A stretch of DNA of 64,000 nt, from positions 152,729 to 216,728 of the forward strand of contig LSNK01000001.1 of NCBI GenBank assembly GCA_003056085.1, read 5' to 3'. Both the position numbers and the translations under genes were made by a program. The first letter of the stretch is position 1. Every line of letters starts with the position of its first letter. Shown one piece after another: positions 1 to 64,000 of this stretch. The DNA is from Parcubacteria group bacterium M6-OD1-1 (lineage in GTDB: Bacteria > Patescibacteriota > Minisyncoccia > GWC2-36-17 > M10-OD1-4). The notes under the pieces were generated by a model. The model had not been told where the DNA came from, did not search any database, and saw nothing but the letters and a program-made list of their open reading frames with translations.

Positions 1-470
1 GTCTAAAAAGACAGTTAAATTATTGCTTTTATAATCCTGACCTTTAAGAAAAACCTTAATTTTTCACGGTTATCATATTCAATCTAAGAGTCTCCCGGTA
101 ATACTCATAACCGTGAAAGATTGTGGTAATCCTTGTCGAGCAAAGCGTTAAGCATACAACTTACCAATAATTTCAGTAACTTGCTAAACGCTTATCTCTG
201 TCTCAGCACAACGTCAAGCGCATGCGGGGACAACTTCCATTCTTTGCTTAAAAAATGGTCAGATGTCAGTTCGTAATAAAGAATACATCTTCAACATTTG
301 AAATGATAACTATTTTTATATGAATTGATTTTTAAATAACTAACTGCCTTATTTATAAGTATATACGAAAAGTATAAGTTTGGCAATGAGACTTTATCCA
401 CAGAAGATTATAAACATATTAGAATAAACTTATGAATTATTTAATTCTGGTTGTTATTGGAGGATTGAGT

Positions 471-500
471 AAAAGGTGTAAAAGGTGTCAGGTACCTTTT
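471..500. repeat. AAAAGGTGT half-site plus AAAAGGTGTCAGGTACCTTTT palindromic repeat (copy 1)
   Basis: Exact motif shared with copies at 6180-6262, 6509-6530, 8688-8708, 8743-8766 and 10035-10070. Contains the AGGTACCT palindrome and a 7-bp stem followed by a T-run. Confidence 0.7.
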
Positions 501-825
501 ACTTTATTAAATAATAATACAGTTGCACTCAACTGTAACTTTATATGCTCATCCTGTGTCACTTTTTTGCTAAAATAAGGGTGTTCCCGATTTGTTTAAA
601 TTCTTTGATTTGATTACAAATCGCAATCCTCTGGAGGGCTCTAAGTGAGTCGAATATTTAATATAAAATGGCTTGAAAAAGCCTTACCCAAACCTACCCC
701 ACCACGGTTCTAGCACGAGGTGAGCTACCAATTCGAGCGTAGTATTTGCGCTCTAAGTGGGTTGAAAAAAATTCTTATTATGTTATAAAGATACCATAGC
801 TTTTCAAAAACATAGGAGACTACTA

Positions 826-1614
826 ATGAATCAACTGATTGAATTTAAAAATAAGTTTGGCAACACTCTAAGAGGAATTTTGTCAGTAGCCGATAATAAT
901 GAAATTATTTTCTGTATTCATGGTTTTGAAAGAACTTCCACAACGGAAAAAAAATTTAAAGTTGTGGCAGATGCACTTTTAAAAAGTAATACTTCTTCTT
1001 TTAGATTTGATTTTACAGGGACAGGATTATCTGATGGTAACTTTAGCCATACAACAGTTTCAAGTATGACAAATGATTTAAAGCAGGCCTTAAATACAAT
1101 AAATGTAAAAGGAAAGAAAATAAGCGTTATTACTCATAGTCTTGGGGCATGCATAATAGCAAAATTCATTCAAGATAATCCCGACTTTAAATTTAAATCT
1201 ATTGTGTTAATATCTCCTGCTTTAAACCAAAAAGAATTGTTACGTTTATGGTTTGTTGCTTCAAAAATGAAAAAAGAAAATCCAGATCTTAAAATAACTT
1301 GGGAAAACTATAAAGATTATCTTAATGAAGATGATTTTCTTTCTGACTGTGAACGACAAGATAAAATGACTAAATCAAACTATATATCAGCAGGTTATTT
1401 TCTAGAAAATAAAGATATAGACTACTCTGATACTTTATCTAACATGCCAAATATTCTGCATGTGCATGGAGATTCGGATGATAAAGTGCCCTTAGAAAGC
1501 CTGTCCGCTCAATTTCAAAGTCAAATAATAATTCAAGATGGAGATCATAATCTTGAACGACCTGATATAAGAGAACAGTGGTTAGAAAAAGTTATTAACT
1601 TTATAGTAAGTTAA
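826..1614 (+). CDS. alpha/beta-fold serine hydrolase
   Basis: GHSLG-type nucleophile elbow (ITHSLGA). Later HG and D motifs are typical of alpha/beta hydrolases. Confidence 0.55.
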   Translation: MNQLIEFKNKFGNTLRGILSVADNNEIIFCIHGFERTSTTEKKFKVVADALLKSNTSSFRFDFTGTGLSDGNFSHTTVSSMTNDLKQALNTINVKGKKISVITHSLGACIIAKFIQDNPDFKFKSIVLISPALNQKELLRLWFVASKMKKENPDLKITWENYKDYLNEDDFLSDCERQDKMTKSNYISAGYFLENKDIDYSDTLSNMPNILHVHGDSDDKVPLESLSAQFQSQIIIQDGDHNLERPDIREQWLEKVINFIVS

Positions 1615-2094
1615 TCATAAGCCGTATGGTTCGTCCAACGGCTTTTTCTTTCGCCTATATACGGGGTTATTTGAAATAATAGGGTATTTTGCTAAAATTA
1701 AGAGTGCTCTATGTGGGTCGAATGTTTAATACAAAATAGCTTGAAAAAACCCGACTCGCTACGCTCCCTGAGCTGCTGTTTATTAGCCAATCACTACACC
1801 TAAAGGTACTGCGTTTTAAAACCAATCGCTCTGCTCTTGGATAAAACGGGAGTATTCTTGGACAAACAGGGAGCATTTACCACCCTACCTTACCAATTTT
1901 GTCCAAATTTTAATTTAACAACAAAACGTTCCCGATTTATTCAAATTTTTAATTTGATAATAAATCGCAATACCCTTGTGGCGCAGTCCTCTTGAGGGTT
2001 TGGGCTCTAAGCGGGTCACTCTTAACCAAAACCCACAGATTTAAATCTGTGGGTTTTGGTTTTCCTAAAAGGGTTCCTGACCCCTTATTTTCTT

Positions 2095-3678
2095 CTATAA
2101 TCTACCATGTGTCTCGAGTATTTTCTCAACCTGTTCTTGTGTAAGCGACAGCCAAGGAGAGTTATCAGGATTGGAAGCTGCGGCAGCTGGACTTTCTCCT
2201 TGATTCCACCATTTTGCTTGAAAAGGCACACCATCAAAAAGTACACGATTGCCAGCATTGTATATTACTGTTCCAGACCAATTCTGGTATGTGCCCACTG
2301 GTAATGTTGGTGGCTGAATTGGTTTTTCGCCTGGCAAAACAGGTCCAATCAATTTCCATGATGTTTCCCATAATTGTAAGACCGGATTATCTGGCAGGTC
2401 ACCTCTTGTCCACCACTTTGCCTCATAGACATTACCGCGCCATACTATTTTTGTTCCTCTCGGATATGCTCCGGTTTCTTTCCAGACTTGATATGGACTT
2501 TTTTTAGGATTATCAACTACTTGATAGTTGATCTCAGAATCTTCTACTGTTAATAATTTAGCATTTTGCATAAGGTCTCCATCAAAACCAGCGCTTAGAC
2601 TCTTTGTAAAAGCAAATTGAGGATATGATACTCCGCTACATGCATCAGAAACAACCTTTACATTAACATAGTTTTCTCCGCACGGAATATCTCTATTAGC
2701 TGACCACATTGACATTCGACCAGCGCCTTGATTATATGCAAATAGATTAAGCATCTTAGCATCCTCCAATGTAAAGATCTCTTCCAAAAAATCATTTTGA
2801 CCAATCATTGGAGTTGCACCAATTTTTTGCCATAATGAATTACTACTCAAGCTTATTCCTGCTTGTTTATATAAAACTCCCAATTGACGATGGCTCTCAA
2901 TCAATGCTATTTTTGATGCCTCAAACATTGAATCTTCTTGGTCGCGGCTGGCACCATAATCCATAGTCATTACATTAACTCCGGATAAGTCAACTCCACT
3001 CGATAACATCTGAGTTATAACATCCGTACCTTCCTTCGTCATACCTTGCGGAGACACTGGTAACGTCAGCCAGATAGATAGATCTTCTTCGTTATCTCGA
3101 TAGTACTTTTGTAGCTGTGCAATGACATCCGCACGGCGCTTAGACGCATCAATGTCTACTAATCCCTGATTTTCAAGATCTAAATCTATCGTATTGATAT
3201 TATAATGTTCTATAACAGACTTGTAAGCATCAAATAATTCTTTTTCATCGGTACATTTAAGAGCAAGTTCAGAATTTAGCGCACCACCAAAAGAAATTGC
3301 TATTCTACCTCCCTGTTGTTGAAGTCTAGCAATTCTACGATCAAGATCGAGAGATACTGCCGCCTCACTCATTGTATAATATCCTCCCCAAGTAGGAATA
3401 CAGGGATCCATTGCATCAGAGACAATGAAAGAAAGAATAACATCAGATTTTGTATTTAATCCTAATTTTTCAAATGCGTAAGTAGGTGTGGATGTTACGT
3501 CTACGTATGCAGCAAACCATGGACCATATTCAGCCCTAGATTTATTCTCCTGCCACCCCTCAAAACTAAGAGACACACCATAAATAAGGCCAATAAAAAT
3601 AACAATAACATACACTAATCTTAGGAGAGAGAGTCGTCTTTTTGGTTCGCTATTTATTTGTGTGCCAGAATTTTTCAT
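2095..3678 (-). CDS. GH18 chitinase-like glycoside hydrolase with two C-terminal CBM5/12 chitin-binding modules and an N-terminal membrane anchor
   Basis: DxDxE catalytic motif (TIDLDLEN) and the MxYD motif (MTMDYG) of GH18. Two AKWW(T/N)(R/Q)G repeats typical of CBM5/12. Hydrophobic N-terminus. GC visibly higher than surrounding genes. Confidence 0.7.
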   Translation of the reverse strand: MKNSGTQINSEPKRRLSLLRLVYVIVIFIGLIYGVSLSFEGWQENKSRAEYGPWFAAYVDVTSTPTYAFEKLGLNTKSDVILSFIVSDAMDPCIPTWGGYYTMSEAAVSLDLDRRIARLQQQGGRIAISFGGALNSELALKCTDEKELFDAYKSVIEHYNINTIDLDLENQGLVDIDASKRRADVIAQLQKYYRDNEEDLSIWLTLPVSPQGMTKEGTDVITQMLSSGVDLSGVNVMTMDYGASRDQEDSMFEASKIALIESHRQLGVLYKQAGISLSSNSLWQKIGATPMIGQNDFLEEIFTLEDAKMLNLFAYNQGAGRMSMWSANRDIPCGENYVNVKVVSDACSGVSYPQFAFTKSLSAGFDGDLMQNAKLLTVEDSEINYQVVDNPKKSPYQVWKETGAYPRGTKIVWRGNVYEAKWWTRGDLPDNPVLQLWETSWKLIGPVLPGEKPIQPPTLPVGTYQNWSGTVIYNAGNRVLFDGVPFQAKWWNQGESPAAAASNPDNSPWLSLTQEQVEKILETHGRL

Positions 3679-3684
3679 ATTGTA

Positions 3685-5913
3685 TTAGCTATTTCTATTT
3701 ACTAATATTTTTCTCCATTTTAATTTTGGTATAATTTTGATTAATTTATGTAATAACTCTTCCTGAGGAATCTCTACATAAAGCATATCCTTAAAAGCAA
3801 GCCAAATATCAACGATTAAATTTTTAAATCCAATATATGCAACAATTGCCCATAAAGCAGCAAAAGCATTAAATCCAGCAAATGCTGCATTACCCCAATT
3901 TTCACCTTCAATGTTCCGCCACAATGTGAAAATTGAAAAGCTAACAATAAGTATTGGTGCTATTAAATACGGCCATGCCGTAGCTGTTCTATTTTTAATC
4001 TTAGGGGTTCTGGCAAATGGTATTTTTTTGGTTGTTATTGCTTGCTGTAAAGACTTAAGCGTTCCTGCAATATTTACTGGAAGCAATATCAGATTAAAAC
4101 CATAAATACGCATGATGTCACTATATTTATAACGACAGTATTTTAAATCCATAGACATGGCTAAAAAATAAGGTGCCGCAGCAAGTAGTACAAGCGGACT
4201 TAATAATCGTCCATCGTATGGATATGCTAAAAGAAATATCAAACCAATATTTGACCATGCTATTGATGACATATAATTGGCTCTAATCAAAAATTCAAGC
4301 TTCGACAATGGTCTGCCTTCGTGTTTTAGTTTATTAAATAATTTCAATAATTTTGGAAAAATTAGCAATCCCCCATTTGCCCAGCGCTGACGCTGCACAA
4401 CTAAAGATCCGAAATCAGATGGTGTTGCACTATAACTCAAACGCTCTGGATAGTTAACTAATCTCCAGTCATGAAGTGCTAAATCAATGCTTGATTCGGT
4501 GTCTTCTATAACCGTATGATCTTGCACATATCTTTTTATTTCAAACCCACCAATCCATTCTTTTTCAACAATATCCTCAAGAGCATTTTTTCGTATGACA
4601 GCATTAGCTCCAACCCAAAAAGCCGCATTGTAATAACTCATTCCCTGATGAATAATGTGTTGGATATCAGTCGTGGCACCAGACAATCTCTCAAGGCGAG
4701 ATGGAGCCCCTCTAAATGAAGAATACGGTGTTTGTACAACAGCAACATCAGCATTGTTAGGCTGTTGTAAAAAATAGACCAAACGCAAGCAATATTCTCG
4801 TAGTAATATAGAATCAGCATCTAATGTAAGTATAAAATCACTATCCCTAACGATTAGGTCAGTACTCTTTTTATCTTTAGTCGGCATTAAAATAGTCCCT
4901 TCAAGCGACTGTTCTTTTCTATATGTACCTCCCATGAGTCCGATATATGAATTGAGATTCATTGCCTTGTTTAATTCATGAGACAAAGAAATATACCTTT
5001 TTCGTTCAAATAGTTCTATCTTTACACCAAATATCCATACAAGCCTATTATATAGTTGTTCTATACGAGTCTTAGAAAATTGAGTACCTTGCTTTTGCGA
5101 GACTATCAGTTCTTCCCCTGTTTTTTGTAGGTCTTTGGCTAGTTCACGTAAAATTTGATCTGCAAAAAACACATCAACGTGATCATCAATGACCTCTTTC
5201 TCTGCTAAGCTTTCCAGCCACTGGGCTGCCCACATATACTGCTCAGATACTTTTAAAACAGCATTTCCTACAGATTTTCTATCTTTAAAATTACTCCCTT
5301 TAAACTGGGTCAGTATTTTATTAAAACGTTTATATGGTTCAGCTAAAAGAGCTTCTATCTCACTGCTTAATGCATGCGTCTCTTCGATTCTATCTCTATC
5401 TTCTGGACGAACCTTAAAAGGATCGTCATCGAGCAACAGGACTACACGAATATCCGGATATTCTTGAAGCGCTGCGGATAGTAATGTTTTTCGAATAACC
5501 TGAACTTCTTCACTATATGAGGGAACTAAAACAGTTATTGATGGTTGGTGGGTATAAAAATGTTCATCAAGTAAACGTTGAGGAGTACGAATATGCTTTT
5601 TAAAACGTTGTAAGGCGCCTTGTCGTGCAATCAAATACACTAATGCAGATAGGGTTAAAAAAGATACAATAACAGAATAGCCAAAAACTTCCACCGTAAA
5701 TTGATAATTTTGGGGACCATCAATAAGTTGGCGAATAATCACCGAAGTGATATACATCAACCAAAATAGTATTGTTAGTACAATTGCTATCCTACTAAAA
5801 GCTATTGCAAAATCCGAGGGCTTTTCATGAAGGATAGATAACACAGGCATCTCTTTTTCAGAACCCCATTGTCTTTTATAAAAATCCTGCTTGTTACGAT
5901 ATTTTTTATTCAC
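3685..5913 (-). CDS. processive family-2 glycosyltransferase (cellulose/chitin/PNAG-synthase-like)
   Basis: DAD (LTLDADS) and QRQRW (Q-x-x-R-W) motifs. Multiple N- and C-terminal hydrophobic segments. Only 6 bp from the GH18 gene. Confidence 0.7.
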   Translation of the reverse strand: MNKKYRNKQDFYKRQWGSEKEMPVLSILHEKPSDFAIAFSRIAIVLTILFWLMYITSVIIRQLIDGPQNYQFTVEVFGYSVIVSFLTLSALVYLIARQGALQRFKKHIRTPQRLLDEHFYTHQPSITVLVPSYSEEVQVIRKTLLSAALQEYPDIRVVLLLDDDPFKVRPEDRDRIEETHALSSEIEALLAEPYKRFNKILTQFKGSNFKDRKSVGNAVLKVSEQYMWAAQWLESLAEKEVIDDHVDVFFADQILRELAKDLQKTGEELIVSQKQGTQFSKTRIEQLYNRLVWIFGVKIELFERKRYISLSHELNKAMNLNSYIGLMGGTYRKEQSLEGTILMPTKDKKSTDLIVRDSDFILTLDADSILLREYCLRLVYFLQQPNNADVAVVQTPYSSFRGAPSRLERLSGATTDIQHIIHQGMSYYNAAFWVGANAVIRKNALEDIVEKEWIGGFEIKRYVQDHTVIEDTESSIDLALHDWRLVNYPERLSYSATPSDFGSLVVQRQRWANGGLLIFPKLLKLFNKLKHEGRPLSKLEFLIRANYMSSIAWSNIGLIFLLAYPYDGRLLSPLVLLAAAPYFLAMSMDLKYCRYKYSDIMRIYGFNLILLPVNIAGTLKSLQQAITTKKIPFARTPKIKNRTATAWPYLIAPILIVSFSIFTLWRNIEGENWGNAAFAGFNAFAALWAIVAYIGFKNLIVDIWLAFKDMLYVEIPQEELLHKLIKIIPKLKWRKILVNRNS

Positions 5914-6020
5914 AATTTTTTATATTATAGTTGTTATATTCTTTTAATTGAGAAATTTTACTCAACAATCATATATATAACATTATTGCGTTCATAAAAT
6001 AACAAAAAAATGATATTTTG

Positions 6021-6180
6021 TCAAGGTTTATAGCATTGCAGCGTCAAGTTTACACTTGCCTTCTCTTCTAATTTTTCAATAGGAGTCATGCCATCCATAC
6101 CCAATCCTCTATGCTTCTTTTGGTAGTTGTAGTAATGAAGAAATAAATTAAGTTTGTATTGCATTTCATCTAAAGAAGAA
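6021..6180 (-). pseudogene. C-terminal fragment of a DDE (rve-type) transposase, truncated at a repeat copy
   Basis: Minus-strand translation gives LDEMQYKLNLFLHYYNYQKKHRGLGMDGMTPIEKLEE, the typical C-terminal tail of IS3/IS481-like integrase cores. The upstream part is missing. Confidence 0.4.
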
Positions 6181-6262
6181 AAAGGTGTCAGAAGAAAAAG
6201 GTGTCAGGTACCTTTTATTTTATTAAATAAAATACAAGTAAAAAGGTGTCAGGTACCTTTTT
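6180..6262. repeat. three tandem copies or half-copies of the AAAAGGTGTCAGGTACCTTTT repeat
   Basis: aaaaggtgtcag, then aaaaaggtgtcaggtacctttt, then aaaaggtgtcaggtacctttttt. The 3' flank (attttattaaataa-aatac) is also conserved with copy 1. Confidence 0.7.
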
Positions 6263-6280
6263 TCCCTCTTTCTATGCCCC

Positions 6281-6574
6281 ATGCATATTGGGAAAGATTT
6301 TTTCAACGACTTGATAGCTTTTATGACATCTGGACCATCTGAACTCTTCATACTTCGTAGAAAAAATGGTAAAGACACTCTACGTGGTAAGTTTGACACA
6401 AATATAAGGTGTAATGCGGTGCATTCACTAAATAGTGAAGAAAATTGGGTAAATAGAATAATTGATAAATTTAAGTTGGATATAACTACAAAGAAAGAGG
6501 AAGACCTAAAAAAGGTACCTGACACCTTTTCTTTACCTCTGGCAATGTTTCAAGTAGAAACACTTGCGAGATGA
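6281..6574 (+). CDS. hypothetical small protein between inverted repeat copies
   Basis: 97-aa ORF only, with no recognisable motif. Bounded by inverted copies of the 21-bp repeat. Confidence 0.25.
   Translation: MHIGKDFFNDLIAFMTSGPSELFILRRKNGKDTLRGKFDTNIRCNAVHSLNSEENWVNRIIDKFKLDITTKKEEDLKKVPDTFSLPLAMFQVETLAR
6509..6530. repeat. inverted copy of the AAAAGGTGTCAGGTACCTTTT repeat
   Basis: aaaaaggtacctgacacctttt is the reverse complement of the motif. Together with 6240-6262 it brackets the small ORF 6281-6574. Confidence 0.65.
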
Positions 6575-6709
6575 AACAAGTAGTCGCACCTACACGAGCA
6601 AGTACTAAGATTTTATCATAAAAATACAAAAAGAAAAAAGCCCCCGCACCAAAAAATTGGAGCGGAGGCTCAAGGTTTCAAGAGGAACAAGTCCTCAAGA
6701 GTTCAAGGT

Positions 6710-7501
6710 TCAGATTTTCCGAGCAGACGAAATGCCGAGCCCACTGCTACGGCCGCCATCCCAGCTGCCGTCGACATCGAGACCACCCCCACCGAAACCA
6801 CCGACGTAGATGTGGAACCCTTCCGCATCAACAGACGAAGTCCTGACATAGAACCCCTGAAGCAAGTAAGTACCACGAATCTTGAAGTAGGCGGTGACAG
6901 CATAGCTGACTTCGGAGGTGTTCGGAACGTGCTCAACCTCGGTGATGAGGTCTTTTTGTTCCTTCCACGTCTTACTGAACGAGTTAGGATAGCCTTCCTT
7001 ACGGATAGCGAGCCACTGTCCAGCTTTGACCATATCGGTCTTGGCGAACTTTTGGCTGTCGTTGGTGTACCACCCTTCGGTCTTCGAGTAGAAGAGTTGG
7101 TTTTCAAGCTCACGAACCTCGAGGAGGTTCATCTCCGTCTGTGGTCCTGCCAAGAGTATATACCCGTGACTATGGAACCACTGAAGGGTTTTCTCATCGG
7201 GAAGAGTTTCAGCGAGATGTTTGAGTTGGTTCTCACTGTAGCTGAAGCCGTAAGCTCCTGCCACTTCCTCGGGTGAGATGAAATCATCACCCAAAATGAG
7301 ATTGGCGAGTTCATATCCTTTCGGAGCATCATCACCACGTGCGATGGAAATCGCACGTACCATTCTTCCCTTGTTTTCAATTAACTCCTGAAGAAAATCA
7401 GGGGTTCCACCTTGTCTGCCGAACTCGGCAACGAACTCGTAGGCTTGACCGAGCGAAAAATCACTCGGCTTGCTGTGAGCTACACGATTTGCTGTTTTCA
7501 T
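6710..7501 (-). CDS. hypothetical protein of foreign (very high GC) composition
   Basis: 263-aa ORF with GC far above its flanks. Overlapping ORFs on other frames are typical artefacts of high GC. Gly-rich C-terminus (GGFGGGGLDVDGSWDGG). Confidence 0.5.
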   Translation of the reverse strand: MKTANRVAHSKPSDFSLGQAYEFVAEFGRQGGTPDFLQELIENKGRMVRAISIARGDDAPKGYELANLILGDDFISPEEVAGAYGFSYSENQLKHLAETLPDEKTLQWFHSHGYILLAGPQTEMNLLEVRELENQLFYSKTEGWYTNDSQKFAKTDMVKAGQWLAIRKEGYPNSFSKTWKEQKDLITEVEHVPNTSEVSYAVTAYFKIRGTYLLQGFYVRTSSVDAEGFHIYVGGFGGGGLDVDGSWDGGRSSGLGISSARKI

Positions 7502-7912
7502 CGCAGTACTCCTTTTATGCCAAGTTCGCTTTGACTATTGCGGTCTGTCTCGATATGAGATAAACATTATATATACCAGTGATTTGATATACAGAATGCT
7601 TATCTCATACAAGTTTTGAACCTTTTTATTACTGTAAAAGAACTATAAACACAGTATAACACTTTATATTATATATGTCAATAGTTCGCTATTTTCTGTT
7701 CCATATGAGCATTTATGTTGAGATTTGCTTTAATGGGCTAAAACAAGCATTTCTTCAAGGTTTTGAATTGAACTCTTGATATAATCTCTCTGTGAAACAA
7801 GTTCTGAAAGCCAAGCAGAGGGGCTACCAATTTGAGCGTAGTTATTATGCACAAGGTACGTTGTAGACAACTCACTATATAAAAAATCAATCATCTGCGG
7901 TAAGATTAAAAC

Positions 7913-8326
7913 ATGAAACCAATATATCTACAATTTAACTGCAAGGAATCTAATGAGCTGGACATGCGTCAAGCTGATGCAATTTTAAAGTATAAGCCTG
8001 ATATCATAATTCTTGAGTATCCGAACAACAACAAAACTCCTAACCTGCCTCTTAATAAATATTCCGCTTTAAAAAAGCCAAAAAACTTAGTAAAAAAACG
8101 CCTCAAAAAGTTTTCTGATAAAGTTTTAAAAATTCATCCCTGGGCTGAAGCAGACACTATAATGTGGAAGAATGTTGCGAGCCTTTGGGAAAAAGATCAT
8201 CAAGTTTTAATATATTCAGTAGATGCCCCAAACGAGCTGACAGAAGAACTGCGAGAAGTATGGAACTATACATATCCATGTATTAAAAAAAAATTGGATA
8301 TGGTGGGTAAGAATATACTTGCGTGA
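7913..8326 (+). CDS. hypothetical protein
   Basis: ORF only. Abuts the next ORF by an 8-bp overlap. Confidence 0.35.
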   Translation: MKPIYLQFNCKESNELDMRQADAILKYKPDIIILEYPNNNKTPNLPLNKYSALKKPKNLVKKRLKKFSDKVLKIHPWAEADTIMWKNVASLWEKDHQVLIYSVDAPNELTEELREVWNYTYPCIKKKLDMVGKNILA

Positions 8327-8579
8327 GAAGATTATGGCAAAAAACATTCAATGGATATTAGACAACTACAAAGAAAAGAAAGAGCCTAAAGTTTTAGTAT
8401 TTTTACAAAGCTTTCATTGGGATCATGTAAAATTTTTACTAAACAATCCATCTAAAAATAAGATATGGAACTACTATTTCGGAAATTTTTCTGAAATAGA
8501 CAAACAAAGCATCGGAAACAAAATAAAAAATATAAACAAGGTATTTTATAAATATTGGAGTAAAATATCTGATTTTTAA
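8319..8579 (+). CDS. hypothetical protein (probable true start at ATG 8334)
   Basis: ORF only, with overlap and possible coupling to the previous ORF. Confidence 0.3.
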   Translation: MREKIMAKNIQWILDNYKEKKEPKVLVFLQSFHWDHVKFLLNNPSKNKIWNYYFGNFSEIDKQSIGNKIKNINKVFYKYWSKISDF

Positions 8580-8687
8580 TATACAGTAAACTTTTTGGAT
8601 TCAGCTTAAGGATGAATCCTCCACCAAACGCTCCAAATACACCATTTGGAGCGTTTGGTGCATTATAAGAGAGAAAGGTGGAGAAAT

Positions 8688-8766
8688 GTGTCAGGTACCT
8701 TTTATTTTATTAGAGTAAGAAAAGATATCATGAAAAAGGTAGCAGGTATCTTTTTTCCTAAGAATT
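8688..8766. repeat. two degenerate copies of the AAAAGGTGTCAGGTACCTTTT repeat
   Basis: gtgtcaggtaccttttatttt at 8688-8708 and aaaaaggtagcaggtatctttttt at 8743-8766. Confidence 0.55.
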
Positions 8767-8831
8767 TAATAAATAGCCAGCTCATTTCGTAGTGAAAATA
8801 ATAGAGCAAAACCAAAGAAATCCTTTCCTTT

Positions 8832-9878
8832 TTAATTAAAATAATTATTTACAGCGTCTTCAAATTGCTCGATAAATATTTTTTTAAAATAAAAAATATT
8901 ATTTATCTCATAGAATAATAAGCTTGCCTTTTTGTATTCCCCAACATCTACAATCCTATAAGAAAATGGTATTGAATTATGTGCTAATAAAATAGCATTT
9001 GAAAGCATACGAGCTGTTCTTTTATTTCCATCCTCAAAAGCCTGAATATATGAAATTAAAATTAACCCAAGAAAAGCTTTTTCAAAAAATAATTCTTTTT
9101 TATTTATTAGGTCAATCATTCTTTCTAAGACTTCCTTAAGTTGAAATAAATTATCCAATGGCTTATATTTTGTAGCAGTAATACCCACCGCATTATTCCT
9201 AATATTTTTTGTAATATTAAGTTTTTTGGTTAAAACAGAATGAATATATTCAATATCAGAATAATTTAATTTTTTAAATCTCTCTTTGTTTAAAATAGAC
9301 TCATTAAAAGCATCTTTATGATTAAGAATCATTTGAGTCTCTTTTTCCGTTTTTCCTTTCCCAACAATATTTTCCTTAATCAAAGCTTCCGTACTTAAAA
9401 GTGAGTAAGTATTTCCCTCTATGACTGAAGATTTCCAAGAAAATTCAATCATTATTCTTTCAAATTCTTTATTTATAAGAGTTTGACTATCATATTCAGA
9501 AAAATTTTTTATAAACTCCCTTTGTAATTTTTCAATTTTTGCCTTTTCTTCTTTAGTGAAAATATCACCTTCCAAAATATTAAAAATTTCAAAATTAAAA
9601 CTTTTTTTTACTTCTCTTTCTGTGTATGGAATAGAAAAATATTTTTTAGCATCAATTTTATTTATAATTTCATAATTTTCAGACAAAGAGTAGATTACGC
9701 CTCTTCCTAATCCTTTTTTAAAAATTAAAAACTTTTCTTCTAGTTCTTTTAAATCTCTTTGTAGTGTTTTTCTATCAATATCCACACTCAAAAAAGACAG
9801 AATATCAGACACCGATACTTCTGTCCTTTTCTTTATAAAAGTAATAATTTTATCTTGTCTTTTTTGCTTTTTATTCAT
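8832..9878 (-). CDS. Fic/DOC-family protein with N-terminal winged-helix domain and a degenerate Fic motif (QAFEDGNKRTAR)
   Basis: The core motif aligns to HPFx(D/E)GNGRxxR. His is replaced by Gln and the second Gly by Lys. Basic N-terminal HTH-like region. Confidence 0.6.
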   Translation of the reverse strand: MNKKQKRQDKIITFIKKRTEVSVSDILSFLSVDIDRKTLQRDLKELEEKFLIFKKGLGRGVIYSLSENYEIINKIDAKKYFSIPYTEREVKKSFNFEIFNILEGDIFTKEEKAKIEKLQREFIKNFSEYDSQTLINKEFERIMIEFSWKSSVIEGNTYSLLSTEALIKENIVGKGKTEKETQMILNHKDAFNESILNKERFKKLNYSDIEYIHSVLTKKLNITKNIRNNAVGITATKYKPLDNLFQLKEVLERMIDLINKKELFFEKAFLGLILISYIQAFEDGNKRTARMLSNAILLAHNSIPFSYRIVDVGEYKKASLLFYEINNIFYFKKIFIEQFEDAVNNYFN

Positions 9879-9896
9879 ATATAAACAATATAATTA

Positions 9897-10002
9897 ATTG
9901 CGACATTTTACAATACTAATTGCGACACCTTTAAAGTATTTATTCATAAAATCGTTATTTATAGCAGTTTTATTGCGACATTTTATAATACTAATTGCGA
10001 CA
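9897..10002. promoter_or_regulatory. four direct copies of ATTGCGACA (two 30-bp units) upstream of the Fic gene, a candidate operator
   Basis: Copies at 9897-9905, 9919-9927, 9972-9980 and 9994-10002, with spacing 22/53/22 bp. They begin immediately upstream of the start codon at 9878. Confidence 0.4.
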
Positions 10003-10034
10003 TATTATAACTCCCCTTGAGAATACCTTTTCCA

Positions 10035-10070
10035 AAAAAGGTGTCAGAAAAGGTGTCAGGTACCTTTTTT
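10035..10070. repeat. half-site plus full copy of the AAAAGGTGTCAGGTACCTTTT repeat
   Basis: aaaaaaggtgtcag followed by aaaaggtgtcaggtacctttttt. Confidence 0.65.
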
Positions 10071-10107
10071 CACTCATTTATAAAAATAATATTTTTTTTC
10101 ATATAGA

Positions 10108-10365
10108 TTATTTAATATTTTTTGAAGAATTATCTGATATTTTTACTTTTAGAAAAACGAGTATTATAAATAGAATAATAAATAATAAGAAAGAAATTGC
10201 ATAATAAGGAACTGCGTGATCTAAAAGATTATATACATAAGGACAACCAGGATTATTATCGCCAGAATTAGGCATTATAACTTTTCGAACTATTAATTGC
10301 ATACCGATTAAAATACCGATATTAACCCAAAATAAAATATATATAATTTTATAAATTTTTATCAT
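10108..10365 (-). CDS. small hydrophobic membrane protein
   Basis: 85 aa with two hydrophobic stretches. 4-bp overlap with the upstream gene. Confidence 0.3.
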   Translation of the reverse strand: MIKIYKIIYILFWVNIGILIGMQLIVRKVIMPNSGDNNPGCPYVYNLLDHAVPYYAISFLLFIILFIILVFLKVKISDNSSKNIK

Positions 10366-11402
10366 TTCTTAAAACAACCGATAAACCAAGCTCTTTTTAG
10401 AGTTATCTCCCCTTTTTCTGCACCAATAGAAAGATACTTTCCGTCTCTACCGTTCCCACTCTTAATTGTTACATTATCACAAGAATTTATTTTGTCTAAA
10501 TATTTTTCTTTAAAAGTATTATACGCATAATTTTTCTTTTTTTGAATATCCGTACAAGCATTAGCATATTCTCCACAGTACTCAAAACTCACACCATACA
10601 AAGACTCCTCTTTTCCAGTTTCCAGATTAATCTTTGTAAGCCTCGCTGCAGCAACTCCTGCATCACCCATAGAATAAATAAGTAAAAGTGAATTTTTATC
10701 TGGCATATAATCAACTACTGTTACAATTCCAACAGGTGAGGTTTCTATTTTGTCAACTATAATTTTATTTTGTTTTGATTTATTATTATAAACCCCCAAA
10801 ACACACGACATTCTTTCTGAACAACCATTTCTTAAATAAAATACTAAATTACCTGAAACATAAAAATCATTTATATTGGAATTTTCAGAAAATTCCAATT
10901 GATTAGTATTTTTAGTTTTTATATCAAAATAATTTATCTTTCCCTTCTTATTTATAAAATAAATTTTATCCCCCTCAAGTCTTGGCTTAGCTATCCATGG
11001 CTCTGTTGAAACAAAACCAATTTTTTGTTCTGTCTCAGTTTTTGTATTAAAAATAGAAAAGAAAAAAGCGTTTTCGTAATGATTGTTTTCTGTTGGTGTT
11101 CTTTCTTCTTTTAAAATAAGTAATCCTGAGTTTAAATTCTCAAAAGAAATGATCGGAAAACTTTTTATAAGTTTATCTATTTTAAGTTTAGTGCTTGTTG
11201 CTATGTTAAAAAAAGGCGGTGAAATATTGACAATATTTTTAGGAGGCTCAACTCCAATACCTCTATTATAAACTGAATCTGCACTTGAAGCTTTTTTGAA
11301 AACTGCCAAATTATACTTTTCAATAAAATAAAAAACACTAAAAATAATCAATCCGGAAATAATCAATGCTCCAATTATTAAAATATTACTTTTATTAAAC
11401 AT
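10362..11402 (-). CDS. hypothetical membrane-anchored or secreted protein
   Basis: N-terminal hydrophobic anchor. No other motif. Confidence 0.4.
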   Translation of the reverse strand: MFNKSNILIIGALIISGLIIFSVFYFIEKYNLAVFKKASSADSVYNRGIGVEPPKNIVNISPPFFNIATSTKLKIDKLIKSFPIISFENLNSGLLILKEERTPTENNHYENAFFFSIFNTKTETEQKIGFVSTEPWIAKPRLEGDKIYFINKKGKINYFDIKTKNTNQLEFSENSNINDFYVSGNLVFYLRNGCSERMSCVLGVYNNKSKQNKIIVDKIETSPVGIVTVVDYMPDKNSLLLIYSMGDAGVAAARLTKINLETGKEESLYGVSFEYCGEYANACTDIQKKKNYAYNTFKEKYLDKINSCDNVTIKSGNGRDGKYLSIGAEKGEITLKRAWFIGCFKK

Positions 11403-11427
11403 AAATTAACTAAGCTTATATATTAGA

Positions 11428-12348
11428 TTAACTTTCTAAAACATTAAATCCATTAAATATGGCATCACACATAAAATCTTCCAATAAACTGGAATCTCCA
11501 CTTTGTTGAGACTTATTTAAATAATTATAATAAAATCTTTTATTTTCTTGCTTAATAACTGCTGGCGGTAAATTTCTTCTCAAAAACATCGCTACCACAA
11601 TAAGACGCCCAATTCTTCCGTTGCCATCAGAAAAAGGATGAATTTTCTCAAAATCACTATGTATTTGAGAAATATGTTTTACTACATCATCTTCTTCTTT
11701 ATTTATATTTTTTATTAGCCTTACTACTAACTCTGGGACTTTCAAATAATTAGCAGTAGGAATATTGGCTCCGACAATTCTCACCCCATGATTTCTATAA
11801 AAACCCGCATCATCTCTAATGCTATTCATTAAAATGCTATGTAATTTTAAAATTAATAATTCTGTAATTTTAAAATTTGGCTTAATCTGTTTAAATAAAA
11901 ACTGTAAAGCTGTTTGATGATTTTTAGCCTCTAATTGTTCAATTAAATTTCTGTTTTTCAAAGATATGTTCCGAAATAAAATATCTGCAGTTTCATTTTC
12001 AGTTAAAGTACTGCCTTCTATGCTGTTTGTATTGTAAGTTAAAGATAAAATAAACTGATCATAAATATCTTTACGACTGATGATTTCTTTTAATATGTTT
12101 GTGTATTTTTTTGATTTATTGTAAATAACATCTTTTTTTGCTTGTAAAATATTATCTGGAATAATTTTTTGCCCTGTGTATTTTTTATACAATTCATCAA
12201 TCAACTCCCGCCTTCTTTTGTGAGGAACTGATTTGTTATTGATCCAGCTATTTAAAGTTGCAAAAGACACCTCCAGCTCATAAGCAATTTTTTCTTGAGT
12301 TAAGCCTGAAATTTGTTTAATTAATTTTAGTTTCTCTGATGTATTCAT
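11428..12348 (-). CDS. Fic-family protein (AMPylase-type) with N-terminal XRE-like HTH
   Basis: Canonical HPFSDGNGRIGR motif. N-terminal LTQEKIAYELEVSFATLNSWINNK helix-turn-helix. Confidence 0.8.
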   Translation of the reverse strand: MNTSEKLKLIKQISGLTQEKIAYELEVSFATLNSWINNKSVPHKRRRELIDELYKKYTGQKIIPDNILQAKKDVIYNKSKKYTNILKEIISRKDIYDQFILSLTYNTNSIEGSTLTENETADILFRNISLKNRNLIEQLEAKNHQTALQFLFKQIKPNFKITELLILKLHSILMNSIRDDAGFYRNHGVRIVGANIPTANYLKVPELVVRLIKNINKEEDDVVKHISQIHSDFEKIHPFSDGNGRIGRLIVVAMFLRRNLPPAVIKQENKRFYYNYLNKSQQSGDSSLLEDFMCDAIFNGFNVLES

Positions 12349-12421
12349 AATATCAGTATATTATAGAACTTTATAAAGTTTGTCAAATTTAATAAACTTT
12401 ATAAAGTTTTAATTTAATACT

Positions 12422-12566
12422 CTCTAAGCAAAACAAAAAATCTTTCAATTTCTTGAAAGATTTTTTGTTTTATTGTTTTTCTGTCTTAAACAAATGTTAA
12501 AGCATTTCCTTTGCTGTCTCCTCTGCCTGTTCTGCCTATTCTGTGGACATAGTCGTTGTATGACTG
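12422..12566. repeat. 145-bp direct repeat, copy A: orphan 27-codon 3' end of the DEAD-box helicase gene plus terminator hairpin
   Basis: Identical to 18305-18449. Contains the hairpin aaaaaatctttcaa-tttc-ttgaaagatttttt and an out-of-context coding tail ...YNDYVHRIGRTGRGDSKGNALTFV* on the minus strand. Confidence 0.85.
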
Positions 12567-12614
12567 CGTTTTGAGTTACTTTAAATAGTTGATATTTCAT
12601 GCAAATATTATAAA

Positions 12615-13112
12615 TTACTTTACAACAAACTTCTCAGATGCAATGTTAATAGAATAAGTTTTTTCCTCTTCAATTCTCTTAATTATTTTTGGAATATCTG
12701 GATCCCAAAATAAATCTTCCATGCTTTGTATTTTTTCGAGAGTAAACCAATCATATTCAAGATCTTCTGAATTTTCTATTAATCGTCCCGTTAGCTCCGA
12801 AATAAAGATTATCTTTACGGCATGCAAAACAATATCATTTTTATACTTTATTAATGGAAAAACACCTGCAAGTTCTTTTATTTTTACCTCAAGACCAGTT
12901 TCTTCTTCTGTCTCCCTCTTTGCTCCAATTATAATATCCTCTTCCATCTCAAGCCACCCTGAAGGAATGCTCCATTTTCCATTTTGATGAATTAGTAAGT
13001 ATTTATCATCTTTTACAACAACAGAGCCGACAATAATAAATGGCTGTGTGACACAGCGTTTGTTTCCTTGTTCTGTTTTAGTAACTATTTGTGGTTTATC
13101 TTTAGAATCCAT
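12615..13112 (-). CDS. NUDIX hydrolase
   Basis: Nudix box GWLEMEEDIIIGAKRETEEETGL matches GX5EX7REUXEEXGU. Confidence 0.8.
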   Translation of the reverse strand: MDSKDKPQIVTKTEQGNKRCVTQPFIIVGSVVVKDDKYLLIHQNGKWSIPSGWLEMEEDIIIGAKRETEEETGLEVKIKELAGVFPLIKYKNDIVLHAVKIIFISELTGRLIENSEDLEYDWFTLEKIQSMEDLFWDPDIPKIIKRIEEEKTYSINIASEKFVVK

Positions 13113-13114
13113 TT

Positions 13115-14056
13115 TTATTTTTTATTTAATATTATATTATAATATTTTTTTTCGGTATCATTGAATATTGTTTTCATCTCTTCTATGCAAGATTCTCCAT
13201 TTAACGCACTCAGAGGTAATATCAATATATTCTCATCTATAGTATTATAACACGGTTCAAATACACTTAAAAATATATTTAATTCATATAAACGTGTTGT
13301 TATCTTTTTTAAACACTTTTCATCACTTTCATTATTATGACTACCATACCTATCTATCCTTGATTTACATTTTAATAATGTTTGATGTAGTGCATAATAT
13401 GTATTATTAAAATTATCTTCTAAGTAACAGAAATCTTTACCATAGAGAACTATATTTCTATAGTAAGCAACAGAAATCTCATGCTTCGTCGCATCTTCAT
13501 GAACTACACCAGCATAAACGGTATCATTTACAGGAAAGTTTAAACTCATGTTATCTTCTCCATATACAAAATAATTAATATATTTTGCTTCGATATTTAG
13601 ATTACTTCTTAACTCTTCAGACACCAATACATTATCTAATGAATATGAAAATTCACTACCTTTAATAACAATTCCCAGATCTATATCGTCAGGAGCATAA
13701 TCCCTATATCCATAAACATAACTGCCGTATACGTAAATGGATATTATGTCCTCAATATTAAAATTAGGACATTTACTCATAACACTCTCAATAACAGAAT
13801 TTATATTTTCTTTTAATTTTAAAATTCTTCCAATTATCAATTTATTTTGATTGCTATCAAATACCCGATAATACGGATTTCTATTTTTCAAATTATCTAT
13901 AATATCTTTTTCTGAATCAAGACAGATATTTTCATTAGAAAAAATAAATAAGGGGTATTCATATTGATACCCCTTATTTAATTTATTATTATTTTCCTTT
14001 CTTATCTCTTTGATGATCTTCTCTGCGTAATTACGAGAGGACAATAAACTCCACAT
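13115..14056 (-). CDS. nucleotidyltransferase (Pol-beta superfamily minimal NTase fold)
   Basis: YGSYVYGYRDYAPDDIDLGIV matches the hG[GS]-x9-13-D-h-[DE]-h NTase signature. 2-bp gap to the NUDIX gene and 55-bp overlap with the upstream gene. Confidence 0.55.
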   Translation of the reverse strand: MWSLLSSRNYAEKIIKEIRKENNNKLNKGYQYEYPLFIFSNENICLDSEKDIIDNLKNRNPYYRVFDSNQNKLIIGRILKLKENINSVIESVMSKCPNFNIEDIISIYVYGSYVYGYRDYAPDDIDLGIVIKGSEFSYSLDNVLVSEELRSNLNIEAKYINYFVYGEDNMSLNFPVNDTVYAGVVHEDATKHEISVAYYRNIVLYGKDFCYLEDNFNNTYYALHQTLLKCKSRIDRYGSHNNESDEKCLKKITTRLYELNIFLSVFEPCYNTIDENILILPLSALNGESCIEEMKTIFNDTEKKYYNIILNKK

Positions 14057-15108
14057 TTATCACACCCTCTTGAAAGCGCCTCTGGATCACAACTTTTTAT
14101 CAACGATCTTTTTTGCAGGACATCCCTATCTTCTTCCATCAAATCAGGAATACGAGCCATATCTCCAGAATGAACAGCTATTTTTGCAGACATTATACCC
14201 CTTTCAGAATCATCAAGCGTAGGAAATCCCTTATGCTCATTAGCTGGAATAGTTGTAATTTTGCCAACATTAAATCTAGCCGCCTCTGCCGCACCTATAG
14301 CAGATGCTATATAATCATACGAACCGCATACATCGGTTACAACTGGTCCAAGTAATTGAAACGGCACATAATCCCCATGAGTCTCCCTGATGCTACCAAT
14401 CATTTCGGCTATCATATGAAATGGATAATGACTCATCACCTCAACTATAGATAAAACTCCATTTTCTTTCAGAAAAGAATACATCTCCATCTGTTTTCCA
14501 ACCTCCCACAAATGAGATCTATCGTTAGCTTCAACTATCCCCGCAGCTCTAAAAGTAGAACCTATGTGAATAGTAGTATTATACTCCTTAGCCAAGTCAA
14601 TAATATCATCTAAAATAGGATAATAAGGATTATCTACTTTATGCTTTCTCATCGTTACAGCTAAGAGACCTCCTTGTCTTCCTGTTATAGGGATCAAACG
14701 ACCACTTGAATAGGTCTCGAGTTCTTCTCTAGTTCTTGGAGTAAAATTGATCGTCATATGGTCACCCCCTCCAAGAATAAAGCACTCAATTTCTTCAAGT
14801 AAAACGTCAGGATAAACTTTTGTTTTGTTTTCTATAAAAGGTAAATAGATGGGATTCATACCAACACCAATGTGTGGGTATTTCTCTTTAACATACCTCC
14901 AGAGTGGTTGTTTGAGCCTGATTGTACTAAGGTCGGTTATTGTATGAACTCCAAGCTTAGCAGCAAGATCTATTTTTTTCATCTCTTGATGCACCGAATC
15001 TTCATCTACTTTATTAGTCCCCACAATGAAATTTATCTTTGTAGTAGCTCCCTCTCCTACTTCCAAATTAACATCACCAAGCTTATTGCCAACAATTATC
15101 TTATTCAC
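14002..15108 (-). CDS. short ThiC-family protein (phosphomethylpyrimidine-synthase-like, radical-SAM-type)
   Basis: LLGPVVTDVCGSYDYIASAIGAAEAA matches the ThiC LGPLxTD...GYDHIxSAIGAA block. A C-terminal CDKCGVYC resembles the ThiC CxxCxxxxC cluster motif. Other ThiC-like blocks are recognisable. Only 368 aa. Confidence 0.6.
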   Translation of the reverse strand: MNKIIVGNKLGDVNLEVGEGATTKINFIVGTNKVDEDSVHQEMKKIDLAAKLGVHTITDLSTIRLKQPLWRYVKEKYPHIGVGMNPIYLPFIENKTKVYPDVLLEEIECFILGGGDHMTINFTPRTREELETYSSGRLIPITGRQGGLLAVTMRKHKVDNPYYPILDDIIDLAKEYNTTIHIGSTFRAAGIVEANDRSHLWEVGKQMEMYSFLKENGVLSIVEVMSHYPFHMIAEMIGSIRETHGDYVPFQLLGPVVTDVCGSYDYIASAIGAAEAARFNVGKITTIPANEHKGFPTLDDSERGIMSAKIAVHSGDMARIPDLMEEDRDVLQKRSLIKSCDPEALSRGCDKCGVYCPLVITQRRSSKR

Positions 15109-15123
15109 TATATTGTCTCCTAT

Positions 15124-15813
15124 TTAAAAGATGTTCTTATCAGAAAATACATCTATAATCCTATTGTGTACAGTTTCGATATCATCATTTCCATCTATAC
15201 GCATAAGATCATACTTATTGGTCAAGCGCTCAAATTCATACCTGTATTGCTTCAAAAATGTAATACTAGAAGTATCATACCCACGCATCGCAACTCGCTC
15301 ATCTGCGATTTTAGGATCAGTGTCCAACCAAAAATTTAATTTTGGAGGATCAAGATAGAGAAGGATATTTTTTACATGCTCATAAGTTTCATCGGAGCAT
15401 CCATTAGCCATAGCTCCAGCAAGCCAATCAAAAACGGATCTTGAAGAAACAATCGTAAATCCCGAGTTTACAACGGAATCAATCTTCTCCATTTTATTCC
15501 TTAGCACCTCAAAGCTTATTGCCACCATGTACGCATCTATGCCAAGCAACGCATGCCCAGACTTGATGCCCATGCTCTTACCTATTATGTAACTCATTTC
15601 AGAAACAAAGTATCTTGTCTCCTCATATCTTGCTACAGCAATACCCTTTTCCCTTCTTAGCCACCCACATAATAAATTCATTTGGGTGGTTTTACCAGCG
15701 CCATCAATACCAGAAAAACCTATATGTACACCATTATCACATTTCATGATAAGTCTCCTATATACCTGATTATTAAATTGGAAAAAAGCAATCTTACACA
15801 CAAGGAATACCAT
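15124..15813 (-). CDS. thymidylate-kinase-like P-loop nucleotide kinase (probable true start at the internal Met, about 15747)
   Basis: IGFSGIDGAGKTT matches the Tmk P-loop and LDTDPKIADERVAMRG matches the Tmk lid region. The first 22 codons look like a spurious N-terminal extension. Confidence 0.6.
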   Translation of the reverse strand: MVFLVCKIAFFQFNNQVYRRLIMKCDNGVHIGFSGIDGAGKTTQMNLLCGWLRREKGIAVARYEETRYFVSEMSYIIGKSMGIKSGHALLGIDAYMVAISFEVLRNKMEKIDSVVNSGFTIVSSRSVFDWLAGAMANGCSDETYEHVKNILLYLDPPKLNFWLDTDPKIADERVAMRGYDTSSITFLKQYRYEFERLTNKYDLMRIDGNDDIETVHNRIIDVFSDKNIF

Positions 15814-15846
15814 GTTATAAGCTTCATGTCAATCAAATTTCTTAAA

Positions 15847-16133
15847 TTAACACCTGAAATGCACACTATTAAAAACTTGATGCGGTGTTAAATAGTTAAG
15901 ACGTTTACGAGGTCTGTTATTTAACTTTCTAACAGCTCTTTTTACATCTTTATCCGTAATTGTAGCAAAAGAAGATCTTTTAGGAAAATATTGTCTTAAT
16001 AAGCCATTAACATTTTCATTAGCGCCTCTTTGTTGAGGTTTGCCTTTGTCTGCAAAATACACTAAAGCTCCCGTTTCTTGTTCTATAAATTTATGTTCTG
16101 CAAACTCACTTCCATTGTCGTAAGTTATTGTAA
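15847..16133 (-). mobile_element. IS30-family transposase remnant (C-terminal ~95 aa, frameshifted upstream)
   Basis: Translation ITYDNGSEFAEHKF...QRGANENVNGLLRQYFPK...LNNRPRKRLNYLTPHQVF matches the IS30 DDE C-terminal signature. The upstream portion is out of frame. Confidence 0.75.
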
Positions 16134-16390
16134 GGCAACTGCCTTGTGGACAAATTCCAAAAAACCTCTTGTGTATTCTTTCATCAGTCTATTTCTCTTC
16201 TGTTGGTTAAATATTACATAGTGTTAACTCCAAGATAACTATACTTATATTTCACAACAAATCAACAATCTCCGCTGATCCATCCACCCATTTCCTTGTC
16301 TTATAAAGTATTTGATGCTATAAATCATATTGGTTTTAGAGGATGTTCTTTATATAAAAAATAAACAACTTAAACAAGGGGTATATCACT

Positions 16391-17851
16391 ATGTCAACAT
16401 CAGATATTTTTGAAATGGAAGACCTTATTTTTACAAACTCTACAGAACAAATCGTAACTGGAGGAAGAGATAAATTCCCTTTATTGTCTAAAGCATTCAA
16501 AGATATAAAGCAAATAGGCATTATCGGCTGGGGCTCTCAAGGTCCGGCGCAATCTCAAGACTTACGAGACTCACTGAAAAATACTGGGGTCAAAGTAAAG
16601 ATTGGACTTAGGGAAAACAGCTCATCTATGACAAAAGCCAGAAAAGCCGGCTTCACTGAAGAAAACGGCACTCTTGGTGAAATGTATGATGTTGTCGCTG
16701 AGTCAGATATGGTAATCTTGCTTATAGCAGATTCTGGTCAGGTTGCTGAGTACAAAAAGATATTCACAACAATGAAAAAAGGTGCTACTCTCGGTCTGTC
16801 TCATGGTTTTCTATTGGGACACTTGAAGAACGTTGGAGAGTATTTTCCAGACGATATAAACGTTGTAGGTGTTTGCCCTAAAGGTATGGGACCTTCTGTT
16901 CGTAGACTTTACGAGCAAGGTTCAGGTATCAACGATAGCTTTGCAGTGGAGTGTGACATAGATAGTCGCGCTACAGATATTGCTCTTGGCTGGGCAGTTG
17001 CACTGGGTGCTCCATGTATCTTTGAGACAACCCTGGAGATGGAGTATCGCAGTGATATCTTCGGCGAACGTGGTATCTTGCTCGGCGCCGTGCATGGAAT
17101 AGTTGAAGCACTCTATTATATTTTCTGCTTAAAAGGAGCGAGTAAAAAAGCTGCTTACAGACTGTCAGTAAAAAATATAACAGGTCCAATAAGCCATACT
17201 ATTTCTAAAAATGGAATAATTGGTGTTTACAACAGCCTCAATAGTGGCACCGATAAAGTAATCTTCCATGAAATGTACAAAGCTGCTTACACTCCTTCAT
17301 TGGCACTTCTCAGTGAAATATACGATGAAGTAGAAAATGGGAATGAAATAAGAAGTGTCATAATGGCGGGGAGAAGAAATAATGAATTCCCTATGGGCAA
17401 TATCGACAAAAGCGAGATGTGGGATACAGTAGGTAAAACAGTAAGAGAAACAAGAGGCGACAAAGAGATGCCAATATACCCCATGACTGCTGGTTTGTAT
17501 TGCGCTGTTATGATGGCGCAGATAGACTTATTAACAAAGAGAGGTCATTGTGTGAGTGAAATATGCAATGAATCAGTTATTGAAGCTGTTGATTCGCTCA
17601 ATCCTTATATGCATCATGCAGGGATTGCTCACATGATAGACAACTGTTCGACCACGGCGCGCCTTGGTGCGAGAAAATGGGGACCTCGCTTCTTTGCACT
17701 TATAATGCAAGAAATTAAACCTTCTTTTTCTAGTAGATTAATCGCGGATAATGACTTGATCGATGCCTTTGTGAATCATCCAATTCATAACGATCTCAAA
17801 GTATGCAGTGAACGCAGACCACCCATTGATATATCTCTCAACATTGATTAG
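16391..17851 (+). CDS. ilvC: ketol-acid reductoisomerase, long class-II form
   Basis: GWGSQG Rossmann motif plus LGLSHGF, VCPKGMG and FGERGILLG blocks. 486 aa with the duplicated C-terminal domain typical of class II. Confidence 0.8.
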   Translation: MSTSDIFEMEDLIFTNSTEQIVTGGRDKFPLLSKAFKDIKQIGIIGWGSQGPAQSQDLRDSLKNTGVKVKIGLRENSSSMTKARKAGFTEENGTLGEMYDVVAESDMVILLIADSGQVAEYKKIFTTMKKGATLGLSHGFLLGHLKNVGEYFPDDINVVGVCPKGMGPSVRRLYEQGSGINDSFAVECDIDSRATDIALGWAVALGAPCIFETTLEMEYRSDIFGERGILLGAVHGIVEALYYIFCLKGASKKAAYRLSVKNITGPISHTISKNGIIGVYNSLNSGTDKVIFHEMYKAAYTPSLALLSEIYDEVENGNEIRSVIMAGRRNNEFPMGNIDKSEMWDTVGKTVRETRGDKEMPIYPMTAGLYCAVMMAQIDLLTKRGHCVSEICNESVIEAVDSLNPYMHHAGIAHMIDNCSTTARLGARKWGPRFFALIMQEIKPSFSSRLIADNDLIDAFVNHPIHNDLKVCSERRPPIDISLNID

Positions 17852-17880
17852 TTGTTTTTTATTGTCTATTTAGTCCACAA

Positions 17881-17910
17881 GGACCTCTTTACAAAGAGGC
17901 CCTTTTTTAT
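17881..17910 (+). terminator. rho-independent terminator after ilvC
   Basis: ggacctcttt-aca-aagaggcc followed by TTTTTT. Confidence 0.55.
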
Positions 17911-18304
17911 TTCTTTAAAAATTTACAACATCTAATCCTACGATAAGAGACTGACCAATATTATACATCCTATGATAAAATACAGATATGGAAAGAAGAT
18001 GTTTCTATATATAATATTATTGGAATTGTATTAATTATTTTTGACATTTTCTTATTAAAAATAAAGTGAATATAAAACATGCCTATTTGTTTAAAAGTAA
18101 TAAGATTGAATAAAAATATTAAAAAAAAATTTCTGCTATTTATTACATGATACATACCTATTAATATCTATTCTAAGAACTATTCCTATATAAATATAAC
18201 ACAAAAGAGATCAGAAGCTTTTTCGTCATCTTTTTCATTCTTTTCCTTCTTTCTGACAACTTTTCTTCCATTTTTTTCTTTTAAAAAATATCATTTAACA
18301 CCCC

Positions 18305-18449
18305 CTCTAAGCAAAACAAAAAATCTTTCAATTTCTTGAAAGATTTTTTGTTTTATTGTTTTTCTGTCTTAAACAAATGTTAAAGCATTTCCTTTGCTGT
18401 CTCCTCTGCCTGTTCTGCCTATTCTGTGGACATAGTCGTTGTATGACTG
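18305..18449. repeat. 145-bp direct repeat, copy B: native 3' end of the helicase gene plus terminator
   Basis: Identical to 12422-12566. Confidence 0.85.
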
Positions 18450-19622
18450 AGGTATTGTGTAGTTTATAACATGAGTGATGTCTTTAATATCAAGACCTCT
18501 TGCCGCTACGTCTGTTGCAACTAAAATATTTATTCTGCTTTGTCTGAAGTGCGTTAAAGACCTCTGTCTTTGATGCTGTCTTTTGTCTCCATGAATAGAA
18601 TCAACCTTAAATCCATTTCCTCTTAAGTTGACTGTCAGTTCTTCTACATCTTTTTTAGTTTCTGAAAAGACGAGAACTTTTTTAAACTCAGGGTCAGAAA
18701 GAATACCTTTTAATGTATCTATTTTTGAAGCGTTTTTAACTCTTACAATATCTTGGTCAACATTGTCTGCTGTTTTGCCGACTTGAACAGACACCGTAAC
18801 GGGATTACGCAAAAATTGGTCTGTTATTCTTTTAATTTGATCCGGCATTGTAGCAGAAAAGAAAAGCGTCTGTCTTTTTGAATCAGTTTTGCTTAAAATT
18901 TCTCTTATGTCATCTATAAATCCCATATCTAACATCCTGTCTATTTCATCCACCACTACATTATTAAAAGATCTCAAATTAAGAGCGCCTCTTTTTTCAA
19001 GGTCTTTTAATCTCCCTGGTGTGCCTATTATGAAATTTGGATTTCTTTTTAAATCTCTTAACTGTTTGTGTATCGGCATACCTCCTATACATGTTGTTGA
19101 GTAAAGATTCATACCGTAAGCAAAAAGCTTGAACTCGGTTTCTATTTGGGAACAAAGCTCGCGCGTTGGAGCGATAATCAAAACTTTTTCCGTGCGGCTG
19201 CCGGCTACTTTATTTATCTGAGGCAATAAAAATGCTCCTGTCTTGCCTGTTCCTGTGTTTGCAAGCCCAACAACATCTTTCCCTTCAAGTATATACGGGA
19301 TGGATTGGTCTTGTATGGGAGTTGGTTTAACAAATTTTCTTCTTTTTATATTTTCCTGTATCTTTTCAGAAAAATTAAAATCAGCAAACAAATTATTTAC
19401 TTTTATTTTCTCGCTTTTTACGCCGGAAGCCTTTTTGACAAACTTAGATATGTCTATGTTGTTTGACCTTCTTTTAAACCCTCTTCCTTTGTATCCTCCG
19501 CTTCTTTTACCGGAACGATGCTTTGAAAAGCTGCCGTACGATTTTGAGTTTGTTGATGACCTGTTTTTATTACCACCAAATCTATTACCAGACCTCTGTC
19601 TGGATTTATTATTATTATTCAT
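18369..19622 (-). CDS. DEAD-box ATP-dependent RNA helicase
   Basis: Q-motif region, GTGKT Walker A, DEID (DEAD variant), SAT and HRIGRTGR motifs. Arg/Gly-rich N-terminus. Confidence 0.85.
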   Translation of the reverse strand: MNNNNKSRQRSGNRFGGNKNRSSTNSKSYGSFSKHRSGKRSGGYKGRGFKRRSNNIDISKFVKKASGVKSEKIKVNNLFADFNFSEKIQENIKRRKFVKPTPIQDQSIPYILEGKDVVGLANTGTGKTGAFLLPQINKVAGSRTEKVLIIAPTRELCSQIETEFKLFAYGMNLYSTTCIGGMPIHKQLRDLKRNPNFIIGTPGRLKDLEKRGALNLRSFNNVVVDEIDRMLDMGFIDDIREILSKTDSKRQTLFFSATMPDQIKRITDQFLRNPVTVSVQVGKTADNVDQDIVRVKNASKIDTLKGILSDPEFKKVLVFSETKKDVEELTVNLRGNGFKVDSIHGDKRQHQRQRSLTHFRQSRINILVATDVAARGLDIKDITHVINYTIPQSYNDYVHRIGRTGRGDSKGNALTFV

Positions 19623-19955
19623 AATTTTCCTTTCCCTGTCTGTAAGTTGGTTTCAGACAGTAATTAACACTTCCTAATCCCTAAAATCTTTATTTAGAGA
19701 CTTCAATTGCTGTATAAAAAATGAAATGCTAATTACCGAATGTATCTTAAGATGAGAGGTTTTTAAGATACGCTTTAATAGATTCTCTCTTTATAGAACA
19801 ATTTTAATTAAAATTAGGACTTAAGCACTTAAGTCCTAAAAAATTATTAACTTTCAGTACCATAGCATAAACTTTAAAAAATAGCAAGGAGTTGCGCTGT
19901 GAGCTTAAAAACAATGGATTTTTTATTTTTATATTAAATATGATATACTTTTTGT

Positions 19956-20747
19956 ATGATTGAAGGTTTTATATTTGGAACATTACAGGGAATAGCAGAA
20001 TGGCTTCCGGTTAGTTCGGAGGGGGTTATTTTTTTGGTGCAGACAAACTTTTTTTCAAATTTAACTATTGAACAAACAATAAGATTTGCGCTCTTTTTGC
20101 ATTTGGGGACCGCTCTTGCCGCTTTGCTGTATTTTTGGAAAGATTTTTGGAATCTTTTGAAAACTTTTTTCAACTATAAAAATGAAACCGGTGAAAACAA
20201 GCTTGTTTTGAATTTTCTGATAATCTCCACTTTAATAAGCGGAACCTTAGGGATTTTACTGCTTAAAACCTTAATAAATATTGAGGGGGCTGTTGAACTT
20301 TCAGGGAAAACCTTAACTTTCTTGATAGGTATATTGCTTTTGTTTACCGCATACCTGCAGCTTAAGAAAAAATCTGAAACCTCCAGAAACTTAAACGACT
20401 TAAAACCATCTGACGGTATTTGGCTTGGCATAGCACAAGGTATCGCAGTGCTTCCCGGGCTCTCACGCTCAGGAATGACTGTTTCTGTACTGCTTTTGAG
20501 AAAATTTGACGATGTTTATGCCTTGAAACTGAGTTTTTTAATGAGTGTACCTATAGTGATTGCGGGAAATATAATTTTAAACATTAAAGATTTTTCTTTA
20601 TCATTGGAAAATCTAATCGGCTTTTTCTTTGCATTTTTATTTGGAATTTTAACCATCAAATTTTTGCTTGAGTTTGCAAGAAAAGTAAATTTTGGATACT
20701 TTATATTGATATTTGGAATTTTAATGATGATTTCTATCTTTTTCTAA
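19956..20747 (+). CDS. uppP: undecaprenyl-diphosphatase (UppP/BacA family)
   Basis: EWLPVSSEG and PGLSRSGMT motifs. Polytopic membrane protein. The His of the usual SS(T/S)GH motif is replaced (SSEGV). Confidence 0.75.
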   Translation: MIEGFIFGTLQGIAEWLPVSSEGVIFLVQTNFFSNLTIEQTIRFALFLHLGTALAALLYFWKDFWNLLKTFFNYKNETGENKLVLNFLIISTLISGTLGILLLKTLINIEGAVELSGKTLTFLIGILLLFTAYLQLKKKSETSRNLNDLKPSDGIWLGIAQGIAVLPGLSRSGMTVSVLLLRKFDDVYALKLSFLMSVPIVIAGNIILNIKDFSLSLENLIGFFFAFLFGILTIKFLLEFARKVNFGYFILIFGILMMISIFF

Positions 20748-20910
20748 ACATCAACTAAGAGAATATAAAATCATTCTCCTTAAACCTTTCGCGAAAATTA
20801 CTGCTCATTGCGCAACTGTACAATAAGCAGTAATTTGAAATCTGTTGACATCCTTGGATTTTTGTATAGTATAAAATAAGTTCTTTTTACAACAAACTGG
20901 AGGACTTGTA

Positions 20911-21501
20911 ATGATAATGTCAATTGAAGATAAACTCCTTGAGAAATACTTGAGTGAAAACTATATGTTTTCACATGAAATTCTCACTAAAGAAAAATTT
21001 CTTCTTCGTTTATGGGATATTTTCTCGTTGATAATTCAATACAACAGAAAAAACACATTGGTTTTAAAAGCTGTTGGAAAATGTCCTTATATTATTCCAA
21101 AATCATATACTATTATTTCCATTCTTTACGGAGCATTTTCCAGCGAACCTCATTTAAAAATGGTCGTCAAAGAATTTGTCTGCATGCTCAATGAAGATAT
21201 TGATAAAAAAGAGCTTAGTGTACTCACATACGCCTCTCATAAAAGATATTCATTTTTCCCCGAACTTTACGGTATATGGAAAAAAATTGATGAAATATAC
21301 ACCTCGGGCTCTTTTGATACAACTAAAATTCCTGTAACTCCTTATCGCGCATTTTCTTTTTTCACTTTAAATCACGCGGAAATGATTGTCAATTATACAA
21401 GTATTGACGATATATATACAAAATTGAGACATCTTCAAGACAACAGAAATGAGTTGGAAATTTTAATATCTGAGAAAAAAGACAAGTTAGAAATACACTG
21501 A
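20911..21501 (+). CDS. hypothetical protein
   Basis: ORF only. Followed by a terminator at 21519-21547. Confidence 0.35.
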   Translation: MIMSIEDKLLEKYLSENYMFSHEILTKEKFLLRLWDIFSLIIQYNRKNTLVLKAVGKCPYIIPKSYTIISILYGAFSSEPHLKMVVKEFVCMLNEDIDKKELSVLTYASHKRYSFFPELYGIWKKIDEIYTSGSFDTTKIPVTPYRAFSFFTLNHAEMIVNYTSIDDIYTKLRHLQDNRNELEILISEKKDKLEIH

Positions 21502-21518
21502 GCTTTCAGGCTCTTAAG

Positions 21519-21547
21519 TCGCCGGCAAAAAACCGGCGATTTTTTAT
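21519..21547 (+). terminator. rho-independent terminator
   Basis: tcgccgg-caaaaaa-ccggcga followed by TTTTTT. Confidence 0.6.
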
Positions 21548-21613
21548 TTTCTGAGATTAATCAAAAAGGATGTTTTTCTTGATTCTTTATTTTTTATTCG
21601 TTATTCTTACCTT

Positions 21614-22636
21614 ATGATAATTTTAGCCATTGAAACTTCATGTGATGACACTTCTGTTTCTGTTGTAAAAGTCACCGGCAAAAAAACACCGAAGTTTCAA
21701 ATTTTATCCAACGAAATATCTTCTCAAATAGAAGTCCACTCACCTTACGGAGGAGTGGTGCCGTCTTTGGCGTCTCGCGAACATTTAAAAAACTTGCCTT
21801 TAGTTTTTAAAAAGGCAATAAAAAAAGCAAATATAAAACTAAAAGATATAGACTATATAACTACGGCAACAGGACCTGGGCTTATCATCGCGCTTCTTTT
21901 AGGGGTAAATTTTGCGCGGGCGCTTGCTTACTCTTTGAATAAAAAAATAATTCCAGTGCAGCATATCTCGGGACACATTTATTCAAACTGGCTTTCAAAC
22001 AAAAAAATAGAATTTCCGGTTTTAAATTTAGTGGTTTCGGGAGGACATACTCAGCTTATTTTGATGCGCAAGCACGCAAAATATAAAATCTTGGGATCCA
22101 CGCGAGATGATGCTGCCGGAGAAGCTTTTGACAAAGTTGCAAAACTTTTAAAACTTAGTTACCCGGGTGGCCCTATAATTTCAAAACTTGCAGAAAAGGG
22201 AGACTTTAAAAAATATGATTTCCCCCGTCCTATGATTAATTCAGATAATTTTGACTTTTCATTTTCAGGACTTAAAACATCTGTATTTTATTTTGTAAAG
22301 AAACACCCAAAAGCACTAAAAAAAGGAAAAGTGCAAAACGATGTTTGCGCTTCATTTCAACAAGCGGTTTTGGATGTTTTAATTTCAAAAACAATGAAAG
22401 CGGCAAAAAAATATAAAGTAAAACACATTTTGCTTGCGGGAGGCGTCTCGGCAAATAACGAACTTAGAAAACAATTGGAAAAAACTGCAAAAGAAGAAGG
22501 ATTCAAATTTTTAGTTCCTGAAAAAATATTTTCAACAGACAACGCAGCTATGATAGCTTCCGCCGCTTATTTTAACCAAAAAAAGGCAACTTCATGGAAA
22601 AAGGTGGATGCAAGCGCCAATTTAAAACTGATATAA
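21614..22636 (+). CDS. tsaD: tRNA N6-adenosine threonylcarbamoyltransferase
   Basis: N-terminal IETSCDDTSVSV, the HSPYGG and SGGVS blocks, and length 340 aa match the Kae1/TsaD family. Confidence 0.85.
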   Translation: MIILAIETSCDDTSVSVVKVTGKKTPKFQILSNEISSQIEVHSPYGGVVPSLASREHLKNLPLVFKKAIKKANIKLKDIDYITTATGPGLIIALLLGVNFARALAYSLNKKIIPVQHISGHIYSNWLSNKKIEFPVLNLVVSGGHTQLILMRKHAKYKILGSTRDDAAGEAFDKVAKLLKLSYPGGPIISKLAEKGDFKKYDFPRPMINSDNFDFSFSGLKTSVFYFVKKHPKALKKGKVQNDVCASFQQAVLDVLISKTMKAAKKYKVKHILLAGGVSANNELRKQLEKTAKEEGFKFLVPEKIFSTDNAAMIASAAYFNQKKATSWKKVDASANLKLI

Positions 22637-22710
22637 TTTGACATAAAAACTTCTTATGATAGGCTAAATTTAATATTATATTTGTTCCTTCAAAAAAAAA
22701 GGGGTATGCC

Positions 22711-23361
22711 ATGCCTGAAAATACATACAAAAAACTTATCAAAAAAAGTAAGGAAGATTACAAAGCTGCGCTTAATATAAAGTGTGAAGATAAAAAATAT
22801 AAAAAAGTATTGTGCTTAATGTCACATATATCTGAAATATATTTTTCATCTGCACAAAATATATCCAAAAAATCAACTGGGATTAAACCTTATTTTATTT
22901 CCACTTGGTATTTTTTAAATGCTTTTTTTTGGTCTTTTTTACTCAATATTAAATATAGAATTGACTCTTTAAATAGCTCCCAACTGATAAATCATGCTGT
23001 TATTTTAAGTAAATTTGGAATGCATAAAACAGCAAGAAAATACGCAATATTGGCTATTTCATATTCTGATATCTCAGAAAACAACAAAGCCATCGCATGC
23101 TCAAAACTTTTGAAAAATCCAACCTTAAGTGAAAAGGAGAAATTATTTTATTATATGCTGACCCAACGCTTGGTCAATGAAGGCAAGGTTACACTTGCTG
23201 CAAAAATAAAAATATTTCAAACGTTGGCCGTTTTCTCCAAAAAGAGAGGTTGTCACAAAGACTCTGAAAACCATATCAACCAAGCTATAAATATAGCAAG
23301 AAAATATGGCTATAAAGAAAAAATCAGAACTATAAGAGCAACTTTGGAAAATATTTCGTGA
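22711..23361 (+). CDS. hypothetical protein
   Basis: ORF only. Confidence 0.35.
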   Translation: MPENTYKKLIKKSKEDYKAALNIKCEDKKYKKVLCLMSHISEIYFSSAQNISKKSTGIKPYFISTWYFLNAFFWSFLLNIKYRIDSLNSSQLINHAVILSKFGMHKTARKYAILAISYSDISENNKAIACSKLLKNPTLSEKEKLFYYMLTQRLVNEGKVTLAAKIKIFQTLAVFSKKRGCHKDSENHINQAINIARKYGYKEKIRTIRATLENIS

Positions 23362-23368
23362 AAATTAA

Positions 23369-23396
23369 AGCGGTCGTGAAACGACCGCTTTTTTAT
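23369..23396 (+). terminator. rho-independent terminator
   Basis: agcggtcgt-gaaa-cgaccgct followed by TTTTTT. It lies inside the annotated 5' end of ORF 23358-24332, which implies a later start. Confidence 0.55.
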
Positions 23397-23432
23397 TTGA
23401 TTGTTTTGAGCTTTTATTTTATACTTCAACTT

Positions 23433-24332
23433 ATGAATGAAGAAAAAAACAAACAAAAAATAATCTTAGTCACAGGCGGAGCCGGGTTCATTGGCTCGCA
23501 TTTGATAGAAGAGTTAGTCAAAGATAAAAATAATAAAGTTATATCTTTAGATAATTATTTCACCGGAAGCACTAACAACCACATTGAAGGCGCTGAATAC
23601 ATTGAAGGTCATACAAAAGATATAAAAAAATACATAAAAGAAACTCCGGACATTATTTATCATCTTGGTGAATATTCTCGTGTTGCAAAAAGCATAGAAG
23701 AACCTGATATTGTTTGGGACCTCAATATAAATGGAACTTTCGGTGTTTTGGAATTTTGGCGAGAAACAAAATGCAAACTTGTTTATTCTGGGTCTTCAAC
23801 AAAATTTTCGGATTCACGCAAAGAAGGAACAGAGGGACGAAATCTTTCTCCTTACACATGGATGAAGTCGGCAAATACAGAATTAGTTAAAAATTATGGA
23901 AATTGGTTTGAGTTGCCCTATGCCATAACCTATTTTTATAATGTTTACGGACCAAGAGAATTGTCCGGAGAATATGGAACATATATAGAAATCCTGAAAC
24001 AAAAATATCTAAATGACGAACCTTTTGAAGTAAGATTACCTGGGACTCAAGAGCGTAATTATACACATATAAAAGACACCATTTCCGGACTTCTACTTGT
24101 GGGGGAACAAGGAAAGGGAGATGAGTACGGCATTGGAGCAGAAGAAAATTATACAACTCTTGATGTCGCCGAGCTTTTTGACCATAAAATAAAAATGCTT
24201 CCTGAAAGAAAAACGAGTAGACCTTCAACAAAAAATATAGACATCAAAAAAGTTAAGAATTTGGGCTGGAAACAAAAATACGCATTGAAGGAATATATAA
24301 AAGACATTATTAAATCCAAAAAAAATGCCTAA
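23433..24332 (+). CDS. NAD-dependent epimerase/dehydratase (extended SDR) family protein
   Basis: VTGGAGFIGSHL glycine-rich NAD motif and a YxxxK-like catalytic region. The start is moved to the Met after the terminator. Confidence 0.65.
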   Translation: MNEEKNKQKIILVTGGAGFIGSHLIEELVKDKNNKVISLDNYFTGSTNNHIEGAEYIEGHTKDIKKYIKETPDIIYHLGEYSRVAKSIEEPDIVWDLNINGTFGVLEFWRETKCKLVYSGSSTKFSDSRKEGTEGRNLSPYTWMKSANTELVKNYGNWFELPYAITYFYNVYGPRELSGEYGTYIEILKQKYLNDEPFEVRLPGTQERNYTHIKDTISGLLLVGEQGKGDEYGIGAEENYTTLDVAELFDHKIKMLPERKTSRPSTKNIDIKKVKNLGWKQKYALKEYIKDIIKSKKNA

Positions 24333-25539
24333 AAAAATACTCATCTTTTCTCTTTCCTACTATCCAAATTATGTAGGAGGAGCAGAGGTTGCGATAAAAG
24401 AAATAACCGATAGAATTTCACAAAAAGATATGGAATTTCATTTAGTATGTTTGCGATTTGACAGCAACCTGCCAAAAGTTGAAAAAATAGGAAATGTACT
24501 TGTGCATCGCATTGGTTTTTCAAAAAAAAATCCGGACTTGCCTCAGCTCAAAGAATACCCCTTGCACTTTAATAAGCCTCTTTATCAATTTCTTGCGGCC
24601 TTAAAAGCCATGCAACTTCACAAAAAATATAAATATGACGGTATTTGGGCTATGATGGCGCACTCAACCGGGGTTCCGGCAGCTATTTTTAAATTATTCA
24701 ATCCAAAGGTACATTACGCTTTGACTCTTCAAGAAGGGGATCCGACAGAATATATAGAAAAAACAATGAAACCTCTCTGGCCTTTGTTCACCCGCGCATT
24801 CACCAAAGCAGATGTTATCCAGCCAATATCAAACTTTTTAGGAGAATGGGCAAAAAAAAGAAATTATAAAGGACCTATAGAAATTATCCCAAATGGTTTT
24901 TCTCCTGCGTCTTTTTCTCAAAAATATTCTGAAGAAGAACTCAAAAAACTTAAAAAGAAACTCGGAAAAAAAGAAAATGATATCTACATTGTCACTGTTT
25001 CACGGTTAGTGCATAAAAATGCCGTAGATGATGTTATACGAGCGCTCCCCCTTTTGTCTGAAAATATAAAATTTATAGTAGTTGGAGGCGGTCCGGATGA
25101 AGAAACACTCCGCAGTCTTGCGAAAGAACTGAAAGTTTCAGAGCGTGTAAAATTTATCGGACAAGTTGATAGAACAGAAACGGCAAAATATAGAAGAATT
25201 TCTGATATATTCTGTCGTCCCAGTCGTTCTGAAGGAATGGGAAATTCATTTGTTTCTACCATGGTCACACGTTTGCCAATTATTACAACCCAAGAAGGAG
25301 GTATTGCTGATTTTCTTTTTGATGCCAAAAGAAACCCTGATAAGCCAACCACGGGCTGGGCGGTAGACAAAGACAGTCCGAAGCAAATAGCCGAAGCTGT
25401 AAACGACATAATTGCAAATCCAAAACAAGTTAAAAAAGTAACTGAAAATGCATTTGAGCTTGCTTATGAAAATTACAACTGGGATTTCATTGCAAAAGAT
25501 ATACAAGAAAAAGTCCTAACTCCAAAAAAGAAAGTATAG
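24325..25539 (+). CDS. GT4-family glycosyltransferase
   Basis: C-terminal E-x7-E region (SRSEGMGNSFVSTMVTRLPIITTQEGG) and the GT-B two-domain layout. Confidence 0.7.
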   Translation: MPKKILIFSLSYYPNYVGGAEVAIKEITDRISQKDMEFHLVCLRFDSNLPKVEKIGNVLVHRIGFSKKNPDLPQLKEYPLHFNKPLYQFLAALKAMQLHKKYKYDGIWAMMAHSTGVPAAIFKLFNPKVHYALTLQEGDPTEYIEKTMKPLWPLFTRAFTKADVIQPISNFLGEWAKKRNYKGPIEIIPNGFSPASFSQKYSEEELKKLKKKLGKKENDIYIVTVSRLVHKNAVDDVIRALPLLSENIKFIVVGGGPDEETLRSLAKELKVSERVKFIGQVDRTETAKYRRISDIFCRPSRSEGMGNSFVSTMVTRLPIITTQEGGIADFLFDAKRNPDKPTTGWAVDKDSPKQIAEAVNDIIANPKQVKKVTENAFELAYENYNWDFIAKDIQEKVLTPKKKV

Positions 25540-25628
25540 ACAAAAATAGAATTTTATGCTAAAAAATAATCAAGTAAAATTGATTATTTTTTAGCATATT
25601 AAAAACTACATAAATTAGGAGAAACGAA

Positions 25629-25907
25629 ATGAACTTTATGTTTATTTATTGGAATCATAAAAACCGAATAAACCCAATGCAACTGGCCGACCTTTTAACA
25701 AAAGCCTTGCGGGAAATCAACGCTTCAGACACTAAAGAAGTACCAACCGTCACAGCAGTACCATATTATTTAGCGATTGCTATAAGTAGCGAAATTATTG
25801 ACACTACCACAGCAAATAAACTGTGGAACGATTATGCTATAAATGACTGCAACAACAGTTTATTAGAAGATGATATTGTTTTGTCAAAGAAATACGAGGA
25901 GAAATAA
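25629..25907 (+). CDS. hypothetical protein
   Basis: ORF only. Confidence 0.3.
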   Translation: MNFMFIYWNHKNRINPMQLADLLTKALREINASDTKEVPTVTAVPYYLAIAISSEIIDTTTANKLWNDYAINDCNNSLLEDDIVLSKKYEEK

Positions 25908-26649
25908 AATGAATAACGAAGATTACGGATTACTTTTGCGTGTTTATGCAAAAACGCCCGAGGATGTAAATAAGATCGTAGAGCGAGCTATTACAAATGT
26001 AATTTTAGCGGTTAATCTTGATATTTTTTCTAACATTATTGTTTTGGTTCCAAAAGATTATGATTGTGGAATGACGGCAAAAACTTTGTCAAACAAACTG
26101 CAAGAACAAAACATCAAAGGCATTGTTTTTGAAATACCTGGGCACCACAGCTCTGAAGCGCTAAACGAAACTCTAAGTGAGTTTCATTGGACTATTGATA
26201 ATGTTGTTATTATTTCCGGTAAAGCTATGCCTTATTTGACCGCTGCAAATATGAACGCAGCTGACGAGGCATTTTCCGCCGGCGCAATGGTTGTCGGAGT
26301 TGTTGTAAACGAACTTGAGAATATAATTCTTTCCGGTCGTGTGCAAAATACCTTTGCTGTTTGGAAATTAGAAGAACTTTTGTCACTGGGAGGATTTCAA
26401 ACCAACCTTGACGTTGAAGAAATCGACCCTTTGGTAAAATTAATTCAAATAAACGGCAAATGTATCGCTATTTTGGATCCGGAAGAAAAACCGAAATTAA
26501 ACATCCGTAAAAGCAAAGACGGTATCGCTCGTCACAATGAAGTTATGACTACAAAACTTAAAAATCAACAAATAGAAGTTGATAGGCTCAGTGTTGATTT
26601 TGACTTCATTAAAAATGGCATAATGGAAGGTTATCCTAAAAAAATATAA
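25870..26649 (+). CDS. hypothetical protein (likely start at 25909, MNNEDYG)
   Basis: ORF only. Terminator at 26676-26703. Confidence 0.4.
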   Translation: MILFCQRNTRRNKMNNEDYGLLLRVYAKTPEDVNKIVERAITNVILAVNLDIFSNIIVLVPKDYDCGMTAKTLSNKLQEQNIKGIVFEIPGHHSSEALNETLSEFHWTIDNVVIISGKAMPYLTAANMNAADEAFSAGAMVVGVVVNELENIILSGRVQNTFAVWKLEELLSLGGFQTNLDVEEIDPLVKLIQINGKCIAILDPEEKPKLNIRKSKDGIARHNEVMTTKLKNQQIEVDRLSVDFDFIKNGIMEGYPKKI

Positions 26650-26730
26650 ATCTTTCTAAGAAAATAAATCTTACAGGCTCCCCTAATAGGGAGCCTTTTT
26701 TATTTTTTGTAAAATGCTATAATTAGTTTC

Positions 26731-27504
26731 ATGAAAGAATATAACTTTATAAAAAAAACCATAAAAGAAGCGGGCAAGCTTCTCTTACAGAAACGCGAAG
26801 AAGGCTTTTTTATAATGCAAAAAAATGATGACCCGCGCAACATCATAACTAATGTTGACAAAGAGATAAATAAATTTATTATAAATGCAATAAAAAAAGA
26901 ATTTCCCTCCCATGGTATTTATTCGGAAGAAGGGGAAGGAATAAAAAATACAAATGACTACTTGTGGACCATAGACCCGATAGACGGCACAGCAAATTTT
27001 TCTCGAAATATACCCCATTTTGCCGTATGTATCGGTGTTTTAAAAAAGGAAGTGCCTGTCGCCGGAGGAGTTTATAACCCGATAACAGATGAATTATTCA
27101 GTTTTAAAAAAGGAGAAGGGGTATTTTTAAACAATAAAACCATCTGTGTTTCAAAAATAACGGAACTTTCTAAAGCTCACATTTTATTTCACGCCGGAAG
27201 AAAAGAAAATTTAAGAGAGTGGGGCGGAGAATCATATAAAACTCTCTTGGGAAATGCAAAAAAAACCAGTAATCTTGCATCTTCTTCACTTGATGCCTGT
27301 TTTGTGGCGGCTGGAAGAGTAGAAGCAAATGTTTATGGAACACTTTCAACTTTAGACATTTCTTCTGCTATTGGAATACTTAAAGAAGCGGGAGGTATTA
27401 TTGCAAACGAAGATAAAGAAGATATTTCTTTATCTTCGAAGCCACAAAAAGTTTTTATGACAAATAATAAAAAGATTTTAAATTCTCTGATAGAGTTAAT
27501 TTAA
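26731..27504 (+). CDS. inositol-monophosphatase family phosphatase
   Basis: WTIDPIDGTANF metal-binding motif. Confidence 0.75.
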   Translation: MKEYNFIKKTIKEAGKLLLQKREEGFFIMQKNDDPRNIITNVDKEINKFIINAIKKEFPSHGIYSEEGEGIKNTNDYLWTIDPIDGTANFSRNIPHFAVCIGVLKKEVPVAGGVYNPITDELFSFKKGEGVFLNNKTICVSKITELSKAHILFHAGRKENLREWGGESYKTLLGNAKKTSNLASSSLDACFVAAGRVEANVYGTLSTLDISSAIGILKEAGGIIANEDKEDISLSSKPQKVFMTNNKKILNSLIELI

Positions 27505-27507
27505 AAT

Positions 27508-28608
27508 CTATAACTGCCTAAGTTCTTTTTGTCTATTTTTTTCTACATCAGAACGAAGAGAATCCCGTGATTTTTTATACTCCAAAACCAATTTTTCAGA
27601 GATTAGCTCATTATTTAAAATAGATTCTAAAACTGCTGACCAAAAGTCTATTCGTCTCTCACTCAAAATTTTTAAATCTCCGGAAGTTTTTTGAAGAGAC
27701 TTAACATAAAACTCCAAAAGAAAACCAATTTTAAAAACCCTCATAAGACGTAAAGAAAGATACTCTTCTTTGTCCCTGTTTTCTTGTATATACTTTACAA
27801 AATATTGCTCCAACTCTTTATTGTAGATAATCATATAGTTTAAAAATCTTGCCCAGCTTTCATATTTATTTCCAAAAAACAAAGAAGCAAAATCCAAAAG
27901 ATAAATATCTTCTTTAACTACACGAAAATTATGAGGCACAAAATCTGTATGAGTAAGAAATCCCGAATAACGATTCATGGTTTCCTTATTTGAAACCAAA
28001 AATTTTTCGGCTCTTTTAAAAATTTTTATAAGATTTTTATTTTCCGGATAATAATTTTTACAAGTTTCTGAAAATCTTAAAAATTCTTCAATATAGTAAT
28101 TGTCACCTGCAACTCCAAATTTCTTTTTTATAAATTTAGTATGAGAATAAGTTGTTGCATGAACTCCTTCTTGTATCTTAAATGAACGTAAAGATGCAAA
28201 AAATTGATCTTTTAAACTCAATGAAAGAAAGGATACTTCCTCTTCAATGTAAAGATTAATAGATATAAAATATCCTTTTATTTTCTTAAACAAAATCTCC
28301 TCCGGCAAAAAAAATGTATGATAAGAGAAATTTAAATTATTTAAAACTTCTCTTCTTTTATGCTCCTCTTTAATCTCCTTAATTCCGCTTTTTTTACTGC
28401 TGACTTTTATTACAACCTTTCTGTTGTCGCTCAAACGCCTGCCGATAAGAACAAGCTTTTCACCGCTCATTAAGTATCTCTCGCCCCCTATATGAATTTG
28501 ATTCTCATCTACACTAAACCCTAAATTTTTAAGCATAGGCAAAACTCCTGCTATTTCGCTTTTGCAGTATTTGTTCCATTTTTGTTTTTCGTCGCTATTT
28601 TGTTGCAT
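27508..28608 (-). CDS. APH/choline-kinase-like phosphotransferase
   Basis: HTDFVPHNF (HxDxxxxN catalytic loop) and a downstream DFA motif. Confidence 0.45.
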   Translation of the reverse strand: MQQNSDEKQKWNKYCKSEIAGVLPMLKNLGFSVDENQIHIGGERYLMSGEKLVLIGRRLSDNRKVVIKVSSKKSGIKEIKEEHKRREVLNNLNFSYHTFFLPEEILFKKIKGYFISINLYIEEEVSFLSLSLKDQFFASLRSFKIQEGVHATTYSHTKFIKKKFGVAGDNYYIEEFLRFSETCKNYYPENKNLIKIFKRAEKFLVSNKETMNRYSGFLTHTDFVPHNFRVVKEDIYLLDFASLFFGNKYESWARFLNYMIIYNKELEQYFVKYIQENRDKEEYLSLRLMRVFKIGFLLEFYVKSLQKTSGDLKILSERRIDFWSAVLESILNNELISEKLVLEYKKSRDSLRSDVEKNRQKELRQL

Positions 28609-29143
28609 GTTTAAATTTCTCTTTAAGCATTTTTAAATGCATATTCCAAGAATTTTCGTATAATTTAATTTCCTTCTCCGGTTTCTCATCAAATGGCAAA
28701 ATTTCCGGCAACTTTAAAGAAATCTCCTTTATTACAAATTTAGCATGATTAGAAATAAAATTATTTATATATTTTGATATTTTATTTTTCTTTATTTTTT
28801 CATCTGCAACAGGATCTCCAATATGGAAAATAAACGACTTGCGCCTTAAAAGAAAAATCAAGCCAACAGGCAATTCAACAGATGCCCCATTTTCAGAATA
28901 AATAAGATCCGCATCTTTTGAAGCTCGTAAAAGCGAATAGAAAAAACTTAACAAACGCAAAGGCAATAAACGATTTTTGTTTATACAAATAAAAGAAACT
29001 CCTGAAATTTTTTCCGGCAATCGCCCATACATAATGACCGTTAGCTCATGCTCTCCGGCTAATCTTTTTGTCAGCTCTTTTATATAAATTGCCGGACCGC
29101 CTATTTCCGGTGGATATATTGGTGTTGTTATTATTATTCTCAT
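28595..29143 (-). CDS. GT4 glycosyltransferase N-terminal-domain protein (no C-terminal catalytic half)
   Basis: IITTPIYPPEIGGPAIYIKEL start typical of GT4 N-domains. Only 182 aa. 14-bp overlap with the downstream kinase-like gene. Confidence 0.45.
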   Translation of the reverse strand: MRIIITTPIYPPEIGGPAIYIKELTKRLAGEHELTVIMYGRLPEKISGVSFICINKNRLLPLRLLSFFYSLLRASKDADLIYSENGASVELPVGLIFLLRRKSFIFHIGDPVADEKIKKNKISKYINNFISNHAKFVIKEISLKLPEILPFDEKPEKEIKLYENSWNMHLKMLKEKFKHATK

Positions 29144-29306
29144 ACAGGCAGTTTATCACAAAACAGACAAACAGCTCAATTAAAAAAACAGCAAAAGATA
29201 TGCGAGAAAAAGTGTTTAAAAAACTTCTTTCTTGATTTGACAATCTATTAAAAATATAGTATATTTTGATTAAAGTTTTAATGGTTCAAAAATAAGGAGG
29301 CGTGAC

Positions 29307-29603
29307 ATGAAGCTGTATATTAACAAACTAATTCCATTTTGTTTGAAATATTTTTTAACCTGGAAATACTCCCTCCTTGCTCCGTATATGCAAGGACTTA
29401 TGGTGCAGGCTAAATTTTTGTACAAGCAGTCTGACCTTTTTAAAACCCGGTATCAAATCTTTGGGATTGAATTTGCCGAGCAGACATTTGAACAAAATGT
29501 GTTTTATTTTTTTCAAAAAGCAAAACAAGAGCCGTTTATTATAAGAGCAAAAATATTTTTTGATGCCACATTGGGCAAAGCCCCGAAACCCTACTACATG
29601 TAG
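29307..29603 (+). CDS. hypothetical protein
   Basis: ORF only. Confidence 0.3.
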   Translation: MKLYINKLIPFCLKYFLTWKYSLLAPYMQGLMVQAKFLYKQSDLFKTRYQIFGIEFAEQTFEQNVFYFFQKAKQEPFIIRAKIFFDATLGKAPKPYYM

Positions 29604-29711
29604 GGTTTTTTAAATTTTCACTTAAAACAGGCAGAGATTGCAAAAACTTGAGTTTTTTTGTCAAAAAAGCTATTATTCTAAGGGTATATTGGATATATCC
29701 TTATTAATCAC

Positions 29712-32384
29712 ATGACTACTAAAACAAAAAAAATAAATAGCAAAAAATCTCAGCTTCAAACAACTTACGAACCAAAAAAAGTTGAGGATAAAATATATAA
29801 AACATGGGAAAAATCAGGATATTTTAATCCTGATAAACTTCCTGACAAAAAATCCAGAAAAAAATCGTACTTCATACCGATGCCGCCTCCAAATGCCACA
29901 GGAATATTGCACTTGGGGCACTCTCTTATGCTTGCCATACAAGATGCCCAAGTGAGATTTCACAGAATGCGCGGAGAAAAAACTCTTTGGATTCCGGGCA
30001 CAGACCACGCCTCTATCGCCACTCAAAATGTAGTTGAAAAACTCCTTTTAAAAAAAGGTGTAACCAAAGAGGACTTGGGACGGGTTAATTTTTTAAAAGA
30101 AGTTGATAAATTTGTAAAAGACTCAAAAAACACCATAAAGACTCAAATAAAAAAAATGGGGTCATCTTGCGACTGGTCTCGCGAAAGATACACATTGGAT
30201 GCGGGAATGACGGAAGCCGTACAAACTATTTTTGTAAATATGTACAATGACGGCTTAATCTACAAAGGATGGAGAATGGTCAACTGGTGCCCAAGATGCG
30301 TTTCCACTTTGGCGGATGATGAAGTTGACCATAAAGAAATAGAAGGAAATTTGTATTATATAAAATACCCCATTAAAGATGGCGGATTTTTGATTGTTGC
30401 AACAACCCGCCCGGAAACAATGCTTGGTGACACAGCCTTGGTGGTTAACCCAAAAGACAAAAAGTATCTTGATTTTATAGGCAAAATATCTCAAGTGCCG
30501 CTAACTCAACGTGAAATTCCGGTTCTTTCCGACTCTTATGTTGAAATGGAGTTTGGAACAGGGGTTTTAAAAGTCACACCTGGACACGACCCCAATGATT
30601 TTGCCTTGGGCAAAAAACACAAGCTTGATGTTATAGATATTTTTGATGACATGGGAAAAATTTCTGACAAAGCTTCCGAGTATCATAATTTTGCAAAATA
30701 CAAAGGACTTGATAGATTTGAAGCAAGAAAAAAAATTATAGATGATCTTAAAAAAGAAGGAAGCCTTGTTAAGATAGAGCCTCACAAACATAATGTTGGG
30801 CATTGCTACAGATGCAAAACAATAATTGAGCCTAAAATTTCCGAGCAATGGTTTGTTTCTGTAAATAAAAAAATACGGGGAGGAAAATCTCTAAAACAAA
30901 AAGCTATTTTGGCTGTAAAAGATAAGAAAATAGAGATCATCCCGGAAAAATTCAATAAAACATATTTCAATTGGATGAACAACCTTCATGATTGGTGTAT
31001 TTCAAGACAAATTTGGTTTGGTCACAGGCTTCCTGTCTACTATTGCGGTGACTGTGAAAATACAATGGTTCAAATAAAAAGACCAAAACAATGCGCAAAA
31101 TGCAAGTCTAAAAAAATAAAGCAAGACACAAGCACCTTAGACACATGGTTCTCTTCCGGACTTTGGACTTTTTCAACTTTAGGATGGCCGAAAAAAACAA
31201 AAGATTTAAAAGAATTTCATCCGGCGTCTTTGATGGAAACCGGCTATGACATCATATTTTTTTGGGTCGCAAGAATGATAATTATGTCTGAATACGCGCT
31301 CAAAACCATTCCCTTTAAAAAAGTTTATTTACATGGACTTGTATTGGATAAAAAAGGCATCAAAATGTCAAAGTCAATCGGTAATGTCATTAACCCTTTA
31401 AAAATGTCAGAAAAATATGGAGCTGATGCAACAAGACTTTCTTTAATTATAGGAAACTCGCCAGGAAACAACTTGAAGCTTTCTGAAGAAAAAATAGCAA
31501 GTTTTAGAAATTTTTCAAATAAAATATGGAATATTTCAAGATATATTATTTTAAATAAAAAAGACAAAAAACCAGCTTCCAAAAAATTAACACTTCCCGA
31601 CAAATGGATATTAAAAAAATTAGAAAATCTCACCAAAGATGTAACGCAGCATTATGAAAAAATAGAACTTTCCCTTGCGGGAGAAAAGCTTCGCGAATTT
31701 ATTTGGGGGGATCTTGCAGACTGGTACTTGGAGATATCAAAAACTCAAGAAAAAGATGTTTTAAACCAAGTTTTAAAACAAGTTTTGATTTTATCCCACC
31801 CGCTTCTTCCTTTTTTAACCGAATACATTTGGGAAACGGCAGAATTTAAAAAAGGACCGAAAAAACTTTTAATGGTGGAGCCTTGGCCTGCCATCACTAA
31901 AGCCTCAAAAAATAAACCCGCTCAGGTGGAAAAAGAATTTGAAATGCTAAAAAGCATCATTACTTCCATAAGAAATGTACGAGCGGAATATAAAATTGAA
32001 CCAAAACAAAAAATATCCGCTGTAATTTATTCAAAAGAAGAGAAAATTCTAACCTCCGTGAAACCGGCTATTGAATTTCTTTCCGGACTATCTCATGTTA
32101 CAATAAAAAAAACGGGAGAAAAGCCTGAAAATTCCTCTGAAATAATACTCAAAAAAGCTTCTATTTATATACCTATGGGAGATTTAACCAACAAAGAAAA
32201 AGAAGTTGAAAGAATACAAAAAGAACTCAAAAATGCTAAAGATTATAAATTGGTTATACAAAAAAAACTTGAAAATGAAAACTTTATAAAAAGAGCTCCG
32301 GAAAATATAGTAAAAGAAGAACAAAAAAAACTAAAAGAACAAAATATGTTAATAAAAAAATTAGAAGAAAAATTAAAACTATGA
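29712..32384 (+). CDS. valS: valine--tRNA ligase
   Basis: PPPNATGILHLGH (HIGH motif), KMSKS motif, 890 aa and a C-terminal coiled-coil arm. Confidence 0.9.
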   Translation: MTTKTKKINSKKSQLQTTYEPKKVEDKIYKTWEKSGYFNPDKLPDKKSRKKSYFIPMPPPNATGILHLGHSLMLAIQDAQVRFHRMRGEKTLWIPGTDHASIATQNVVEKLLLKKGVTKEDLGRVNFLKEVDKFVKDSKNTIKTQIKKMGSSCDWSRERYTLDAGMTEAVQTIFVNMYNDGLIYKGWRMVNWCPRCVSTLADDEVDHKEIEGNLYYIKYPIKDGGFLIVATTRPETMLGDTALVVNPKDKKYLDFIGKISQVPLTQREIPVLSDSYVEMEFGTGVLKVTPGHDPNDFALGKKHKLDVIDIFDDMGKISDKASEYHNFAKYKGLDRFEARKKIIDDLKKEGSLVKIEPHKHNVGHCYRCKTIIEPKISEQWFVSVNKKIRGGKSLKQKAILAVKDKKIEIIPEKFNKTYFNWMNNLHDWCISRQIWFGHRLPVYYCGDCENTMVQIKRPKQCAKCKSKKIKQDTSTLDTWFSSGLWTFSTLGWPKKTKDLKEFHPASLMETGYDIIFFWVARMIIMSEYALKTIPFKKVYLHGLVLDKKGIKMSKSIGNVINPLKMSEKYGADATRLSLIIGNSPGNNLKLSEEKIASFRNFSNKIWNISRYIILNKKDKKPASKKLTLPDKWILKKLENLTKDVTQHYEKIELSLAGEKLREFIWGDLADWYLEISKTQEKDVLNQVLKQVLILSHPLLPFLTEYIWETAEFKKGPKKLLMVEPWPAITKASKNKPAQVEKEFEMLKSIITSIRNVRAEYKIEPKQKISAVIYSKEEKILTSVKPAIEFLSGLSHVTIKKTGEKPENSSEIILKKASIYIPMGDLTNKEKEVERIQKELKNAKDYKLVIQKKLENENFIKRAPENIVKEEQKKLKEQNMLIKKLEEKLKL

Positions 32385-32424
32385 AATAATTACAAAATAA
32401 TTTTGTAATTATTTCTATTTTAAA

Positions 32425-33195
32425 ATGCTTGAACAAATACAATATTTTTCTTTTTTAATATTTGTCGGAACTATTCCAAGTTTGATTTGGCTTTTTTATT
32501 ACCTTAAAAAAGACGAACATAAAGAACCGAACAAAACGTTAATTCAAATATTTCTCCTTGGGGCTCTGTCTACAGTTTGGGCGCTGCTTCTTGAAGCTTT
32601 GTTTTTGAAAGGGCTTGAAGCTGTCGGTATTGAATGTTTAGGGTGTGAAGGCTTAATACCCGACTTTCTCGGCGCAGTTAATTTTCAAATATTAAGCGCA
32701 TTGTCTTTTGTGATATTTCTTGGGCTTGCTTTTATAGAAGAAGCTTCTAAGTATCTTATTGTTAAATTCAGGATTTTAAAGGACAAGGCTTTTGACGAGC
32801 CTGTGGATGCAATGATATACTTAGTTGTAGGAGCATTAGGGTTTGCAGCGGCAGAAAACATAGGCTACATCATAGCCGCTAACCCAGAGGATGTTCTTGG
32901 AGTATTATACCTCAGATTTTTTACAGCAACCTTCCTTCATGCTTTAACATCTGCTATTGTCGGATACTTTTTTGCTCTTTCTATTATTCACAAAAGAAAC
33001 CATTTTATTTTTATAACAAGCGGAATACTGCTTGCAACTTTAGCTCATGCTTTATTTAATCTGCTTGTAACCTTAATGGAAAATTCTGACTTTTCGTTTT
33101 TATACTTAGTAGTGCTTATGATATTCCTATTTGAGTCAGTATCGTATCTTTTCAGAAGAATAAAAAAAATACATTACAATATGCAAAATCAATAA
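32425..33195 (+). CDS. PrsW-family intramembrane protease-like protein
   Basis: EExxK (EEASK), FxxxH and HxxxN (HALFN) motifs in a polytopic membrane protein. Confidence 0.5.
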   Translation: MLEQIQYFSFLIFVGTIPSLIWLFYYLKKDEHKEPNKTLIQIFLLGALSTVWALLLEALFLKGLEAVGIECLGCEGLIPDFLGAVNFQILSALSFVIFLGLAFIEEASKYLIVKFRILKDKAFDEPVDAMIYLVVGALGFAAAENIGYIIAANPEDVLGVLYLRFFTATFLHALTSAIVGYFFALSIIHKRNHFIFITSGILLATLAHALFNLLVTLMENSDFSFLYLVVLMIFLFESVSYLFRRIKKIHYNMQNQ

Positions 33196-33216
33196 ATAAT
33201 AATTTAAACTAAAAAT

Positions 33217-33765
33217 ATGAGTATAAAACCATCTTTTTTTGAAAAAATAACAGGAACTAAAAGCGTTCAGAGAGAACCGAGAATCACTCAATCCCAGCTA
33301 AGAAGACCTCAGAGACCTCCTGCACAAGAACCGCCTCAAGAGAAAATAACAAGAGACGTACAAATTCAAGAAGAAACTCCAAAAAAAGAAACTCCTAATT
33401 TAGAAAAAAGAAAAAAAGAATTCCTTTCAGAAGCAGAAGGTCAGTTGGTTTTAGATGTTTATCAAGACGATGGAAATATAATAGTAAAATCAACTCTTGC
33501 AGGAGTAAAGCCTGAAGACATAGACATAACTATCACAAATGACATGCTGTCCATTAAAGGCGCTCGAGAAAAAGAAGAAAATATTGAAGAGGATAACTAT
33601 TACTATCAAGAATGTTACTGGGGAGCATTTTCAAGATCAGTTATTTTGCCAACAGAAGTAGAAGCAGACAGAATACAAGCATCAATCAAAAATGGAGTAT
33701 TAACTATAGTTCTTCCTAAAGCCGAAAAAGTAAAAACTAAGAAAATATCAGTAATAGAACAGTAA
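33217..33765 (+). CDS. Hsp20/alpha-crystallin small heat-shock protein
   Basis: Alpha-crystallin domain blocks (VKPEDIDITI, GVLTIVLPK) after a low-complexity N-terminus. Confidence 0.8.
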   Translation: MSIKPSFFEKITGTKSVQREPRITQSQLRRPQRPPAQEPPQEKITRDVQIQEETPKKETPNLEKRKKEFLSEAEGQLVLDVYQDDGNIIVKSTLAGVKPEDIDITITNDMLSIKGAREKEENIEEDNYYYQECYWGAFSRSVILPTEVEADRIQASIKNGVLTIVLPKAEKVKTKKISVIEQ

Positions 33766-33784
33766 ACACCCCAACCTTAACCTT

Positions 33785-33818
33785 AAAAAACACCGCATTT
33801 TGAATACGGTGTTTTTTA
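33785..33818. terminator. bidirectional terminator between the convergent Hsp20 and clpB genes
   Basis: aaaaaacaccg-loop-cggtgtttttt. Confidence 0.55.
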
Positions 33819-33851
33819 ATTCTTAAATTTGATATATTTTTTTATTGTCAG

Positions 33852-36440
33852 TTACATCGTTTTAAATGTCATTTTTCCATTTTTTGCGCTGATAAGAACC
33901 TTGTCACCGTCTTTTATTTTTCCATCTATGATATAAAGCGCAAGTTCATCATAAATCAACCGTTGTATCGCCCTTTTAAGAGGCCTCGCTCCGTACGCAG
34001 GATCATAGCCCTCCTCTACTAAAAGTTTTTTTGCGGGATCATCAATTGTAACAGTTATATTTTTCTCTTCTTTAAGCAAAAGTATTACTTCTTCAAGTTG
34101 AATATCAACAATCTTCAATAATTGCTCTTTTGTAATACGGTGAAATACGATTATATCATCAATACGGTTAAGAAATTCCGGACGGAAATGTTTATTTACA
34201 ATCCCCAGGACTTCCTTTTGTAATTTATCTTCATCTTTACCATCCCATTCAGAAATAATATCACCTCCAAGGTTTGAGGTCATTATTATTATGGTATTAC
34301 TAAAATCAACCGTCCTGCCTTGACTGTCAGTCAACCTGCCATCATCAAGAACCTGAAGCAATATATCAAATACATCCGGATGCGCCTTCTCAACTTCATC
34401 AAGCAATACAACAGAATAAGGTCTTCTGCGCACCGGCTCCGTTAGTTGCCCAGCCTCTTCATATCCCACATATCCCGGAGGCGCTCCGATAAGGCGGCTT
34501 GTTGAAAATTTTTCCATATACTCACTCATATCAATCCGAACCATAGCGTTTTTATCATCAAACAAAATATCTGCCAATGCGCGAACAAGTTCGGTTTTCC
34601 CTACACCTGTGGGGCCCAGAAATAAAAATGACCCGATTGGACGATTTCCGGACTTTAAACCGGCTCGAGAACGCCTTATAGCACGAGCGACGCCGGAAAC
34701 AGCCTCTTCTTGTCCAACGACACGCTTTTGCAACTCATCTTCCATATGCGACAATTTATCTACTTCTGTTTGCAGCAATTTTGTAATGGGAACTCCGGTC
34801 CACTTTGCTACAACTCTTGCGATATCTTCTTCCGTTACTTCTTCGCGAATAATTCTTTCTTTCTCCGGTATTTTGTCTAATTCTTTTTTTGCTTTTTTTA
34901 TCTCTTCTTCAATCTTAGGTATTTCACTGTATTGAATTTTTGCAGCCTCTTCATACAAACCTTCTCTTTGAGCAGACTCCTGCTTTGTTTTTAATTTTTC
35001 TATCTCGCTTGCAAGATTTCGCGCTTTTTCAACAAGGGCGCGCTCTTTTTCCCAACGTGTCTTTTTTGCATCAAGTTTTTCTTTCAGTGTTGCTATCTGC
35101 TGTTTTATTTCTTTTATTCTTTTTTTGCTTTTTAGATCTTTCTCTTTTTTTAAAGCTTCTTTTTCTATTTCAAATTGCATGATTTGCCTATGCAAAACAT
35201 CCATATCCGTAGGCATACTTTCTATTTCCATTTTAAGCGACGAAGTCGCCTCATCTATCAAGTCTATCGCTTTATCAGGAGAAAACCTGTCTGTAATATA
35301 TCTATCAGATAAACGCGCCGCCGCAACAATCGCAGAGTCAGTAATACGAACACCATGATGTATCTCATATTTTTCTTTCAGTCCGCGCAGTATTGCAATG
35401 GTAGCATCAAGGTCGGGCTCACCGACAAATACCGGCTGAAAACGCCTTTCTAAAGCTGCATCTTTTTCAATATACTTACGATACTCATTTAAAGTTGTCG
35501 CTCCTATCATATGAAGTTTGCCACGCGCCAAAAGAGGCTTTATCATATTTGCCGCATCCACCGCACCTTCTCCCCCGCCCGCATTAACAATAGTGTGCAA
35601 TTCATCTATAAATAAAATAATCCTTCCTTGCGCATCTTCAACTTCTTTGAGAACGGCTTTTAAGCGCTCTTCAAATTCTCCGCGAAATTTTGCGCCTGCA
35701 AGCAAAGACCCTATCTCAAGATTGATAAGTTTTTTATTTTTTAACGACTCCGGAACATCACCATTTATTATTCTCTGCGCTAATCCCTCTACTATTGCGG
35801 TCTTGCCAACGCCCGGATCACCGATTAACACAGGATTGTTCTTTGTGCGCCGTGACAACACTTGCATAACTCTTCGTATCTCTTCGTCACGACCAATAAC
35901 AGGATCTAACTCACCCTTTTTTGCAAGCGCTGTAAAATCTACTCCATATTTTTCCAAAACCTTGTATTTTGATTCCGGATTTGTATCTGTTACTTTCATA
36001 TTTCCTCTAATATTGGCTAAATTATTAACAATATTCTGTTTATTGATTCCATTTCTATCCAAAATTATCCCAGCCGTACCAGTTGTAGAACATATGGCAA
36101 TAAGCAAATGTTCTGTGCTTACATATTCATCTCCGAGTTCTTTTGTCTGTTTTTGCGAATCCTCCAAGACTTGCGCAAGCTCAGGAGTTATTCTGGGCAT
36201 CTCTTGACTTGCTAATACAGGTAATGCTGCAACTGCTTCTTTAACTTCTTTTTTTATGCTTTCAGCAGAAACGTCCAAACTTTCTATTAACGGCAACACC
36301 GCCGTATCTTCTTGCGATAAAAGCGCAAATAACAAATGTATCACATCCACTGTGCTGTTTTTATTGCTCCTTGAAAACTCAATAGCACTTTCAATTGCCT
36401 CTTTGGATTTATCTGTAAATTTTTCTAAATCAAATGCCAT
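33852..36440 (-). CDS. clpB: ATP-dependent chaperone ClpB
   Basis: Two AAA+ modules (GDPGVGKT and GPTGVGKT Walker A) and a long coiled-coil middle domain. 862 aa. Confidence 0.9.
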
Positions 36441-36571
36441 ATCTAAATTTTATTCCTCTTTTTTATTTTTTGCAATAACCTGAAACACTGTTCGTGTTAT
36501 TTACTTAAAAAAACCAAATTTAAAATGTTCAGCAAAAAAAACAAAGTTATGATATAATTTAAAGCACTATA

Positions 36572-38233
36572 ATGCAAAAAATTATTGAAAAAATAGGGTT
36601 TCTCATACTGATAGTTGCAATACTTTCATTTGCATCTTTTTTAGCTTTGGAAATTACTTCATTGGATAAAGTTATTTATGGAGTAAAAATAAACGACCAA
36701 AATATAGGAGGATTTAAAAAATCTGACTTAGAAGTGTTTGTTAAAGATGCTATTAAAAACTACGGAAAAATAACGATAAAATCAGAAAATTTAAAATTAT
36801 CAGCATCATTAAATGAGCTTGGCATTAAAGCAGATATAGATAAAACTATTGATTCTTTATTTTCCATCGGCAGAGAACGAAATATCTTTATGGGAATGAA
36901 ACATCAAATGGCATCATTGCTTTTTGGACGCACTGCCAGCATAAACTTGGCTGTAAATAATGAAACATTTGATAAATATATTTCAGAAAATACAGCAAAA
37001 TTAAATACACCGACGGAAAATGCAAATTTTTCTTATGAAAAAGACAATGTAACTATAAAACCGGAAAGATTAGGCAGAGTTGTAGATAAAAAAATATTGT
37101 TATCCAGTATAATAACATCAGTTTCATCTCTTAAAAAAACCCCTGTGCAAATATCATTTAAAATAGATAATCCAAAAATTTCAAAGAAACTGCTGGAAGA
37201 ACAAAAAGAAAAAGTTGAAAATATATTAAAAAATGCTCCTTATATAATATCGCAAGATGACTCCCAAAAATGGGAAATAGACAAAAGCCAAATAAAAGAC
37301 TGGCTAATTCCAAAAATATCAAACAATAAAGTGGCTTTGTCCTTTGATAAAACCAAAATAAAAAACTTTTTAATCCAAATATCCCCCTCCATAAACAGAG
37401 AACCGCAAGATGCTGTTTTAACGATGAAAGATGGGCGTGCAACAGAATTTCAGCTTTCAAAAAACGGAATTGAACTTGATGTCACGTCAAGCGCTCTAAA
37501 AATAGAATCTGAAATTTTAAAAGGAAATAAAAAAATAATTTTAAAGGTAAATGAAACACTACCGGAAATAAGAACGGACACTATCGAAAATCTTGGCATA
37601 ACTTCTTTGCTTGGAAAAGGTGAATCTGACTTTTCCGGCTCAATACCTTCAAGAATTCACAATATAAAACTTGGAGCGGAAAAACTCAACGGACTGCTTA
37701 TAAAACCCGGGGAAGAATTTTCTTTTGTAAAAAGCATTGGAGACATAAATGCAAAAGAAGGATACAAACCGGCATATGTTATTAAAAATGGAGCGACAAT
37801 TCCTGAATACGGAGGAGGTTTATGCCAAGTTTCAACAACAACATTTCGCGCCGCTATGTGGGCGGGGCTTAAAATAACAGAAAGATTTCCCCACAGCTAC
37901 CCGGTATCGTATTATGACCCGCAAGGTTTTGACGCTGCAATTTACGGACCGCATCCCGACTTAAGATTTGTAAATGACACGCCAAATTATATGCTTATTC
38001 AGTCAAAAATAGTCGGCAATAAACTCTATTTTGAAATATACGGAACGTCTGACGGAAGAAAAGTAAAGATAATAGGACCTGAAGAATACGACAAAAAACC
38101 GGACGGATCACTCAAAGCTCATCTTACAAGAGAAATATACGATAAAGACGGAAAACTTATCACAAAGAAAACATACTATTCAAACTACAAATCGCAAAAA
38201 CTATACCCTGTTAAGAAAAATCCTCTTGAATAA
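36572..38233 (+). CDS. VanW-domain protein
   Basis: GGGLCQVSTT block characteristic of VanW. N-terminal anchor. Confidence 0.65.
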   Translation: MQKIIEKIGFLILIVAILSFASFLALEITSLDKVIYGVKINDQNIGGFKKSDLEVFVKDAIKNYGKITIKSENLKLSASLNELGIKADIDKTIDSLFSIGRERNIFMGMKHQMASLLFGRTASINLAVNNETFDKYISENTAKLNTPTENANFSYEKDNVTIKPERLGRVVDKKILLSSIITSVSSLKKTPVQISFKIDNPKISKKLLEEQKEKVENILKNAPYIISQDDSQKWEIDKSQIKDWLIPKISNNKVALSFDKTKIKNFLIQISPSINREPQDAVLTMKDGRATEFQLSKNGIELDVTSSALKIESEILKGNKKIILKVNETLPEIRTDTIENLGITSLLGKGESDFSGSIPSRIHNIKLGAEKLNGLLIKPGEEFSFVKSIGDINAKEGYKPAYVIKNGATIPEYGGGLCQVSTTTFRAAMWAGLKITERFPHSYPVSYYDPQGFDAAIYGPHPDLRFVNDTPNYMLIQSKIVGNKLYFEIYGTSDGRKVKIIGPEEYDKKPDGSLKAHLTREIYDKDGKLITKKTYYSNYKSQKLYPVKKNPLE

Positions 38234-38284
38234 TTGCCGATTTAGAAAAACCGCTATGCGAATGCACAGCGGTTTTTTTGACTA

Positions 38285-39016
38285 TTATACTCCTATTTTT
38301 AAAAGTTGATCTTTTACGCCATTGGATTCGGCCAGTTCTTTTGCTTTTTTAAGAAAAAGACTGCCGTCTTCCCTGATTTTGTTCATTAGCTTGCCGCAAT
38401 TTTTGTAAATCCTAATTGCTTGGTTTACATCATATTTTTCAACTCCTCCTGCAAGCAAAGCGGCTTTTCTTATGTATTTTTTTGAAAAATTCCATTCGTT
38501 GAGATCTCTCGTATAATTTTCAGCAAGTCCTATATAAAAAAGAGCACAAGTATGCAAAGATATATCCTTCTTTTTAAGCCCGATTCTGATACAACTTACA
38601 GCTTCTCTAAACTTGCCGCATCTTCTGAGAATACTCTGCCTAATATCGCATTTATCTGCCGAAAAATTATGATAACCTCCGGCATACTTAAGCGATTTGT
38701 TTGATAATAGCAACATTCTCAAATAACACCAGCCGCCAAGCGGAAGCCAAGTTACCAAGAAAAAAGGAAGAGTTACAGGCAAAACGAGCAATGCCCACGA
38801 TGACTTAAAAAGCGATTTAAATTTTGCTGCTGTTGTGTCCGCAATAGAATAATAACTGCTGGAAAGAAATGAATAACCATCTGAGTTTTCCATTGTATTT
38901 TTAGATGACAGTTGGTTTGCGACACAATCATGCGAATCCATAAATAAAAAACTTTTATCCCAAAATGAATCTTTGTACCAACTTGATTGATAAGCTGATT
39001 CATAAACAGAAATCAT
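38285..39016 (-). CDS. hypothetical membrane protein
   Basis: ORF with a hydrophobic segment. Confidence 0.35.
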   Translation of the reverse strand: MISVYESAYQSSWYKDSFWDKSFLFMDSHDCVANQLSSKNTMENSDGYSFLSSSYYSIADTTAAKFKSLFKSSWALLVLPVTLPFFLVTWLPLGGWCYLRMLLLSNKSLKYAGGYHNFSADKCDIRQSILRRCGKFREAVSCIRIGLKKKDISLHTCALFYIGLAENYTRDLNEWNFSKKYIRKAALLAGGVEKYDVNQAIRIYKNCGKLMNKIREDGSLFLKKAKELAESNGVKDQLLKIGV

Positions 39017-39237
39017 AATTTTCTCCTCGTTTGTATTTAACTATAAAAGACCTAAAACTTTATGATGCCCACAATAACACACTTTAAAGAAAAATCAAGC
39101 TGTGTATGGTGCATATTAAACCCGCTTGCATCATAAAACAAAAACTGACTAAATATAGTCAATTTTTGTTTTATGTACTGAAATACTAACCTTTGCTCGA
39201 ACCTACTTTGATAAACAATCGCAAAGCGATTGACCTT

Positions 39238-39406
39238 TTCCACGCGCCCCGCGCGGTGGTAGATTCAAACTTTATTTTTCGCTCCGGTAATGCGGATAAA
39301 GAAAGGGAACGCTCCGCGTACTTTCTCTCTCGCTCTCTAGGACGCGAACAACTAACTCATCCGCGCCACTCGCCTCGCTCCGCTACGGCGAGCCCCAAAA
39401 ACAAAA
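39238..39406 (-). ncRNA. candidate structured RNA of unknown class (GC-rich patch)
   Basis: About 170 bp that is far more GC-rich than its surroundings, with no credible ORF. A strong GC hairpin lies at 39238-39259. The minus-strand reading starts GGGGCUCGCC, and minus-sense hairpin/T-run elements follow at 39216-39232 and 39133-39174. The class could not be assigned. Confidence 0.25.
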
Positions 39407-39554
39407 TTTGCCTTTTCCTTTTTCAAAAAAAATTAGGGGACGAAAAAAGGATAAAAACGCAAAGGCAAAATTTTGGTTTTTTGTGGGTTCGCCTTATAGT
39501 ATAATATATCACATTATTTTAATAAAACATAATATAATATAATATATAATATAA

Positions 39555-39788
39555 ATGTTGATAATCAAAAATACATTTATGAATAACAAAGCAGTACAGA
39601 GGTTTGGAAAAAATATGAAGAAAATTCGCGAAGCGAAGAAAATGTCGCAAGGCGATATTTATCGTGCAACAAAGATTGAGCGTGCATACATCAGTAATCT
39701 TGAAGCGGGTAAACAAAACCCCACTCTCGAAACAATGGAGAAAATCGCCAACGCGTTGAGGGTTAAGGTTTCAGATTTAACAAAATAA
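39555..39788 (+). CDS. XRE-family HTH transcriptional regulator
   Basis: MSQGDIYRATKIERAYISNLEAGKQNPTLETMEKIANAL is a classic Cro/C1-type HTH. Confidence 0.6.
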   Translation: MLIIKNTFMNNKAVQRFGKNMKKIREAKKMSQGDIYRATKIERAYISNLEAGKQNPTLETMEKIANALRVKVSDLTK

Positions 39789-39790
39789 GT

Positions 39791-40386
39791 ATGAATAAAA
39801 CAAAACAAAAAAAATGCAATTTTAATACATGGCACTTGTAGCAGAGAGGAGTATTATTCCGACAAACATCCCACTCTGAGCAATAGCCACTGGTTACCAT
39901 GGTTGTCCAAACAATTGATGACTTCTGACATTCCAACAATCGCGGTAGAAATACCAAATACCAAATGTCTACATGCCAAATTATGCTGTTTGGAAAAGAG
40001 AGTTTGAAAGATTTGACATTGGACCAGAAACAATCTTAGTCGGACACAGTTGCGGCGGCGGATTCTTAGTTAGATGGCTTTCAGAAAATAATGTGCAAGT
40101 TGGGAAAGTTGTACTATTAGCTCCTTGGTTAGATCCAGAGAAAAGCAAGGGTGTCGATAATAATTTTTTTAAATTTGAAATGCGTAAAGACTTAGTAAAT
40201 CAGACAAAAGGAATCACTCTTTTTGTAAGCAAAGATGACGACAGCGATATTCAAGTGAATGTTGAGAAAATATTGAGCAATATCGGTGATATAAAAAAGA
40301 TTAAGTTTGATAACCATGGACACTTTACTTTGCACAATATGGGAACAGAAAAGTTTCCAGAATTATTGAAAGAAATTATCAAATAA
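39791..40386 (+). pseudogene. RBBP9/YdeN-like alpha/beta serine hydrolase disrupted by two frameshifts
   Basis: The N-terminal ILIHG...HWLPWL segment, the middle segment and the GHSCGG nucleophile-elbow segment lie in three different frames. The first shift is at an A8 run (39807-39814). The second is at a 7-bp tandem duplication, accaaat twice (39953-39966). Confidence 0.5.
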
Positions 40387-40396
40387 AAAATTCAAT

Positions 40397-41218
40397 ATGG
40401 AAAAACTTAAAACAAAACTCAAAACATACAACAATGTTTATGTTGGTAATATTAACGGACAAAAAGTCATTGTGAAAAACATAACACCCGCTGAAAAAGA
40501 GTTTTTTGCGGTATCTACCGACTCGGTTTCAAGTAAGTACATTTCCACTCCATTAAAAATAACTGGTTCGGAGGCACAATATCTTTTTATTGAAGGTGGC
40601 GACATTGTCGGAAAAGACAAGAATACTTGGCTTAAAGCCGTACGAGTAATTGCATCGATTTGTACCATTGATTTACAATCAAAACAAAAACATCAATCTA
40701 TACCAAATGATGATGTCCAAAAATATCTTGAAAAAATAAATAATGTTGAGTTACTTGCAAATCAACATGGAGGGCACCTGAATGCAGAAAATTTCGTATT
40801 TATGCGAAAGATTTTAGACAAATTAGATCTATCAGAAAGTTTTTCTCATGATGACACGATTGCTTTAAATATTTTGTCATCCAATAACGAAGTAAAAATT
40901 ATAGACTGGGAACATGTAAAAATAAGCTTTGCTGAAAATGACATTGGTCGCTTTTTATCAGACCTTTACTGGGAAAATCCAAAAAGTGACAAATATTATT
41001 ATCCTAGCGAATGGCACGATGATTTACTGGGTGAATATTTGAATGAGAGACTCAAAATGAACCCAAATTTAGATTCAAAACAAGTTTTGGAAAACATAAA
41101 ATTTGCAAAAATGTGGAACTATCTCGGTCCGATATTTAGCATATTAAGTAAAGGCGATAAATTAGAGTCGGATTGGTTTTTGGCGAATATTGAAGCTTTT
41201 AACTTGCTTTCTAACTAA
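40397..41218 (+). CDS. APH-like phosphotransferase-family protein
   Basis: HGGHLNAENF (Brenner-like) and IIDWE motifs. Confidence 0.45.
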   Translation: MEKLKTKLKTYNNVYVGNINGQKVIVKNITPAEKEFFAVSTDSVSSKYISTPLKITGSEAQYLFIEGGDIVGKDKNTWLKAVRVIASICTIDLQSKQKHQSIPNDDVQKYLEKINNVELLANQHGGHLNAENFVFMRKILDKLDLSESFSHDDTIALNILSSNNEVKIIDWEHVKISFAENDIGRFLSDLYWENPKSDKYYYPSEWHDDLLGEYLNERLKMNPNLDSKQVLENIKFAKMWNYLGPIFSILSKGDKLESDWFLANIEAFNLLSN

Positions 41219-41266
41219 AATAATCTAACTAACTTAAAGACAAATTGTTAAAGTAATAAAACGAAT

Positions 41267-41683
41267 ATGAAATTAATTTTAGCTAGACATGGAGAAACAA
41301 TAGAAAATGCTACAGGCGTTTTACAGGGGCACTTGCAAGGTAAACTGTCCGAGTGAGGTCTTGCGCATGTGAAAGAACTTGCTGAGAAAATCAATGACGA
41401 TTTGCCAGATAAAATATATTCAAGCGACTTGGCACGAGCCAAAGATACAACAAACATAGTTGCTGAGAAACATCCAAATATCCCAGTTGAGTTTACGGAA
41501 CAGTTGCGCGAGCGCGATATTGGCGAGTTTACTGGCAAAACTAAGAAAGAGTCAGGGAAAGAAAATGAGAAGTTTCTGGTCACTTCACTCAACACTCCAA
41601 AACAACTCGATAACAAGCTTGTTGCTTACGCAACACCGCTCGCCGTTTTTCTATGTTTTGTGAACTTAGCACTAACTTTCTAG
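41267..41683 (+). pseudogene. histidine-phosphatase (phosphoglycerate-mutase family) gene with an in-frame TGA at 41354-41356
   Basis: LARHGET (RHG catalytic motif) ... LSE-[TGA]-GLAHVKELAEKI ... SSDLARAKDT, continuous in one frame across the stop. The ORF track finds only the 3' part (41369-41683). Confidence 0.55.
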
Positions 41684-41699
41684 AAGAAATATTTTCTAG

Positions 41700-42455
41700 C
41701 TATTTTTTCGATTTCAAAACCTCTCTTATCTGCTCATTTAAATCTATTTTCTTTCCAAAATTTTGGAGTGCCAATATGATTGATTTCATTGATTTTGCAA
41801 AAGAAGAACTTTCTATTTCAACTACGGACTTTTCGTTGAAATTAAAAATATATATAAAATCTTTATAAACAATTATCATATCTTTAAAATTCAAATATTC
41901 ATCTGGGATTGTATACACTATCGTCATTCTACCGAGCATATTCTCTAGAGTTTTTTTGTCGTAATTTTCCAAAAGTTTTATATTTTTGACACTTGATACA
42001 CCAACGGATATGTTCTTTCTTTTTTTGAATAGCTCAGCAATTGCAGAAATAGTATTTTGCTCTATTGAAGAAACAAATTTCTCCATTTGATGATATGGCT
42101 CAATAAAATATATTCTCTCGTTACTTTTGTTTTTTAATATCTTTACAATAATGCTATCTATGTTTTTCAGTGAATAGTAATTTGTAACTTTAAAATTATT
42201 GTCTCCTTTTTCTTCCAAAATAATATTTTTTGCATAATCATTGAGGGTCCATTCAAAATGTCCACCAATCTGTTCTCTTTTAACCAACCCTCTTTCACCC
42301 ATTTTTCTCAGTCGAAAAGATACACTGGTTCTTTGCAAATCAAGCTGTTTAGAAAGGGGGAGTATCTTGCTTCTACCAAGTTCATTTAGAGTGGAAAGTA
42401 TTCGGAAGTCTTTTTCAGATAGTCCTAAGTTTTTGATTCTTTTTGTATATCTCAT
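41700..42455 (-). CDS. winged-helix regulator-like protein
   Basis: N-terminal MarR/ArsR-like wHTH (LSTLNELGRSKILPLSKQLDLQRTSVSFRLRKM). Confidence 0.35.
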   Translation of the reverse strand: MRYTKRIKNLGLSEKDFRILSTLNELGRSKILPLSKQLDLQRTSVSFRLRKMGERGLVKREQIGGHFEWTLNDYAKNIILEEKGDNNFKVTNYYSLKNIDSIIVKILKNKSNERIYFIEPYHQMEKFVSSIEQNTISAIAELFKKRKNISVGVSSVKNIKLLENYDKKTLENMLGRMTIVYTIPDEYLNFKDMIIVYKDFIYIFNFNEKSVVEIESSSFAKSMKSIILALQNFGKKIDLNEQIREVLKSKK

Positions 42456-42617
42456 CTCCTCATTATAATACTGACAAGAATATTGTCAATATAATTGATA
42501 AAAAATCCTTGTTTTAAAGCACAAAACAGTAAATCGGCATTTTTTATTACAAATTAGACTCAAATATCAAATAATACTAACAGAGCACGAAGTACTTCGT
42601 TAATCAACAATAGGAGA

Positions 42618-42851
42618 ATGATTATGTTTAAAAAAGCTTCGTTATGTGGTATCGGACTATGTGTGGAAGTAGACACCACACCAAAAGCTGGAGTTGGCGG
42701 TTTTGCCGGACCAGCAAAGATTGGGAAAGAGGGTAAGAAAAATGTTGCGATTCGCAATAGTAAAAATCCTGATCTTGTAATTTTGTTCACATACGATGAA
42801 TGGCGCGTATTTCTCGTCGGAGTGAAAAATGGCGAATTTGACGTCAAATAA
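42618..42851 (+). CDS. hypothetical small protein
   Basis: ORF followed by a strong terminator. Confidence 0.3.
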   Translation: MIMFKKASLCGIGLCVEVDTTPKAGVGGFAGPAKIGKEGKKNVAIRNSKNPDLVILFTYDEWRVFLVGVKNGEFDVK

Positions 42852-42864
42852 TGTGGACTTCATC

Positions 42865-42895
42865 GCGGGCATGTTTACATGCCCGCTCTTTTTTT
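42865..42895 (+). terminator. rho-independent terminator
   Basis: gcgggcatg-ttta-catgcccgc followed by TCTTTTTTT. Confidence 0.7.
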
Positions 42896-42916
42896 AATAT
42901 AGCGAAGGAGCATGCG

Positions 42917-43195
42917 ATGACAATTAAAGAAATGTGTCTTTGTGACTATGTAGAATTGTTTATCTGCCGCAATATAAACTGTAACGAGCCGGCACAATAC
43001 TTAATAGTGGCATCGGAGGAAGATATCCTCGTCGATATTTTAATTCCTCGTCCATTATGCAGGTGCCATTTTGAAGAACTCCGAAGTTTATTTGAACAAT
43101 CAAGTATTAATCTAAAATGTGTTGAGTTGTGGAAGTATAAGAAATTAGAGAAGTTACACGATTGTGTAAATTTAACATCTGACACGAAGGGTTGA
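42917..43195 (+). CDS. small cysteine-rich (putative zinc-binding) protein
   Basis: CxC...CxxxxC...CxC pattern. The start is moved to MTIKEM downstream of the terminator. Own terminator at 43221-43247. Confidence 0.35.
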   Translation: MTIKEMCLCDYVELFICRNINCNEPAQYLIVASEEDILVDILIPRPLCRCHFEELRSLFEQSSINLKCVELWKYKKLEKLHDCVNLTSDTKG

Positions 43196-43305
43196 ATCAA
43201 TACTGGGTGGTGTTATTTCAAGCAGGTGCTTCGCGCCTGCTTTTTTGTGGAATGGGAGTAGAAAAATAACAACTATTTTAAAATGGTTGTTATTTTTATT
43301 TATTT

Positions 43306-43327
43306 GTGCCGGGGAGAGGACTTGAAT
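43306..43327. repeat. 22-bp duplicate of the tRNA-Leu 3' end (att-like remnant)
   Basis: tgtgccggggagaggacttgaa is identical to 43456-43477 (the 3' 20 nt of tRNA-Leu plus 2 nt), in the same orientation 128 bp away. Confidence 0.7.
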
Positions 43328-43335
43328 ACTCCCGA

Positions 43336-43382
43336 GTACTGCGTTTTAAAACCAATCGCTCTGCTCTTGGATAAAACGGGAG
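43336..43382. repeat. 47-bp segment identical to 1806-1852
   Basis: gtactgcgttttaaaaccaatcgctctgctcttggataaaacgggag at both loci. Confidence 0.7.
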
Positions 43383-43412
43383 CCTTCGGTTCAAGTCAAT
43401 CCAGACCGCAAT

Positions 43413-43452
43413 AAAACAAAAAACTGACTATGTTTAGTCAGTTTTTTGTTTT
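43413..43452 (-). terminator. palindromic terminator downstream of tRNA-Leu
   Basis: aaaacaaaaaactgacta-tgt-tagtcagttttttgtttt. A related hairpin lies at 39133-39174. Confidence 0.55.
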
Positions 43453-43457
43453 ATGTG

Positions 43458-43541
43458 TGCCGGGGAGAGGACTTGAACCTCCACAGGGTTACCCCTAATA
43501 GCTTCTAAGGCTACCGCGTCTACCAATTCCGCCACCCCGGC
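43458..43541 (-). tRNA. tRNA-Leu (anticodon UAG), CCA not encoded
   Basis: Reverse complement reads GCCGGGG-UG-GCGGAAUUGGUAGACGCG-GUAGC-CUUAGAA-GCUAU-long variable arm-GGAGGUUCAAGUCCUCU-CCCCGGC-A. Cloverleaf with anticodon UAG and a type-II long variable arm. Confidence 0.85.
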
Positions 43542-43706
43542 AAAAGTTTTTTATTTAATTTAATGCCATCCACAAAACATAGTAATATTATTTATGGTGG
43601 ACGCGAGTCTGCCAACCTGTCCCGTACAAAGCTTTGCTTTGTACGGGGTTCCGCCACCCCGACTCTTAATAACCTATACTACACTTTTTTCTTTTCTTTT
43701 TCAAGA

Positions 43707-43748
43707 TTAAAAATTTAAATTTTACCACTTCCTCACGACCGTGACTAT
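43707..43748. repeat. 42-bp hairpin repeat, copy 1 of 2, flanking the PaaX-like gene
   Basis: aaattttaccacttcctcacgaccgtgactatgtggtaaaat with a 10-bp stem attttaccac/gtggtaaaat. Copy 2 at 44379-44420 differs at 2 positions. Confidence 0.7.
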
Positions 43749-43825
43749 GTGGTAAAATATATATTATATGTAATGAGTAGTATATAATGTTAAATATAAT
43801 TAAAGATAAGTTTTAAATTAAACTA

Positions 43826-44377
43826 ATGCAATTAAAAAGTACTACTAAAAAGAAAATTTTATTGCTTCTTGCTGCTGGAATTGAGCTTGGAGTAAATAGA
43901 TCGCCATTAGGTCATATAAGAATATATAAACGCCTCAATAAAGAATGGGGAGAAATTAATAAAGAAATACTAAGAAGATCTATTCATGAATTTTATAGAA
44001 AAAAAATCTTGAAATTCCAAAAAAATAAAAATGGCTCTACTACTGTAATAATAACAGAAAATGGAAAAAATGCTGCTATGAAATATAAAATAGAAAACTT
44101 AGAAATTAAAAAACCTGGCTCTTGGGATAAAAAATGGCGGGTGGTTATATTTGATGTACCGGAAAATAGAAGATGGGCAAGAGATATTTTAAGATCAAAA
44201 ATAAAAAGTCTTGGTTTTATTGAACTTCAAAAAAGTGTTTGGATATATCCTTATAATTGCAAAAATATCATTAAACTTATTACTGATTTTTTTGAAATAG
44301 AAAAATTTGTACAATATATGACCGTGAGTGACATAACCAATGAGAAAGAAATGAAACTAAAATTTAATCTTGAATAA
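43826..44377 (+). CDS. PaaX-like regulator-domain protein
   Basis: WDKKWRVVIFDVPENRRWARDILRSKIKSLGFIELQKSVWIYP matches the PaaX C-terminal block WDGxW...DVPE...R...LGFG.L...VW..P. Confidence 0.5.
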   Translation: MQLKSTTKKKILLLLAAGIELGVNRSPLGHIRIYKRLNKEWGEINKEILRRSIHEFYRKKILKFQKNKNGSTTVIITENGKNAAMKYKIENLEIKKPGSWDKKWRVVIFDVPENRRWARDILRSKIKSLGFIELQKSVWIYPYNCKNIIKLITDFFEIEKFVQYMTVSDITNEKEMKLKFNLE

Positions 44378-44378
44378 T

Positions 44379-44420
44379 AAATTTTACCACTTCCTCACGA
44401 CCGTGATTGTGTGGTAAAAT
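44379..44420. repeat. 42-bp hairpin repeat, copy 2, immediately after the PaaX-like stop codon
   Basis: aaattttaccacttcctcacgaccgtgattgtgtggtaaaat. Confidence 0.7.
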
Positions 44421-44512
44421 TTAAACTTATTATTTTTCTGTAATTTATTTTTTTTTAAATTAATCAATTTTTATGCTAAAATATACATTAAATATACTTA
44501 AAATAAAATCTT

Positions 44513-45508
44513 ATGACCCAAGAAGAAGAAAGAGTTATTGATATTGTAAAAAAATCCTCTCCCGCAGTGGTTAATATTATAATATCTGAAAAAAAACGAA
44601 AGATACCTTCTCTTTCCGGTATTTCTAAAAAAAATAAACAAAATATCATTGGTGGAGGATCGGGATTTATTATTTCTGAGAACGGAATTATCTTAACAAA
44701 CAGACATGTAGTCGCAGATAGAAATGATGATTATGTGGTGGAACTGCAAAACGGAGATAAACACGACGCAAAAATTATAGCAAAAGACCAAATAAATGAT
44801 ATTGCCATTTTAAAAATTAAAGCTGAAAATCTTCCTTTTTTAGAGCTTGGAAGCTCTAAAAATTTGAAACTTGGACAAACCATAATAACAATAGGAAATG
44901 CCTTGTCTAAGTTTCATAACTCAATCTCAAAAGGTATTATATCCGGACTTCTTAGAGTTGTGTCTACTGAAGGAAATGAAGATAATACTGCACAAAACTT
45001 GAGAGGCTTAATCCAAACGGACGCCGCAATAAACCTTGGAAACTCGGGCGGACCTATGTTAGACACTGAAGGAAAAGTTATAGGCATCAATTCAGTTGTT
45101 GTTGCCGGAGCTGAAAATATAAGTTTTGCTATTCCGGTTTCCGGAGCGAGAAAAGATATAAAAGACATGGAAAAATTTGATAAAATTATTCAGCCGTCTT
45201 TAGGTGTTCGTTATGTAATTATAAATGAAGAGTTTCAAGAAAAATATAAACTTCCTGTAAGCTATGGAGCATGGATTATAAGAGAGCACTTACCGCACGA
45301 TCATGCTGTTACTCCCGGGTCTTCGGCAGAGAAAGCGGGAATAAAAGAAGATGATATTATACTTGAGTTTAATGGAATAAAAATATCAGATGGCATCGGG
45401 CTTGATGAACTTGTTCAAAAAACAAATATCTCAGACAAAGTAAGAGTAAAAATCTTAAGAAACAAAAAAGAAAAAATTGTAAATGCAATAATACAGGAAA
45501 AACGGTAA
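44513..45508 (+). CDS. HtrA/DegP-family serine protease with C-terminal PDZ domain
   Basis: Catalytic triad context: TNRHVV (His), DIAILKI (Asp), GNSGGPM (Ser). PDZ-like C-terminus. Confidence 0.8.
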   Translation: MTQEEERVIDIVKKSSPAVVNIIISEKKRKIPSLSGISKKNKQNIIGGGSGFIISENGIILTNRHVVADRNDDYVVELQNGDKHDAKIIAKDQINDIAILKIKAENLPFLELGSSKNLKLGQTIITIGNALSKFHNSISKGIISGLLRVVSTEGNEDNTAQNLRGLIQTDAAINLGNSGGPMLDTEGKVIGINSVVVAGAENISFAIPVSGARKDIKDMEKFDKIIQPSLGVRYVIINEEFQEKYKLPVSYGAWIIREHLPHDHAVTPGSSAEKAGIKEDDIILEFNGIKISDGIGLDELVQKTNISDKVRVKILRNKKEKIVNAIIQEKR

Positions 45509-45520
45509 CTCGAATTATTT

Positions 45521-45555
45521 AAAAACCCCGCACTTCAAAAAGCGCGGGGTTTTTA
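45521..45555. terminator. bidirectional terminator between convergent genes
   Basis: aaaaaccccgc-loop-gcggggttttt. Confidence 0.55.
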
Positions 45556-45562
45556 AATAATT

Positions 45563-47362
45563 TTATTTTTTCAATATTTCATCTAAAGCCTCTGTATACA
45601 AGGCTGCTGACCAACTTTGAGCAAAACAACCGAAAGAAGAAAATTTATCTGCAGAAGACACCTCAGAATGATGCCCTAATGCTCCGGACCACAAAATATC
45701 ATTTATACTTGCGCTCAAAATACTCTCTATATTTTTCTTAAATTTATGAACATCTGTCTTTTTTAATGCAATTACCGCCATATTATTTAAAAAATACCAA
45801 GAATCTCCGCGATGATAACTTTGGTCAGGACTTAAACAACCTCTGTATTCGCCGCAAAACAAAGAACTATTTTTTGATATACTTGAAAGCCCGCCCCAAG
45901 GAAGCCATAACTCATCTAATGCGTTTAAAAAAACTTTTGACCACTCGTGCTTAAACAAAAGCTCCGGATAAATATAAAAAGCAAAGAAAATATTTGGTCT
46001 TATGCTTTTGTCGTCTATCCCATCTTTTAATGACTCTCCAGTAAAAAAATATTCCCTAACTTTTTTTGAAAGATTATGTTCAAGTTCAAAATATTTTCTT
46101 TCTCCTGTAAGTTTTGCCGCTAAATTGTACATTTTTAATCGTAAAGCCTGCATTTCTATTCTTATTCCTTCTCTTGCATCTCCTTGAAATTCTGAATCCA
46201 TCCATGTTTCTTTTGGTCCATTTACTGCAAATCCTTCTCTTGTTTCATGAATTAAAACCCTTTTTATTTCCTCTTCTAAAATATTTTTAATTTCAAAAAT
46301 CTCATCTTGTGCAAGAATATCTTCTGAAATTAATTCTTCTGCTCTTTTAAAAAATAACCCGTGTGCACCAGCGCTCTCAAGACAACCGGTACTACAACTT
46401 GCTATTTTTTTATTATTTTTAAATTCTTCAAAATACTTCAAAAAAAGCTCTAATTTTTGACTATTAGACAAAGAAACTAATGAAATTAAAGAATCTCTCG
46501 CCCAGAATTGAGAAAACCATGGAATACCCGCATACATACCATCTATATTACCGTCTTGGTCATGAACGAGCATATTTGAAAGAGAAAATTTTGCTGAAAG
46601 AAAAGCCATTCCCGCTTCATTATTTGAAATCTCAGGACTATTTTGAGACTCAAATTCATTTATATTTTTTTGATGATCTTTTTTTAGCCCATCAAGATTT
46701 TTAAAAACAATCTCCGCTTCGGACACGGCTCTTTCTTTGTCTTCTGAAACTGAAAAAACAAATTTAAACCCCTCCAACTCCATTGCCGAAAAAACATAAC
46801 GCCCAAAAGGAGGGTCCTTTCTTTTGAAATCATATTTGTAATCACGCAATACCCAATTCTTTTTTATCTTATATGTAAAGCTGTCACTGTAAATTACTAC
46901 AAAAAAACTATATTTTTTTTCTCCATCTTGAGACTTTGTGTATTTTATTATTATCTTTTCATCTTCCTCTGAAAAATCATATACTCTATTCCATTCATCG
47001 TTATCAAACATTTCCTTTGCATCTAAAATGAGATCAAAAGAGACATTTTTATTTGTTTCATACACTAAAGTATTGAAGCCATAAGGTATAAAAAAAGATT
47101 CTTTAGTCTCATCTTTTCTTTCAACTTCAAAATTCCAAAAATTATTTGTGATTTTTTTAATCTCAGAAGCATTATGAAGCTTTATAGACTCAATAGACTT
47201 AAAAAGCTTTTCGTCATATCTGTGGTAGAATCCTCCGTATCTTGATTCCGGATTATCTTGCCATGAAAAAAAACCTCCAATCCTGTTTGTAAGAATCATT
47301 TTAAAATTCCCTTTTAAATCTTTTTCTGCCTCTTTGCCGGAAAATTTATGTAAAACTTTCAT
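45563..47362 (-). CDS. amylo-alpha-1,6-glucosidase / glycogen-debranching-enzyme family protein
   Basis: C-terminal six-hairpin glucosidase-like blocks (GxxWxxxxxxWxxG-type, WSAAL) and the genomic context. Confidence 0.55.
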   Translation of the reverse strand: MKVLHKFSGKEAEKDLKGNFKMILTNRIGGFFSWQDNPESRYGGFYHRYDEKLFKSIESIKLHNASEIKKITNNFWNFEVERKDETKESFFIPYGFNTLVYETNKNVSFDLILDAKEMFDNDEWNRVYDFSEEDEKIIIKYTKSQDGEKKYSFFVVIYSDSFTYKIKKNWVLRDYKYDFKRKDPPFGRYVFSAMELEGFKFVFSVSEDKERAVSEAEIVFKNLDGLKKDHQKNINEFESQNSPEISNNEAGMAFLSAKFSLSNMLVHDQDGNIDGMYAGIPWFSQFWARDSLISLVSLSNSQKLELFLKYFEEFKNNKKIASCSTGCLESAGAHGLFFKRAEELISEDILAQDEIFEIKNILEEEIKRVLIHETREGFAVNGPKETWMDSEFQGDAREGIRIEMQALRLKMYNLAAKLTGERKYFELEHNLSKKVREYFFTGESLKDGIDDKSIRPNIFFAFYIYPELLFKHEWSKVFLNALDELWLPWGGLSSISKNSSLFCGEYRGCLSPDQSYHRGDSWYFLNNMAVIALKKTDVHKFKKNIESILSASINDILWSGALGHHSEVSSADKFSSFGCFAQSWSAALYTEALDEILKK

Positions 47363-47374
47363 ATTAAAAAAATC

Positions 47375-49162
47375 TTATTTATATTTTTTATCTAACGCCA
47401 TCTGGTGCGCCTTAAAATATTCTTTCGCAAAAATACTCCAGTCAGCCTGAGCTGCCAAGTTGTAAGCGGATATCTTATTTTGAACTCTTTCTCTATGAGA
47501 AAACTTTGAATACTCCAGCATAATTTTAAATAAATCCTCCTCAACATCTTCGTCTTTGCGTTTAAGCCTGTCTATAACATAAACTCCAGGATATTTTTTA
47601 CCTTTAACCTTGTCTTTAAAATATCTTCCAAACCCGGAAAGATCGGTCGTAGCAGAAGCTACGCCAAGACCTGCGCTTTCCAAGGGTGTATAACCCCATG
47701 GTTCATAAAAAGACGGGAATGCCCCAAAATGAGCCCCTTGTATGCTTTCATAATACTCTAAATCCAAAAGTCCGTCAGAACCGCTATTGTAAATCGGATA
47801 AAATACGACTTTAACTTTATCTTCCTCTTTGTTGGTTAAGCCGTTTTCTTTTAAGGCTTTGAGTATAGAATCGTTCGGGTCAATGACATCATGAGTTGCG
47901 AGAAGAGGTGCGTCGTCAACACTGCTTTTTAAACGCTTTATTTGATTTCTCAGCGTTCTTAAAAATGCTTCGTCAAAAAGATCTTCAACCTTAACATCTT
48001 CTTTGGTAAGCAAAGAGTATAAGATTGTTTCGTCTAAGTCATCGTGAACTTCCTCAAAAGAATTCATAATATCATGAAAATACTCTCTTGATTTAACTAA
48101 TTTTTTGTTTATTCCACTAACTCCGGCAGGCACCCATATAAAACTAACTACTGTTTTTTTTGATTTTTCCTCTTTCATTTTTTGATTTAATTTTGCAAGA
48201 GATTTTATAAAAATATCTATACCTTTGTTGTGAAACTCATATCTTGCCCCTAAAAAGTAAAAAAGAGTTTGCTTTAAGTCAAAAGTGTAATAAGGGAAAA
48301 AATAATAAATCAAAAATTCTCTAATTCTGTTTCTTTGAATAGAATGCTGTTTTGTTATCTCTTCAATAGTTGGAAATTTTTCAACATCAATACCGTTTGG
48401 CAATGTCACGTCAGGAGCTCTTCCTAAAAAATGCTCTGCCTCTATCGCTGTGATTTCACTTACCGTAGTAAAAACATCTGCGCTTTGAGCGGCGCTTTTT
48501 TCCACCTTATATTTATGCTGTATAAAGTGAACTCTTGCTTCATTTTCCGGATCTATAGAATCAAAATTAGAATAAAAATCCACATTACTGCTTGCAAGAC
48601 TCCTTCCTAAAGTTGTCGCGTGAGTTGTAAAAACCGTTGCTAAATTTACATTTTTATTTTTAAGATACAAAATAGGCGATCCCGAAAGCCACTCATGAAA
48701 ATGCCCAAGAACTTTTTTATCCGGTACAGAAGCAATAAACTCCTCCAAAAACTTTCCTACACCAAAGCCCCAAACAATCGGATCATTAAAATCGGTGCCG
48801 GCACCGAGAGAATCAACCTGATAAAAATCCCATAATTCTTTTTTTATTGAATCTAAATAAGGCATCAAAGCATCAAATTCTAAAAGTATGACAAGCGGTT
48901 CTCCCTCTATTAACCATTTCCCAAAATGAGCTTTAACACCCTTTTTTTCAATATTCGTAAAAATAGTAGCGAAATATTCCGGAGCCTGAATTTCTTCAAA
49001 CTGACCAATTATTTTATCTTTAAAATAAGGCCCTATTAAAAAATAATTAGAGCCATAGTTTTTAACCATCTCCCTTGCCTTTGAAGCAATCACGGTATTT
49101 ATACCGCCAACTTTGTTAACCGCTTCCCAAGAAACTTCAAAAATAAAATCTGGTTTTTGCAT
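47375..49162 (-). CDS. GT3-type (eukaryote-like) glycogen synthase
   Basis: N-terminal FEVSWEAVNKVGGINTV block is the hallmark of GT3 glycogen synthases. 595 aa. Confidence 0.65.
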   Translation of the reverse strand: MQKPDFIFEVSWEAVNKVGGINTVIASKAREMVKNYGSNYFLIGPYFKDKIIGQFEEIQAPEYFATIFTNIEKKGVKAHFGKWLIEGEPLVILLEFDALMPYLDSIKKELWDFYQVDSLGAGTDFNDPIVWGFGVGKFLEEFIASVPDKKVLGHFHEWLSGSPILYLKNKNVNLATVFTTHATTLGRSLASSNVDFYSNFDSIDPENEARVHFIQHKYKVEKSAAQSADVFTTVSEITAIEAEHFLGRAPDVTLPNGIDVEKFPTIEEITKQHSIQRNRIREFLIYYFFPYYTFDLKQTLFYFLGARYEFHNKGIDIFIKSLAKLNQKMKEEKSKKTVVSFIWVPAGVSGINKKLVKSREYFHDIMNSFEEVHDDLDETILYSLLTKEDVKVEDLFDEAFLRTLRNQIKRLKSSVDDAPLLATHDVIDPNDSILKALKENGLTNKEEDKVKVVFYPIYNSGSDGLLDLEYYESIQGAHFGAFPSFYEPWGYTPLESAGLGVASATTDLSGFGRYFKDKVKGKKYPGVYVIDRLKRKDEDVEEDLFKIMLEYSKFSHRERVQNKISAYNLAAQADWSIFAKEYFKAHQMALDKKYK

Positions 49163-49347
49163 ATTTTTTATATTTAATAAAATTTTTAATTTATAATTAG
49201 TAATTTCACTTCATATCTTTGATTTATTAAAACTAAATAAATTGAGTAAAGTTTGAGGAAAAAACGAGGAGCGGAATAAGTCGTACTAATGATACGACAT
49301 TGAGCACAGAAGTTTTTAACGAAGAAATTTGCTCGATTTATTTAGTT

Positions 49348-50544
49348 TTAAGCTTCTTCAACTCTTTTTTTAAGATCATTATATACATTCATATACGAAA
49401 TAAAAGCGTCGTAAGGGGTGTCGTATGGGTTAAAATATGTATGAACATCTCCATCTGCAAACCATTTTGTGCACATATAATAGAAGTGATCGGAAGTCTG
49501 CAGCTTTCTCCAGTCAGAAATCAACTTTGGATTATTTTTTTTCAAAACAGCATTTTTAATTGAATATATCTTGCTGAGTGCTGAATACTGCATTGAGTTT
49601 GATCTCCACGCGCTTAAGTCGCGCTCTACATCAGCCCATGAAATATATCTACTTACATCTATTTCATCATGACAATTGTAAGAAGCTATCACTTCAGATG
49701 GAGTTTTAAAACCGTTATCTTTGTTTTTTAAAATCTCTCCCGGCAAGGAACGCAGAAAATTAAATATTCCGGTATCTTCCCACTGATGCTCCCCGAAAGT
49801 TTCATAATCCATAAACAAATTTATAACTTCACCATTTCCATTATGAGAAGACACCCAATGGGCAAACTTGTCGGCAGTCAGCGGCCAGTCGTCCCAGTCA
49901 CGAGAAGAAAATCTGAAAGCTATATCGTCTGATAATTTATAATTTTTAAGAAGCAGTTTAATGCGCTCTGTTCCTTTTGGCTTATAAACAAAGTTAGGGC
50001 TTCTCCAGTCTAAAATATCATCAACGCCTTCTGTTAAAATAGCGTCAAAACCAAGATCCTCCGCTATCTTTGCTATACTATTATTATATATTAATTCTGT
50101 ATTTCTAAAAACCTTTGGTTTTACGCCAAAAAAATTCTTTATGATATTTTGGTGCATTTTAATCTGATCTTTAAACTCATCTTCAGAATATAAAGAAGCT
50201 AAAGAGTGATAGTAAGTCTCTGACAAAAACTCAACTTGCCCAGTTTTAATAAGCTTATAAAAAGACAGCAAAACTTCCGGATAATATTCTTCCGCCTGCT
50301 CCAAGAAAGTTCCGGACAAAGAATAACTAATCTTAAATTCGGGATATCTTTTTAATAAAGAAAGCATATTTTCATTTGCAGGCAGATAGCATTTGTCTGC
50401 CACTTTTCTAAAAACTTTTTTATTGTTTAAATCCGTATCTGAGTCATCGTTAAAATAATTATGATCTTTCCCAATATTAAATATAGGATATTTTTTTATC
50501 CTTCTTGGTTGATGAACTTGAAAATAAAAACAAATATCGGGCAT
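49348..50544 (-). CDS. GH57-family glucan hydrolase/branching-enzyme-like protein
   Basis: N-terminal FYFQVHQPRR block (GH57 HQP motif). Glycogen gene context. Confidence 0.65.
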   Translation of the reverse strand: MPDICFYFQVHQPRRIKKYPIFNIGKDHNYFNDDSDTDLNNKKVFRKVADKCYLPANENMLSLLKRYPEFKISYSLSGTFLEQAEEYYPEVLLSFYKLIKTGQVEFLSETYYHSLASLYSEDEFKDQIKMHQNIIKNFFGVKPKVFRNTELIYNNSIAKIAEDLGFDAILTEGVDDILDWRSPNFVYKPKGTERIKLLLKNYKLSDDIAFRFSSRDWDDWPLTADKFAHWVSSHNGNGEVINLFMDYETFGEHQWEDTGIFNFLRSLPGEILKNKDNGFKTPSEVIASYNCHDEIDVSRYISWADVERDLSAWRSNSMQYSALSKIYSIKNAVLKKNNPKLISDWRKLQTSDHFYYMCTKWFADGDVHTYFNPYDTPYDAFISYMNVYNDLKKRVEEA

Positions 50545-50554
50545 ATAAATAAAC

Positions 50555-51754
50555 TTATCGTCTAATTAATTTATTATAAATATCTAAACATTTTTTTGCG
50601 GACTTAGACCAACTAAATTTCTTTAAATCTTTTTGTCCATTTTCTGAAAGACAATCTTTTAATTCTTTATATTCAACTACCGATAAAATTTTTGCCGCCA
50701 TATCTTCGACGTCCCAAAAATCGGTTTTTAAGCAATGAACTATATTCTCTCCAACTCCGGTTTGTTTTGATATTAAAACCGGGGTGCCGTTTTGGATTGA
50801 CTCAAGCACGGTAAGACCGAAAGGCTCAGAAATTGAAGGCATAACATAAAGATCTGCTGACTGATAAAGATTTTCCAATTCTTCTCCTCTCAAAAAACCT
50901 GCAAATAAAAAACTGTCTGAAATACCCATATTGGATGCGTCTTCTATTATTTTATTTTGCATATCACCGGAACCCGCCATAACAAAAAGTATATCTGGAT
51001 TGTGCTCCAAGCATTTTTTAGCGGCTGCAAGAAAATAATCCGGTCCTTTTTGGATAGTTATTCTTCCTACAAAAGCAACTATCGGTCTGCCTTTTAAATT
51101 AATTTTTAAAGTATCTTTGTGTTTTTTAATCTCTTTTTCTTCAGGAGCATTATACACAACCTCAATTTTTTCTTCAGGTATGCCATAATGCCTCACGATG
51201 GTGTCTTTTGTAAGCTGAGAAACCGCTATTATTTTATCCGCTTTTTCCATTCCTATTTTTTCCACTTCATAAACAAGCGGATTTACTCCTGTTCCTCCGG
51301 TTCTATCAAATTCCGTCGCATGAACGTGAACAATGAGGGGTTTTTGTGAAACTTTTTTTGCTTCAATGCCAGCTAAAAAAGAAAGCCAGTCATGAGCATG
51401 AATAACATCAAAATTTTCTTTCTGGGCTATTTTTCTTGCAAGTTTTCCATATCTTAAAACCTCTTCAAAAAGCGTATTGCCGTAAAAATGCTCTATCTGA
51501 AAATCATAAATAAGTTTTGAATATTTCTCTGAGGATAAATACGCAGACAAAAAAGAATCAACTTTTTTTACCTCTACATTTAAATCCGCAAATATAACAT
51601 CAAAATTATTTTCAGAAATATTTTTTTTCCTCGGCAAAACAAAAACAACTTCTGCGTCCTTCTGACTTAAAGCTTTTGTGAGATTAAAACAGGCAACACC
51701 TAAACCTCCGCTGTTTTCAGGCGGAAGCTCCCACCCGAACATTAAAATCCTCAT
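50555..51754 (-). CDS. GT4-family glycosyltransferase
   Basis: GT-B N-terminal RILMFGWELPPENSGGLG and C-terminal E-x7-E region. Confidence 0.65.
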   Translation of the reverse strand: MRILMFGWELPPENSGGLGVACFNLTKALSQKDAEVVFVLPRKKNISENNFDVIFADLNVEVKKVDSFLSAYLSSEKYSKLIYDFQIEHFYGNTLFEEVLRYGKLARKIAQKENFDVIHAHDWLSFLAGIEAKKVSQKPLIVHVHATEFDRTGGTGVNPLVYEVEKIGMEKADKIIAVSQLTKDTIVRHYGIPEEKIEVVYNAPEEKEIKKHKDTLKINLKGRPIVAFVGRITIQKGPDYFLAAAKKCLEHNPDILFVMAGSGDMQNKIIEDASNMGISDSFLFAGFLRGEELENLYQSADLYVMPSISEPFGLTVLESIQNGTPVLISKQTGVGENIVHCLKTDFWDVEDMAAKILSVVEYKELKDCLSENGQKDLKKFSWSKSAKKCLDIYNKLIRR

Positions 51755-52043
51755 TTTTCAAAGACATGTCGCACAATACTTTCTGCAGAAAAATTTTCTA
51801 ATTTAAAACAAAACAAAGCAAAAAGCATATATAACATACTTCTGTCAGAAATATTTTTACTAAGTAGCGGTTTAAATTAAAAAATCACCGCAAAAAAGGA
51901 CATCGCGTGACAAGCCTGCTAAGTCCCGCATTTATTATTTTTAGTGTCACTAAAAAATAATAACCGGTAGATTTATTTAAAAATAACCAACTGAGTGCAC
52001 CCGGTGCACATTTTAATTATATAACAAACAGCACTAAAAAACA

Positions 52044-52075
52044 AAAATACCGAATACAAAATTCGGTATTTTTTG
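52044..52075. terminator. rho-independent terminator
   Basis: aaaataccgaat-acaaa-attcggtatttttt. Confidence 0.55.
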
Positions 52076-52091
52076 TGCATAACTTTTTAAA

Positions 52092-52604
52092 TTATTTATT
52101 TAAAAAATCATTTATCTTTTTTTCATCAAATTCCTCCAAAATTTTTACTTTTCCGGGAGCGGTAAGTATTATTTTGCCGTCATATTTAGAGCTTGGAGCC
52201 AAATATACCGATTTTGGGAATTTCTTTGCTATAGCGGTTAATTTATCAACTAAATCTTCTTCACATTCAAATTTCGTGCAATTGTATTGAATAATCTTTC
52301 CCGGAGCACCCCCTCCGTCTGCATGTTCAAGCATATGTTTTTGGACACTTTCAGGCATTTCTTCATTAAGAATATGAGATTTTGGAACATCTTCAGAATG
52401 TCCTTGAGAAGAAATGGTGGGAAGTACTTTTGCGCTTGAAGCAAAGTACCAAATAACCCAAATAATGCCAAAAATAATCAAAAAAACATAAACTGTATTT
52501 AAAATACCTTTCATTGCCTTTTTTCTTTTTGCTTGAGCTTTATTTTTTATTTTCTCCTCTTTTTTTAATCTTCTTTTTTCTTGTTTTGAATTTTGTTCTT
52601 CCAT
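52092..52604 (-). CDS. hypothetical membrane-anchored protein
   Basis: Lys-rich N-terminus, one TM segment and a Cys-containing C-terminal domain. Confidence 0.35.
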   Translation of the reverse strand: MEEQNSKQEKRRLKKEEKIKNKAQAKRKKAMKGILNTVYVFLIIFGIIWVIWYFASSAKVLPTISSQGHSEDVPKSHILNEEMPESVQKHMLEHADGGGAPGKIIQYNCTKFECEEDLVDKLTAIAKKFPKSVYLAPSSKYDGKIILTAPGKVKILEEFDEKKINDFLNK

Positions 52605-52614
52605 TTCTAAAAAA

Positions 52615-52944
52615 TTATTTTTTATTATTTCTCTTTTTTGCGGCAGTTTTTGTTTTTAAGCGCGCTTCTAATTTTTTAACTCTTTTTTCCAAAGACAAAA
52701 GGTCTTTTTGTTTCGCTAAGGCAACTTTTTTTGCAAAACAAACAGCTTCTTTTTTAATCTGAGCTTGAAGTTTTGCCTCAGTTTTTTTTGAATTTTCTAT
52801 AAACTTAGACAACATAGCCTCACCTTCCTTTTTTGTTATCTTGTTTTTTTTAATAAGACTTTTTATATTTTTATCAAGTTCTTTTTGAGCTTTAGAATAA
52901 ACGCCTACCCCGAACAAAACACTTTTTTTTATAAAATCTTTCAT
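52615..52944 (-). CDS. hypothetical coiled-coil protein
   Basis: ORF only. Confidence 0.3.
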   Translation of the reverse strand: MKDFIKKSVLFGVGVYSKAQKELDKNIKSLIKKNKITKKEGEAMLSKFIENSKKTEAKLQAQIKKEAVCFAKKVALAKQKDLLSLEKRVKKLEARLKTKTAAKKRNNKK

Positions 52945-53013
52945 ATTTTTATTTTTAAAATTTTAATAAATACAATTTTATTATATAATGAAATGGTGTA
53001 ATTATACAACTTT

Positions 53014-53640
53014 ATGAAATCAAAGATTATAGACTTTTTTTATATTTTAAGCTTTTTCTTCAGTTTTGCTGTCGGTGTATTTTATTTTTACCTGACAAAA
53101 AATGAATTGGTTGGTTTTTTTATTTATACCGCAGCAGGACCACTATTACTTTCAATTCCTTTATTCCTGAAAAAAATAAAAGTGATTTATGAAAACTATA
53201 ATGACAACCTAAATAAGTTAGTAAAACTCTCTTTATTTTCAATAGTTTATGCTCATGGTTTTGGTTCTTTGGGTCTATACGATAAATCTTTTGAATACGA
53301 TCAAATAGCTCATTTCATCACCCTTGTATTCACAACAATACTGCTTGCACTGCTTTATAGAATAATAATAGTAGATGTTTTAAAAAGAAAAGAACATAAA
53401 CTTTTTATTGTTTTTTCCGTATTATTTTTATTGGGAATTTTAGGAGGAGCATTAACTGAAATAATCCAATTTTTCTCAGATAAATTTTTTGGAAGCAATA
53501 TGTTTTTTGATACAGATCAAATAATAAATATTGATGTTTTAACGGACATGAGAGCGAATTTACTCGGTTCACTGGCTGGAATTTTATTTTTAAAACTAAA
53601 ATGGTCAAAAATCAAAGAAAAAATAATAAAAAATAGTTAA
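53014..53640 (+). CDS. hypothetical polytopic membrane protein
   Basis: Multiple hydrophobic segments. Confidence 0.35.
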   Translation: MKSKIIDFFYILSFFFSFAVGVFYFYLTKNELVGFFIYTAAGPLLLSIPLFLKKIKVIYENYNDNLNKLVKLSLFSIVYAHGFGSLGLYDKSFEYDQIAHFITLVFTTILLALLYRIIIVDVLKRKEHKLFIVFSVLFLLGILGGALTEIIQFFSDKFFGSNMFFDTDQIINIDVLTDMRANLLGSLAGILFLKLKWSKIKEKIIKNS

Positions 53641-53656
53641 TATCTTTAAATAAATA

Positions 53657-55258
53657 TTATTTTATTATCACAATATCTCCTTCATATAAACCTGATAAAA
53701 TCTCTATTTTATCCTCAGACTCTTCTCCTGTCTCCACCTTCACCTCTCTTTTTGAACTTCCTTCAAGCAATATAACCTTCTTATAATTATCTTTTCTTAT
53801 TAAGGCGCTCTGAGGAATAACCAATACTCCTTTTTTTACAGTAGCTCTTATTTTAAGCTTTACATCCATTCCAAGCTTAAGCTTATCGCTTTCTTTTAAA
53901 AAAGCAATGAACACTTTAGACTTGTCGCTATTTCCTTCTATATTTACGACATTACCTTCAATGCCGCTTTTTTTCTCCGTATTTAAAATTATATCCACCT
54001 TATCTCCTACTTTTATTTTTTCAGCATCTTTTTTGGAAAGCTCAGACTCCACTTGAAAATCAGATATTAAAATTAAAGATACTACCGGTTTTTGAGACTC
54101 TACTAAAGAACCTTTTTTAACATAAATGTTTTTTACTATTCCTGATATCGGAGCTGTGAGATTCATATTTTTTATCTTCTCAACCGTTAATGCCTTAAGC
54201 GCTCCGGCCTCTTTTATCTGCGCCTCATAAACCGCTATTTCAACATCTCTTGGTTTAGCTTTTTTCAGCGCAAGTTCTCCTTCTTTTTCTGCAAGCAACG
54301 CCCTTTTTGAATTTACTAAATTTTCAGCCTCTGAAAGAGAATTTTGATTTGTAATTTTTTGCAAAGATATTGCTTGCTCCTTGTTTAAAAGTTCTGTTTG
54401 AATAGAATTTACCCCTGCTCTTGCTCGGTTAATGTCAGAAATAAACTCTTCTATGCTTTTTTGCCCGGAAATAACGGCAGCTGTTTCCAAAGCTTCGTAA
54501 GTTTTATTTAAAGAAACTCTTAATATTTCTAAATTTACTTTAAATTTTGGAAGTATTTTATCTATATTTTTATTAGAAGAATCTTCTTTTAGTTTTTCAA
54601 AATCATTTTTAATTTCTAAAAATGCGTTTCTTGTAAAGATAATCTGCCATTCTGCATCTGATTTTTTGCTAAAATCTCTTACAAAGAAAAAATTATTAAA
54701 CTTATTGCTTGGTTGATAAATCAAATCCAATATATCCATAGCATTGTTTGCTGTCAGCAAAACCGAATCCGACACATCAACCGCAGACTGATAAGTTTGA
54801 GTTAGCTTATTATCTAATTTTATTTTTAAATTTTCAAAATTTTGCAATGCATTATTCAAATTAATCTTGGCAGTTTCAACTTGAGCTTCAAAAAGATCCA
54901 ACTCCTCATTTCTTGTTCCTGCTAAAAGTTGAGAAAGCTTGGCTTTTGCAAGCTCTATTTGAGCTTCAGATTTTTTGAGCTCTGCTTTTTGAGCATTGGA
55001 ATTTAAAGACATCAAGATATCCCCTTCTTTAACTTTAGTTCCTGAAGAAATATAAATTTTATCAACTCTGCCGGCAACCTCAAAACCCATTTTTACCTCA
55101 TCTGAAGCAATAATTTTACCAAAAGCAGATATATTTTGAATAATATCACCTCTTTTTACTTCAAAAATTTCGGGCTTGCTCAAAAAAAATGAATAATATA
55201 TCCACGCTATAAGGAAAGCCCCTAAAACAACTATTATTATTTGTTTTTTCTTATTCAT
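53657..55258 (-). CDS. HlyD-family periplasmic adaptor (membrane-fusion) protein
   Basis: N-terminal anchor, long coiled-coil region and a C-terminal beta-barrel-like region. Confidence 0.55.
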   Translation of the reverse strand: MNKKKQIIIVVLGAFLIAWIYYSFFLSKPEIFEVKRGDIIQNISAFGKIIASDEVKMGFEVAGRVDKIYISSGTKVKEGDILMSLNSNAQKAELKKSEAQIELAKAKLSQLLAGTRNEELDLFEAQVETAKINLNNALQNFENLKIKLDNKLTQTYQSAVDVSDSVLLTANNAMDILDLIYQPSNKFNNFFFVRDFSKKSDAEWQIIFTRNAFLEIKNDFEKLKEDSSNKNIDKILPKFKVNLEILRVSLNKTYEALETAAVISGQKSIEEFISDINRARAGVNSIQTELLNKEQAISLQKITNQNSLSEAENLVNSKRALLAEKEGELALKKAKPRDVEIAVYEAQIKEAGALKALTVEKIKNMNLTAPISGIVKNIYVKKGSLVESQKPVVSLILISDFQVESELSKKDAEKIKVGDKVDIILNTEKKSGIEGNVVNIEGNSDKSKVFIAFLKESDKLKLGMDVKLKIRATVKKGVLVIPQSALIRKDNYKKVILLEGSSKREVKVETGEESEDKIEILSGLYEGDIVIIK

Positions 55259-55534
55259 AATTGCTATTTATAGCATACTTTTTTAAAATTGGACAGTCTT
55301 AAAATAAGTTTGAAAAATTCATCATAAAAAGGAAAAAGGCGGACCAATTGGACCGCCTTTTAAAAAACTAACTTAAATTAACTAATGATTATTTATTCAA
55401 ATGAAATGAACAAATGAGTGTATACGTCGTACAAGACAATATTTTTTTGCATCCTGCACTGTCACGCACTTAACTCTTTAACATTTTCATTATACTATAA
55501 TTTTAAAAAATTATACAATACCGACTGTGGATAA

Positions 55535-56143
55535 CTAATTTATAGGACGTACTCTCATTTGCGACTCACCGTTTACGCATTGCTCAAAATCATATTTTTT
55601 TTCTATCATTTTATCTTCTATAAATCCGAGCAAAGCATTACCGCCCAGATAATCTCTTTGGACACCTATATAAACGCCTTCCGGCACAGTGCATCCAAAA
55701 CGACTCTGAGAAATGTCAAAATAATTGTAATCATATTTACCTGCCCATGGAGTGCTGCTTATCCACCTCATATACGGACCATTCCAATTTGCCGCAATTA
55801 TATTTTGCCAGCCTGCGGGACAATGACTGCAATCTGTACCGGGCACTCCCGCATTTGGATCTCCTGCTTCTGCATCCGGATTCCAAGGCAAAGGACGCTC
55901 AAACCCGGGGTCCCAACCAACATTTGTTTCAGGAGGATAAAACCCCATATCACCCAAATAAAGATCAGCGGCTTTTATAGTTTCTCTTTGAAAAGCGCCC
56001 GTCTCCGCTATCTTTGCGAGATCACGAGCATAACGCACACTCAACAAAACAGTATTTGCCAAAATACCAATAATAGCCAAAGTAATTATTATTTCAATCA
56101 AGGTAAATCCTTTGCTTTTACGCAGATCAGATTTTTTAATCAT
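55535..56143 (-). CDS. type IV pilin-like protein (prepilin-type N-terminal domain)
   Basis: KGFTLIEIIITLAIIGIL matches the class-III signal and methylation motif (G-F-T-L-I-E). Confidence 0.65.
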   Translation of the reverse strand: MIKKSDLRKSKGFTLIEIIITLAIIGILANTVLLSVRYARDLAKIAETGAFQRETIKAADLYLGDMGFYPPETNVGWDPGFERPLPWNPDAEAGDPNAGVPGTDCSHCPAGWQNIIAANWNGPYMRWISSTPWAGKYDYNYFDISQSRFGCTVPEGVYIGVQRDYLGGNALLGFIEDKMIEKKYDFEQCVNGESQMRVRPIN

Positions 56144-56306
56144 ATTTAGAACATCAATAAAATTTAATTATATTGTACCATAATTGCAAAATAAATAAGA
56201 GTTAGAATTCATTTCGTACGATGATATAACATAAATAAAAATTAAAAAACCGCCTGTTTTATAAATTAAAGACGATTTTTAAATTCTTCTTTGAAAATTT
56301 ATTTTA

Positions 56307-56765
56307 TTATTTTGAAAACATTCCTCTAAGCGTTTTTACACTAAAGTAAAAAGCAAAAAGAAAATTAATAGCAAGGGAGTAATTTACTACAAATAGTAAA
56401 GATTTTAAAAAACTTCCATTATCGGTAAGATAAAATTGTATGCTGTAATATTCAAAAAAAGTAATAGCTAAGAAGGAAATTACAGCATTTGAAAACATAA
56501 CAAACTTTTGTTTTGGACTTGTAAGTCCTGCCAGTAAAATTAACAGTATAGCGCCTCCAAAAATAAGAACTCTATTATAAGTCAGCAAATTATAAAAGAA
56601 TGGAAATGTGACTAAAATAGTAATGCTTCCGGCAAAAAAGAGCTTTCTTATTATATCACCATAATAATGCTCTGAAATAGCAATTTCCTCTTTTAAAGAA
56701 CCTTCAAAAGACTCATCGCTCATACTAATTTTTTTCTCTTCTTTATTCATAGTATTATTACACAT
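56307..56765 (-). CDS. hypothetical membrane protein
   Basis: Hydrophobic segments. 1-bp overlap with the cupin gene. Confidence 0.35.
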   Translation of the reverse strand: MCNNTMNKEEKKISMSDESFEGSLKEEIAISEHYYGDIIRKLFFAGSITILVTFPFFYNLLTYNRVLIFGGAILLILLAGLTSPKQKFVMFSNAVISFLAITFFEYYSIQFYLTDNGSFLKSLLFVVNYSLAINFLFAFYFSVKTLRGMFSK

Positions 56766-57151
56766 TACTCGCCATGCTCTAATCTTTCAGCTTCATCCGC
56801 TTCTTCTTTTGTTTTATGAATAGTTTCTGGAGCGTGTTCTGGCGGAGAATATATTGTGTAAAGCTTTAATTCTTTATCTTCTGATGTGTTTATTACATTA
56901 TGCTCGGTACCCGATGGTATAACAACAGCATAGTCATCTTTTATTTCAGATTCTTCTCCGTCTAACACAACCTTTCCTTCTCCCGACTCAACTCTTATAA
57001 ATTGATCCAAACTATGAACCTCCATTCCTATCTCCTCCTTTGGTTTTAAATTCATAACAACAAGCTGGCTGTTTGGCGCAGTATATAAAACTTTTCTAAA
57101 ATATTCATTTTTTAATGTTTCTTCTTCAATGTTTGCTATATATCCTTTCAT
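56765..57151 (-). CDS. cupin-domain protein
   Basis: Two-His cupin blocks (GMEVHSLDQ ... GTEHNVIN). Confidence 0.6.
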   Translation of the reverse strand: MKGYIANIEEETLKNEYFRKVLYTAPNSQLVVMNLKPKEEIGMEVHSLDQFIRVESGEGKVVLDGEESEIKDDYAVVIPSGTEHNVINTSEDKELKLYTIYSPPEHAPETIHKTKEEADEAERLEHGE

Positions 57152-57342
57152 ATTTTTATTTTAATAATTACCTAATTTCAGTTTACTCCTATAAACATAA
57201 AAATCAAATAAAAAGTAAAAGGACGGCACGATTGTGCCGTCCTTGTTTATTGGAAAATGGATGATTCTTCTTGAAATCTACAAATTAGCTAAGGCCAATT
57301 CATACTTTCTCCTTGCCTTCGCAGGCAATACGCGGGGCAGGT

Positions 57343-57447
57343 TCAGGCGGTGGCCAGATCGTGGCAGGCGCCGGCAGCGGTGGCGATCAGAGTTGTTGTC
57401 TTCTTCAATACGGTAGCATTCTGGTGGTTGGGGTCATTGTTGTGCAT
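57343..57447 (-). other. candidate 34-codon small ORF (MHNNDPNHQNATVLKKTTTLIATAAGACHDLATA) inside a GC-rich patch, which may instead be an ncRNA
   Basis: AAGGAG sits 6-11 nt upstream of the ATG. GC-rich codons are atypical for this genome. The patch is bounded by terminator hairpins at 57218-57246 (minus sense) and 57461-57488 (plus sense). Confidence 0.2.
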
Positions 57448-57629
57448 GTCTGCTCCTTGTAGCTCGGCATCCCGAGCGGTTGTTTTTTAAAGTCACATCC
57501 CAGCTGACAACTTAATCCATCAGCTTCAAAGACACATTAACATCTTTAGAAAAACTTGTCAATAGCCTGTGGATATGTTATATTATTTTAGTGTTCATTT
57601 AAATGTATTTATCCGGAGCAAATATCAAG

Positions 57630-58062
57630 ATAAATAGACAATCGCTCTTTTGTTTGCTTGCAAGCGAGAGAGAGGAAAGTCCGGACTCCAACTATTATTT
57701 ATAATAGTTAAAACGCAGCGGCTAACAGCCGTCAAAGGAAACTTAGAGGTGCGAGCAGAGACGCCGATATTGGAAACGATATTCGGGCGATTCATTTATT
57801 TGGATCGTAGCCCCTTACTTGCTTGCAAGTAAGGGGGTGAAACGGCTAAATCCTTGCGGGGTGCAAGACAGTATTCCCCTTCACTTGGTTTTTTGAGTAA
57901 ATTTTTAAGTTGAATTTATACTTAAAATTTTCATTCACAAGCCCAAGTGAGGGGGAGGTAGTCGCATGAGCTTATTAGTAATAATAAGCCAAGATAAATG
58001 ATTGTCACCCTTAACTTGCTTGCAAATTAAGGGATACAGAATCCGGCTTATTTTTATCTTTA
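57630..58062 (+). ncRNA. rnpB: RNase P RNA (bacterial)
   Basis: GAGGAAAGUCCGGACUC near the 5' end, GGGUGAAACGG in the middle and ACAGAAUCCGGCUUAU near the 3' end. P1 pairs aagauaaa (5') with uuuaucuu (3'). Terminator at 58128-58158. Confidence 0.85.
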
Positions 58063-58238
58063 TTTGCTCCGAATAAATATATTTAAAATACAAGTTAAAA
58101 ATTCTCAAAAAATTAATTTTAAACATCAAAAAAACCGCTTTTCTAAGCGGTTTTTTTGGTGTTTTTTGGGGTCGGGGATGTAATAAGGTTAGAACCTGTT
58201 TTGTGGGAAAAGTATCTATACCACAATAGAGACTCACA

Positions 58239-58598
58239 TTATTCACCGATAAATTCTTTTATGCGTTGTTTGCCTAATTTTACTAATTTATTAGTTTTAT
58301 AATTTTGTATATGAGTGCCAAAACATAAAAAAACTATTTGATCATCTTTCTTTGCAAAACATATTCTTGGAGACTGATTTTTTCTGACACCTCCAATTGC
58401 CATATAAACCTTCCATAATTTATTATCCTTATATTCTCCAACTGGAGCTAACACATTAATGCCTAGATTGGTTGTTTTTTTCTCAAAATGACTAATTAAA
58501 AGGTTTTGCAATTTAAAAACCCACCCATCATCTTGGTGGTGTTTTTCTAAAAAATCTCCTATTTCTTTATCAAATTTTGGATGACTGGAATATATCAT
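58239..58598 (-). CDS. small toxin-like protein (possible RelE/ParE-fold partner of the Panacea antitoxin)
   Basis: 119 aa, ATGA-type 4-bp overlap with the upstream gene. C-terminal PRICFAKKDDQIVFLCFGTH resembles RelE/ParE C-termini. Weak. Confidence 0.4.
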   Translation of the reverse strand: MIYSSHPKFDKEIGDFLEKHHQDDGWVFKLQNLLISHFEKKTTNLGINVLAPVGEYKDNKLWKVYMAIGGVRKNQSPRICFAKKDDQIVFLCFGTHIQNYKTNKLVKLGKQRIKEFIGE

Positions 58599-59116
58599 GC
58601 ACCTATGAGCTCTTCTGAAGTTTTATCTCTATAAAAAGATAACTCATAAGGCATATATTCGCCTTGAGTAACCGCATTATATGGAGCTTCCGAATGAGAA
58701 ATTATTTCTAAATTCTTTCCGCTCATACCACCATAATCTTTGTATACCTTTCGTAATACTTGTTTTTCCTTTTCATTCAAATTGAGTGAGTCCACTTTTT
58801 TTTCAGTAATATTTAAAGAAAATACAACTGTATCATTCGGGAGTCCTGTTCTTTTGTGTTTTATTGTAACAAATGTTTTCCCTAAATCTTTTAAAGCCTT
58901 CTCTAATTCGTCAGGAACAGGACCCATTGGCAAGGCACGATATTTTGCCCCAGTAATCGGCTCCTCGTAAACTTCAAAATAATTAAAATCTGCAAAATAA
59001 AGAAGCTTGGCTAATTTTTTTTTGCCTTCAATAGTCTTGTTGTTATCAAGAGATAATAAAAATAAGATAGCACTTTTGAACTTACTTTCATTAAATTTTA
59101 CTTTTTGAGTATCCAT
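58595..59116 (-). CDS. Panacea (SocA/DUF4065)-domain antitoxin-like protein
   Basis: KLAKLLYFADFNYFEVYEEPITGAKYRALPMGPVP matches the Panacea core KLxKLLYfaD...G.P.tg..y.a...GPv. Confidence 0.6.
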   Translation of the reverse strand: MDTQKVKFNESKFKSAILFLLSLDNNKTIEGKKKLAKLLYFADFNYFEVYEEPITGAKYRALPMGPVPDELEKALKDLGKTFVTIKHKRTGLPNDTVVFSLNITEKKVDSLNLNEKEKQVLRKVYKDYGGMSGKNLEIISHSEAPYNAVTQGEYMPYELSFYRDKTSEELIGA

Positions 59117-59633
59117 ATATTAATTATTGATTAAATACTTGACTATCAGATACCATAAATATATTTATATGTCAATTAAAATTACCTAACCAATAATGTA
59201 AATCCTACCCATATAATATCATTTATGGTCTCAATTTACCACAAAAGATATGCACTATCAAGATTAATAGGATTATTTAATAGCCAATATTTTTTATTAG
59301 TCTCTACTACAATCTGCATCTACCTCGCTAAAACTAAGGTATAAACCAGCTAGTGAATCTAAATAATCACAGGCGGTTTCTTCTGAGATAATGTGGTTAT
59401 GTTTTTCTTTAAAATAAGTTATAGTTTCTTGTATTAAATTTTTACTAAAGTTATTCATTTGTAGAAAATTTAATATTTAACTTAATTGTAATTATTTTTT
59501 CTCTTTATAATTCTCTGGATTTATTCTTTTGTCTATTTCAAAAAGTAGACGAAAAAATCCTAATAAATTTTTTTGATGTTATTATAATCATCTTCTTTTA
59601 TACTTAACTAACTTAAGGTTCTTACTAGGGGCA

Positions 59634-60038
59634 TTAAGACCCCAATATAATCCAAGTTATGACAAAGATAGAAAAAATGAGATATATCCAAAAAACAGAT
59701 TCCTTATAAAGGATATTAGACCCTATCTTATTCTTCAAGGAAAACTCCTTTTTATTTTTACTTCCATACCCAATATAAATACCCGTCCATAATAAAAAAT
59801 GAAATAACACCACACTACCAATTATAACTGTAGACACTGCTATGAAGGCGTATAAAAAATCAAATAATTCAGCCCCTTCAAATCCATCCTTATATAATTC
59901 TGAAAATATCCAAATAATAAGACCTACGACAATCAGTCTATAGACAATATTAATCAATCTAGCCCACCAATACCTATCTTTTAAGTCCTTAAAAATTACT
60001 TCACTTAAATTTTTATGCAAAAATGATAATTTAAACAT
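59634..60038 (-). CDS. hypothetical membrane protein
   Basis: Hydrophobic segments. Confidence 0.3.
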   Translation of the reverse strand: MFKLSFLHKNLSEVIFKDLKDRYWWARLINIVYRLIVVGLIIWIFSELYKDGFEGAELFDFLYAFIAVSTVIIGSVVLFHFLLWTGIYIGYGSKNKKEFSLKNKIGSNILYKESVFWIYLIFSIFVITWIILGS

Positions 60039-60058
60039 CTCTTTGTGTGTTAATTTAT

Positions 60059-60511
60059 TTATTGCTCATACTCAGGAGCTGAATATAATCTACAGTCATA
60101 TTTTCCTTTTATTGAAGAATTATAATAAGAACCAAATGATGAAGTGTTCTTAAATGAATCCCATACTCTTTTAGACAAGGAACAATATTGATAATTAGTA
60201 CCACTTAAATTTATTATCATATATTTATTATCTTTATCATACCAAGCCCCTCGAACAAAAGAGCTTTTTTTGGTATCAAAATACTCAAACATAGGATTTG
60301 CGATATCAACACGACCATCCCTATATTTTATAGAAACATATTTTGATGCATAGCTTTCACTTAACTCTTTAACCTCTTTGATGGTTTCTGTATTTATAGA
60401 AACTTCGTTATCTTGTCCTCCAAAATAAATAACTGCACCAACTAATAATCCTCCTATTATGATTAAATAAGCTATACTAAATCCTTTTTGATTTTTTATT
60501 TCTTTATTCAT
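60059..60511 (-). CDS. hypothetical membrane-anchored protein
   Basis: N-terminal anchor. Confidence 0.35.
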   Translation of the reverse strand: MNKEIKNQKGFSIAYLIIIGGLLVGAVIYFGGQDNEVSINTETIKEVKELSESYASKYVSIKYRDGRVDIANPMFEYFDTKKSSFVRGAWYDKDNKYMIINLSGTNYQYCSLSKRVWDSFKNTSSFGSYYNSSIKGKYDCRLYSAPEYEQ

Positions 60512-60543
60512 ATTACTTAATTTTATTTTTATTCATTTCACAC

Positions 60544-60813
60544 CTATCTACTTGTAAGAGATAGAAATATAAAGAGAAGAATAATTGCTATAATCCACAA
60601 AGGACCAAGAGTGATTATTAGCCAAATTATACCGATAATAACCAGACTAATTACCGAAATTATTCCTATTCCTTTTATAAGACCTTTTGTTGTTTTTACT
60701 GATTCGAGTTGAAAAAATCTGCTCCAGATATTTAATAAGGTGGTATTAAATATTCTAGCACCAGTAGCTAAACCAATGAGACCAGAATAATAACCATCAT
60801 TACCGCAAACCAA
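60544..60813 (-). CDS. small membrane protein
   Basis: Two hydrophobic segments. Confidence 0.3.
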   Translation of the reverse strand: MVCGNDGYYSGLIGLATGARIFNTTLLNIWSRFFQLESVKTTKGLIKGIGIISVISLVIIGIIWLIITLGPLWIIAIILLFIFLSLTSR

Positions 60814-61124
60814 CCATCATCCCCTCCATACGAAGTAAGATCTACAATCCAAGCCATACTTACAAATAGAAAAAATAAACTAATTAAACTTAATACGAGC
60901 TTACGAAATGTAATTTTTGTTTTAACAGCTCTCTCTTCAGAATCAAATAACCATCCTAGTGTGTAAAAAATAAAAAGAAAAGGTAAAAAAAATATAATAA
61001 GTCCAGTAAACTCAGAAATTATGGTGGATGTAGCAGTATTAACACTTAAAACTACAATCCATATTACAAAACCAAAAAACCAAATAGTTAAAAGTTGTTT
61101 TTTTGTTATATTATAAACTTTCAT
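60768..61124 (-). CDS. small membrane protein
   Basis: Hydrophobic segments. Confidence 0.3.
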   Translation of the reverse strand: MKVYNITKKQLLTIWFFGFVIWIVVLSVNTATSTIISEFTGLIIFFLPFLFIFYTLGWLFDSEERAVKTKITFRKLVLSLISLFFLFVSMAWIVDLTSYGGDDGWFAVMMVIILVSLV

Positions 61125-61129
61125 ATTAT

Positions 61130-62389
61130 TTATAAAGTAGAAGCAGCGAAGTTTTGTTTAATTTTTTCTTTATTTGTGAAATCATTCATAATCTCATCTT
61201 TTTGAGACTCCTGCTCTTTAATGAGCCCCGAGTTAATAATGTATTGTTGCTCATCTCTATTATTTATAGCTGTAATTAGCCTCTGATAATATTTTGCTGA
61301 CGTATCTAGCCAAACTAATAAAGTTGCTCCTGAATCTGTATATTCCTTTGAATATTCCAAAAACTGTAACAAATACTCCCTATAACTTGAATTAGTTGTA
61401 TTAACAAGTAACTCATAAATATTTTTTTGAATTTCTTTTTCACCGTTAATTGTTTTTTCTATCGATGTATATCCATCCTTATATGTATTGAGAGTGTCAT
61501 TCATTACTGGAATAATTGAATCTGGGATAGTCCAATCAAATGCTTTTTTTGATTCTTCTTTATTATTATTTTCTGGAATAATCTTATTAGTTACAATTTG
61601 TTTTTCTATGCCTTGTTTTTCAGCCGTATTTATTTCTTCATATGTATCATAAATAATATTATTCTTTATTGCCTCAACTGAAAAAATTATTGAATTATGC
61701 GTATTGGTTGTTTCAAAATTTAATTTATCTTTATTAATGTTATCTAAGAATAATCTATCTATTTCGTTAATTATTTTATTTCTTTCAGATTTTGATATTG
61801 TATATGGAATTTCTCCCGTTGGATTTTCGCTTGAAGCAGGTCTAAATATTAAACTTGTTATCTGTGGGGCGGAAATCGTAATTAATTTAAATCCTTCCTT
61901 TTGGGAAGACAAAAATACAGCTGTGCTATATTCCAAATCCAATAAATCACCTTCTGTGGTAAGTGAGTTGTTCTTTAAATCTTCTAACAGTTTATTATTC
62001 GCCTCCATAACTACAACTGCCCCCACAATCATACCCTTAGTAGTTAAATTAATTATTTCATTATCATGTCCTACATATGACTTTACTCTATCTACCCCTA
62101 GCTGCATTAACTTTGTATCATTTAATAATTCTGTCATCCAAGTAATTTTATCAACATCACCAATCATATTATCAATTGAAGCAAAATAAAAATTATCTAA
62201 AGCTCCCAAAACGTCAAACACAGAATCAACTAATTCCTCTGAAGAAATATCTCCTTTTTGTGATTGTTCAATTTTGCTTTCTGGTATCGTAGCTTGCTCA
62301 ACTTTATTATCTTGAATAGTAACAAATATTAGTATTGTTACAGTGATTAGCACTAAAAAACTTATAATTATTTTTTTCTTTTCATTCAT
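61130..62389 (-). CDS. hypothetical membrane-anchored protein
   Basis: N-terminal anchor. ORF only. Confidence 0.35.
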   Translation of the reverse strand: MNEKKKIIISFLVLITVTILIFVTIQDNKVEQATIPESKIEQSQKGDISSEELVDSVFDVLGALDNFYFASIDNMIGDVDKITWMTELLNDTKLMQLGVDRVKSYVGHDNEIINLTTKGMIVGAVVVMEANNKLLEDLKNNSLTTEGDLLDLEYSTAVFLSSQKEGFKLITISAPQITSLIFRPASSENPTGEIPYTISKSERNKIINEIDRLFLDNINKDKLNFETTNTHNSIIFSVEAIKNNIIYDTYEEINTAEKQGIEKQIVTNKIIPENNNKEESKKAFDWTIPDSIIPVMNDTLNTYKDGYTSIEKTINGEKEIQKNIYELLVNTTNSSYREYLLQFLEYSKEYTDSGATLLVWLDTSAKYYQRLITAINNRDEQQYIINSGLIKEQESQKDEIMNDFTNKEKIKQNFAASTL

Positions 62390-62527
62390 ATTTTATTTTA
62401 AACTGCTGTTGCCTTTCTATAGACCTCTGTTTACCTACTTCACTAGCATAGTAAAACCCACCAAGAATAAAACTCGCTATTAAAATTGTTACAGGTAATA
62501 TTAACTTTTCTTTATTTATCTCCATAA

Positions 62528-63871
62528 TTACTCCCAATCAAAATTATAATTAAATTCTGGGACCTTCAGAGGTTCCCCACTCTCTCCAAGTATAGAGGAA
62601 TTAGAAGTATCTAGTATATGAGTTTCATTTGTAATATCGGATATTTCATTTTGTATTATTTTACTTGGATTTGGATTAAACCTTATTCTTACAAAGTCTA
62701 AGTTTTGAAAATCATTAGGTATAGTAAAAATTACATTCCCATCTACAACAGTTATGTTTTCTGCGATACTCCTTGTAGTATTTAAACTATCAACTAAAGA
62801 ATATTGTAAATTTGCTACTTTATACTCAATATTCTCACATAAACAATAGGTTCTAAAAGCTAGCTTCTTAATCTTAAATGGTCTTTCTGATTCAATATCA
62901 AACTTCCTAGGGTCATTTGTATCAGATCTCTTAATGGTAAGTGTTTGGTTTGATGTTTCTAGAGCTCCTGTTTCTGTCTCCTTATTATTACCATTAATAG
63001 ATTCTATTCCATAAGAATACTCAGACCCTGACACTAATCCGCTTATGTTAGCTATGTGCTTTCCAGAGGTTCCTGAAATTGAGAAAAATACTTGAGTTTT
63101 ACCATAGCCAGTTATAAAAACTTTTCCAGTTGTAGGGATATTTGTAGACCATGAAATAACAGCATCAACTAAACCAGGTTCTATTTTTACATCACTAATA
63201 ATAACATTCTCTTCTTCTGGTGTAGTTGTGGTTTCTTCTGTGTTAGTTGTAGTTTCTGTTGTAATTGAATCCTGAGATTCTGTATCATTACTGACTACTT
63301 CTGGAGTTGTATTTTGTTTTACATCACTGAATCTTAATTCTGTTTTTTCTGGATAAAAACTTGGTAATGCTTCTGTATGATTAACTTGATAGATTGAGTC
63401 CCAATCATAGCCAGCCTGTTCAAATTCTGAAGCTGTTAAATTAAGCCATCTTCTTTCTCCACTATCACTACCTGAAGCAGAAGTAACTATATATACTTTT
63501 GGGTCTGCTACTGAACCATCTGCATTAACTTCTATAACAAGCTCCGACAACATGAATTGGTCTTGGTCAGTTTGAGATACTGTCTTTACATCCTCCCATT
63601 TAAGATGCCCATAGGAATTGAAAATATCTGGATTTAGTATAAGTCTTTTAAATTTCTTACTACCTACCAACTTCACAATGTAAATATCTGGATTCTCAGA
63701 AGTAGTTATTAAATCACCATCTACTAATTCCCCTAACGTATACGTTTGAGCAAAAGCTGAAGAATAGATAAAAAAACTAAATACTAATACTAAAAAGATG
63801 GTTATTTTTTTCATATTTATTTTCATATTAATAATTTTTGTAACAAAAAAGGTCCCCCGAACCAGTGACAA
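62528..63871 (-). CDS. secreted surface protein with Thr/Glu-rich linker
   Basis: Signal-peptide-like MKKITIFLVLVFSFFIYSSAFAQ. TTETTTNTEETTTTPEEEN low-complexity linker. Confidence 0.4.
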   Translation of the reverse strand: MSLVRGTFFVTKIINMKINMKKITIFLVLVFSFFIYSSAFAQTYTLGELVDGDLITTSENPDIYIVKLVGSKKFKRLILNPDIFNSYGHLKWEDVKTVSQTDQDQFMLSELVIEVNADGSVADPKVYIVTSASGSDSGERRWLNLTASEFEQAGYDWDSIYQVNHTEALPSFYPEKTELRFSDVKQNTTPEVVSNDTESQDSITTETTTNTEETTTTPEEENVIISDVKIEPGLVDAVISWSTNIPTTGKVFITGYGKTQVFFSISGTSGKHIANISGLVSGSEYSYGIESINGNNKETETGALETSNQTLTIKRSDTNDPRKFDIESERPFKIKKLAFRTYCLCENIEYKVANLQYSLVDSLNTTRSIAENITVVDGNVIFTIPNDFQNLDFVRIRFNPNPSKIIQNEISDITNETHILDTSNSSILGESGEPLKVPEFNYNFDWE

Positions 63872-64000
63872 CTTCTTTTCGAAGTCATCCTGTTCCTTTC
63901 AGAGACAGACCACGGTAGCAGTACTGGTCAGGAGACCATTATTACTACCGTGGATTTACCGCCATGCCTTTAAAAATAAAGGTTTAGGTGATTAAATTGT
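63840..64000. other. GC-rich non-coding patch truncated by the window end (possible structured RNA)
   Basis: Hairpin ccacggtag...ctaccgtgg and other GC-rich stems. No ORF. Incomplete. Confidence 0.15.

What the first reader, a model, noticed from the sequence alone, without database searches (positions are those of the whole stretch)
471..10070. Family of about seven copies of a 21-bp palindromic repeat (AAAAGGTGTCAGGTACCTTTT), often preceded by a half-site
Seen in sequence: exact or near-exact copies at 471-500, 6180-6216, 6240-6262, 6509-6530 (inverted), 8688-8708, 8743-8766 and 10035-10070. All are intergenic and all lie in the first 10 kb, with none seen in the remaining 54 kb. Each locus has the form half-site (AAAAGGTGTCAG or AAAAGGTGT) then the full motif. 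Two loci share a further ~25 bp of 3' flank. The motif contains the AGGTACCT palindrome and folds as a 7-bp stem plus T-run. Copies bracket the GT2/GH18 island edge, a transposase remnant, a small ORF (inverted pair, MITE-like geometry) and the high-GC ORF. Inference: a short interspersed repeat marking accessory DNA. It could be a MITE/IS terminal repeat, a recombination site or a regulator binding site. It is not a simple terminator, because the loop sequence is strictly conserved.
Basis: seen in the sequence. Interest (0 to 1): 0.6.

Follow-up and report, generated by a model that had tools for sequence, protein, structure and literature searches.

The report
End-repeat copies of a hairpin transposase
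The 21-base palindrome repeated in the first 10 kb is the terminal hairpin repeat of a widespread family of small tyrosine (HUH/Y1, "RAYT/TIRYT"-type) transposases. The window holds stray copies of it plus the decayed tail of one such transposase gene, so this is a new example of a known kind of miniature mobile DNA, not a new kind of element.

Summary
AAAAGGTGTCAGGTACCTTTT occurs exactly five times and twice with 2-3 mismatches, all within window 471-10068 (0.01 expected by chance). Four copies are preceded by a truncated 5' copy.

The same exact 21-mer occurs in at least 119 genome stretches from Planctomycetota, Acidobacteriota, Patescibacteria, Proteobacteria and Firmicutes, with unrelated flanks. 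In those loci, all 11 full-length genes for a 224-231 aa Y1_Tnp (HUH) protein carry one copy 47-105 nt upstream of the ATG. They also carry an inverted copy over or just after the stop codon (...RGRPKKGT*, where KGT-stop is encoded by the motif).

In a set of gene relatives found through the protein and not the motif, 44 of 56 genes have such an inverted pair (direct-orientation control: 5 of 56). The core of the pair is GG[GT]G[AT]C[AG], which matches the published GGGGWSAS repeats of "TIRYT" transposases.

The window has no intact transposase gene. Its inverted pair 6241/6510 encloses an ndk fragment fused to the last ~25 codons of such a gene.

The element is not a plain terminator, an operator or a DDE-type MITE. 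Two extra clues point to DNA breakage or strand switching in the hairpin loop: the one-sided "stutter" of partial copies, and a strain-variant breakpoint inside a variant hairpin.

The parts
471..500 (+). Copy A: a 9-nt truncated prefix (AAAAGGTGT, 471-479) followed by an exact 21-mer (480-500).
501..525 (+). A/T-rich 3' flank (ACTTTATTAAATAATAATACAG). It is shared with copy 6196 and partly with copy 8683, so in this genome the unit that was copied is about 35-45 nt.
   Evidence: families D2, D8
2066..2090 (-). Variant hairpin AAAATAAGGGGTCAGGAACCCTTTT (core GGGGTCAG) at the 3' end of the GH18 gene. Strain-variant contig L122 diverges from the window directly after ...GGGTCAGGA, inside the loop.
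6180..6216 (+). Copy B1: a 12-nt prefix (AAAAGGTGTCAG), then AAGA, then an exact 21-mer (6196-6216). The unit AAGAAAAAGGTGTCAG is tandemly duplicated.
6241..6261 (+). Copy B2: an exact 21-mer. It is the left arm of the 33-nt inverted repeat 6241-6273 / 6498-6530 (88% complementary).
   Evidence: I1
6284..6440 (+). ndk (nucleoside diphosphate kinase) fragment. It lacks the first ~53 codons and has a 51-nt internal deletion relative to strain variant L122. It is context only, enclosed by the inverted pair.
6443..6522 (+). Remnant of the last ~25 codons of a RAYT/TIRYT gene (WVNRIIDKFKLDITT..., then a frameshift, then RGRPKKGT-stop). The stop codon TGA lies inside the motif.
   Evidence: The remnant is 60-71% identical at DNA level to the 3' ends of Patescibacteria RAYT genes, against 32-39% for the stretch just before it. 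In a profile HMM search of the six-frame translation of the whole window, the best hit falls exactly here (E = 0.048). A second hit in the adjacent frame continues it in the same order along the profile.
6510..6530 (-). Copy C: an exact 21-mer in inverted orientation. It corresponds to the downstream terminal repeat of the former transposase cassette.
8675..8703 (+). Copy D1: an 8-nt prefix (GAAAGGTG), then GA, then a degenerate copy (GAAATGTGTCAGGTACCTTTT, 2 mismatches).
8734..8754 (+). Copy D2: a degenerate copy (AAAAGGTAGCAGGTATCTTTT, 3 mismatches). With D1 it forms a direct doublet, like B1/B2.
10036..10068 (+). Copy E: a 12-nt prefix directly followed by an exact 21-mer.

Best explanation
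The 21-mer is the terminal inverted hairpin repeat of a family of small HUH/Y1 tyrosine transposases. The family is TnpA_Y1 class 2 and lies closest to subclass 2.1, the 'TIRYT' group. Its sequence signature is NHWH / YQGRY / YVERNP, and the proteins end in an AT-hook-like tail, ...RGRPKKGT.

Shown: an intact element has one copy about 50-100 nt upstream of the gene and an inverted copy across the stop codon. Solitary copies, direct doublets and inverted doublets are scattered in the genomes that carry the gene.

Shown for the window: it holds seven such copies, one diverged variant, and one decayed cassette (6241-6530) that keeps only the last ~25 codons of the transposase.

Inferred, by analogy with E. 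coli TnpA_REP and IS608 TnpA: the enzyme binds the motif folded as a single-stranded DNA hairpin (stem AAAAGGT/ACCTTTT, conserved 5' block ending in CAG). It cuts and rejoins single strands, and this copies or moves the repeat.

Inferred, at lower confidence: the truncated 5' copies, which most often end at ...GTCAG or ...GTCAGG, and the strain breakpoint after ...GTCAGGA are scars of cleavage or strand switching in the loop.

The copies cluster in the first 10 kb because that stretch is variable, pseudogene-rich accessory DNA where insertions are tolerated.
For: Spread of the motif:
- The exact 21-mer occurs in at least 119 genome stretches from five phyla, with unrelated flanks. It was not found in 2.9 million viral contigs.

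Link to the gene:
- Pairs about 700-750 bp apart enclose a 224-231 aa Y1_Tnp protein (PF01797, E 1e-16 to 1e-19). Its best NCBIfam match is REP_Tyr_transpos (below cutoff). Its best PDB match is E. coli TnpA_REP 4ER8 (E 6e-5), with the HUH and Tyr motifs aligned.
- All 11 full-length genes in the motif-derived loci have the motif (0-3 mismatches) 47-105 nt upstream in + orientation and over or after the stop in - orientation. The proteins are only 39-54% identical between phyla.
- Reciprocal test without bias towards the motif: among relatives found through the protein, 44 of 56 genes have an inverted pair matching at 18 or more of 21 positions at those places (direct-orientation control 5 of 56). 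Of these, 36 carry GG[GT]G[AT]C[AG], and the two arms of each gene share the same variant.
- Distant relatives on proteobacterial plasmids (about 30% identity, NHVH/YIELNP, i.e. the subclass 2.1 signature) are flanked by AAAAGGGGTCAGACCCC or AAAGGGGACAG. These match the GGGGWSAS repeats of TIRtrons (PMC3733652).

In the window:
- The tail of the gene lies next to the inverted copy at 6510.

The stutter:
- 31 of 184 exact copies have truncated 5' copies upstream, against 5 with 3' partial copies downstream. Truncations peak at motif positions 12-13.
Against: - No intact transposase gene lies in the 64 kb window or in the 3.8 kb upstream contig L208. Activity in this genome is therefore unproven, and the copies may be fossils.
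- In the papers I read, no enzyme of this subclass has been tested biochemically. Quentin et al. 2018 reported no REP-like sequences for subclass 2.1. Binding, cleavage and mobilisation are inferred.
- The motif lacks the GT[AG]G foot of canonical REPs.
- Copy orientation shows no bias relative to local GC skew (41 vs 51). This differs from the lagging-strand bias known for IS608.
- The window's copies are clustered, not dispersed.
- The segment duplicated with the partial copy often begins with G, GT or GTA, the bases that follow ...CAG in the full motif. Hairpin-induced replication slippage could therefore explain the stutter without any enzyme.
Confidence: 0.8

Rival explanations
1. The copies are intrinsic (possibly bidirectional) transcription terminators or mRNA-stabilising hairpins, kept for that role.
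For: The motif is an A-run, a hairpin and a T-run. The copies are intergenic. D1/D2 lie between convergent genes, and the variant at 2066-2090 lies directly after the GH18 stop. The terminator scan flags copy A and that variant.
Against: The stem is weak (-4 to -5 kcal/mol), and only one of the seven copies is flagged. The loop and stem sequence are identical in genomes of very different base composition and from five phyla, which no generic terminator would show. Copies lie upstream of start codons as well as at stops, as inverted pairs around one gene family. A secondary terminator effect of individual copies is not excluded.
Confidence: 0.05
2. The motif is the operator or binding site of a transcription factor (for example the HTH-Fic proteins encoded nearby), with the 12-nt 'half-site' as a monomer site.
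For: The motif is palindromic and has direct repeats of a 12-nt block. Copies lie upstream of the Fic gene 8832-9878 and of other genes.
Against: The motif occurs across phyla next to unrelated genes. A different repeat, TAATTGCGACA in about five copies at 9894-10024, is the better operator candidate for the HTH-Fic gene. The half-sites carry duplicated local flank, which points to duplication events and not to designed sites.
Confidence: 0.03
3. The motif is a core site for a tyrosine recombinase (Xer-, integron- or shufflon-like), with two 7-bp arms and a 7-bp asymmetric spacer, and it mediates cassette exchange or inversion.
For: The 7-7-7 layout resembles recombinase core sites. One strain-variant breakpoint lies inside a variant copy. 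Inverted pairs 25-40 nt apart are common in other genomes.
Against: I saw no recombinase gene recurring next to the copies. The recurring neighbour is the Y1/HUH gene. The partial copies are one-sided and carry flank duplications, which conservative site-specific recombination does not produce.
Confidence: 0.05
4. The copies are MITEs or end fragments of a DDE-type insertion sequence, such as the one whose rve-like remnant lies at 6021-6164.
For: A weak rve_3 match (E 0.045) lies immediately next to copy B1. The inverted pair 6241/6510 has MITE-like geometry.
Against: The unit is a single 21-bp hairpin with unrelated flanks, not a pair of terminal repeats with target-site duplications. The interior of the inverted pair is an ndk fragment plus a Y1-transposase tail. 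The association with Y1 genes holds in 11 of 11 and 44 of 56 cases.
Confidence: 0.03

Closest known systems
[quoted passage not shown] 2013, PMC3733652), equated with TnpA_Y1 subclass 2.1 / Bertels group 1 by Quentin et al. 2018 (PMC6006769)
   Same: Both have a Y1/HUH gene of about 225-240 aa flanked by inverted repeats at fixed distances, with the downstream repeat overlapping the 3' end of the gene. The repeat core here, GG[GT]G[AT]CAG, matches the published GGGGWSAS. The repeats also occur as solitary, dimeric or clustered copies in the genome. The taxonomic spread is wide and patchy. Plasmid-borne subclass 2.1 relatives carry AAAAGGGGTCAG-type repeats.
   Different: The window's repeat has T at the third G (GGTGTCAG). 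The protein signature is NHWH / YQ / YVERNP, whereas the published one is NHVH or NH[YF]H / W[EQ] or FQ / YIELNP. No DnaA_C-like HTH domain was detected by Pfam. The hosts here include Patescibacteria, which the published surveys did not list among their hosts. Quentin et al. found no REP-like repeats for subclass 2.1.
Canonical REP / REPIN-RAYT systems (E. coli TnpA_REP, PDB 4ER8; Pseudomonas REPINs)
   Same: Both are short extragenic palindromes that flank, in inverted orientation, a gene for an HUH/Y1 enzyme (a REPtron layout), and both proliferate as non-autonomous copies. The Y---NP tyrosine motif is shared. Inverted doublets occur in other genomes carrying this motif.
   Different: The motif has no GT[AG]G guide tetranucleotide at the hairpin foot. 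The same 21-mer is shared across phyla, whereas REPs are typically specific to a species or a RAYT. In the window the doublets are direct, not inverted. The protein is about 60-70 aa longer, with a C-terminal domain and a GRP tail.
IS200/IS605 (TnpA_IS200, e.g. IS608)
   Same: Both have an HUH/Y1 catalytic core and hairpin ends that are recognised as single-stranded DNA. Neither makes target-site duplications.
   Different: IS200 enzymes are about 150 aa with a Y---Q motif. Their two ends are different subterminal hairpins, not inverted repeats. They often carry tnpB. IS608-type elements show a strand bias relative to replication, which is not seen here.

Membership tests
TIRtron / TIRYT (TnpA_Y1 subclass 2.1-like) | A Y1/HUH tyrosine transposase gene (HuH motif plus catalytic Tyr) lies between the repeats | tested here: met
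   Related loci: PF01797 hits. NHWH and YQGRY are present in 120 of 120 homologues, and Y[VI]E[RQ]NP in 104 of 120. 11 of 11 genes are flanked by the motif. In the window itself only the last ~25 codons survive.
TIRtron / TIRYT (TnpA_Y1 subclass 2.1-like) | Inverted repeats flank the gene at conserved distances, with the 3' repeat overlapping the gene end | tested here: met
   The upstream arm starts 37-129 nt before the ATG (mostly 50-60 nt). The downstream arm lies across or just after the stop. This holds for 44 of 56 genes found through the protein, against 5 of 56 in the direct-orientation control.
TIRtron / TIRYT (TnpA_Y1 subclass 2.1-like) | The repeat contains the GGGGWSAS motif | tested here: inconclusive
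   The window motif has GGTGTCAG, one mismatch (G to T at the third position). The window variant at 2066-2090 and many relatives have GGGGTCAG or GGGGACAG.
TIRtron / TIRYT (TnpA_Y1 subclass 2.1-like) | Published subclass 2.1 protein signature (NHVH or NH[YF]H; W[EQ] or FQ; YIELNP or Y[IV]HLNP; C-terminal HTH-like domain) | tested here: not met
   This family has NHWH, YQGRY and YVERNP, and Pfam finds no C-terminal domain. Identity to plasmid subclass 2.1 proteins is only about 30%. It is therefore a sister lineage within class 2 (Y---NP), not a strict member of subclass 2.1.
TIRtron / TIRYT (TnpA_Y1 subclass 2.1-like) | Copies of the repeat also occur away from the gene (single, dimeric, grouped) | tested here: met
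   The window has seven copies without an intact gene. In other genomes many loci carry 1-6 copies with no gene within 8 kb.
Canonical REP / REPIN-RAYT | A 5' GT[AG]G tetranucleotide at the foot of the hairpin | tested here: not met
   No GTAG or GTGG lies at either foot. The flank just upstream is merely a purine (87%), and the base just downstream is T in 61% of copies.
Canonical REP / REPIN-RAYT | REP doublets in inverted orientation (REPINs) as the replicating unit | tested here: inconclusive
   The window's doublets are direct (6196/6241 and 8683/8734). Inverted doublets 25-40 nt apart are frequent in Planctomycetota loci, for example L029, L041, L042, L063 and L086.
Canonical REP / REPIN-RAYT | The cognate enzyme binds and cleaves the folded single-stranded repeat | not testable with these tools
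   This needs a cleavage and strand-transfer assay like that of Corneloup et al. 2021 (PMC8266576).
IS200/IS605 | A ~150 aa TnpA with a Y---Q motif, dissimilar subterminal hairpins, and often tnpB | tested here: not met
   The proteins are 224-231 aa with Y---NP. The ends are inverted copies of one motif. The cassettes are only ~700-750 bp and hold just this one gene, so they have no room for a tnpB. NCBIfam transpos_IS200 scores only 21 bits against a cutoff of 55.
Intrinsic terminator | A stable G+C-rich stem followed by a U-run | tested here: not met
   The fold energy is -5.2 kcal/mol as RNA. Only copy A and the variant at 2069-2086 pass a lenient scan.

The most novel reading that the evidence does not exclude
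The one-sided 'stutter' (flank plus motif positions 1-12/13 duplicated upstream of the full copy) and the strain breakpoint after ...GTCAGGA may be footprints of this transposase lineage cutting inside the hairpin loop, just 3' of the conserved CAG. That would resemble rolling-circle Rep proteins more than IS608 or TnpA_REP, which cut outside the hairpin. The enzyme has not been characterised. If so, one nearly invariant 21-nt substrate has spread by horizontal transfer through at least five phyla, including the small, tightly packed genomes of Patescibacteria, where it would drive local rearrangement of accessory islands.
Probability: 0.25. Interest if true: 0.55.

Novelty: new member of a known kind. 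Interest (0 to 1): 0.35.

Why it matters
The finding assigns a concrete identity to an unannotated repeat, and it explains an odd chimeric ORF (an ndk fragment plus a transposase tail).

More broadly, subclass 2.1/TIRYT enzymes are the largest RAYT-like group, yet in the papers I read they have no assigned substrate. Here a defined 21-nt hairpin, identical across phyla, is tied to one lineage of them. A conserved 12-nt block (AAAAGG[GT]G[AT]CAG) and a candidate cleavage position come with it, so a cleavage and strand-transfer experiment can be designed directly.

It also shows that such elements reach Patescibacteria, where they coincide with strain-level variation. It does not reveal a new kind of system.

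Tried and rejected
- Rfam, at gathering and at E <= 1: no family covers the motif, only noise hits.
- Literature search for the motif sequence on both strands: no relevant paper.
- tblastn and a profile HMM search for an intact transposase in the window: none found, only the 3' remnant.
- I first dismissed the remnant as part of the ndk fragment. DNA alignment with the 3' ends of Patescibacteria genes reversed that.
- Orientation against GC skew, to look for an IS608-like lagging-strand bias: none (41 vs 51).
- Covariation in the stem among variant copies: only pair 4-18 shows compensatory changes (6 of 8). This is too little to prove the fold.
- Phage origin: the exact motif is absent from viral contigs, and only two distant protein relatives were found there.
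- Presence/absence polymorphism of individual copies: the other contigs of this strain are identical to the window or end in the repeats, so nothing could be scored. The one exception is the breakpoint at 2075.
- C-terminal domain of the protein: no Pfam match. Only the R. rubrum relative gives a sub-threshold AT-hook hit.
- Composite-transposon reading of the GT2/GH18 block: the flanking copies (2066-2090 and 6196) face outward relative to the cassette geometry, so I rejected it.
- No structure prediction was run. It would not bear on the identity of the repeat.

Full report
**Observation**

A search for AAAAGGTGTCAGGTACCTTTT allowing three mismatches finds seven copies, against 0.01 expected from shuffles.
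- Five copies are exact: 480, 6196, 6241 and 10048 on the + strand, and 6510 on the - strand.
- Two are degenerate: 8683 (2 mismatches) and 8734 (3 mismatches).
- None lies beyond 10.1 kb.

The 12-nt prefix AAAAGGTGTCAG occurs additionally at 6180 and 10036. A 9-nt prefix lies at 471, and GAAAGGTG lies at 8675. So four of the seven copies are preceded by a truncated 5' copy.

Copies 480 and 6196 share a further A/T-rich 3' flank, and 8683 shares part of it.

The hairpin is real but weak: a 7-8 bp stem, -4.1 kcal/mol as DNA and -5.2 as RNA.

**What surrounds the copies**
- 826-1614 (+): alpha/beta hydrolase.
- 2095-3678 (-): GH18 with CBM5/12.
- 3685-5913 (-): GT2.
- 6021-6164 (-): a 47-aa ORF with a weak rve_3 match.
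- 6281-6574 (+): an ORF with an NDK match.
- 6710-7501 (-): an unassigned ORF.
- 8832-9878 (-) and 11428-12348 (-): HTH-Fic genes.

All copies lie between these genes.

**The decisive result**

The hosts are:
- Planctomycetota (Pirellulaceae, Phycisphaerales, and the isolates Rhodopirellula baltica and R. europaea);
- Acidobacteriota;
- Patescibacteria (Saccharibacteria, Lloyd-, Wolfe- and Adlerbacteria);
- Betaproteobacteria;
- a Pelotomaculum.

It was found in none of 2.9 million viral contigs. The flanks are unrelated, ranging from A/T-rich to G+C-rich, so the conserved unit is about 21-23 nt. Only a purine at -1 and a T at +1 are enriched.

Recurrent inverted pairs about 700-750 bp apart enclose a 224-231 aa ORF.
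- It is a Y1_Tnp / IS200-like HUH protein (PF01797, E 1e-16 to 1e-19).
- Its best NCBIfam model is REP-associated tyrosine transposase, below cutoff.
- Its best solved relative is E. coli TnpA_REP (4ER8, E 6e-5), with the HUH and tyrosine motifs aligned.

All 11 full-length genes in these loci have the motif (0-3 mismatches) 47-105 nt upstream of the ATG in + orientation. They also have an inverted copy across or just after the stop codon. In most of them the ORF ends ...GRPKKGT-stop, with KGT-stop encoded by AAAGGTACCTGA of the motif.

The proteins are only 39-54% identical between phyla, while the repeat is identical or nearly so.

The family is large: at least 7,784 90%-identity clusters at E <= 1e-10. 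In the 120 closest members NHWH and YQGRY are invariant, most have YVERNP or YIERNP, and roughly 40% end in xKGT or xNGT.

**Reciprocal test**

The loci above were collected through the motif, so I also collected relatives through the protein.
- Of 56 full-length genes with enough flank, 44 have an inverted pair matching at 18 or more of 21 positions between the 140 nt upstream and the stop region.
- The same test in direct orientation scores 5 of 56.
- 36 of the 44 contain GG[GT]G[AT]C[AG].

The repeat varies between genes, for example AAATGGGGTCAGCCACCATTT, AAAAGGGGTCGGGAGTCTTTT and AAAAGGTGTCAGGAACCTTTT. The two arms of each gene share the same variant.

**Relation to the literature**

Di Nocera et al. 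2013 (PMC3733652) described RAYT-like genes flanked by terminal inverted repeats instead of GTAG REPs. They called them "TIRtrons", encoding "TIRYTs". Many of those repeats share GGGGWSAS, and some form moderately abundant repeat families.

Quentin et al. 2018 (PMC6006769) equate most TIRYTs with TnpA_Y1 subclass 2.1. Its signature is NHVH or NH[YF]H, W[EQ] or FQ, and YIELNP, with a median length of 238 aa. They report no REP-like sequences for that subclass.

Distant plasmid relatives of the present protein (about 30% identity) have exactly that signature. They are flanked by AAAAGGGGTCAGACCCC (Rhodospirillum rubrum) or AAAGGGGACAG... (Pseudomonas aeruginosa), again upstream of the ATG and inverted after the stop.

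The window's repeat is therefore a variant (GGTGTCAG) of the TIRYT-type terminal repeat. It belongs to a sister lineage with NHWH / YQ / YVERNP. The exact sequence was not found in any searchable paper. Figures are not indexed, so prior depiction cannot be excluded.

**The window itself**

There is no intact gene of this family. The inverted pair 6241/6510 extends to 33 nt at 88% complementarity and encloses two things.
- An ndk fragment at 6284-6440. tblastn with E. coli Ndk gives E 5e-5 over residues 54-129, with a 17-residue gap.
- About 80 nt (6443-6522) that align with the 3' ends of Patescibacteria genes. Identity is 60-71%, against 32-39% for the stretch before it. The stretch reads WVNRIIDKFKLDITT, then a frameshift, then RGRPKKGT-stop.

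With a profile HMM of the family, the best hit in the whole six-frame translation of the window is this spot (E 0.048). A second hit in the next frame continues it in the same order along the profile.

Each piece of evidence is weak alone. Their position, directly against an inverted motif copy, makes a decayed cassette the most likely reading. No target-site duplication flanks the pair, as expected for Y1 enzymes.

**Mechanism**

By analogy with IS608 TnpA and E. coli TnpA_REP (established knowledge; PMC8266576), the enzyme should do three things. It should recognise the motif folded as single-stranded DNA. It should cut with its tyrosine, forming a 5'-phosphotyrosine link. It should then rejoin strands. 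This step is inferred, not shown.

Two observations give hints about where DNA is broken.
- Among 184 exact copies, 31 have truncated 5' copies within 60 nt upstream, but only 5 have truncated 3' copies downstream. Among truncations longer than the detection minimum, 18 of 27 end at motif position 12 or 13 (...GTCAG or ...GTCAGG). In about half of the cases, 5-8 nt of local flank are duplicated together with the prefix.
- A variant hairpin at 2066-2090 (AAGGGGTCAGGAACCCTT) sits at the GH18 stop. Strain-variant contig L122 is 99.5% identical over window 2075-6368 and diverges directly after ...GGGTCAGGA, inside the loop. It continues into different genes.

Both observations fit cleavage or strand switching in the loop. 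However, the duplicated segments often start with G, GT or GTA, the bases that follow CAG in the motif. Hairpin-stalled replication slippage is therefore a simpler alternative.

No orientation bias relative to GC skew was found. Stem covariation is limited to one pair.

**Rivals**

- A generic terminator is excluded as the primary explanation. The sequence is identical across phyla and base compositions, the stem is weak, the copies pair around one gene family, and only one of seven copies passes a lenient terminator scan.
- An operator reading is unsupported. A separate repeat (TAATTGCGACA, 9894-10024) is the better candidate for the HTH-Fic gene.
- A tyrosine-recombinase site or a DDE-type MITE is not supported by gene association.

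**Context**

The window comes from metagenome assemblies. The low G+C, the LOOT RNA and the closest cassette tails suggest a Patescibacteria-like organism. That is an inference.

Upstream contig L208 shows a tRNA-Glu, HTH genes and a reverse transcriptase 0.2-3.8 kb before the window start. Together with the pseudogenes, the Fic genes and the strain variation, this marks the first ~12 kb as accessory DNA, which plausibly explains the clustering of copies.

**Verdict**

It is a new member of a known kind. Interest is moderate to low. The cross-phylum identity and the one-sided stutter are the only unusual features.

Noticed in passing
window 1806-1852 and 43336-43382: A 47-nt exact direct repeat 41.5 kb apart. 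The second copy lies about 75 nt from tRNA-Leu (43457-43541, - strand). It could be an att pair of an integrated element that would contain most of the motif copies.
   Followed up: no
L208 1-3812 (contig extending upstream of window position 1) and window 1-430: Upstream of the window lie tRNA-Glu, several HTH genes and a 318-aa RVT_1 reverse transcriptase. Window 1-430 has no ORF of 60 aa or more and carries an inverted repeat (46-73 / 107-134). It may be an RNA associated with that reverse transcriptase, retron-like or defence-like.
   Followed up: no
window 583-683, 1702-1751, 1928-2020, 724-774, 7823-7873; L122 5526-5615: A second, unrelated repeat family (GTTCCCGATTT...AAATCGCAAT...GCTCTAAGTGRGTCGAA... 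and GCTACCAATTYGAGCGTAG) flanks the hydrolase gene. It is also present in the strain-variant contig.
   Followed up: no
window 9894-10024: About five copies of TAATTGCGACA lie in the region upstream of the HTH-Fic gene (8832-9878, - strand). They look like an operator or iteron array (family D3).
   Followed up: no
window 2024-2061: A perfect 19+19 nt palindrome (AACCAAAACCCACAGATTT/AAATCTGTGGGTTTTGGTT) lies directly beside the variant hairpin at the GH18 3' end. It gives weak psRNA14 hits on both strands, far below threshold.
   Followed up: no
window 6284-6440; L122 1-34: The ndk gene is a pseudogene fragment. The window copy carries a 51-nt deletion relative to the 99.5%-identical strain variant, and no other ndk is present in the 64 kb.
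   Followed up: partly
L122 4311-8177: Downstream of GH18 the strain variant carries NUDIX, RidA-like, ThsB_TIR and S24-peptidase genes in place of the window's hydrolase segment. It also has a 2-mismatch motif copy (AAAAGGTACCTGATCCCTTTT) about 100 nt past the breakpoint.
   Followed up: partly
L056 4446-5117 and 6138-6809; L082 2004-2621 and 3720-4337: Two 100%-identical tandem copies of the Y1 gene lie 1.7 kb apart in an Acidobacteriota genome. A second, different Y1 gene is duplicated in another locus. This multi-copy, IS-like behaviour contrasts with single-copy domesticated RAYTs.
   Followed up: no
window 57626-58065, 63867-63990: RNase P RNA (class A) and a LOOT RNA are present. In my recollection LOOT RNAs belong to candidate-phyla-radiation bacteria, which would fit the assumed host, but I did not check this.
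   Followed up: no

Follow-up and report, generated by a model that had tools for sequence, protein, structure and literature searches.

A widespread synthase-chitinase gene pair of single-membrane bacteria that probably makes and trims a chitin-like surface glycan

In the window analysed here (the whole stretch of DNA, 64,000 nucleotides, from a Parcubacteria-like CPR bacterium) we found a gene pair which we interpret, with moderate confidence, as a native two-gene synthase-chitinase operon of a widespread monoderm module, making and trimming a chitin-like surface glycan, in flanks that are a mosaic. An earlier, sequence-only reading had proposed a recently imported synthase-hydrolase pair for a chitin-like or other beta-linked polysaccharide; the function stands as the best available inference, the recent import of that pair does not.

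The gene pair and its synthase

The two genes and the features of the synthase are as follows:

3685-5913, minus strand: GT2 synthase gene, 742 aa, GTG start, processive and membrane-integrated (Pfam, motifs and fold)
2095-3678, minus strand: GH18 chitinase gene, 527 aa, membrane-anchored, two C-terminal CBM5/12 modules
5029-5406, minus strand: insertion of four helices within the GT-A domain, specific to the family (residues ~170-295, between DDD and NKAMNLN)
5996-6024, minus strand: promoter-like site (TTGACA, 17 nt, TG-TATTTT), ~85 nt upstream of the GT2 start codon, a consensus match only

The two ORFs, both on the minus strand, lie 6 bp apart, as claimed earlier; the synthase gene is upstream, and its stop codon is followed by the gap and then by the GH18 start. 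The count of promoter-like sites in the region was not above the shuffled expectation.

The GT2 protein matched Pfam Glyco_trans_2_3 (3.6e-34) and carries the motifs DDD (161-163), NKAMNLN (315-321), DAD (365-367), IED (469-471), QRQRW (507-511) and FARTPK (633-638). Its transmembrane layout comprises two N-terminal and about six C-terminal helices, and the structure model has the order two helices, GT-A domain, six helices; the DAD and QRQRW motifs and the multi-transmembrane architecture noticed in the first reading were seen in our data as well. The overall confidence of the models was moderate for both proteins (pLDDT 71.5 and 68.1). The fold of the GT2 model matched CesA8, BcsA and hyaluronan synthases with E values of 1e-11 to 1e-8. 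The helices of the insertion (170-206, 212-240, 245-274 and 281-295; pLDDT ~85-96) are kept in all aligned homologues and have no counterpart in BcsA, in the alignment to which GT2 residues ~166-357 were unmatched. The protein reached none of the curated family cut-offs for CelA, PgaC and NodC, and the only solved relatives detectable by sequence were bacterial cellulose synthases; FWVGANAV, IEDTE and the FARTPK gating loop are like those of UDP-glucose enzymes.

The chitinase partner and the sugar

The following parts were recognised in the GH18 protein:

3541-3627, minus strand: N-terminal signal-anchor helix (residues ~18-46; model helix 18-46)
2590-3519, minus strand: catalytic (beta/alpha)8 domain (residues ~54-363; D165-x-D167-x-E169, M237-x-Y-D240)
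2344-2490, minus strand: CBM5/12 module 1 (AKWWTRG), from Pfam, structure matches and the homologue motif tally
2158-2283, minus strand: CBM5/12 module 2 (AKWWNQG; residues 466-507), from the same three sources

Pfam gave GH18 at 29.6 bits, exactly at the cut-off, and CBM_5_12 at 45 bits in two stretches. The DxDxE and MxYD motifs (here DLDLE and MTMDYG), the two AKWW modules and the N-terminal anchor described earlier were all found, by motifs, Pfam and a hydrophobic helix. The anchor (Kyte-Doolittle 19-mer score 2.46 at residue 21) has an equivalent in 79/82 GH18 homologues, and DxDxE was present in all homologues tallied, the 8 commonest variants listed covering 75/82. The best solved match of the catalytic domain was that of Streptomyces venezuelae Chitinase 1 (9buf; 1.7e-49, 34% identity, target-normalised TM-score 0.89); the Pyrococcus furiosus chitinase domain AD2 (2dsk; 9e-24, 27% identity, TM-score 0.80) was also matched, both share the catalytic motifs, and the top 50 matches of the fold search were all chitinases. 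Unlike these two secreted nutritional chitinases, the window protein is N-terminally anchored and genetically locked to a synthase. It is of the endo type, without the alpha+beta insertion domain, and its CBM matches were all chitin-binding modules. These data show a membrane-anchored, outward-facing chitinase with its catalytic motifs kept and two CBM5/12 modules.

GH18 substrate-assisted catalysis needs a 2-acetamido sugar. Because the partner is a GH18 enzyme, we read the sugar as GlcNAc, and from this partner only, as the synthase itself resembles cellulose synthases; the product is probably a GlcNAc-containing (chitin-like) beta-glycan that is extruded and trimmed. Hints of GlcNAc come from the GH18 chemistry, from a 35%-identical synthase relative whose partner is a CE4 deacetylase in place of GH18 (seen once; the flanks of the other module loci showed no CE4) and from a Moranbacteria genome in which chitinases are present and GlcNAc catabolic genes absent (PMC9530719).

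Alternatively, the synthase could make cellulose or another beta-glucan from UDP-glucose, and the GH18/CBM5 protein could remodel peptidoglycan (GlcNAc-MurNAc) for passage of the polymer, or anchor the polymer there. We regard this as improbable, though deserving of attention, since the synthase is nearest to BcsA and CesA in sequence and fold, its occurrence is limited to wall-rich monoderms, and UDP-glucose may be available, a eukaryote-type glycogen synthase being encoded in the window. Lysozyme activity is known from some GH18 enzymes, e.g. hevamine, and in Streptomyces, CslA is assisted by wall-active proteins. However, the GH18 domain falls firmly among true chitinases, the CBM matches all point to chitin, and the CE4 deacetylase paired with the distant synthase relative acts on N-acetylated sugars. 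In known synthase-dependent systems, moreover, the hydrolase that accompanies the synthase (BcsZ, PgaB, PslG, AlgL) acts specifically on its product.

Distribution and co-evolution of the module

A GH18 partner adjoins the synthase in 80/80 species-representative genomes carrying the synthase, across CPR, Actinomycetota, Ktedonobacteria and Bacillota and on Lactococcus and Arthrobacter plasmids, a synthase-plus-hydrolase context of the kind that the first reading suggested looking for in donors. The same adjacency holds in L005, L093 and L094 and in remote relatives (40-48% identity). Close relatives have 5-7 bp between the two genes, and the pairwise distances of the two proteins correlate (r = 0.83); the two genes co-evolve. 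No third conserved neighbour was found in the module loci compared. In metagenomic surveys, GH18 genes of CPR are routinely taken as a potential to degrade chitin (e.g. PMC9530719), and a nutritional chitinase could lie beside an unrelated GT2 by chance. This explanation is already disfavoured and we find it hardly credible, given the adjacency in all of these genomes from at least four phyla, the correlated evolutionary rates, the very short gap, the anchoring rather than secretion of nearly all GH18 homologues and the lack of GlcNAc catabolism in the Moranbacteria genome of that survey.

The GC content of the module follows that of the host (0.32 to 0.73), and the gene tree roughly matches taxonomy, with the window grouping with Parcubacteria-like sequences. 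No relatives were found in 2.9 million viral contigs. The module moved between phyla in the past, at times horizontally; identity between phyla is flat, at 57-66%, and with the plasmid copies this means that transfer within CPR is possible too. As judged from sequence conservation, the pair appears to be under strong constraint: the GT2 and its L009 counterpart share 75% identity (ClpB only 49%), and both genes are 100% nucleotide-identical in a strain variant with a differing flank. Some MAG labels (Bdellovibrionales, Gammaproteobacteria) conflict with an occurrence in monoderms only, but those sequences cluster with CPR. One relative is fused to EAL and the Arthrobacter plasmid copy has a GGDEF gene in its vicinity, a hint of links to exopolysaccharide regulation.

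Composition and flanks

The pair is native to the genome and not a recently imported DNA island. It had been described as a higher-GC island, a description not borne out by gene GC: the two genes have 0.353 and 0.391, and the genes of the window average 0.329 (sd 0.047). The GC3 values (0.253 and 0.269; window mean 0.263) and codon usage are genome-typical and showed no deviation, the two genes ranking 52nd and 53rd of 54 in codon-usage distance, i.e. among the most typical; their surplus GC lies at the first and second codon positions, a pattern shared with ThiC, IlvC and ClpB. Nor is the pair more GC-rich than its right flank (6001-8000), which has 0.40-0.41, and the first 10 kb of the window are a GC mosaic of 0.24 to 0.51. 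The nearest homologues (64-79% identity) are of the same lineage (CPR/Parcubacteria), and in close relatives the pair is surrounded by housekeeping genes, without an integrase in the vicinity. Typical composition, same-lineage homologues and conserved synteny are what the first reading itself took to speak against its proposal, and we abandon both the horizontally acquired island and its delivery by a decayed integrative element.

The flanks contain the following features:

1806-2011, strand unspecified: left-flank repeats, two segments with copies elsewhere in the window, one of them also in L001
2026-2059, minus strand: strong hairpin CCCACAGAUUU/AAAUCUGUGGG, then UUUUGGUU, 3' of the GH18 gene
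2071-2084, minus strand: degenerate 21-mer copy GGGGTCAGGAACCC, the eighth copy, 11 nt past the GH18 stop codon
6021-6164, minus strand: IS481-family transposase C-terminal remnant, 47 aa (NCBIfam E 4.9e-4, profile positions 256-283 of 284)
6196-6216 and 6241-6261, plus strand: 21-mer AAAAGGTGTCAGGTACCTTTT, two exact copies, preceded by a partial tandem duplication
6284-6367, plus strand: nucleoside-diphosphate kinase (ndk) fragment (Pfam NDK 31.5 bits, cut-off 27; only profile positions 51-78 of 135)
6510-6530, minus strand: 21-mer, inverted exact copy, which with the copy at 6241 brackets the ndk fragment
6710-7501, minus strand: 263-aa CPR-specific protein (GC 0.51, GC3 0.56), the true compositional outlier of the neighbourhood

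The hairpin at 2026-2059 is likely an intrinsic terminator ending the two-gene operon; the region 2005-2100 had an MFE of -39.4 kcal/mol (z = -6.6), with 0/200 shuffles as stable. With up to 3 mismatches allowed, the 21-mer was counted 7 times where 0.01 would be expected, in agreement with the repeats reported for the right edge, and the flanking copies are hairpins of the REP type that belong to an IS200-like (RAYT) transposase. The degenerate copy at 2071-2084 is the exact point where the co-occurring strain variant L001 departs from the window, and the two also differ by a 16-nt indel at 6192-6207. The DDE-transposase C-terminal fragment proposed earlier is real but weak, and of IS481 type. 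The protein at 6710-7501 is a homologue of a diversity-generating-retroelement (DGR) target protein, orphaned here. On the left, 1806-1857 is a copy of 43336-43387 at 96% (a tRNA-Leu-like 3' fragment region) and the dispersed repeat 1911-2011 is related to 583-627 (L001 copy at 5515-5615), in line with the segments that the left edge had been said to share with 575-775 and with the tRNA-Leu locus.

The pair thus sits in a recombination-prone mosaic bounded by REP/RAYT hairpins and holding IS481, ndk and DGR-target remnants. A recent horizontal higher-GC island, with the IS fragment and repeats as the remains of a decayed integrative element, would account for these flanking elements, for the GC mosaic, for the departure of the strain variant so close to the GH18 stop codon, for the plasmid copies in Lactococcus and Arthrobacter and for the unusually high identity between phyla. 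We nevertheless consider it very unlikely. GC3 and codon usage match the genome, the extra GC being in positions 1 and 2, the nearest homologues are of the same lineage, and relatives without integrases hold the pair among housekeeping genes at the same short spacing; the REP/RAYT hairpins are spread over the first 10 kb and not just at the pair's edges, the IS fragment is a mere remnant, and there is neither an intact integrase nor an att-site pair. The REP hairpins and gene fragments mark the mosaic and are not remains of a delivery vehicle of the pair.

Comparison with known systems

Like the BcsA/BcsB/BcsZ system, the module has a processive GT2 whose motifs are D, DxD, ED and QxxRW and whose gating loop is of the FxVTxK type; as in that system, the polymer would leave through a membrane channel of the synthase itself, the operon includes a cognate glycoside hydrolase that acts outside the cytoplasm, and a membrane-anchored partner has carbohydrate-binding domains. 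However, it lacks a PilZ domain, BcsB and BcsC, its synthase has the four-helix insertion (~125 aa) in the GT domain and scores 92 bits against a cut-off of 699 for cellulose synthase (TIGR03030), and its hydrolase is GH18, with N-acetyl-dependent chemistry, instead of the GH8 endoglucanase BcsZ. Plant CesA enzymes gave the best overall fold matches (8g2j, 8vht) and also have two transmembrane helices before the GT domain; their plant-conserved region is a helical GT-domain insertion at a comparable place. Identity is only 12-13%, though, and the window GT2, in a bacterial operon with a GH18 partner, has neither the zinc-finger N-terminus nor the class-specific region.

The PNAG systems (PgaCD/PgaB in Gram-negatives, IcaAD/IcaB in staphylococci, the latter likewise a minimal monoderm system) combine a GT2 synthase, using UDP-GlcNAc, with partners that act on the N-acetylated product (a CE4 deacetylase and a GH153 hydrolase), and the QRxRWAxGG motif of their synthase is similar to that of our GT2. 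In contrast, the GT2 scores 49 bits against a cut-off of 422 (TIGR03937), PgaD and IcaD are missing, and the core module has no CE4 and, in place of a beta-1,6 enzyme, a beta-1,4-specific chitinase-type GH18 as partner.

Chitin synthases (eukaryotic and viral CHS, rhizobial NodC) are processive GT2 enzymes making beta-1,4-GlcNAc chains, and those of fungi act together with chitinases; the window GT2, however, stays below the cut-offs of Pfam Chitin_synth_2 (18.7 bits, cut-off 27) and NodC (20 bits, cut-off 550), and its structural matches to them are remote (E ~1e-4, TM-score 0.22-0.29). The module could still be a functional NodC analogue, in which the tethered endo-chitinase cuts defined short chitooligosaccharides, not a polymer, for signalling or host interaction. 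CPR bacteria live attached to hosts, and such a role would agree with the tethering of an endo-type GH18, which lacks the alpha+beta insertion domain, beside the synthase, with the strict coupling and with the lack of an anchoring or export partner. We find it rather doubtful, as the similarity to NodC is negligible, NodA- or NodB-like modification genes were not found in the module flanks, two CBM5/12 modules fit binding of an insoluble or crystalline polymer, and the module is also present in free-living Actinomycetota and dairy Lactococcus.

The Streptomyces CslA-GlxA-CslZ-LpmP tip glycan system likewise combines a monoderm actinobacterial cellulose-synthase-like GT2 with dedicated extracellular glycan-active helpers; these differ in being a GH6 enzyme, a copper oxidase and an AA10 LPMO and not GH18/CBM5. 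The CHS genes transferred into Proteobacteria are eukaryote-derived division-1 enzymes (Goncalves et al. 2016, PMC5122149), in other operons (epimerase, DUF1501) and other taxa than the window pair.

Proposed function

In the mechanism that we favour for the synthase-chitinase operon, the synthase would polymerise a beta-1,4-linked GlcNAc-containing glycan from UDP-sugar at the cytoplasmic face, and the chain would leave through the enzyme's own transmembrane channel. The GH18 partner, held beside the channel by its signal anchor, would bind the emerging chain with its CBM5/12 modules and cleave or remodel it (release, length control or transglycosylation). One GH18 protein may in this way combine the roles that BcsB and BcsZ have for cellulose, and two genes would suffice, as these cells have no outer membrane for the chain to pass. 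The pair represents a previously uncharacterised two-gene, synthase-dependent module of single-membrane bacteria that is widespread and very strongly conserved.

The synthase and its chitinase partner

At the level of the genes the sequence-only reading was right: both ORFs are on the minus strand, 6 bp apart, and the motifs and modules it had named were confirmed. The pair and the signals around it are laid out as follows:

3685-5913, minus strand: GT2 synthase gene (ORF, 742 aa, GTG start)
2095-3678, minus strand: GH18/CBM5 chitinase gene (ORF, 527 aa, starting 6 bp past the GT2 stop codon)
about 85 nt upstream of the GT2 start, minus strand: promoter-like site (consensus match)
about 35 nt past the GH18 stop codon, minus strand: very stable hairpin with a U-tract (folding, z = -6.6)

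Given the promoter-like site and the terminator-like hairpin, the two genes look like a self-contained operon.

The GT2 protein scored 118.7 bits against the Pfam Glyco_trans_2_3 profile (cut-off 27, E 3.6e-34). It carries the motifs DDD161-163, NKAMNLN, DAD365-367, IED469-471 and QRQRW507-511 and a gating-loop-like FARTPK; the DDD, DAD, IED and QRQRW motifs were invariant in an alignment of 25 homologues, and in an alignment with Rhodobacter BcsA the motifs matched DDG, DAD, TED and QRGRW. In the AlphaFold model (pLDDT 71.5, pTM 0.71), two N-terminal helices precede the GT-A domain and about six C-terminal ones follow it. A four-helix insertion at residues ~170-295, predicted with confidence and kept throughout the family, separates the first Asp motif from NKAMNLN. 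Foldseek matched the model to CesA8, BcsA and hyaluronan synthase with a probability of 1.00 (E 1e-11 to 1e-8); plant CesA and bacterial BcsA ranked best, hyaluronan synthases came next and chitin synthases were far weaker. Among solved structures, a sequence search for relatives detected BcsA only. On the basis of its motifs and predicted fold, we assign the protein to the class of membrane-integrated processive GT2 synthases, with polymerisation and secretion as its predicted activities.

None of the curated equivalog thresholds was approached. The protein stayed below the equivalogs for BcsA (TIGR03030, 91.9 bits, cut-off 699.1; NF008558, 46.5 bits, cut-off 992), PgaC/IcaA (TIGR03937, 48.9 bits, cut-off 422.3) and NodC (TIGR04242, 20.2 bits, cut-off 550), and came near no equivalog threshold for CelA, PgaC, NodC or MdoH. 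It also scored below Pfam Chitin_synth_2 (18.7 bits, cut-off 27), and a Pfam search found no PilZ domain in it. The scores against chitin synthase and NodC rule out membership of these families by homology, not chitin as the product. A synthase relative with 48% identity (protein P0359, locus L089, 4134-7208) has a C-terminal EAL (c-di-GMP phosphodiesterase) fusion, with two GH18 paralogues after it, and the copy of the module on an Arthrobacter plasmid has a GGDEF gene in its vicinity; EAL and GGDEF proteins are the usual company of exopolysaccharide synthases.

The GH18 protein has a hydrophobic signal anchor and the catalytic motifs D165-L-D167-L-E169 and M237-T-M-D240-Y (MxYD). The DxDxE motif was kept in all 82 homologues and the membrane anchor in 79 of them. 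The Pfam score for GH18, 29.6 bits, lies exactly at the cut-off; phmmer aligned the catalytic domain with the hydrolase domain of Streptomyces venezuelae Chitinase 1 (9buf) at 1.7e-49, and with a Pyrococcus furiosus chitinase at 9e-24. In the structural model (pLDDT 68), eight strands and helices alternate; superposed on 9buf it gave a target-normalised TM-score of 0.89, and the top 50 fold matches were all chitinases. Sequence and model are thus those expected of a (beta/alpha)8 GH18 chitinase, and hydrolysis of beta-1,4-GlcNAc linkages is predicted. Two stretches of the protein matched Pfam CBM_5_12 (45.2 bits, cut-off 26.2), and the AKWW motif is conserved in both modules across homologues.

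The two genes travel together

A scan of a single genome for each GTDB species gave at least 565 loci, of which the best 80 were examined. A full-length GH18/CBM5 homologue adjoined the synthase in every one of these 80. The partner lies downstream on the same strand in the candidate phyla radiation (CPR, Patescibacteria), Microbacteriaceae, Ktedonobacteria and Paenisporosarcina, and upstream, divergently transcribed, in Arthrobacter, Glaciibacter, one Cryobacterium and a Pseudonocardiales MAG. In three relatives' loci (L005, L093 and L094) the gap is 5-7 bp, and adjacency extends to more distant synthase relatives at 48% and 40% identity. Pairwise distances of the GT2 and GH18 proteins correlate (r = 0.83).

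A conserved third gene was sought in 81 loci, and only antisense shadow ORFs and generic families (ParA, ABC ATPase, HtrA) were found; once the shadow ORFs were removed, the next neighbour families reflected genus-level synteny or were generic ATPases. No BcsB-type partner was conserved among the 81 loci, and in other genomes the 10 kb on either side of the module held no further gene of the window. A CE4 deacetylase was rejected as a general partner: none was found in the flanks of core-family loci, and it was seen only beside one distant synthase relative (35% identity), with which it is paired instead of a GH18 protein. Full-text searches of the literature returned no description of a GT2-GH18 module, nor any report of a GH18 protein with CBM5/12 modules as the hydrolase partner of a synthase-dependent system.

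Distribution and history of the module

Both proteins have thousands of homologues, the best of them 60-79% identical and, where named, from Kaiserbacteria, Moranbacteria, Parcubacteria and other Patescibacteria. Among the best 80 loci, identities were 64-77% in Parcubacteria and Moranbacteria, 59-65% in Microgenomates, WWE3, Dojkabacteria and Saccharibacteria, and 55-63% in Actinomycetota (Leifsonia, Curtobacterium, Cryobacterium, Arthrobacter and others); one Ktedonobacteria and one Paenisporosarcina genome were also present. The sequences from a few MAGs labelled Bdellovibrionales or Gammaproteobacteria (GC 0.38-0.51) cluster inside CPR clades, and we regard these labels as doubtful. In a neighbour-joining tree the window protein groups with Parcubacteria-like sequences, Saccharibacteria and Actinomycetota each form a clade, and genera are monophyletic.

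Conservation is extremely high: mean column identity in the 25-sequence alignment was 70%, and between phyla identities are flat, at 57-66%. In L009, a relative's locus, the module copy is 75% identical, compared with 49% for ClpB. The GC content of the module tracks that of its host, from 0.32 to 0.73. Thirteen mobilizable plasmids of Lactococcus lactis/cremoris carry the module, and no relatives of it were found in 2.9 million viral contigs. On L. cremoris plasmid pG323 (L097, NZ_AP024213.1) the complete module adjoins prtP/prsA, and the annotated start of the 'chitinase' is apparently too short; on the 245-kb Arthrobacter plasmid pNicSoilB8 (L098) it is near transposases, a second GH18 gene and the GGDEF gene. 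Taken together, the conservation, the flat identity between phyla and the plasmid copies indicate old inter-phylum transfers followed by long residence, with no sign of a recent arrival in the window genome.

The pair is not recognisable as a foreign island

The sequence-only reading had described the pair as a higher-GC island, acquired horizontally as cargo of a now-decayed integrative element. Composition did not bear this out. The window has a heterogeneous GC content with a mean of 32.9%; the pair genes have GC of 0.353 and 0.391, and their GC3 (0.253 and 0.269; z-scores -0.15 and +0.09) is typical of the window, for which the mean over 54 ORFs is 0.263. In codon-usage distance from the rest of the window the pair ranks 52nd and 53rd of 54 genes, close to the most typical end. 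Its excess GC sits at codon positions 1 and 2 and therefore reflects amino-acid composition, a pattern common to other conserved enzymes of the window (GC of ThiC 0.379, IlvC 0.408, ClpB 0.389). The right flank exceeds the pair in GC, and the only true compositional outlier nearby is the ORF at 6710-7501 (GC 0.51, GC3 0.56, codon distance 2.07). A modest GC excess in an AT-rich genome can thus reflect amino-acid constraint, not foreign origin.

The flanks contain the following features:

480-500, 6196-6216, 6241-6261, 6510-6530 (inverted) and 10048-10068: exact copies of a 21-mer (motif search)
8683-8703 and 8734-8754: degenerate copies of the 21-mer (motif search)
2071-2084: degenerate copy of the 21-mer, 11 nt past the GH18 stop codon
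between the hairpins: C-terminal IS481 remnant, 47 aa
within 6281-6574, plus strand: nucleoside-diphosphate-kinase fragment (Pfam NDK profile positions 51-78 only)
6710-7501, minus strand: GC-rich ORF (GC 0.51 in a 33% GC genome)

The 21-mer, AAAAGGTGTCAGGTACCTTTT, has a 7-bp stem and a 7-nt loop. Seven matches were counted in the window against 0.01 expected, and every copy falls in its first 10.1 kb. At least 120 unrelated metagenome contigs (L099-L218; GC 0.29-0.73) contain the 21-mer in exact form; the surrounding sequence is not conserved among them, and the motif is often present as inverted pairs separated by 20-65 nt. In 16 of these 120 loci a gene or fragment of an IS200-like Y1 transposase (PF01797, 2e-15) abuts it, and in L206 inverted copies flank the Y1_Tnp gene. 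The adjacent Y1 transposase genes and the inverted pairs identify the 21-mers as REP/REPIN-type hairpins belonging to a RAYT-like element; on the same grounds they were rejected as attC-like integron sites, DNA-uptake signals or sequencing artefacts. No RAYT gene was found within the 64-kb window. Such exact conservation of a REP across so diverse genomes is unusual for REP/RAYT systems.

The borders proposed for the integrative element were real as sequences: the repeats and the transposase remnant exist, and decayed mobile DNA is present at the right edge. The repeats, however, belong to a scattered REP/RAYT family and do not delimit cargo. In a search for an integrase or transposase with att sites or terminal repeats delimiting the pair, only the 47-aa IS481 remnant was found. 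With composition typical, no such delimiting set and the closest named homologues in CPR, the claim of horizontally acquired cargo was not upheld. Four other assemblies of this population carry the pair without a nucleotide difference, and all relatives retrieved have it too. The other genes of the window fit an ordinary CPR chromosome (ValS, ClpB, ThiC, IlvC, a VanW/PG-binding protein, a glycogen cluster, RNase P RNA and LOOT RNA). A 41.5-kb element between the tRNA-Leu-like fragments at 1806-1857 and 43336-43387 is implausible, because the interval holds ClpB, ValS, ThiC and IlvC.

In L001, another assembly from the same population, the GT2 and GH18 genes are nucleotide-identical to those of the window and divergence begins exactly at the 2071-2084 copy; a 16-nt indel also lies inside the 6196 copy. 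Beyond the former, NUDIX, L-PSP, ThsB-TIR (Thoeris-like) and S24 peptidase genes (L001 4311-8177) replace the alpha/beta hydrolase of window positions 1-2084. A real rearrangement is one possibility, a chimeric assembly at the repeat the other. Overall, the region is a recombination-prone mosaic, and nothing ties the synthase-chitinase pair to its mobile DNA as cargo.

Other features of the window

The nucleoside-diphosphate-kinase fragment is bracketed by the inverted 21-mer copies at 6241 and 6510 and appears to be what is left of a gene caught between REP hairpins. The GC-rich ORF at 6710-7501 is a member of a family confined to CPR, with about 116 proteins, many of them from contigs of 1-3 kb. 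Two of its homologues (L095, 6001-8724, and L096) have bAvd and reverse transcriptase downstream, and 17 of the 23 mismatches in their variable-repeat/template-repeat pair are at template adenines, which marks these homologues as targets of diversity-generating retroelements. For the window ORF, no template repeat or reverse transcriptase was found within the 64 kb. PHROGs and PADLOC returned nothing for it or for the small flanking ORFs, and Rfam (gathering thresholds for the whole window, E-value thresholds for 1-10200) yielded no credible hit at the locus or near it.

Two Fic-domain genes and a nucleotidyltransferase-like gene (8832-9878, 11428-12348 and 13115-14056, all minus strand; GC 0.24-0.28) adjoin the mosaic; one of the Fic-domain genes resembles the SoFic/PDC-S04 defence models, and the stretch looks accessory or defence-like. 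Copies of a 162-nt direct repeat, 95% identical and with a perfect palindrome inside, lie 5.9 kb apart (12422-12583 and 18305-18466) and bracket the ThiC and IlvC region. A tRNA-Leu gene (43457-43541, minus strand) adjoins a 5'-truncated tRNA-Leu-like copy (within 43293-43390; common 3' end 43304-43326), the anticodon-arm region of which is duplicated at 1806-1857 with 96% identity; these may be att-like remnants or dispersed tRNA-derived repeats. Beside the tRNA-Leu, 60-nt palindromic repeats, direct and inverted (43703-43762 and 44377-44436), flank a low-GC ORF of 183 aa (43826-44377), which together may be a small mobile unit. The glycogen cluster (45563-50544, minus strand), notable for a CPR genome, combines a glycogen synthase of eukaryotic type (PF05693, 5e-167) with genes for a GH57 enzyme and an amylo-alpha-1,6-glucosidase. 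Class A RNase P RNA is at 57626-58065 (plus strand), and LOOT RNA at 63867-63990 (minus strand; 65 bits, above the gathering score).

In L093, where the module is 77-79% identical, a separate cluster (18426-22241) lies 6 kb downstream of it. This encodes a UDP-glucose/GDP-mannose dehydrogenase, a 438-aa GT2 with matches to Pfam models of the chitin-synthase and hyaluronan-synthase types, and a fusion of heparinase II/III with CE4. The set resembles a hyaluronan- or heparosan-like system, here in CPR.

A possible product and its meaning

GH18 enzymes work by substrate-assisted catalysis, for which a 2-acetamido sugar is required, and known synthase-dependent systems have an operon-encoded hydrolase specific for the product (BcsZ, PgaB, PslG, AlgL). 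The motifs, profile scores and fold ranking of the synthase single out no donor sugar and lean towards a cellulose-synthase-like enzyme. Its cellulose-synthase-like character makes a beta-glucan product, with the GH18 protein directed at the wall, a serious rival explanation. The synthase itself gives no clear sugar, so the product has to be read from its GH18 partner. The CBMs of the partner match chitin-binding modules, and a published Moranbacteria genome is described as having chitinases and no genes for using N-acetylglucosamine (PMC9530719). Together with GH18 chemistry, the chitinase fold, the kept motif and anchor and the CE4 case, these observations favour a GlcNAc-containing, beta-1,4-linked (chitin-like) polymer. 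The earlier proposal of a coupled synthase and hydrolase for a chitin-like or other beta-linked exopolysaccharide is reasonable, with the qualification that the sugar comes from the partner.

If the product is such a GlcNAc polymer, the synthase would extrude it, and the tethered GH18/CBM5 protein would bind the emerging chain and cut or remodel it; the confinement of the module to monoderms would account for two genes being enough. The pair would work like a synthase-dependent exopolysaccharide machine, nearest by enzyme type to Bcs and nearest to Ica/Pga in minimalism and possibly in sugar, while falling outside BcsA, PgaC/IcaA, NodC and the chitin synthases by their membership scores. The 'bacterial chitin synthases' described earlier (PMC5122149) are a different, eukaryote-derived family. 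Tentatively, and at somewhat less than an even chance, we suggest that genuine chitin, or a beta-1,4-GlcNAc polymer closely related to it, is a product of CPR and of several Gram-positive lineages (Microbacteriaceae, Micrococcaceae, Ktedonobacteria and some Bacillota, dairy Lactococcus plasmids among them). The enzyme would be cellulose-synthase-like, unrelated to eukaryotic chitin synthases and always coupled to a tethered GH18 protein that processes the nascent chain.

CPR bacteria have very small genomes and few biosynthetic pathways. The 3.8-kb module is kept in them at 60-79% identity and was at least as conserved as ClpB in the sole direct comparison; a module this conserved in such tiny genomes is probably central to the envelope or to host attachment. 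The interest of the finding rests on this breadth and conservation and on testability rather than on the window itself, since the presence of the module on mobilizable Lactococcus lactis plasmids and in Arthrobacter, Curtobacterium and Leifsonia, which can be cultivated, makes the question of chitin testable in tractable organisms. Should the product prove to be chitin-like, bacteria would count among the producers of chitin alongside fungi and animals, with an enzyme lineage and an origin of chitin synthesis independent of theirs, and CPR cells would have an overlooked surface polymer. The GH18 counts of CPR would then need reinterpretation, as metagenomic 'chitinase' genes now taken as chitin-degrading potential would mostly be biosynthetic accessories, and a minimal two-protein system of synthase and processing enzyme would be open to study.

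Follow-up and report, generated by a model that had tools for sequence, protein, structure and literature searches.

A 5.7-kb gene block between two copies of a helicase gene end in a Parcubacteria genome: a probable gene gain by recombination

A duplicated helicase gene end and the genes around it

The locus lies in a 64,000-nt stretch of the genome of Parcubacteria group bacterium M6-OD1-1 (contig LSNK01000001.1, positions 152,729 to 216,728), referred to here as the window and used for all coordinates. Within it, a Fic gene module is followed by a 145-bp sequence, a 5,738-bp block, a second copy of the 145-bp sequence and the DEAD-box helicase gene of which that second copy forms the end. 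The features are as follows.

10048–12421, minus strand: Fic module, common to this strain and to the empty-site strain described below; Fic 11428–12348, promoter-like site 12358–12386, 346-aa gene 10362–11402, 85-aa gene 10108–10365
12422–12566, minus strand: repeat copy A, an orphan helicase 3' fragment with terminator hairpin (12430–12471), located past the end of the NUDIX gene and ahead of the Fic promoter
12566–12567, no strand: putative illegitimate junction, at which the cargo flank is fused to helicase codon 392
12584–15832, minus strand: four-gene cassette with its own promoter region; kinase 15124–15813, ThiC-like radical SAM 14002–15108, NTase 13115–14056, NUDIX 12615–13112
15847–16190, minus strand: IS30-family transposase remnant, C-terminal ~113 aa only, its 3' end abutting the cassette promoter
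16305–17891, plus strand: ilvC segment; gene 16391–17851, terminator 17884–17899
17892–18304, no strand: AT-rich spacer of 413 bp (GC 0.23) between ilvC and copy B
18305–18449, minus strand: repeat copy B, the real last 26 helicase codons and stop codon, the terminator hairpin (18313–18354) and 8 nt past the hairpin
18369–19622, minus strand: intact DEAD-box helicase gene, with which a block syntenic with relatives (18372 to about 29143) ends

A repeat search and pairwise alignment of the window showed that 12422–12566 and 18305–18449 are identical over all 145 bp, as a sequence-only reading of this DNA had reported, at a spacing of 5,883 bp; outside these limits, identity between the flanks is at chance level. 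With a 54-nt probe taken from the repeat, just two matches were obtained in the window, one for each copy, where shuffled sequences lead one to expect none. Copy B comprises helicase codons 392–417 (QSYNDYVHRIGRTGRGDSKGNALTFV), the stop codon and a perfect 19–20-bp hairpin. The C-terminus found in copy B, motif VI included, is conserved in eight homologues, and the hairpin (fold of -21.8 kcal/mol, z = -6.1) was also detected by a terminator scan; copy B is the genuine helicase 3' end with its terminator, as had been supposed. In copy A, stop codons a short way upstream shut the helicase frame, which also lacks a start codon, so that this copy is an orphan helicase fragment, lying out of context between the NUDIX gene and the Fic promoter in agreement with the same reading. 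Past the 12566|12567 junction, homology to the helicase, or to the conspecific contig L116 introduced below, stops. The neighbouring Fic genes match candidate defence families in PADLOC.

Content and origins of the bracketed block

The block encodes a NUDIX protein, a pol-beta-type nucleotidyltransferase (NTase), a ThiC_Rad_SAM protein, a thymidylate-kinase-like protein, a C-terminal IS30 remnant and a ketol-acid reductoisomerase (ilvC). These domain matches, of which that of the NTase is weak, agree with the earlier description of a NUDIX/NTase/ThiC-like/kinase operon accompanied by an IS30 remnant and ilvC. The cassette shares 83% nucleotide identity over 3,250 bp with a cassette inside a temperate-phage-like contig (L092), in which its neighbours are a large serine integrase, a CI-like repressor, TerS, TerL and a ParB-methyltransferase; this homology falls short of copy A by 18 bp and of the IS30 stop codon by 15 bp. 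The IS30 remnant is truncated at its 5' end near 16138/16139, and other assemblies fork at this point, which suggests that further IS30 copies are present in the sample. For the ilvC segment, 82% nucleotide identity was found with the contig of a relative (L114), in which ilvC lies directly upstream of clpB, while the nearest named homologues of the gene are from Desulfobulbaceae (63–65%). Compositionally the cargo is only mildly atypical, with a tetranucleotide distance in the top 5% and a GC content in the top 3–6% for the ThiC-like and kinase genes and for ilvC, which is not decisive. Cassette, IS30 stump, ilvC segment and spacer are the four parts of a mosaic. Judged by these sequence matches, at least three different histories are combined in the block, which is not one coherent mobile element.

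Searches of IMG/VR with the ThiC-like protein, the NTase and a family alignment gave no matches, and searches of GenBank phages and PLSDB plasmids returned just canonical thiC below 30% identity plus one spurious match. PADLOC holds no model for the ThiC-like protein or the kinase, and no accession numbers were found in the literature.

Neither the block nor the ORFs examined between 826 and 22636 yielded a tyrosine or serine recombinase, an integrase or an intact transposase, and among the main block ORFs (the four cassette genes, the IS30 remnant and ilvC) Pfam, NCBIfam and PHROGs revealed no site-specific recombinase gene, but just the IS30 stump. The block also has no replication gene. A repeat search detected no terminal inverted repeats at its ends. 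IS30 makes target duplications of 2–3 bp; a short duplication of this size is absent here, the duplication being 145 bp. Had the block been placed by transposition, whether with a long target-site duplication or as an IS30 composite transposon, and 145 bp of target been duplicated, the remnant inside the block and the additional IS30 copies suggested by the assembly forks would fit. However, the stump is internal rather than terminal and retains only the C-terminal part of a transposase, the block ends are devoid of inverted repeats, and it is at the ends of the cargo that homology to unrelated sources breaks off. Transposition is already disfavoured, and we regard it as extremely improbable.

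A single-copy site in a conspecific strain

A 90% cluster listing of the helicase led to L116, a contig of a conspecific metagenome-assembled genome (MAG; GCA_003056185.1, LSNV01000009.1) whose helicase is identical to that of the window at 414 of 417 residues. The order in L116 is helicase, a single repeat copy, Fic, the 346-aa gene and the 85-aa gene. Its helicase–Fic spacer of 137 bp consists of the 64 nt of the repeat that follow the stop codon and of 73 nt corresponding to window 12349–12421, which is the length predicted for an empty site; the window is longer by exactly 5,883 bp, all of it between the repeat copies. On both sides of the site the two sequences are collinear, at about 98.7% nucleotide identity or better. 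L116 comes from a short-read MAG, so that its empty site could in principle be a collapsed path. The empty site that the sequence-only reading had proposed to look for, with Fic adjoining the helicase 3' end, one repeat and no insert, is thus present in a close relative, and the single copy in L116 means that relatives do not all share the same arrangement with diverged repeats. The occurrence of one copy and no insert in a near-identical strain argues for a real, recent and fairly ordinary gene gain driven by recombination. Of the earlier suggestion that the block is recently acquired or mobile, the first half is borne out by its absence from L116, whereas nothing in the block can move it. 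Likewise, the proposal of an insertion that duplicated its target holds as to the insertion, but 145 bp is no transposase-type target duplication.

Compared to L116, the window has 34 SNPs in 18305–20044 (the helicase), the sequence from there to 22008 is free of SNPs, and the 1.9 kb nearest the site on the Fic side contain 4; the helicase tract ranks in the top 12% of backbone windows, which is not significant as a test of a co-imported helicase. One synonymous SNP (TAT in L116, TAC in the window) is common to both repeat copies. Such identical copies with a shared SNP might also arise without incoming DNA, by tandem duplication of the helicase end and cargo followed by deletion of the second cargo, or by replication template switching, which the hairpin palindrome could promote. 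This would need two events, or a cargo that already adjoined the helicase, and leaves the absence of the cargo from the sister strain unexplained. The window holds no second or partial cargo copy, and no further repeat of at least 40 nt involves the block. We consider such an origin very unlikely; since no cargo sequence is duplicated, the alternative of a tandem-rearrangement scar offered by the sequence-only reading is unsupported.

Four related helicase contexts at 75–77% amino acid identity (L086/L087/L088, L089/L090, L091) were examined in addition to L116. In these relatives synteny spans the helicase through tsaD and glycosyltransferase genes and ends at the helicase 3' end, which is a synteny breakpoint in every relative examined, each having different downstream genes. 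With upstream synteny kept and all downstream contents different, the 75–77% relatives document a hot spot and not an empty site. A scan of GTDB species representatives with the helicase yielded best relatives at 57–60% identity, none with the neighbours seen in the window, and these are therefore of no use as an empty-site test.

The repeat was also followed in other assemblies. Short-read contigs from two of them match the window at 100% identity; at each flank that was recovered, they break off exactly 30 nt (k=31) or 101 nt into the repeat, so that the repeat boundaries are present in those assembly graphs as well. (With 100% identity to the window, these Logan and VAPK01 contigs were not counted as independent strains and may derive from the same or related data.) All four flank junctions are present at the graph level; the pairing across the 145-bp repeat is given by the window's own assembly only, and the short-read graphs would be explained just as well by an empty site accompanied by a 5,883-bp circle. 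This raises the question of mis-threading, in which the chromosome would read helicase–repeat–Fic and a 5.9-kb segment (cargo and one repeat), existing as a circle of its own or as a minority variant, would have been threaded into the contig by the assembler. In favour of this, every k=31 and k=101 contig breaks off within the repeat, the four flanks can be paired in either way along valid paths, and the empty arrangement is demonstrably present in the sister strain. A circle carrying the helicase gene end must, however, itself stem from an integrated form, and with no replication gene it would not persist at chromosomal coverage. In addition, the junction of cargo and helicase codon 392 is found in an independent k=31 assembly (L003), and the source assembly runs through the resolved repeat in a contig of 229 kb. 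Mis-threading thus appears quite improbable.

Attachment site or recombination anchor

The direct repeats are made of the 3' end of the target gene, as in an integrative element with att sites. Prophages, ICEs and CIMEs are known in the 3' ends of protein genes, such as phage 21 or e14 in icd and ICESt1 and CIMEs at fda, and integrase-less derivatives (CIMEs) bounded by att sites are known as well. The 145 bp could therefore be a site-specific attachment site and the block a decayed or integrase-less integrative element (CIME-like or a prophage remnant) that would have integrated in the helicase 3' end with its own copy of the gene end, and would be movable in trans by a recombinase encoded elsewhere. 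The preserved intact gene at one end and the orphan 3' fragment at the other resemble islands and prophages that target gene 3' ends; an empty site exists in L116, the repeat includes a long perfect palindrome, and the closest relative of the cassette resides in L092 together with integrases. These integrases are large serine recombinases, though, which are not known to create long direct repeats, and L092 has no repeat-like sequence. Two DNA probes likewise detected no copy of the repeat in IMG/VR, where sampling is limited. Unlike the known prophages, ICEs and CIMEs, the locus yielded no integrase or excisionase within the ORFs examined and no cognate autonomous element, and its cargo, in which ilvC is inverted and only a stump of an IS is left, is pieced together instead of forming a coherent element. 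We consider an att-bounded element unlikely. Slightly less probable again is the form in which the repeat is a functional att site recognised in trans, for instance by the recombinase of an L092-like temperate phage, and the block an excisable, integrase-less, mobilisable islet; were this so, a Patescibacteria islet would be ferrying a phage-derived kinase/ThiC-like radical-SAM/NTase/NUDIX cassette with a candidate function in nucleotide or cofactor modification.

The reading we prefer, with a probability of roughly 0.7, is that the block represents a strain-specific gain by recombination anchored in helicase sequence, at the variable site directly behind a core gene, the DEAD-box helicase. 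Flanking duplicates, an intact gene with a truncated orphan and a single-copy empty site in a close relative are features expected of a scar left by insertion-duplication or by one-sided homologous recombination. The phage-derived cassette, the IS30 stump and the foreign ilvC would have been joined earlier by separate events. Helicase sequence would then have served as the homologous anchor, with one illegitimate join at helicase codon 391/392 (12566|12567), and the last 145 bp of the helicase, either the recipient's own or copied, would have been left as an orphan ahead of Fic. Two routes would lead to this arrangement. Route (a) starts from linear DNA of a conspecific donor in which spacer, ilvC, truncated IS30 and cassette already lay behind the helicase; this fragment would undergo homologous exchange in or upstream of the helicase and illegitimate recombination at the far end, that is, homology-facilitated illegitimate recombination (HFIR) or "C-terminal displacement". 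In route (b), a Campbell-type insertion-duplication, the helicase end and cargo would be circularised, and one RecA-type crossover inside the 145 bp would integrate the circle. The SNP-dense helicase followed by a SNP-free tract is a weak hint of route (a), but the TAC shared by both copies is more easily reconciled with a duplication or gene conversion inside the lineage than with a simple recipient of L116 type in that route. No donor with helicase, repeat, spacer and ilvC and a different far flank was found, and we accordingly infer route and direction from the anatomy of the locus and from precedent. The two perfect 145-bp repeats are of sufficient length for the block to be lost again by homologous recombination, which would bring back the empty site.

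As precedent, in E. coli experiments in which homology to a gene end was present on one side, 56 of 60 integrants resulted from a single crossover of a circular molecule, and the 14 that were sequenced had gene-end duplications of 109–950 bp (PMC3240628). The present locus resembles such Campbell-type integration (PMC3240628) in that the insert lies between direct gene-end duplicates, one completing the gene and the other orphan, and 145 bp falls within that range; it differs from the E. coli products in being a natural event in an uncultured Patescibacteria population, with a hypothetical circular intermediate and an insert of chromosomal-type accessory DNA in place of a plasmid. For T6SS and Rhs loci, HFIR-like displacement has been proposed as the process that moved orphan 3' ends farther downstream (PMC5361080). 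As in C-terminal displacement at Rhs/CDI/T6SS loci (PMC5361080 and references therein), the incoming DNA would be anchored in a conserved upstream gene and the old 3' end and downstream genes pushed back and kept, at a recurrent hot spot with strain-specific content. In contrast to those loci, the anchor is a housekeeping RNA helicase and not a polymorphic toxin, and the displaced piece of 26 codons plus terminator is identical to the new end, so that no new protein variant results. Recombinase-free hot spots of horizontal transfer flanked by core genes are a concept of comparative genomics. The helicase site matches them in that its 3' flank varies among relatives and the other side stays syntenic, but typical hot spots of this kind rarely keep a clean duplication scar marking a single event.

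The kind of event is already known and the block is a new instance of it, with the phage-linked ThiC-like cassette as its most intriguing by-product. Classical mobile elements are often considered scarce in the reduced genomes of CPR bacteria. Read as a recombination-driven gain, the block would be a clean, datable case in which a Patescibacteria (CPR) population acquired genes very recently, apparently via ordinary recombination at a core-gene boundary and with no dedicated element, through which a phage-borne cassette has reached a host chromosome. Because the perfect repeats make the gain reversible, presence/absence polymorphism within populations is predicted. The repeat also breaks both k-mer short-read assemblies recovered (k=31 and k=101) and leaves two graph solutions, which puts MAG contigs at risk of mis-joins here. 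The rare ThiC-like cassette and the stray Desulfobulbaceae-type ilvC provide leads for CPR/DPANN metabolism.

Among small repeats shared with L092, L116 and L086, suspected as att remnants, one component is a terminator hairpin motif common in the lineage. Longer stretches shared with these three contigs are located at 480–731 and 1702–1798 of the window.

The 145-bp repeat and an empty site in a conspecific genome

Pairwise alignment confirmed the direct repeat proposed in the sequence-only reading: copy A (12422–12566) and copy B (18305–18449) are identical over 145 bp with 0 mismatches, and beyond both borders identity is at chance level. A 54-nt repeat probe matched only these two places in the window and gave 0 matches in shuffled sequence; no further repeats of at least 40 nt touching the region were found in the window. 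As had been claimed, copy B is the real 3' end of the DEAD-box helicase gene, encoding on the minus strand helicase residues 392–417 (QSYNDYVHRIGRTGRGDSKGNALTFV) followed by the stop codon (18369–18371); eight homologues conserve this C-terminus, with its motif VI. Copy B also contains a perfect hairpin (18313–18354) followed by a T-run, which scored as terminator-like and is far more stable than shuffled sequences (-21.8 kcal/mol, z = -6.1). Copy A, previously described as the same piece out of context, has the NUDIX stop codon (12615) on one side and the Fic promoter-like site (12358–12386) on the other. Stop codons precede the same frame there and a start codon is lacking; copy A is a dead fragment.

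Relatives of the helicase place the host in the Patescibacteria (CPR), with the closest GTDB species representatives showing only 57–60% identity. The 90%-identity helicase cluster has a second member (414/417 residues identical) on contig LSNV01000009.1 of assembly GCA_003056185.1 (L116). Since the L116 and window backbones are 99–100% identical for the most part, the two genomes are conspecific. The gene order in L116 is helicase, 137 bp, the same Fic gene, a 346-aa gene and an 85-aa gene. In blastn comparisons, L116 4114–11328 aligned to window 25514–18293, and L116 11174–13692 aligned to window 12566–10048 (98.65%), the overlap within L116 being exactly one repeat copy. The 137-bp spacer consists of 64 nt of the repeat past the stop codon and 73 nt identical to window 12349–12421. 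Thus the window differs at this site by exactly the cargo (12567–18304; 5,738 bp) plus one repeat, and the empty site anticipated for a relative exists: helicase, single repeat copy and Fic. One synonymous base separates the L116 copy (TAT) from both window copies (TAC).

A 145-bp duplication of a gene end, with the intact gene on one side and an orphan on the other, is a classical product of gene-anchored recombination. We consider it probable (roughly 0.7) that the cargo was gained by homology-anchored recombination, leaving an insertion-duplication scar.

Mosaic composition of the cargo

The genes named in the sequence-only reading (Fic, NUDIX, NTase, ThiC-like, kinase, IS30 remnant, ilvC and DEAD-box helicase) all stand. 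Domain calls gave a pol-beta-type nucleotidyltransferase (NTase; weak match), a ThiC-family radical SAM protein, a thymidylate-kinase-like protein and a ketol-acid reductoisomerase. Judged from sequence comparison, the cargo is made of several pieces and is not one element:

Segments of the cargo
12584–15832, kinase/ThiC-like/NTase/NUDIX cassette with promoter region; 83% nucleotide identity to phage-like contig L092 over 3,250 bp
15847 to about 16190, IS30 transposase stump, C-terminal ~113 aa only
16305–17891, strand opposite to the cassette, ilvC segment; 82% nucleotide identity to contig L114
413 bp, AT-rich spacer; no match anywhere

The composition of the cargo is only mildly atypical. 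Neither the block nor the ORFs examined from window position 826 to 22636 contained an integrase or an intact transposase, and no terminal inverted repeats were found at the block ends. Transposition by IS30 as the source of the block fails its defining tests and is barely credible.

The cassette homologue in the JGI contig L092 (4497–7727) is accompanied by a large serine integrase, a CI/S24-type repressor, a ParB-methyltransferase, small and large terminase subunits and a nuclease, a context that looks temperate-phage-like. Homology between cassette and L092 stops 18 bp short of copy A and 15 bp short of the IS30 stop codon. A site-specific att site, used by a lost or trans-acting recombinase, would fit both the anatomy and this phage link, but neither a recombinase nor a cognate element was found, and IMG/VR gave no copy of the repeat. 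Large serine integrases such as those of L092 are not known to make long repeats, and we regard an att site as unlikely.

The cassette is kept as a unit in several more metagenomic loci (L093–L096, L111 and L112). Its ThiC-like protein is a short ThiC paralogue of about 365 aa, with a C-terminal CX2CX3C motif replacing the CX2CX4C of ThiC, and belongs to a rare family (only 47 database hits, in CPR, DPANN and few others). The NTase carries the motif GS...DIDLG, and there are no PADLOC or PHROG models for the cassette. The most interesting by-product of the analysis is this cargo, in which a rare ThiC paralogue is fixed beside a kinase, an NTase and a NUDIX hydrolase, and which a phage-like element carries in one metagenome.

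The ilvC gene (16391–17851) encodes a 486-aa ketol-acid reductoisomerase in a Patescibacteria genome. Its closest named homologues are from Desulfobulbaceae (63–65% aa), and relatives at 76–86% occur in a few metagenomes. In L114, from a related bacterium, ilvC (778–2238) lies directly upstream of clpB; in the window, clpB is found at a distance of 16 kb and has no ilvC next to it. The window ilvC is a lone gene of foreign type, relocated within the lineage.

Possible routes of a probable recombinational gain

Short-read contigs recovered by exact-protein look-up from Logan run SRR14803397 and NCBI assembly GCA_006243085.1 are 100% identical to the window and are therefore not independent strains. 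At every flank recovered they stop within the repeat, 30 nt (k=31) or 101 nt from its edge (12451, 12537 and 18334 in one assembly; 12522 and 18405 in the other), as a true graph repeat bounded at exactly these positions would make them do. The contigs fit more than one pairing of the flanks across the 145 bp; the graph also admits an empty site together with a separate circle of 5,883 bp, which leaves some room for assembly mis-threading. A replication-less circle carrying the end of a chromosomal gene would, however, have to come from the integrated form, and mis-threading is quite improbable. Both assemblies (k=31 and k=101) also fork at 16138/16139, exactly where the IS30 remnant is truncated at its 5' side (the end of contig L003 and the starts of L005 and L004), a sign that the same sample has more IS30 copies, or a variant haplotype, with at least 101 nt in common.

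Homology-anchored gain could have followed a linear or a circular route, at roughly even odds. The linear route would start from a conspecific donor in which this cargo already followed the helicase. A fragment of the donor DNA would undergo homologous recombination within the helicase gene or upstream of it. The far end of the fragment would join illegitimately at recipient helicase codon 391/392, displacing the recipient's last 145 bp to the front of Fic. This would be homology-facilitated illegitimate recombination (HFIR), which has been put forward as a model to explain orphan 3' ends at T6SS and Rhs loci (PMC5361080). In the circular route, a circularised fragment (helicase end plus cargo) would integrate via one crossover inside the 145 bp. 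In experiments in E. coli, with homology to the end of a gene on one side only, 56 of 60 integrants were single crossovers of this kind, and the 14 sequenced had duplications of 109–950 bp (PMC3240628).

Evidence separating the routes is weak in either direction. Compared with L116, there are 34 SNPs in window 18305–20044 and then none for about 2 kb; on the Fic side, four lie in the first 1.9 kb. This pattern is in keeping with a stretch of donor DNA imported together with the cargo, but 12% of backbone windows are as dense in SNPs. The SNP common to both repeat copies slightly favours the circular route, or gene conversion at a later stage. Relative to L116 the difference may be a gain or a loss, and a crossover between the copies would restore the empty site exactly; the ancestral state must nevertheless have been single copy. 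Tandem duplication followed by deletion fails its defining tests and is very improbable. The event belongs with insertion-duplication, C-terminal displacement and recombinase-free hot spots beside core genes, all known kinds. The phenomenon itself is known, and what is new is an unusually clean instance in a Patescibacteria population.

The variable region downstream of the helicase

In relatives with 75–77% helicase identity, the genes upstream of the helicase (tsaD, epimerase, glycosyltransferases; window 18372 to about 29143) keep a common order. This synteny breaks off at the 3' end of the helicase gene, downstream of which the genes differ in each relative; the Fic module common to the window and L116 spans only 2.5 kb, and the strains part again past window 10048. 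We conclude that the helicase terminator is the edge of a core block, where a hypervariable region begins. This region resembles a small defence or variable island.

Two HTH-Fic genes (8832–9878 and 11428–12348) lie 1.5 kb apart, both matching candidate defence families (PDC-S04, SoFic). A near-perfect 24+24-nt palindrome (12364–12411) overlaps the Fic promoter-like site (TTGACA-17-TAATAT at 12386–12358) and could serve the Fic protein's HTH domain as an operator. The window (23600–29186) and L116 (4114–6040) also differ in their cell-surface glycosylation genes: window 23600–25514 is only ~65% identical, and 25515–29186 (3.7 kb, glycosyltransferase genes) is missing from L116.

A hairpin motif, AAAAGGTGTCAGGTACCTTTT, occurs at gene ends (480–520, 6195–6261, 6510–6530, 8684–8712 and 10035–10068), and window/L116 homology on the Fic side stops within the last of these copies. 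Larger related intergenic stretches (480–731 and 1702–1798) match L092 2675–2839, L116 13769–14068 and L086, a contig with a related helicase. A 47–52-nt segment beside tRNA-Leu has a second copy 41.5 kb away, near an alpha/beta-hydrolase gene (1806–1857 / 43336–43387). Rfam matches in the window are RNase P RNA and LOOT RNA; the intervals 43458–43541, 57626–58065 and 63867–63990 belong to this same group of tRNA-Leu, RNase P RNA and LOOT RNA observations.
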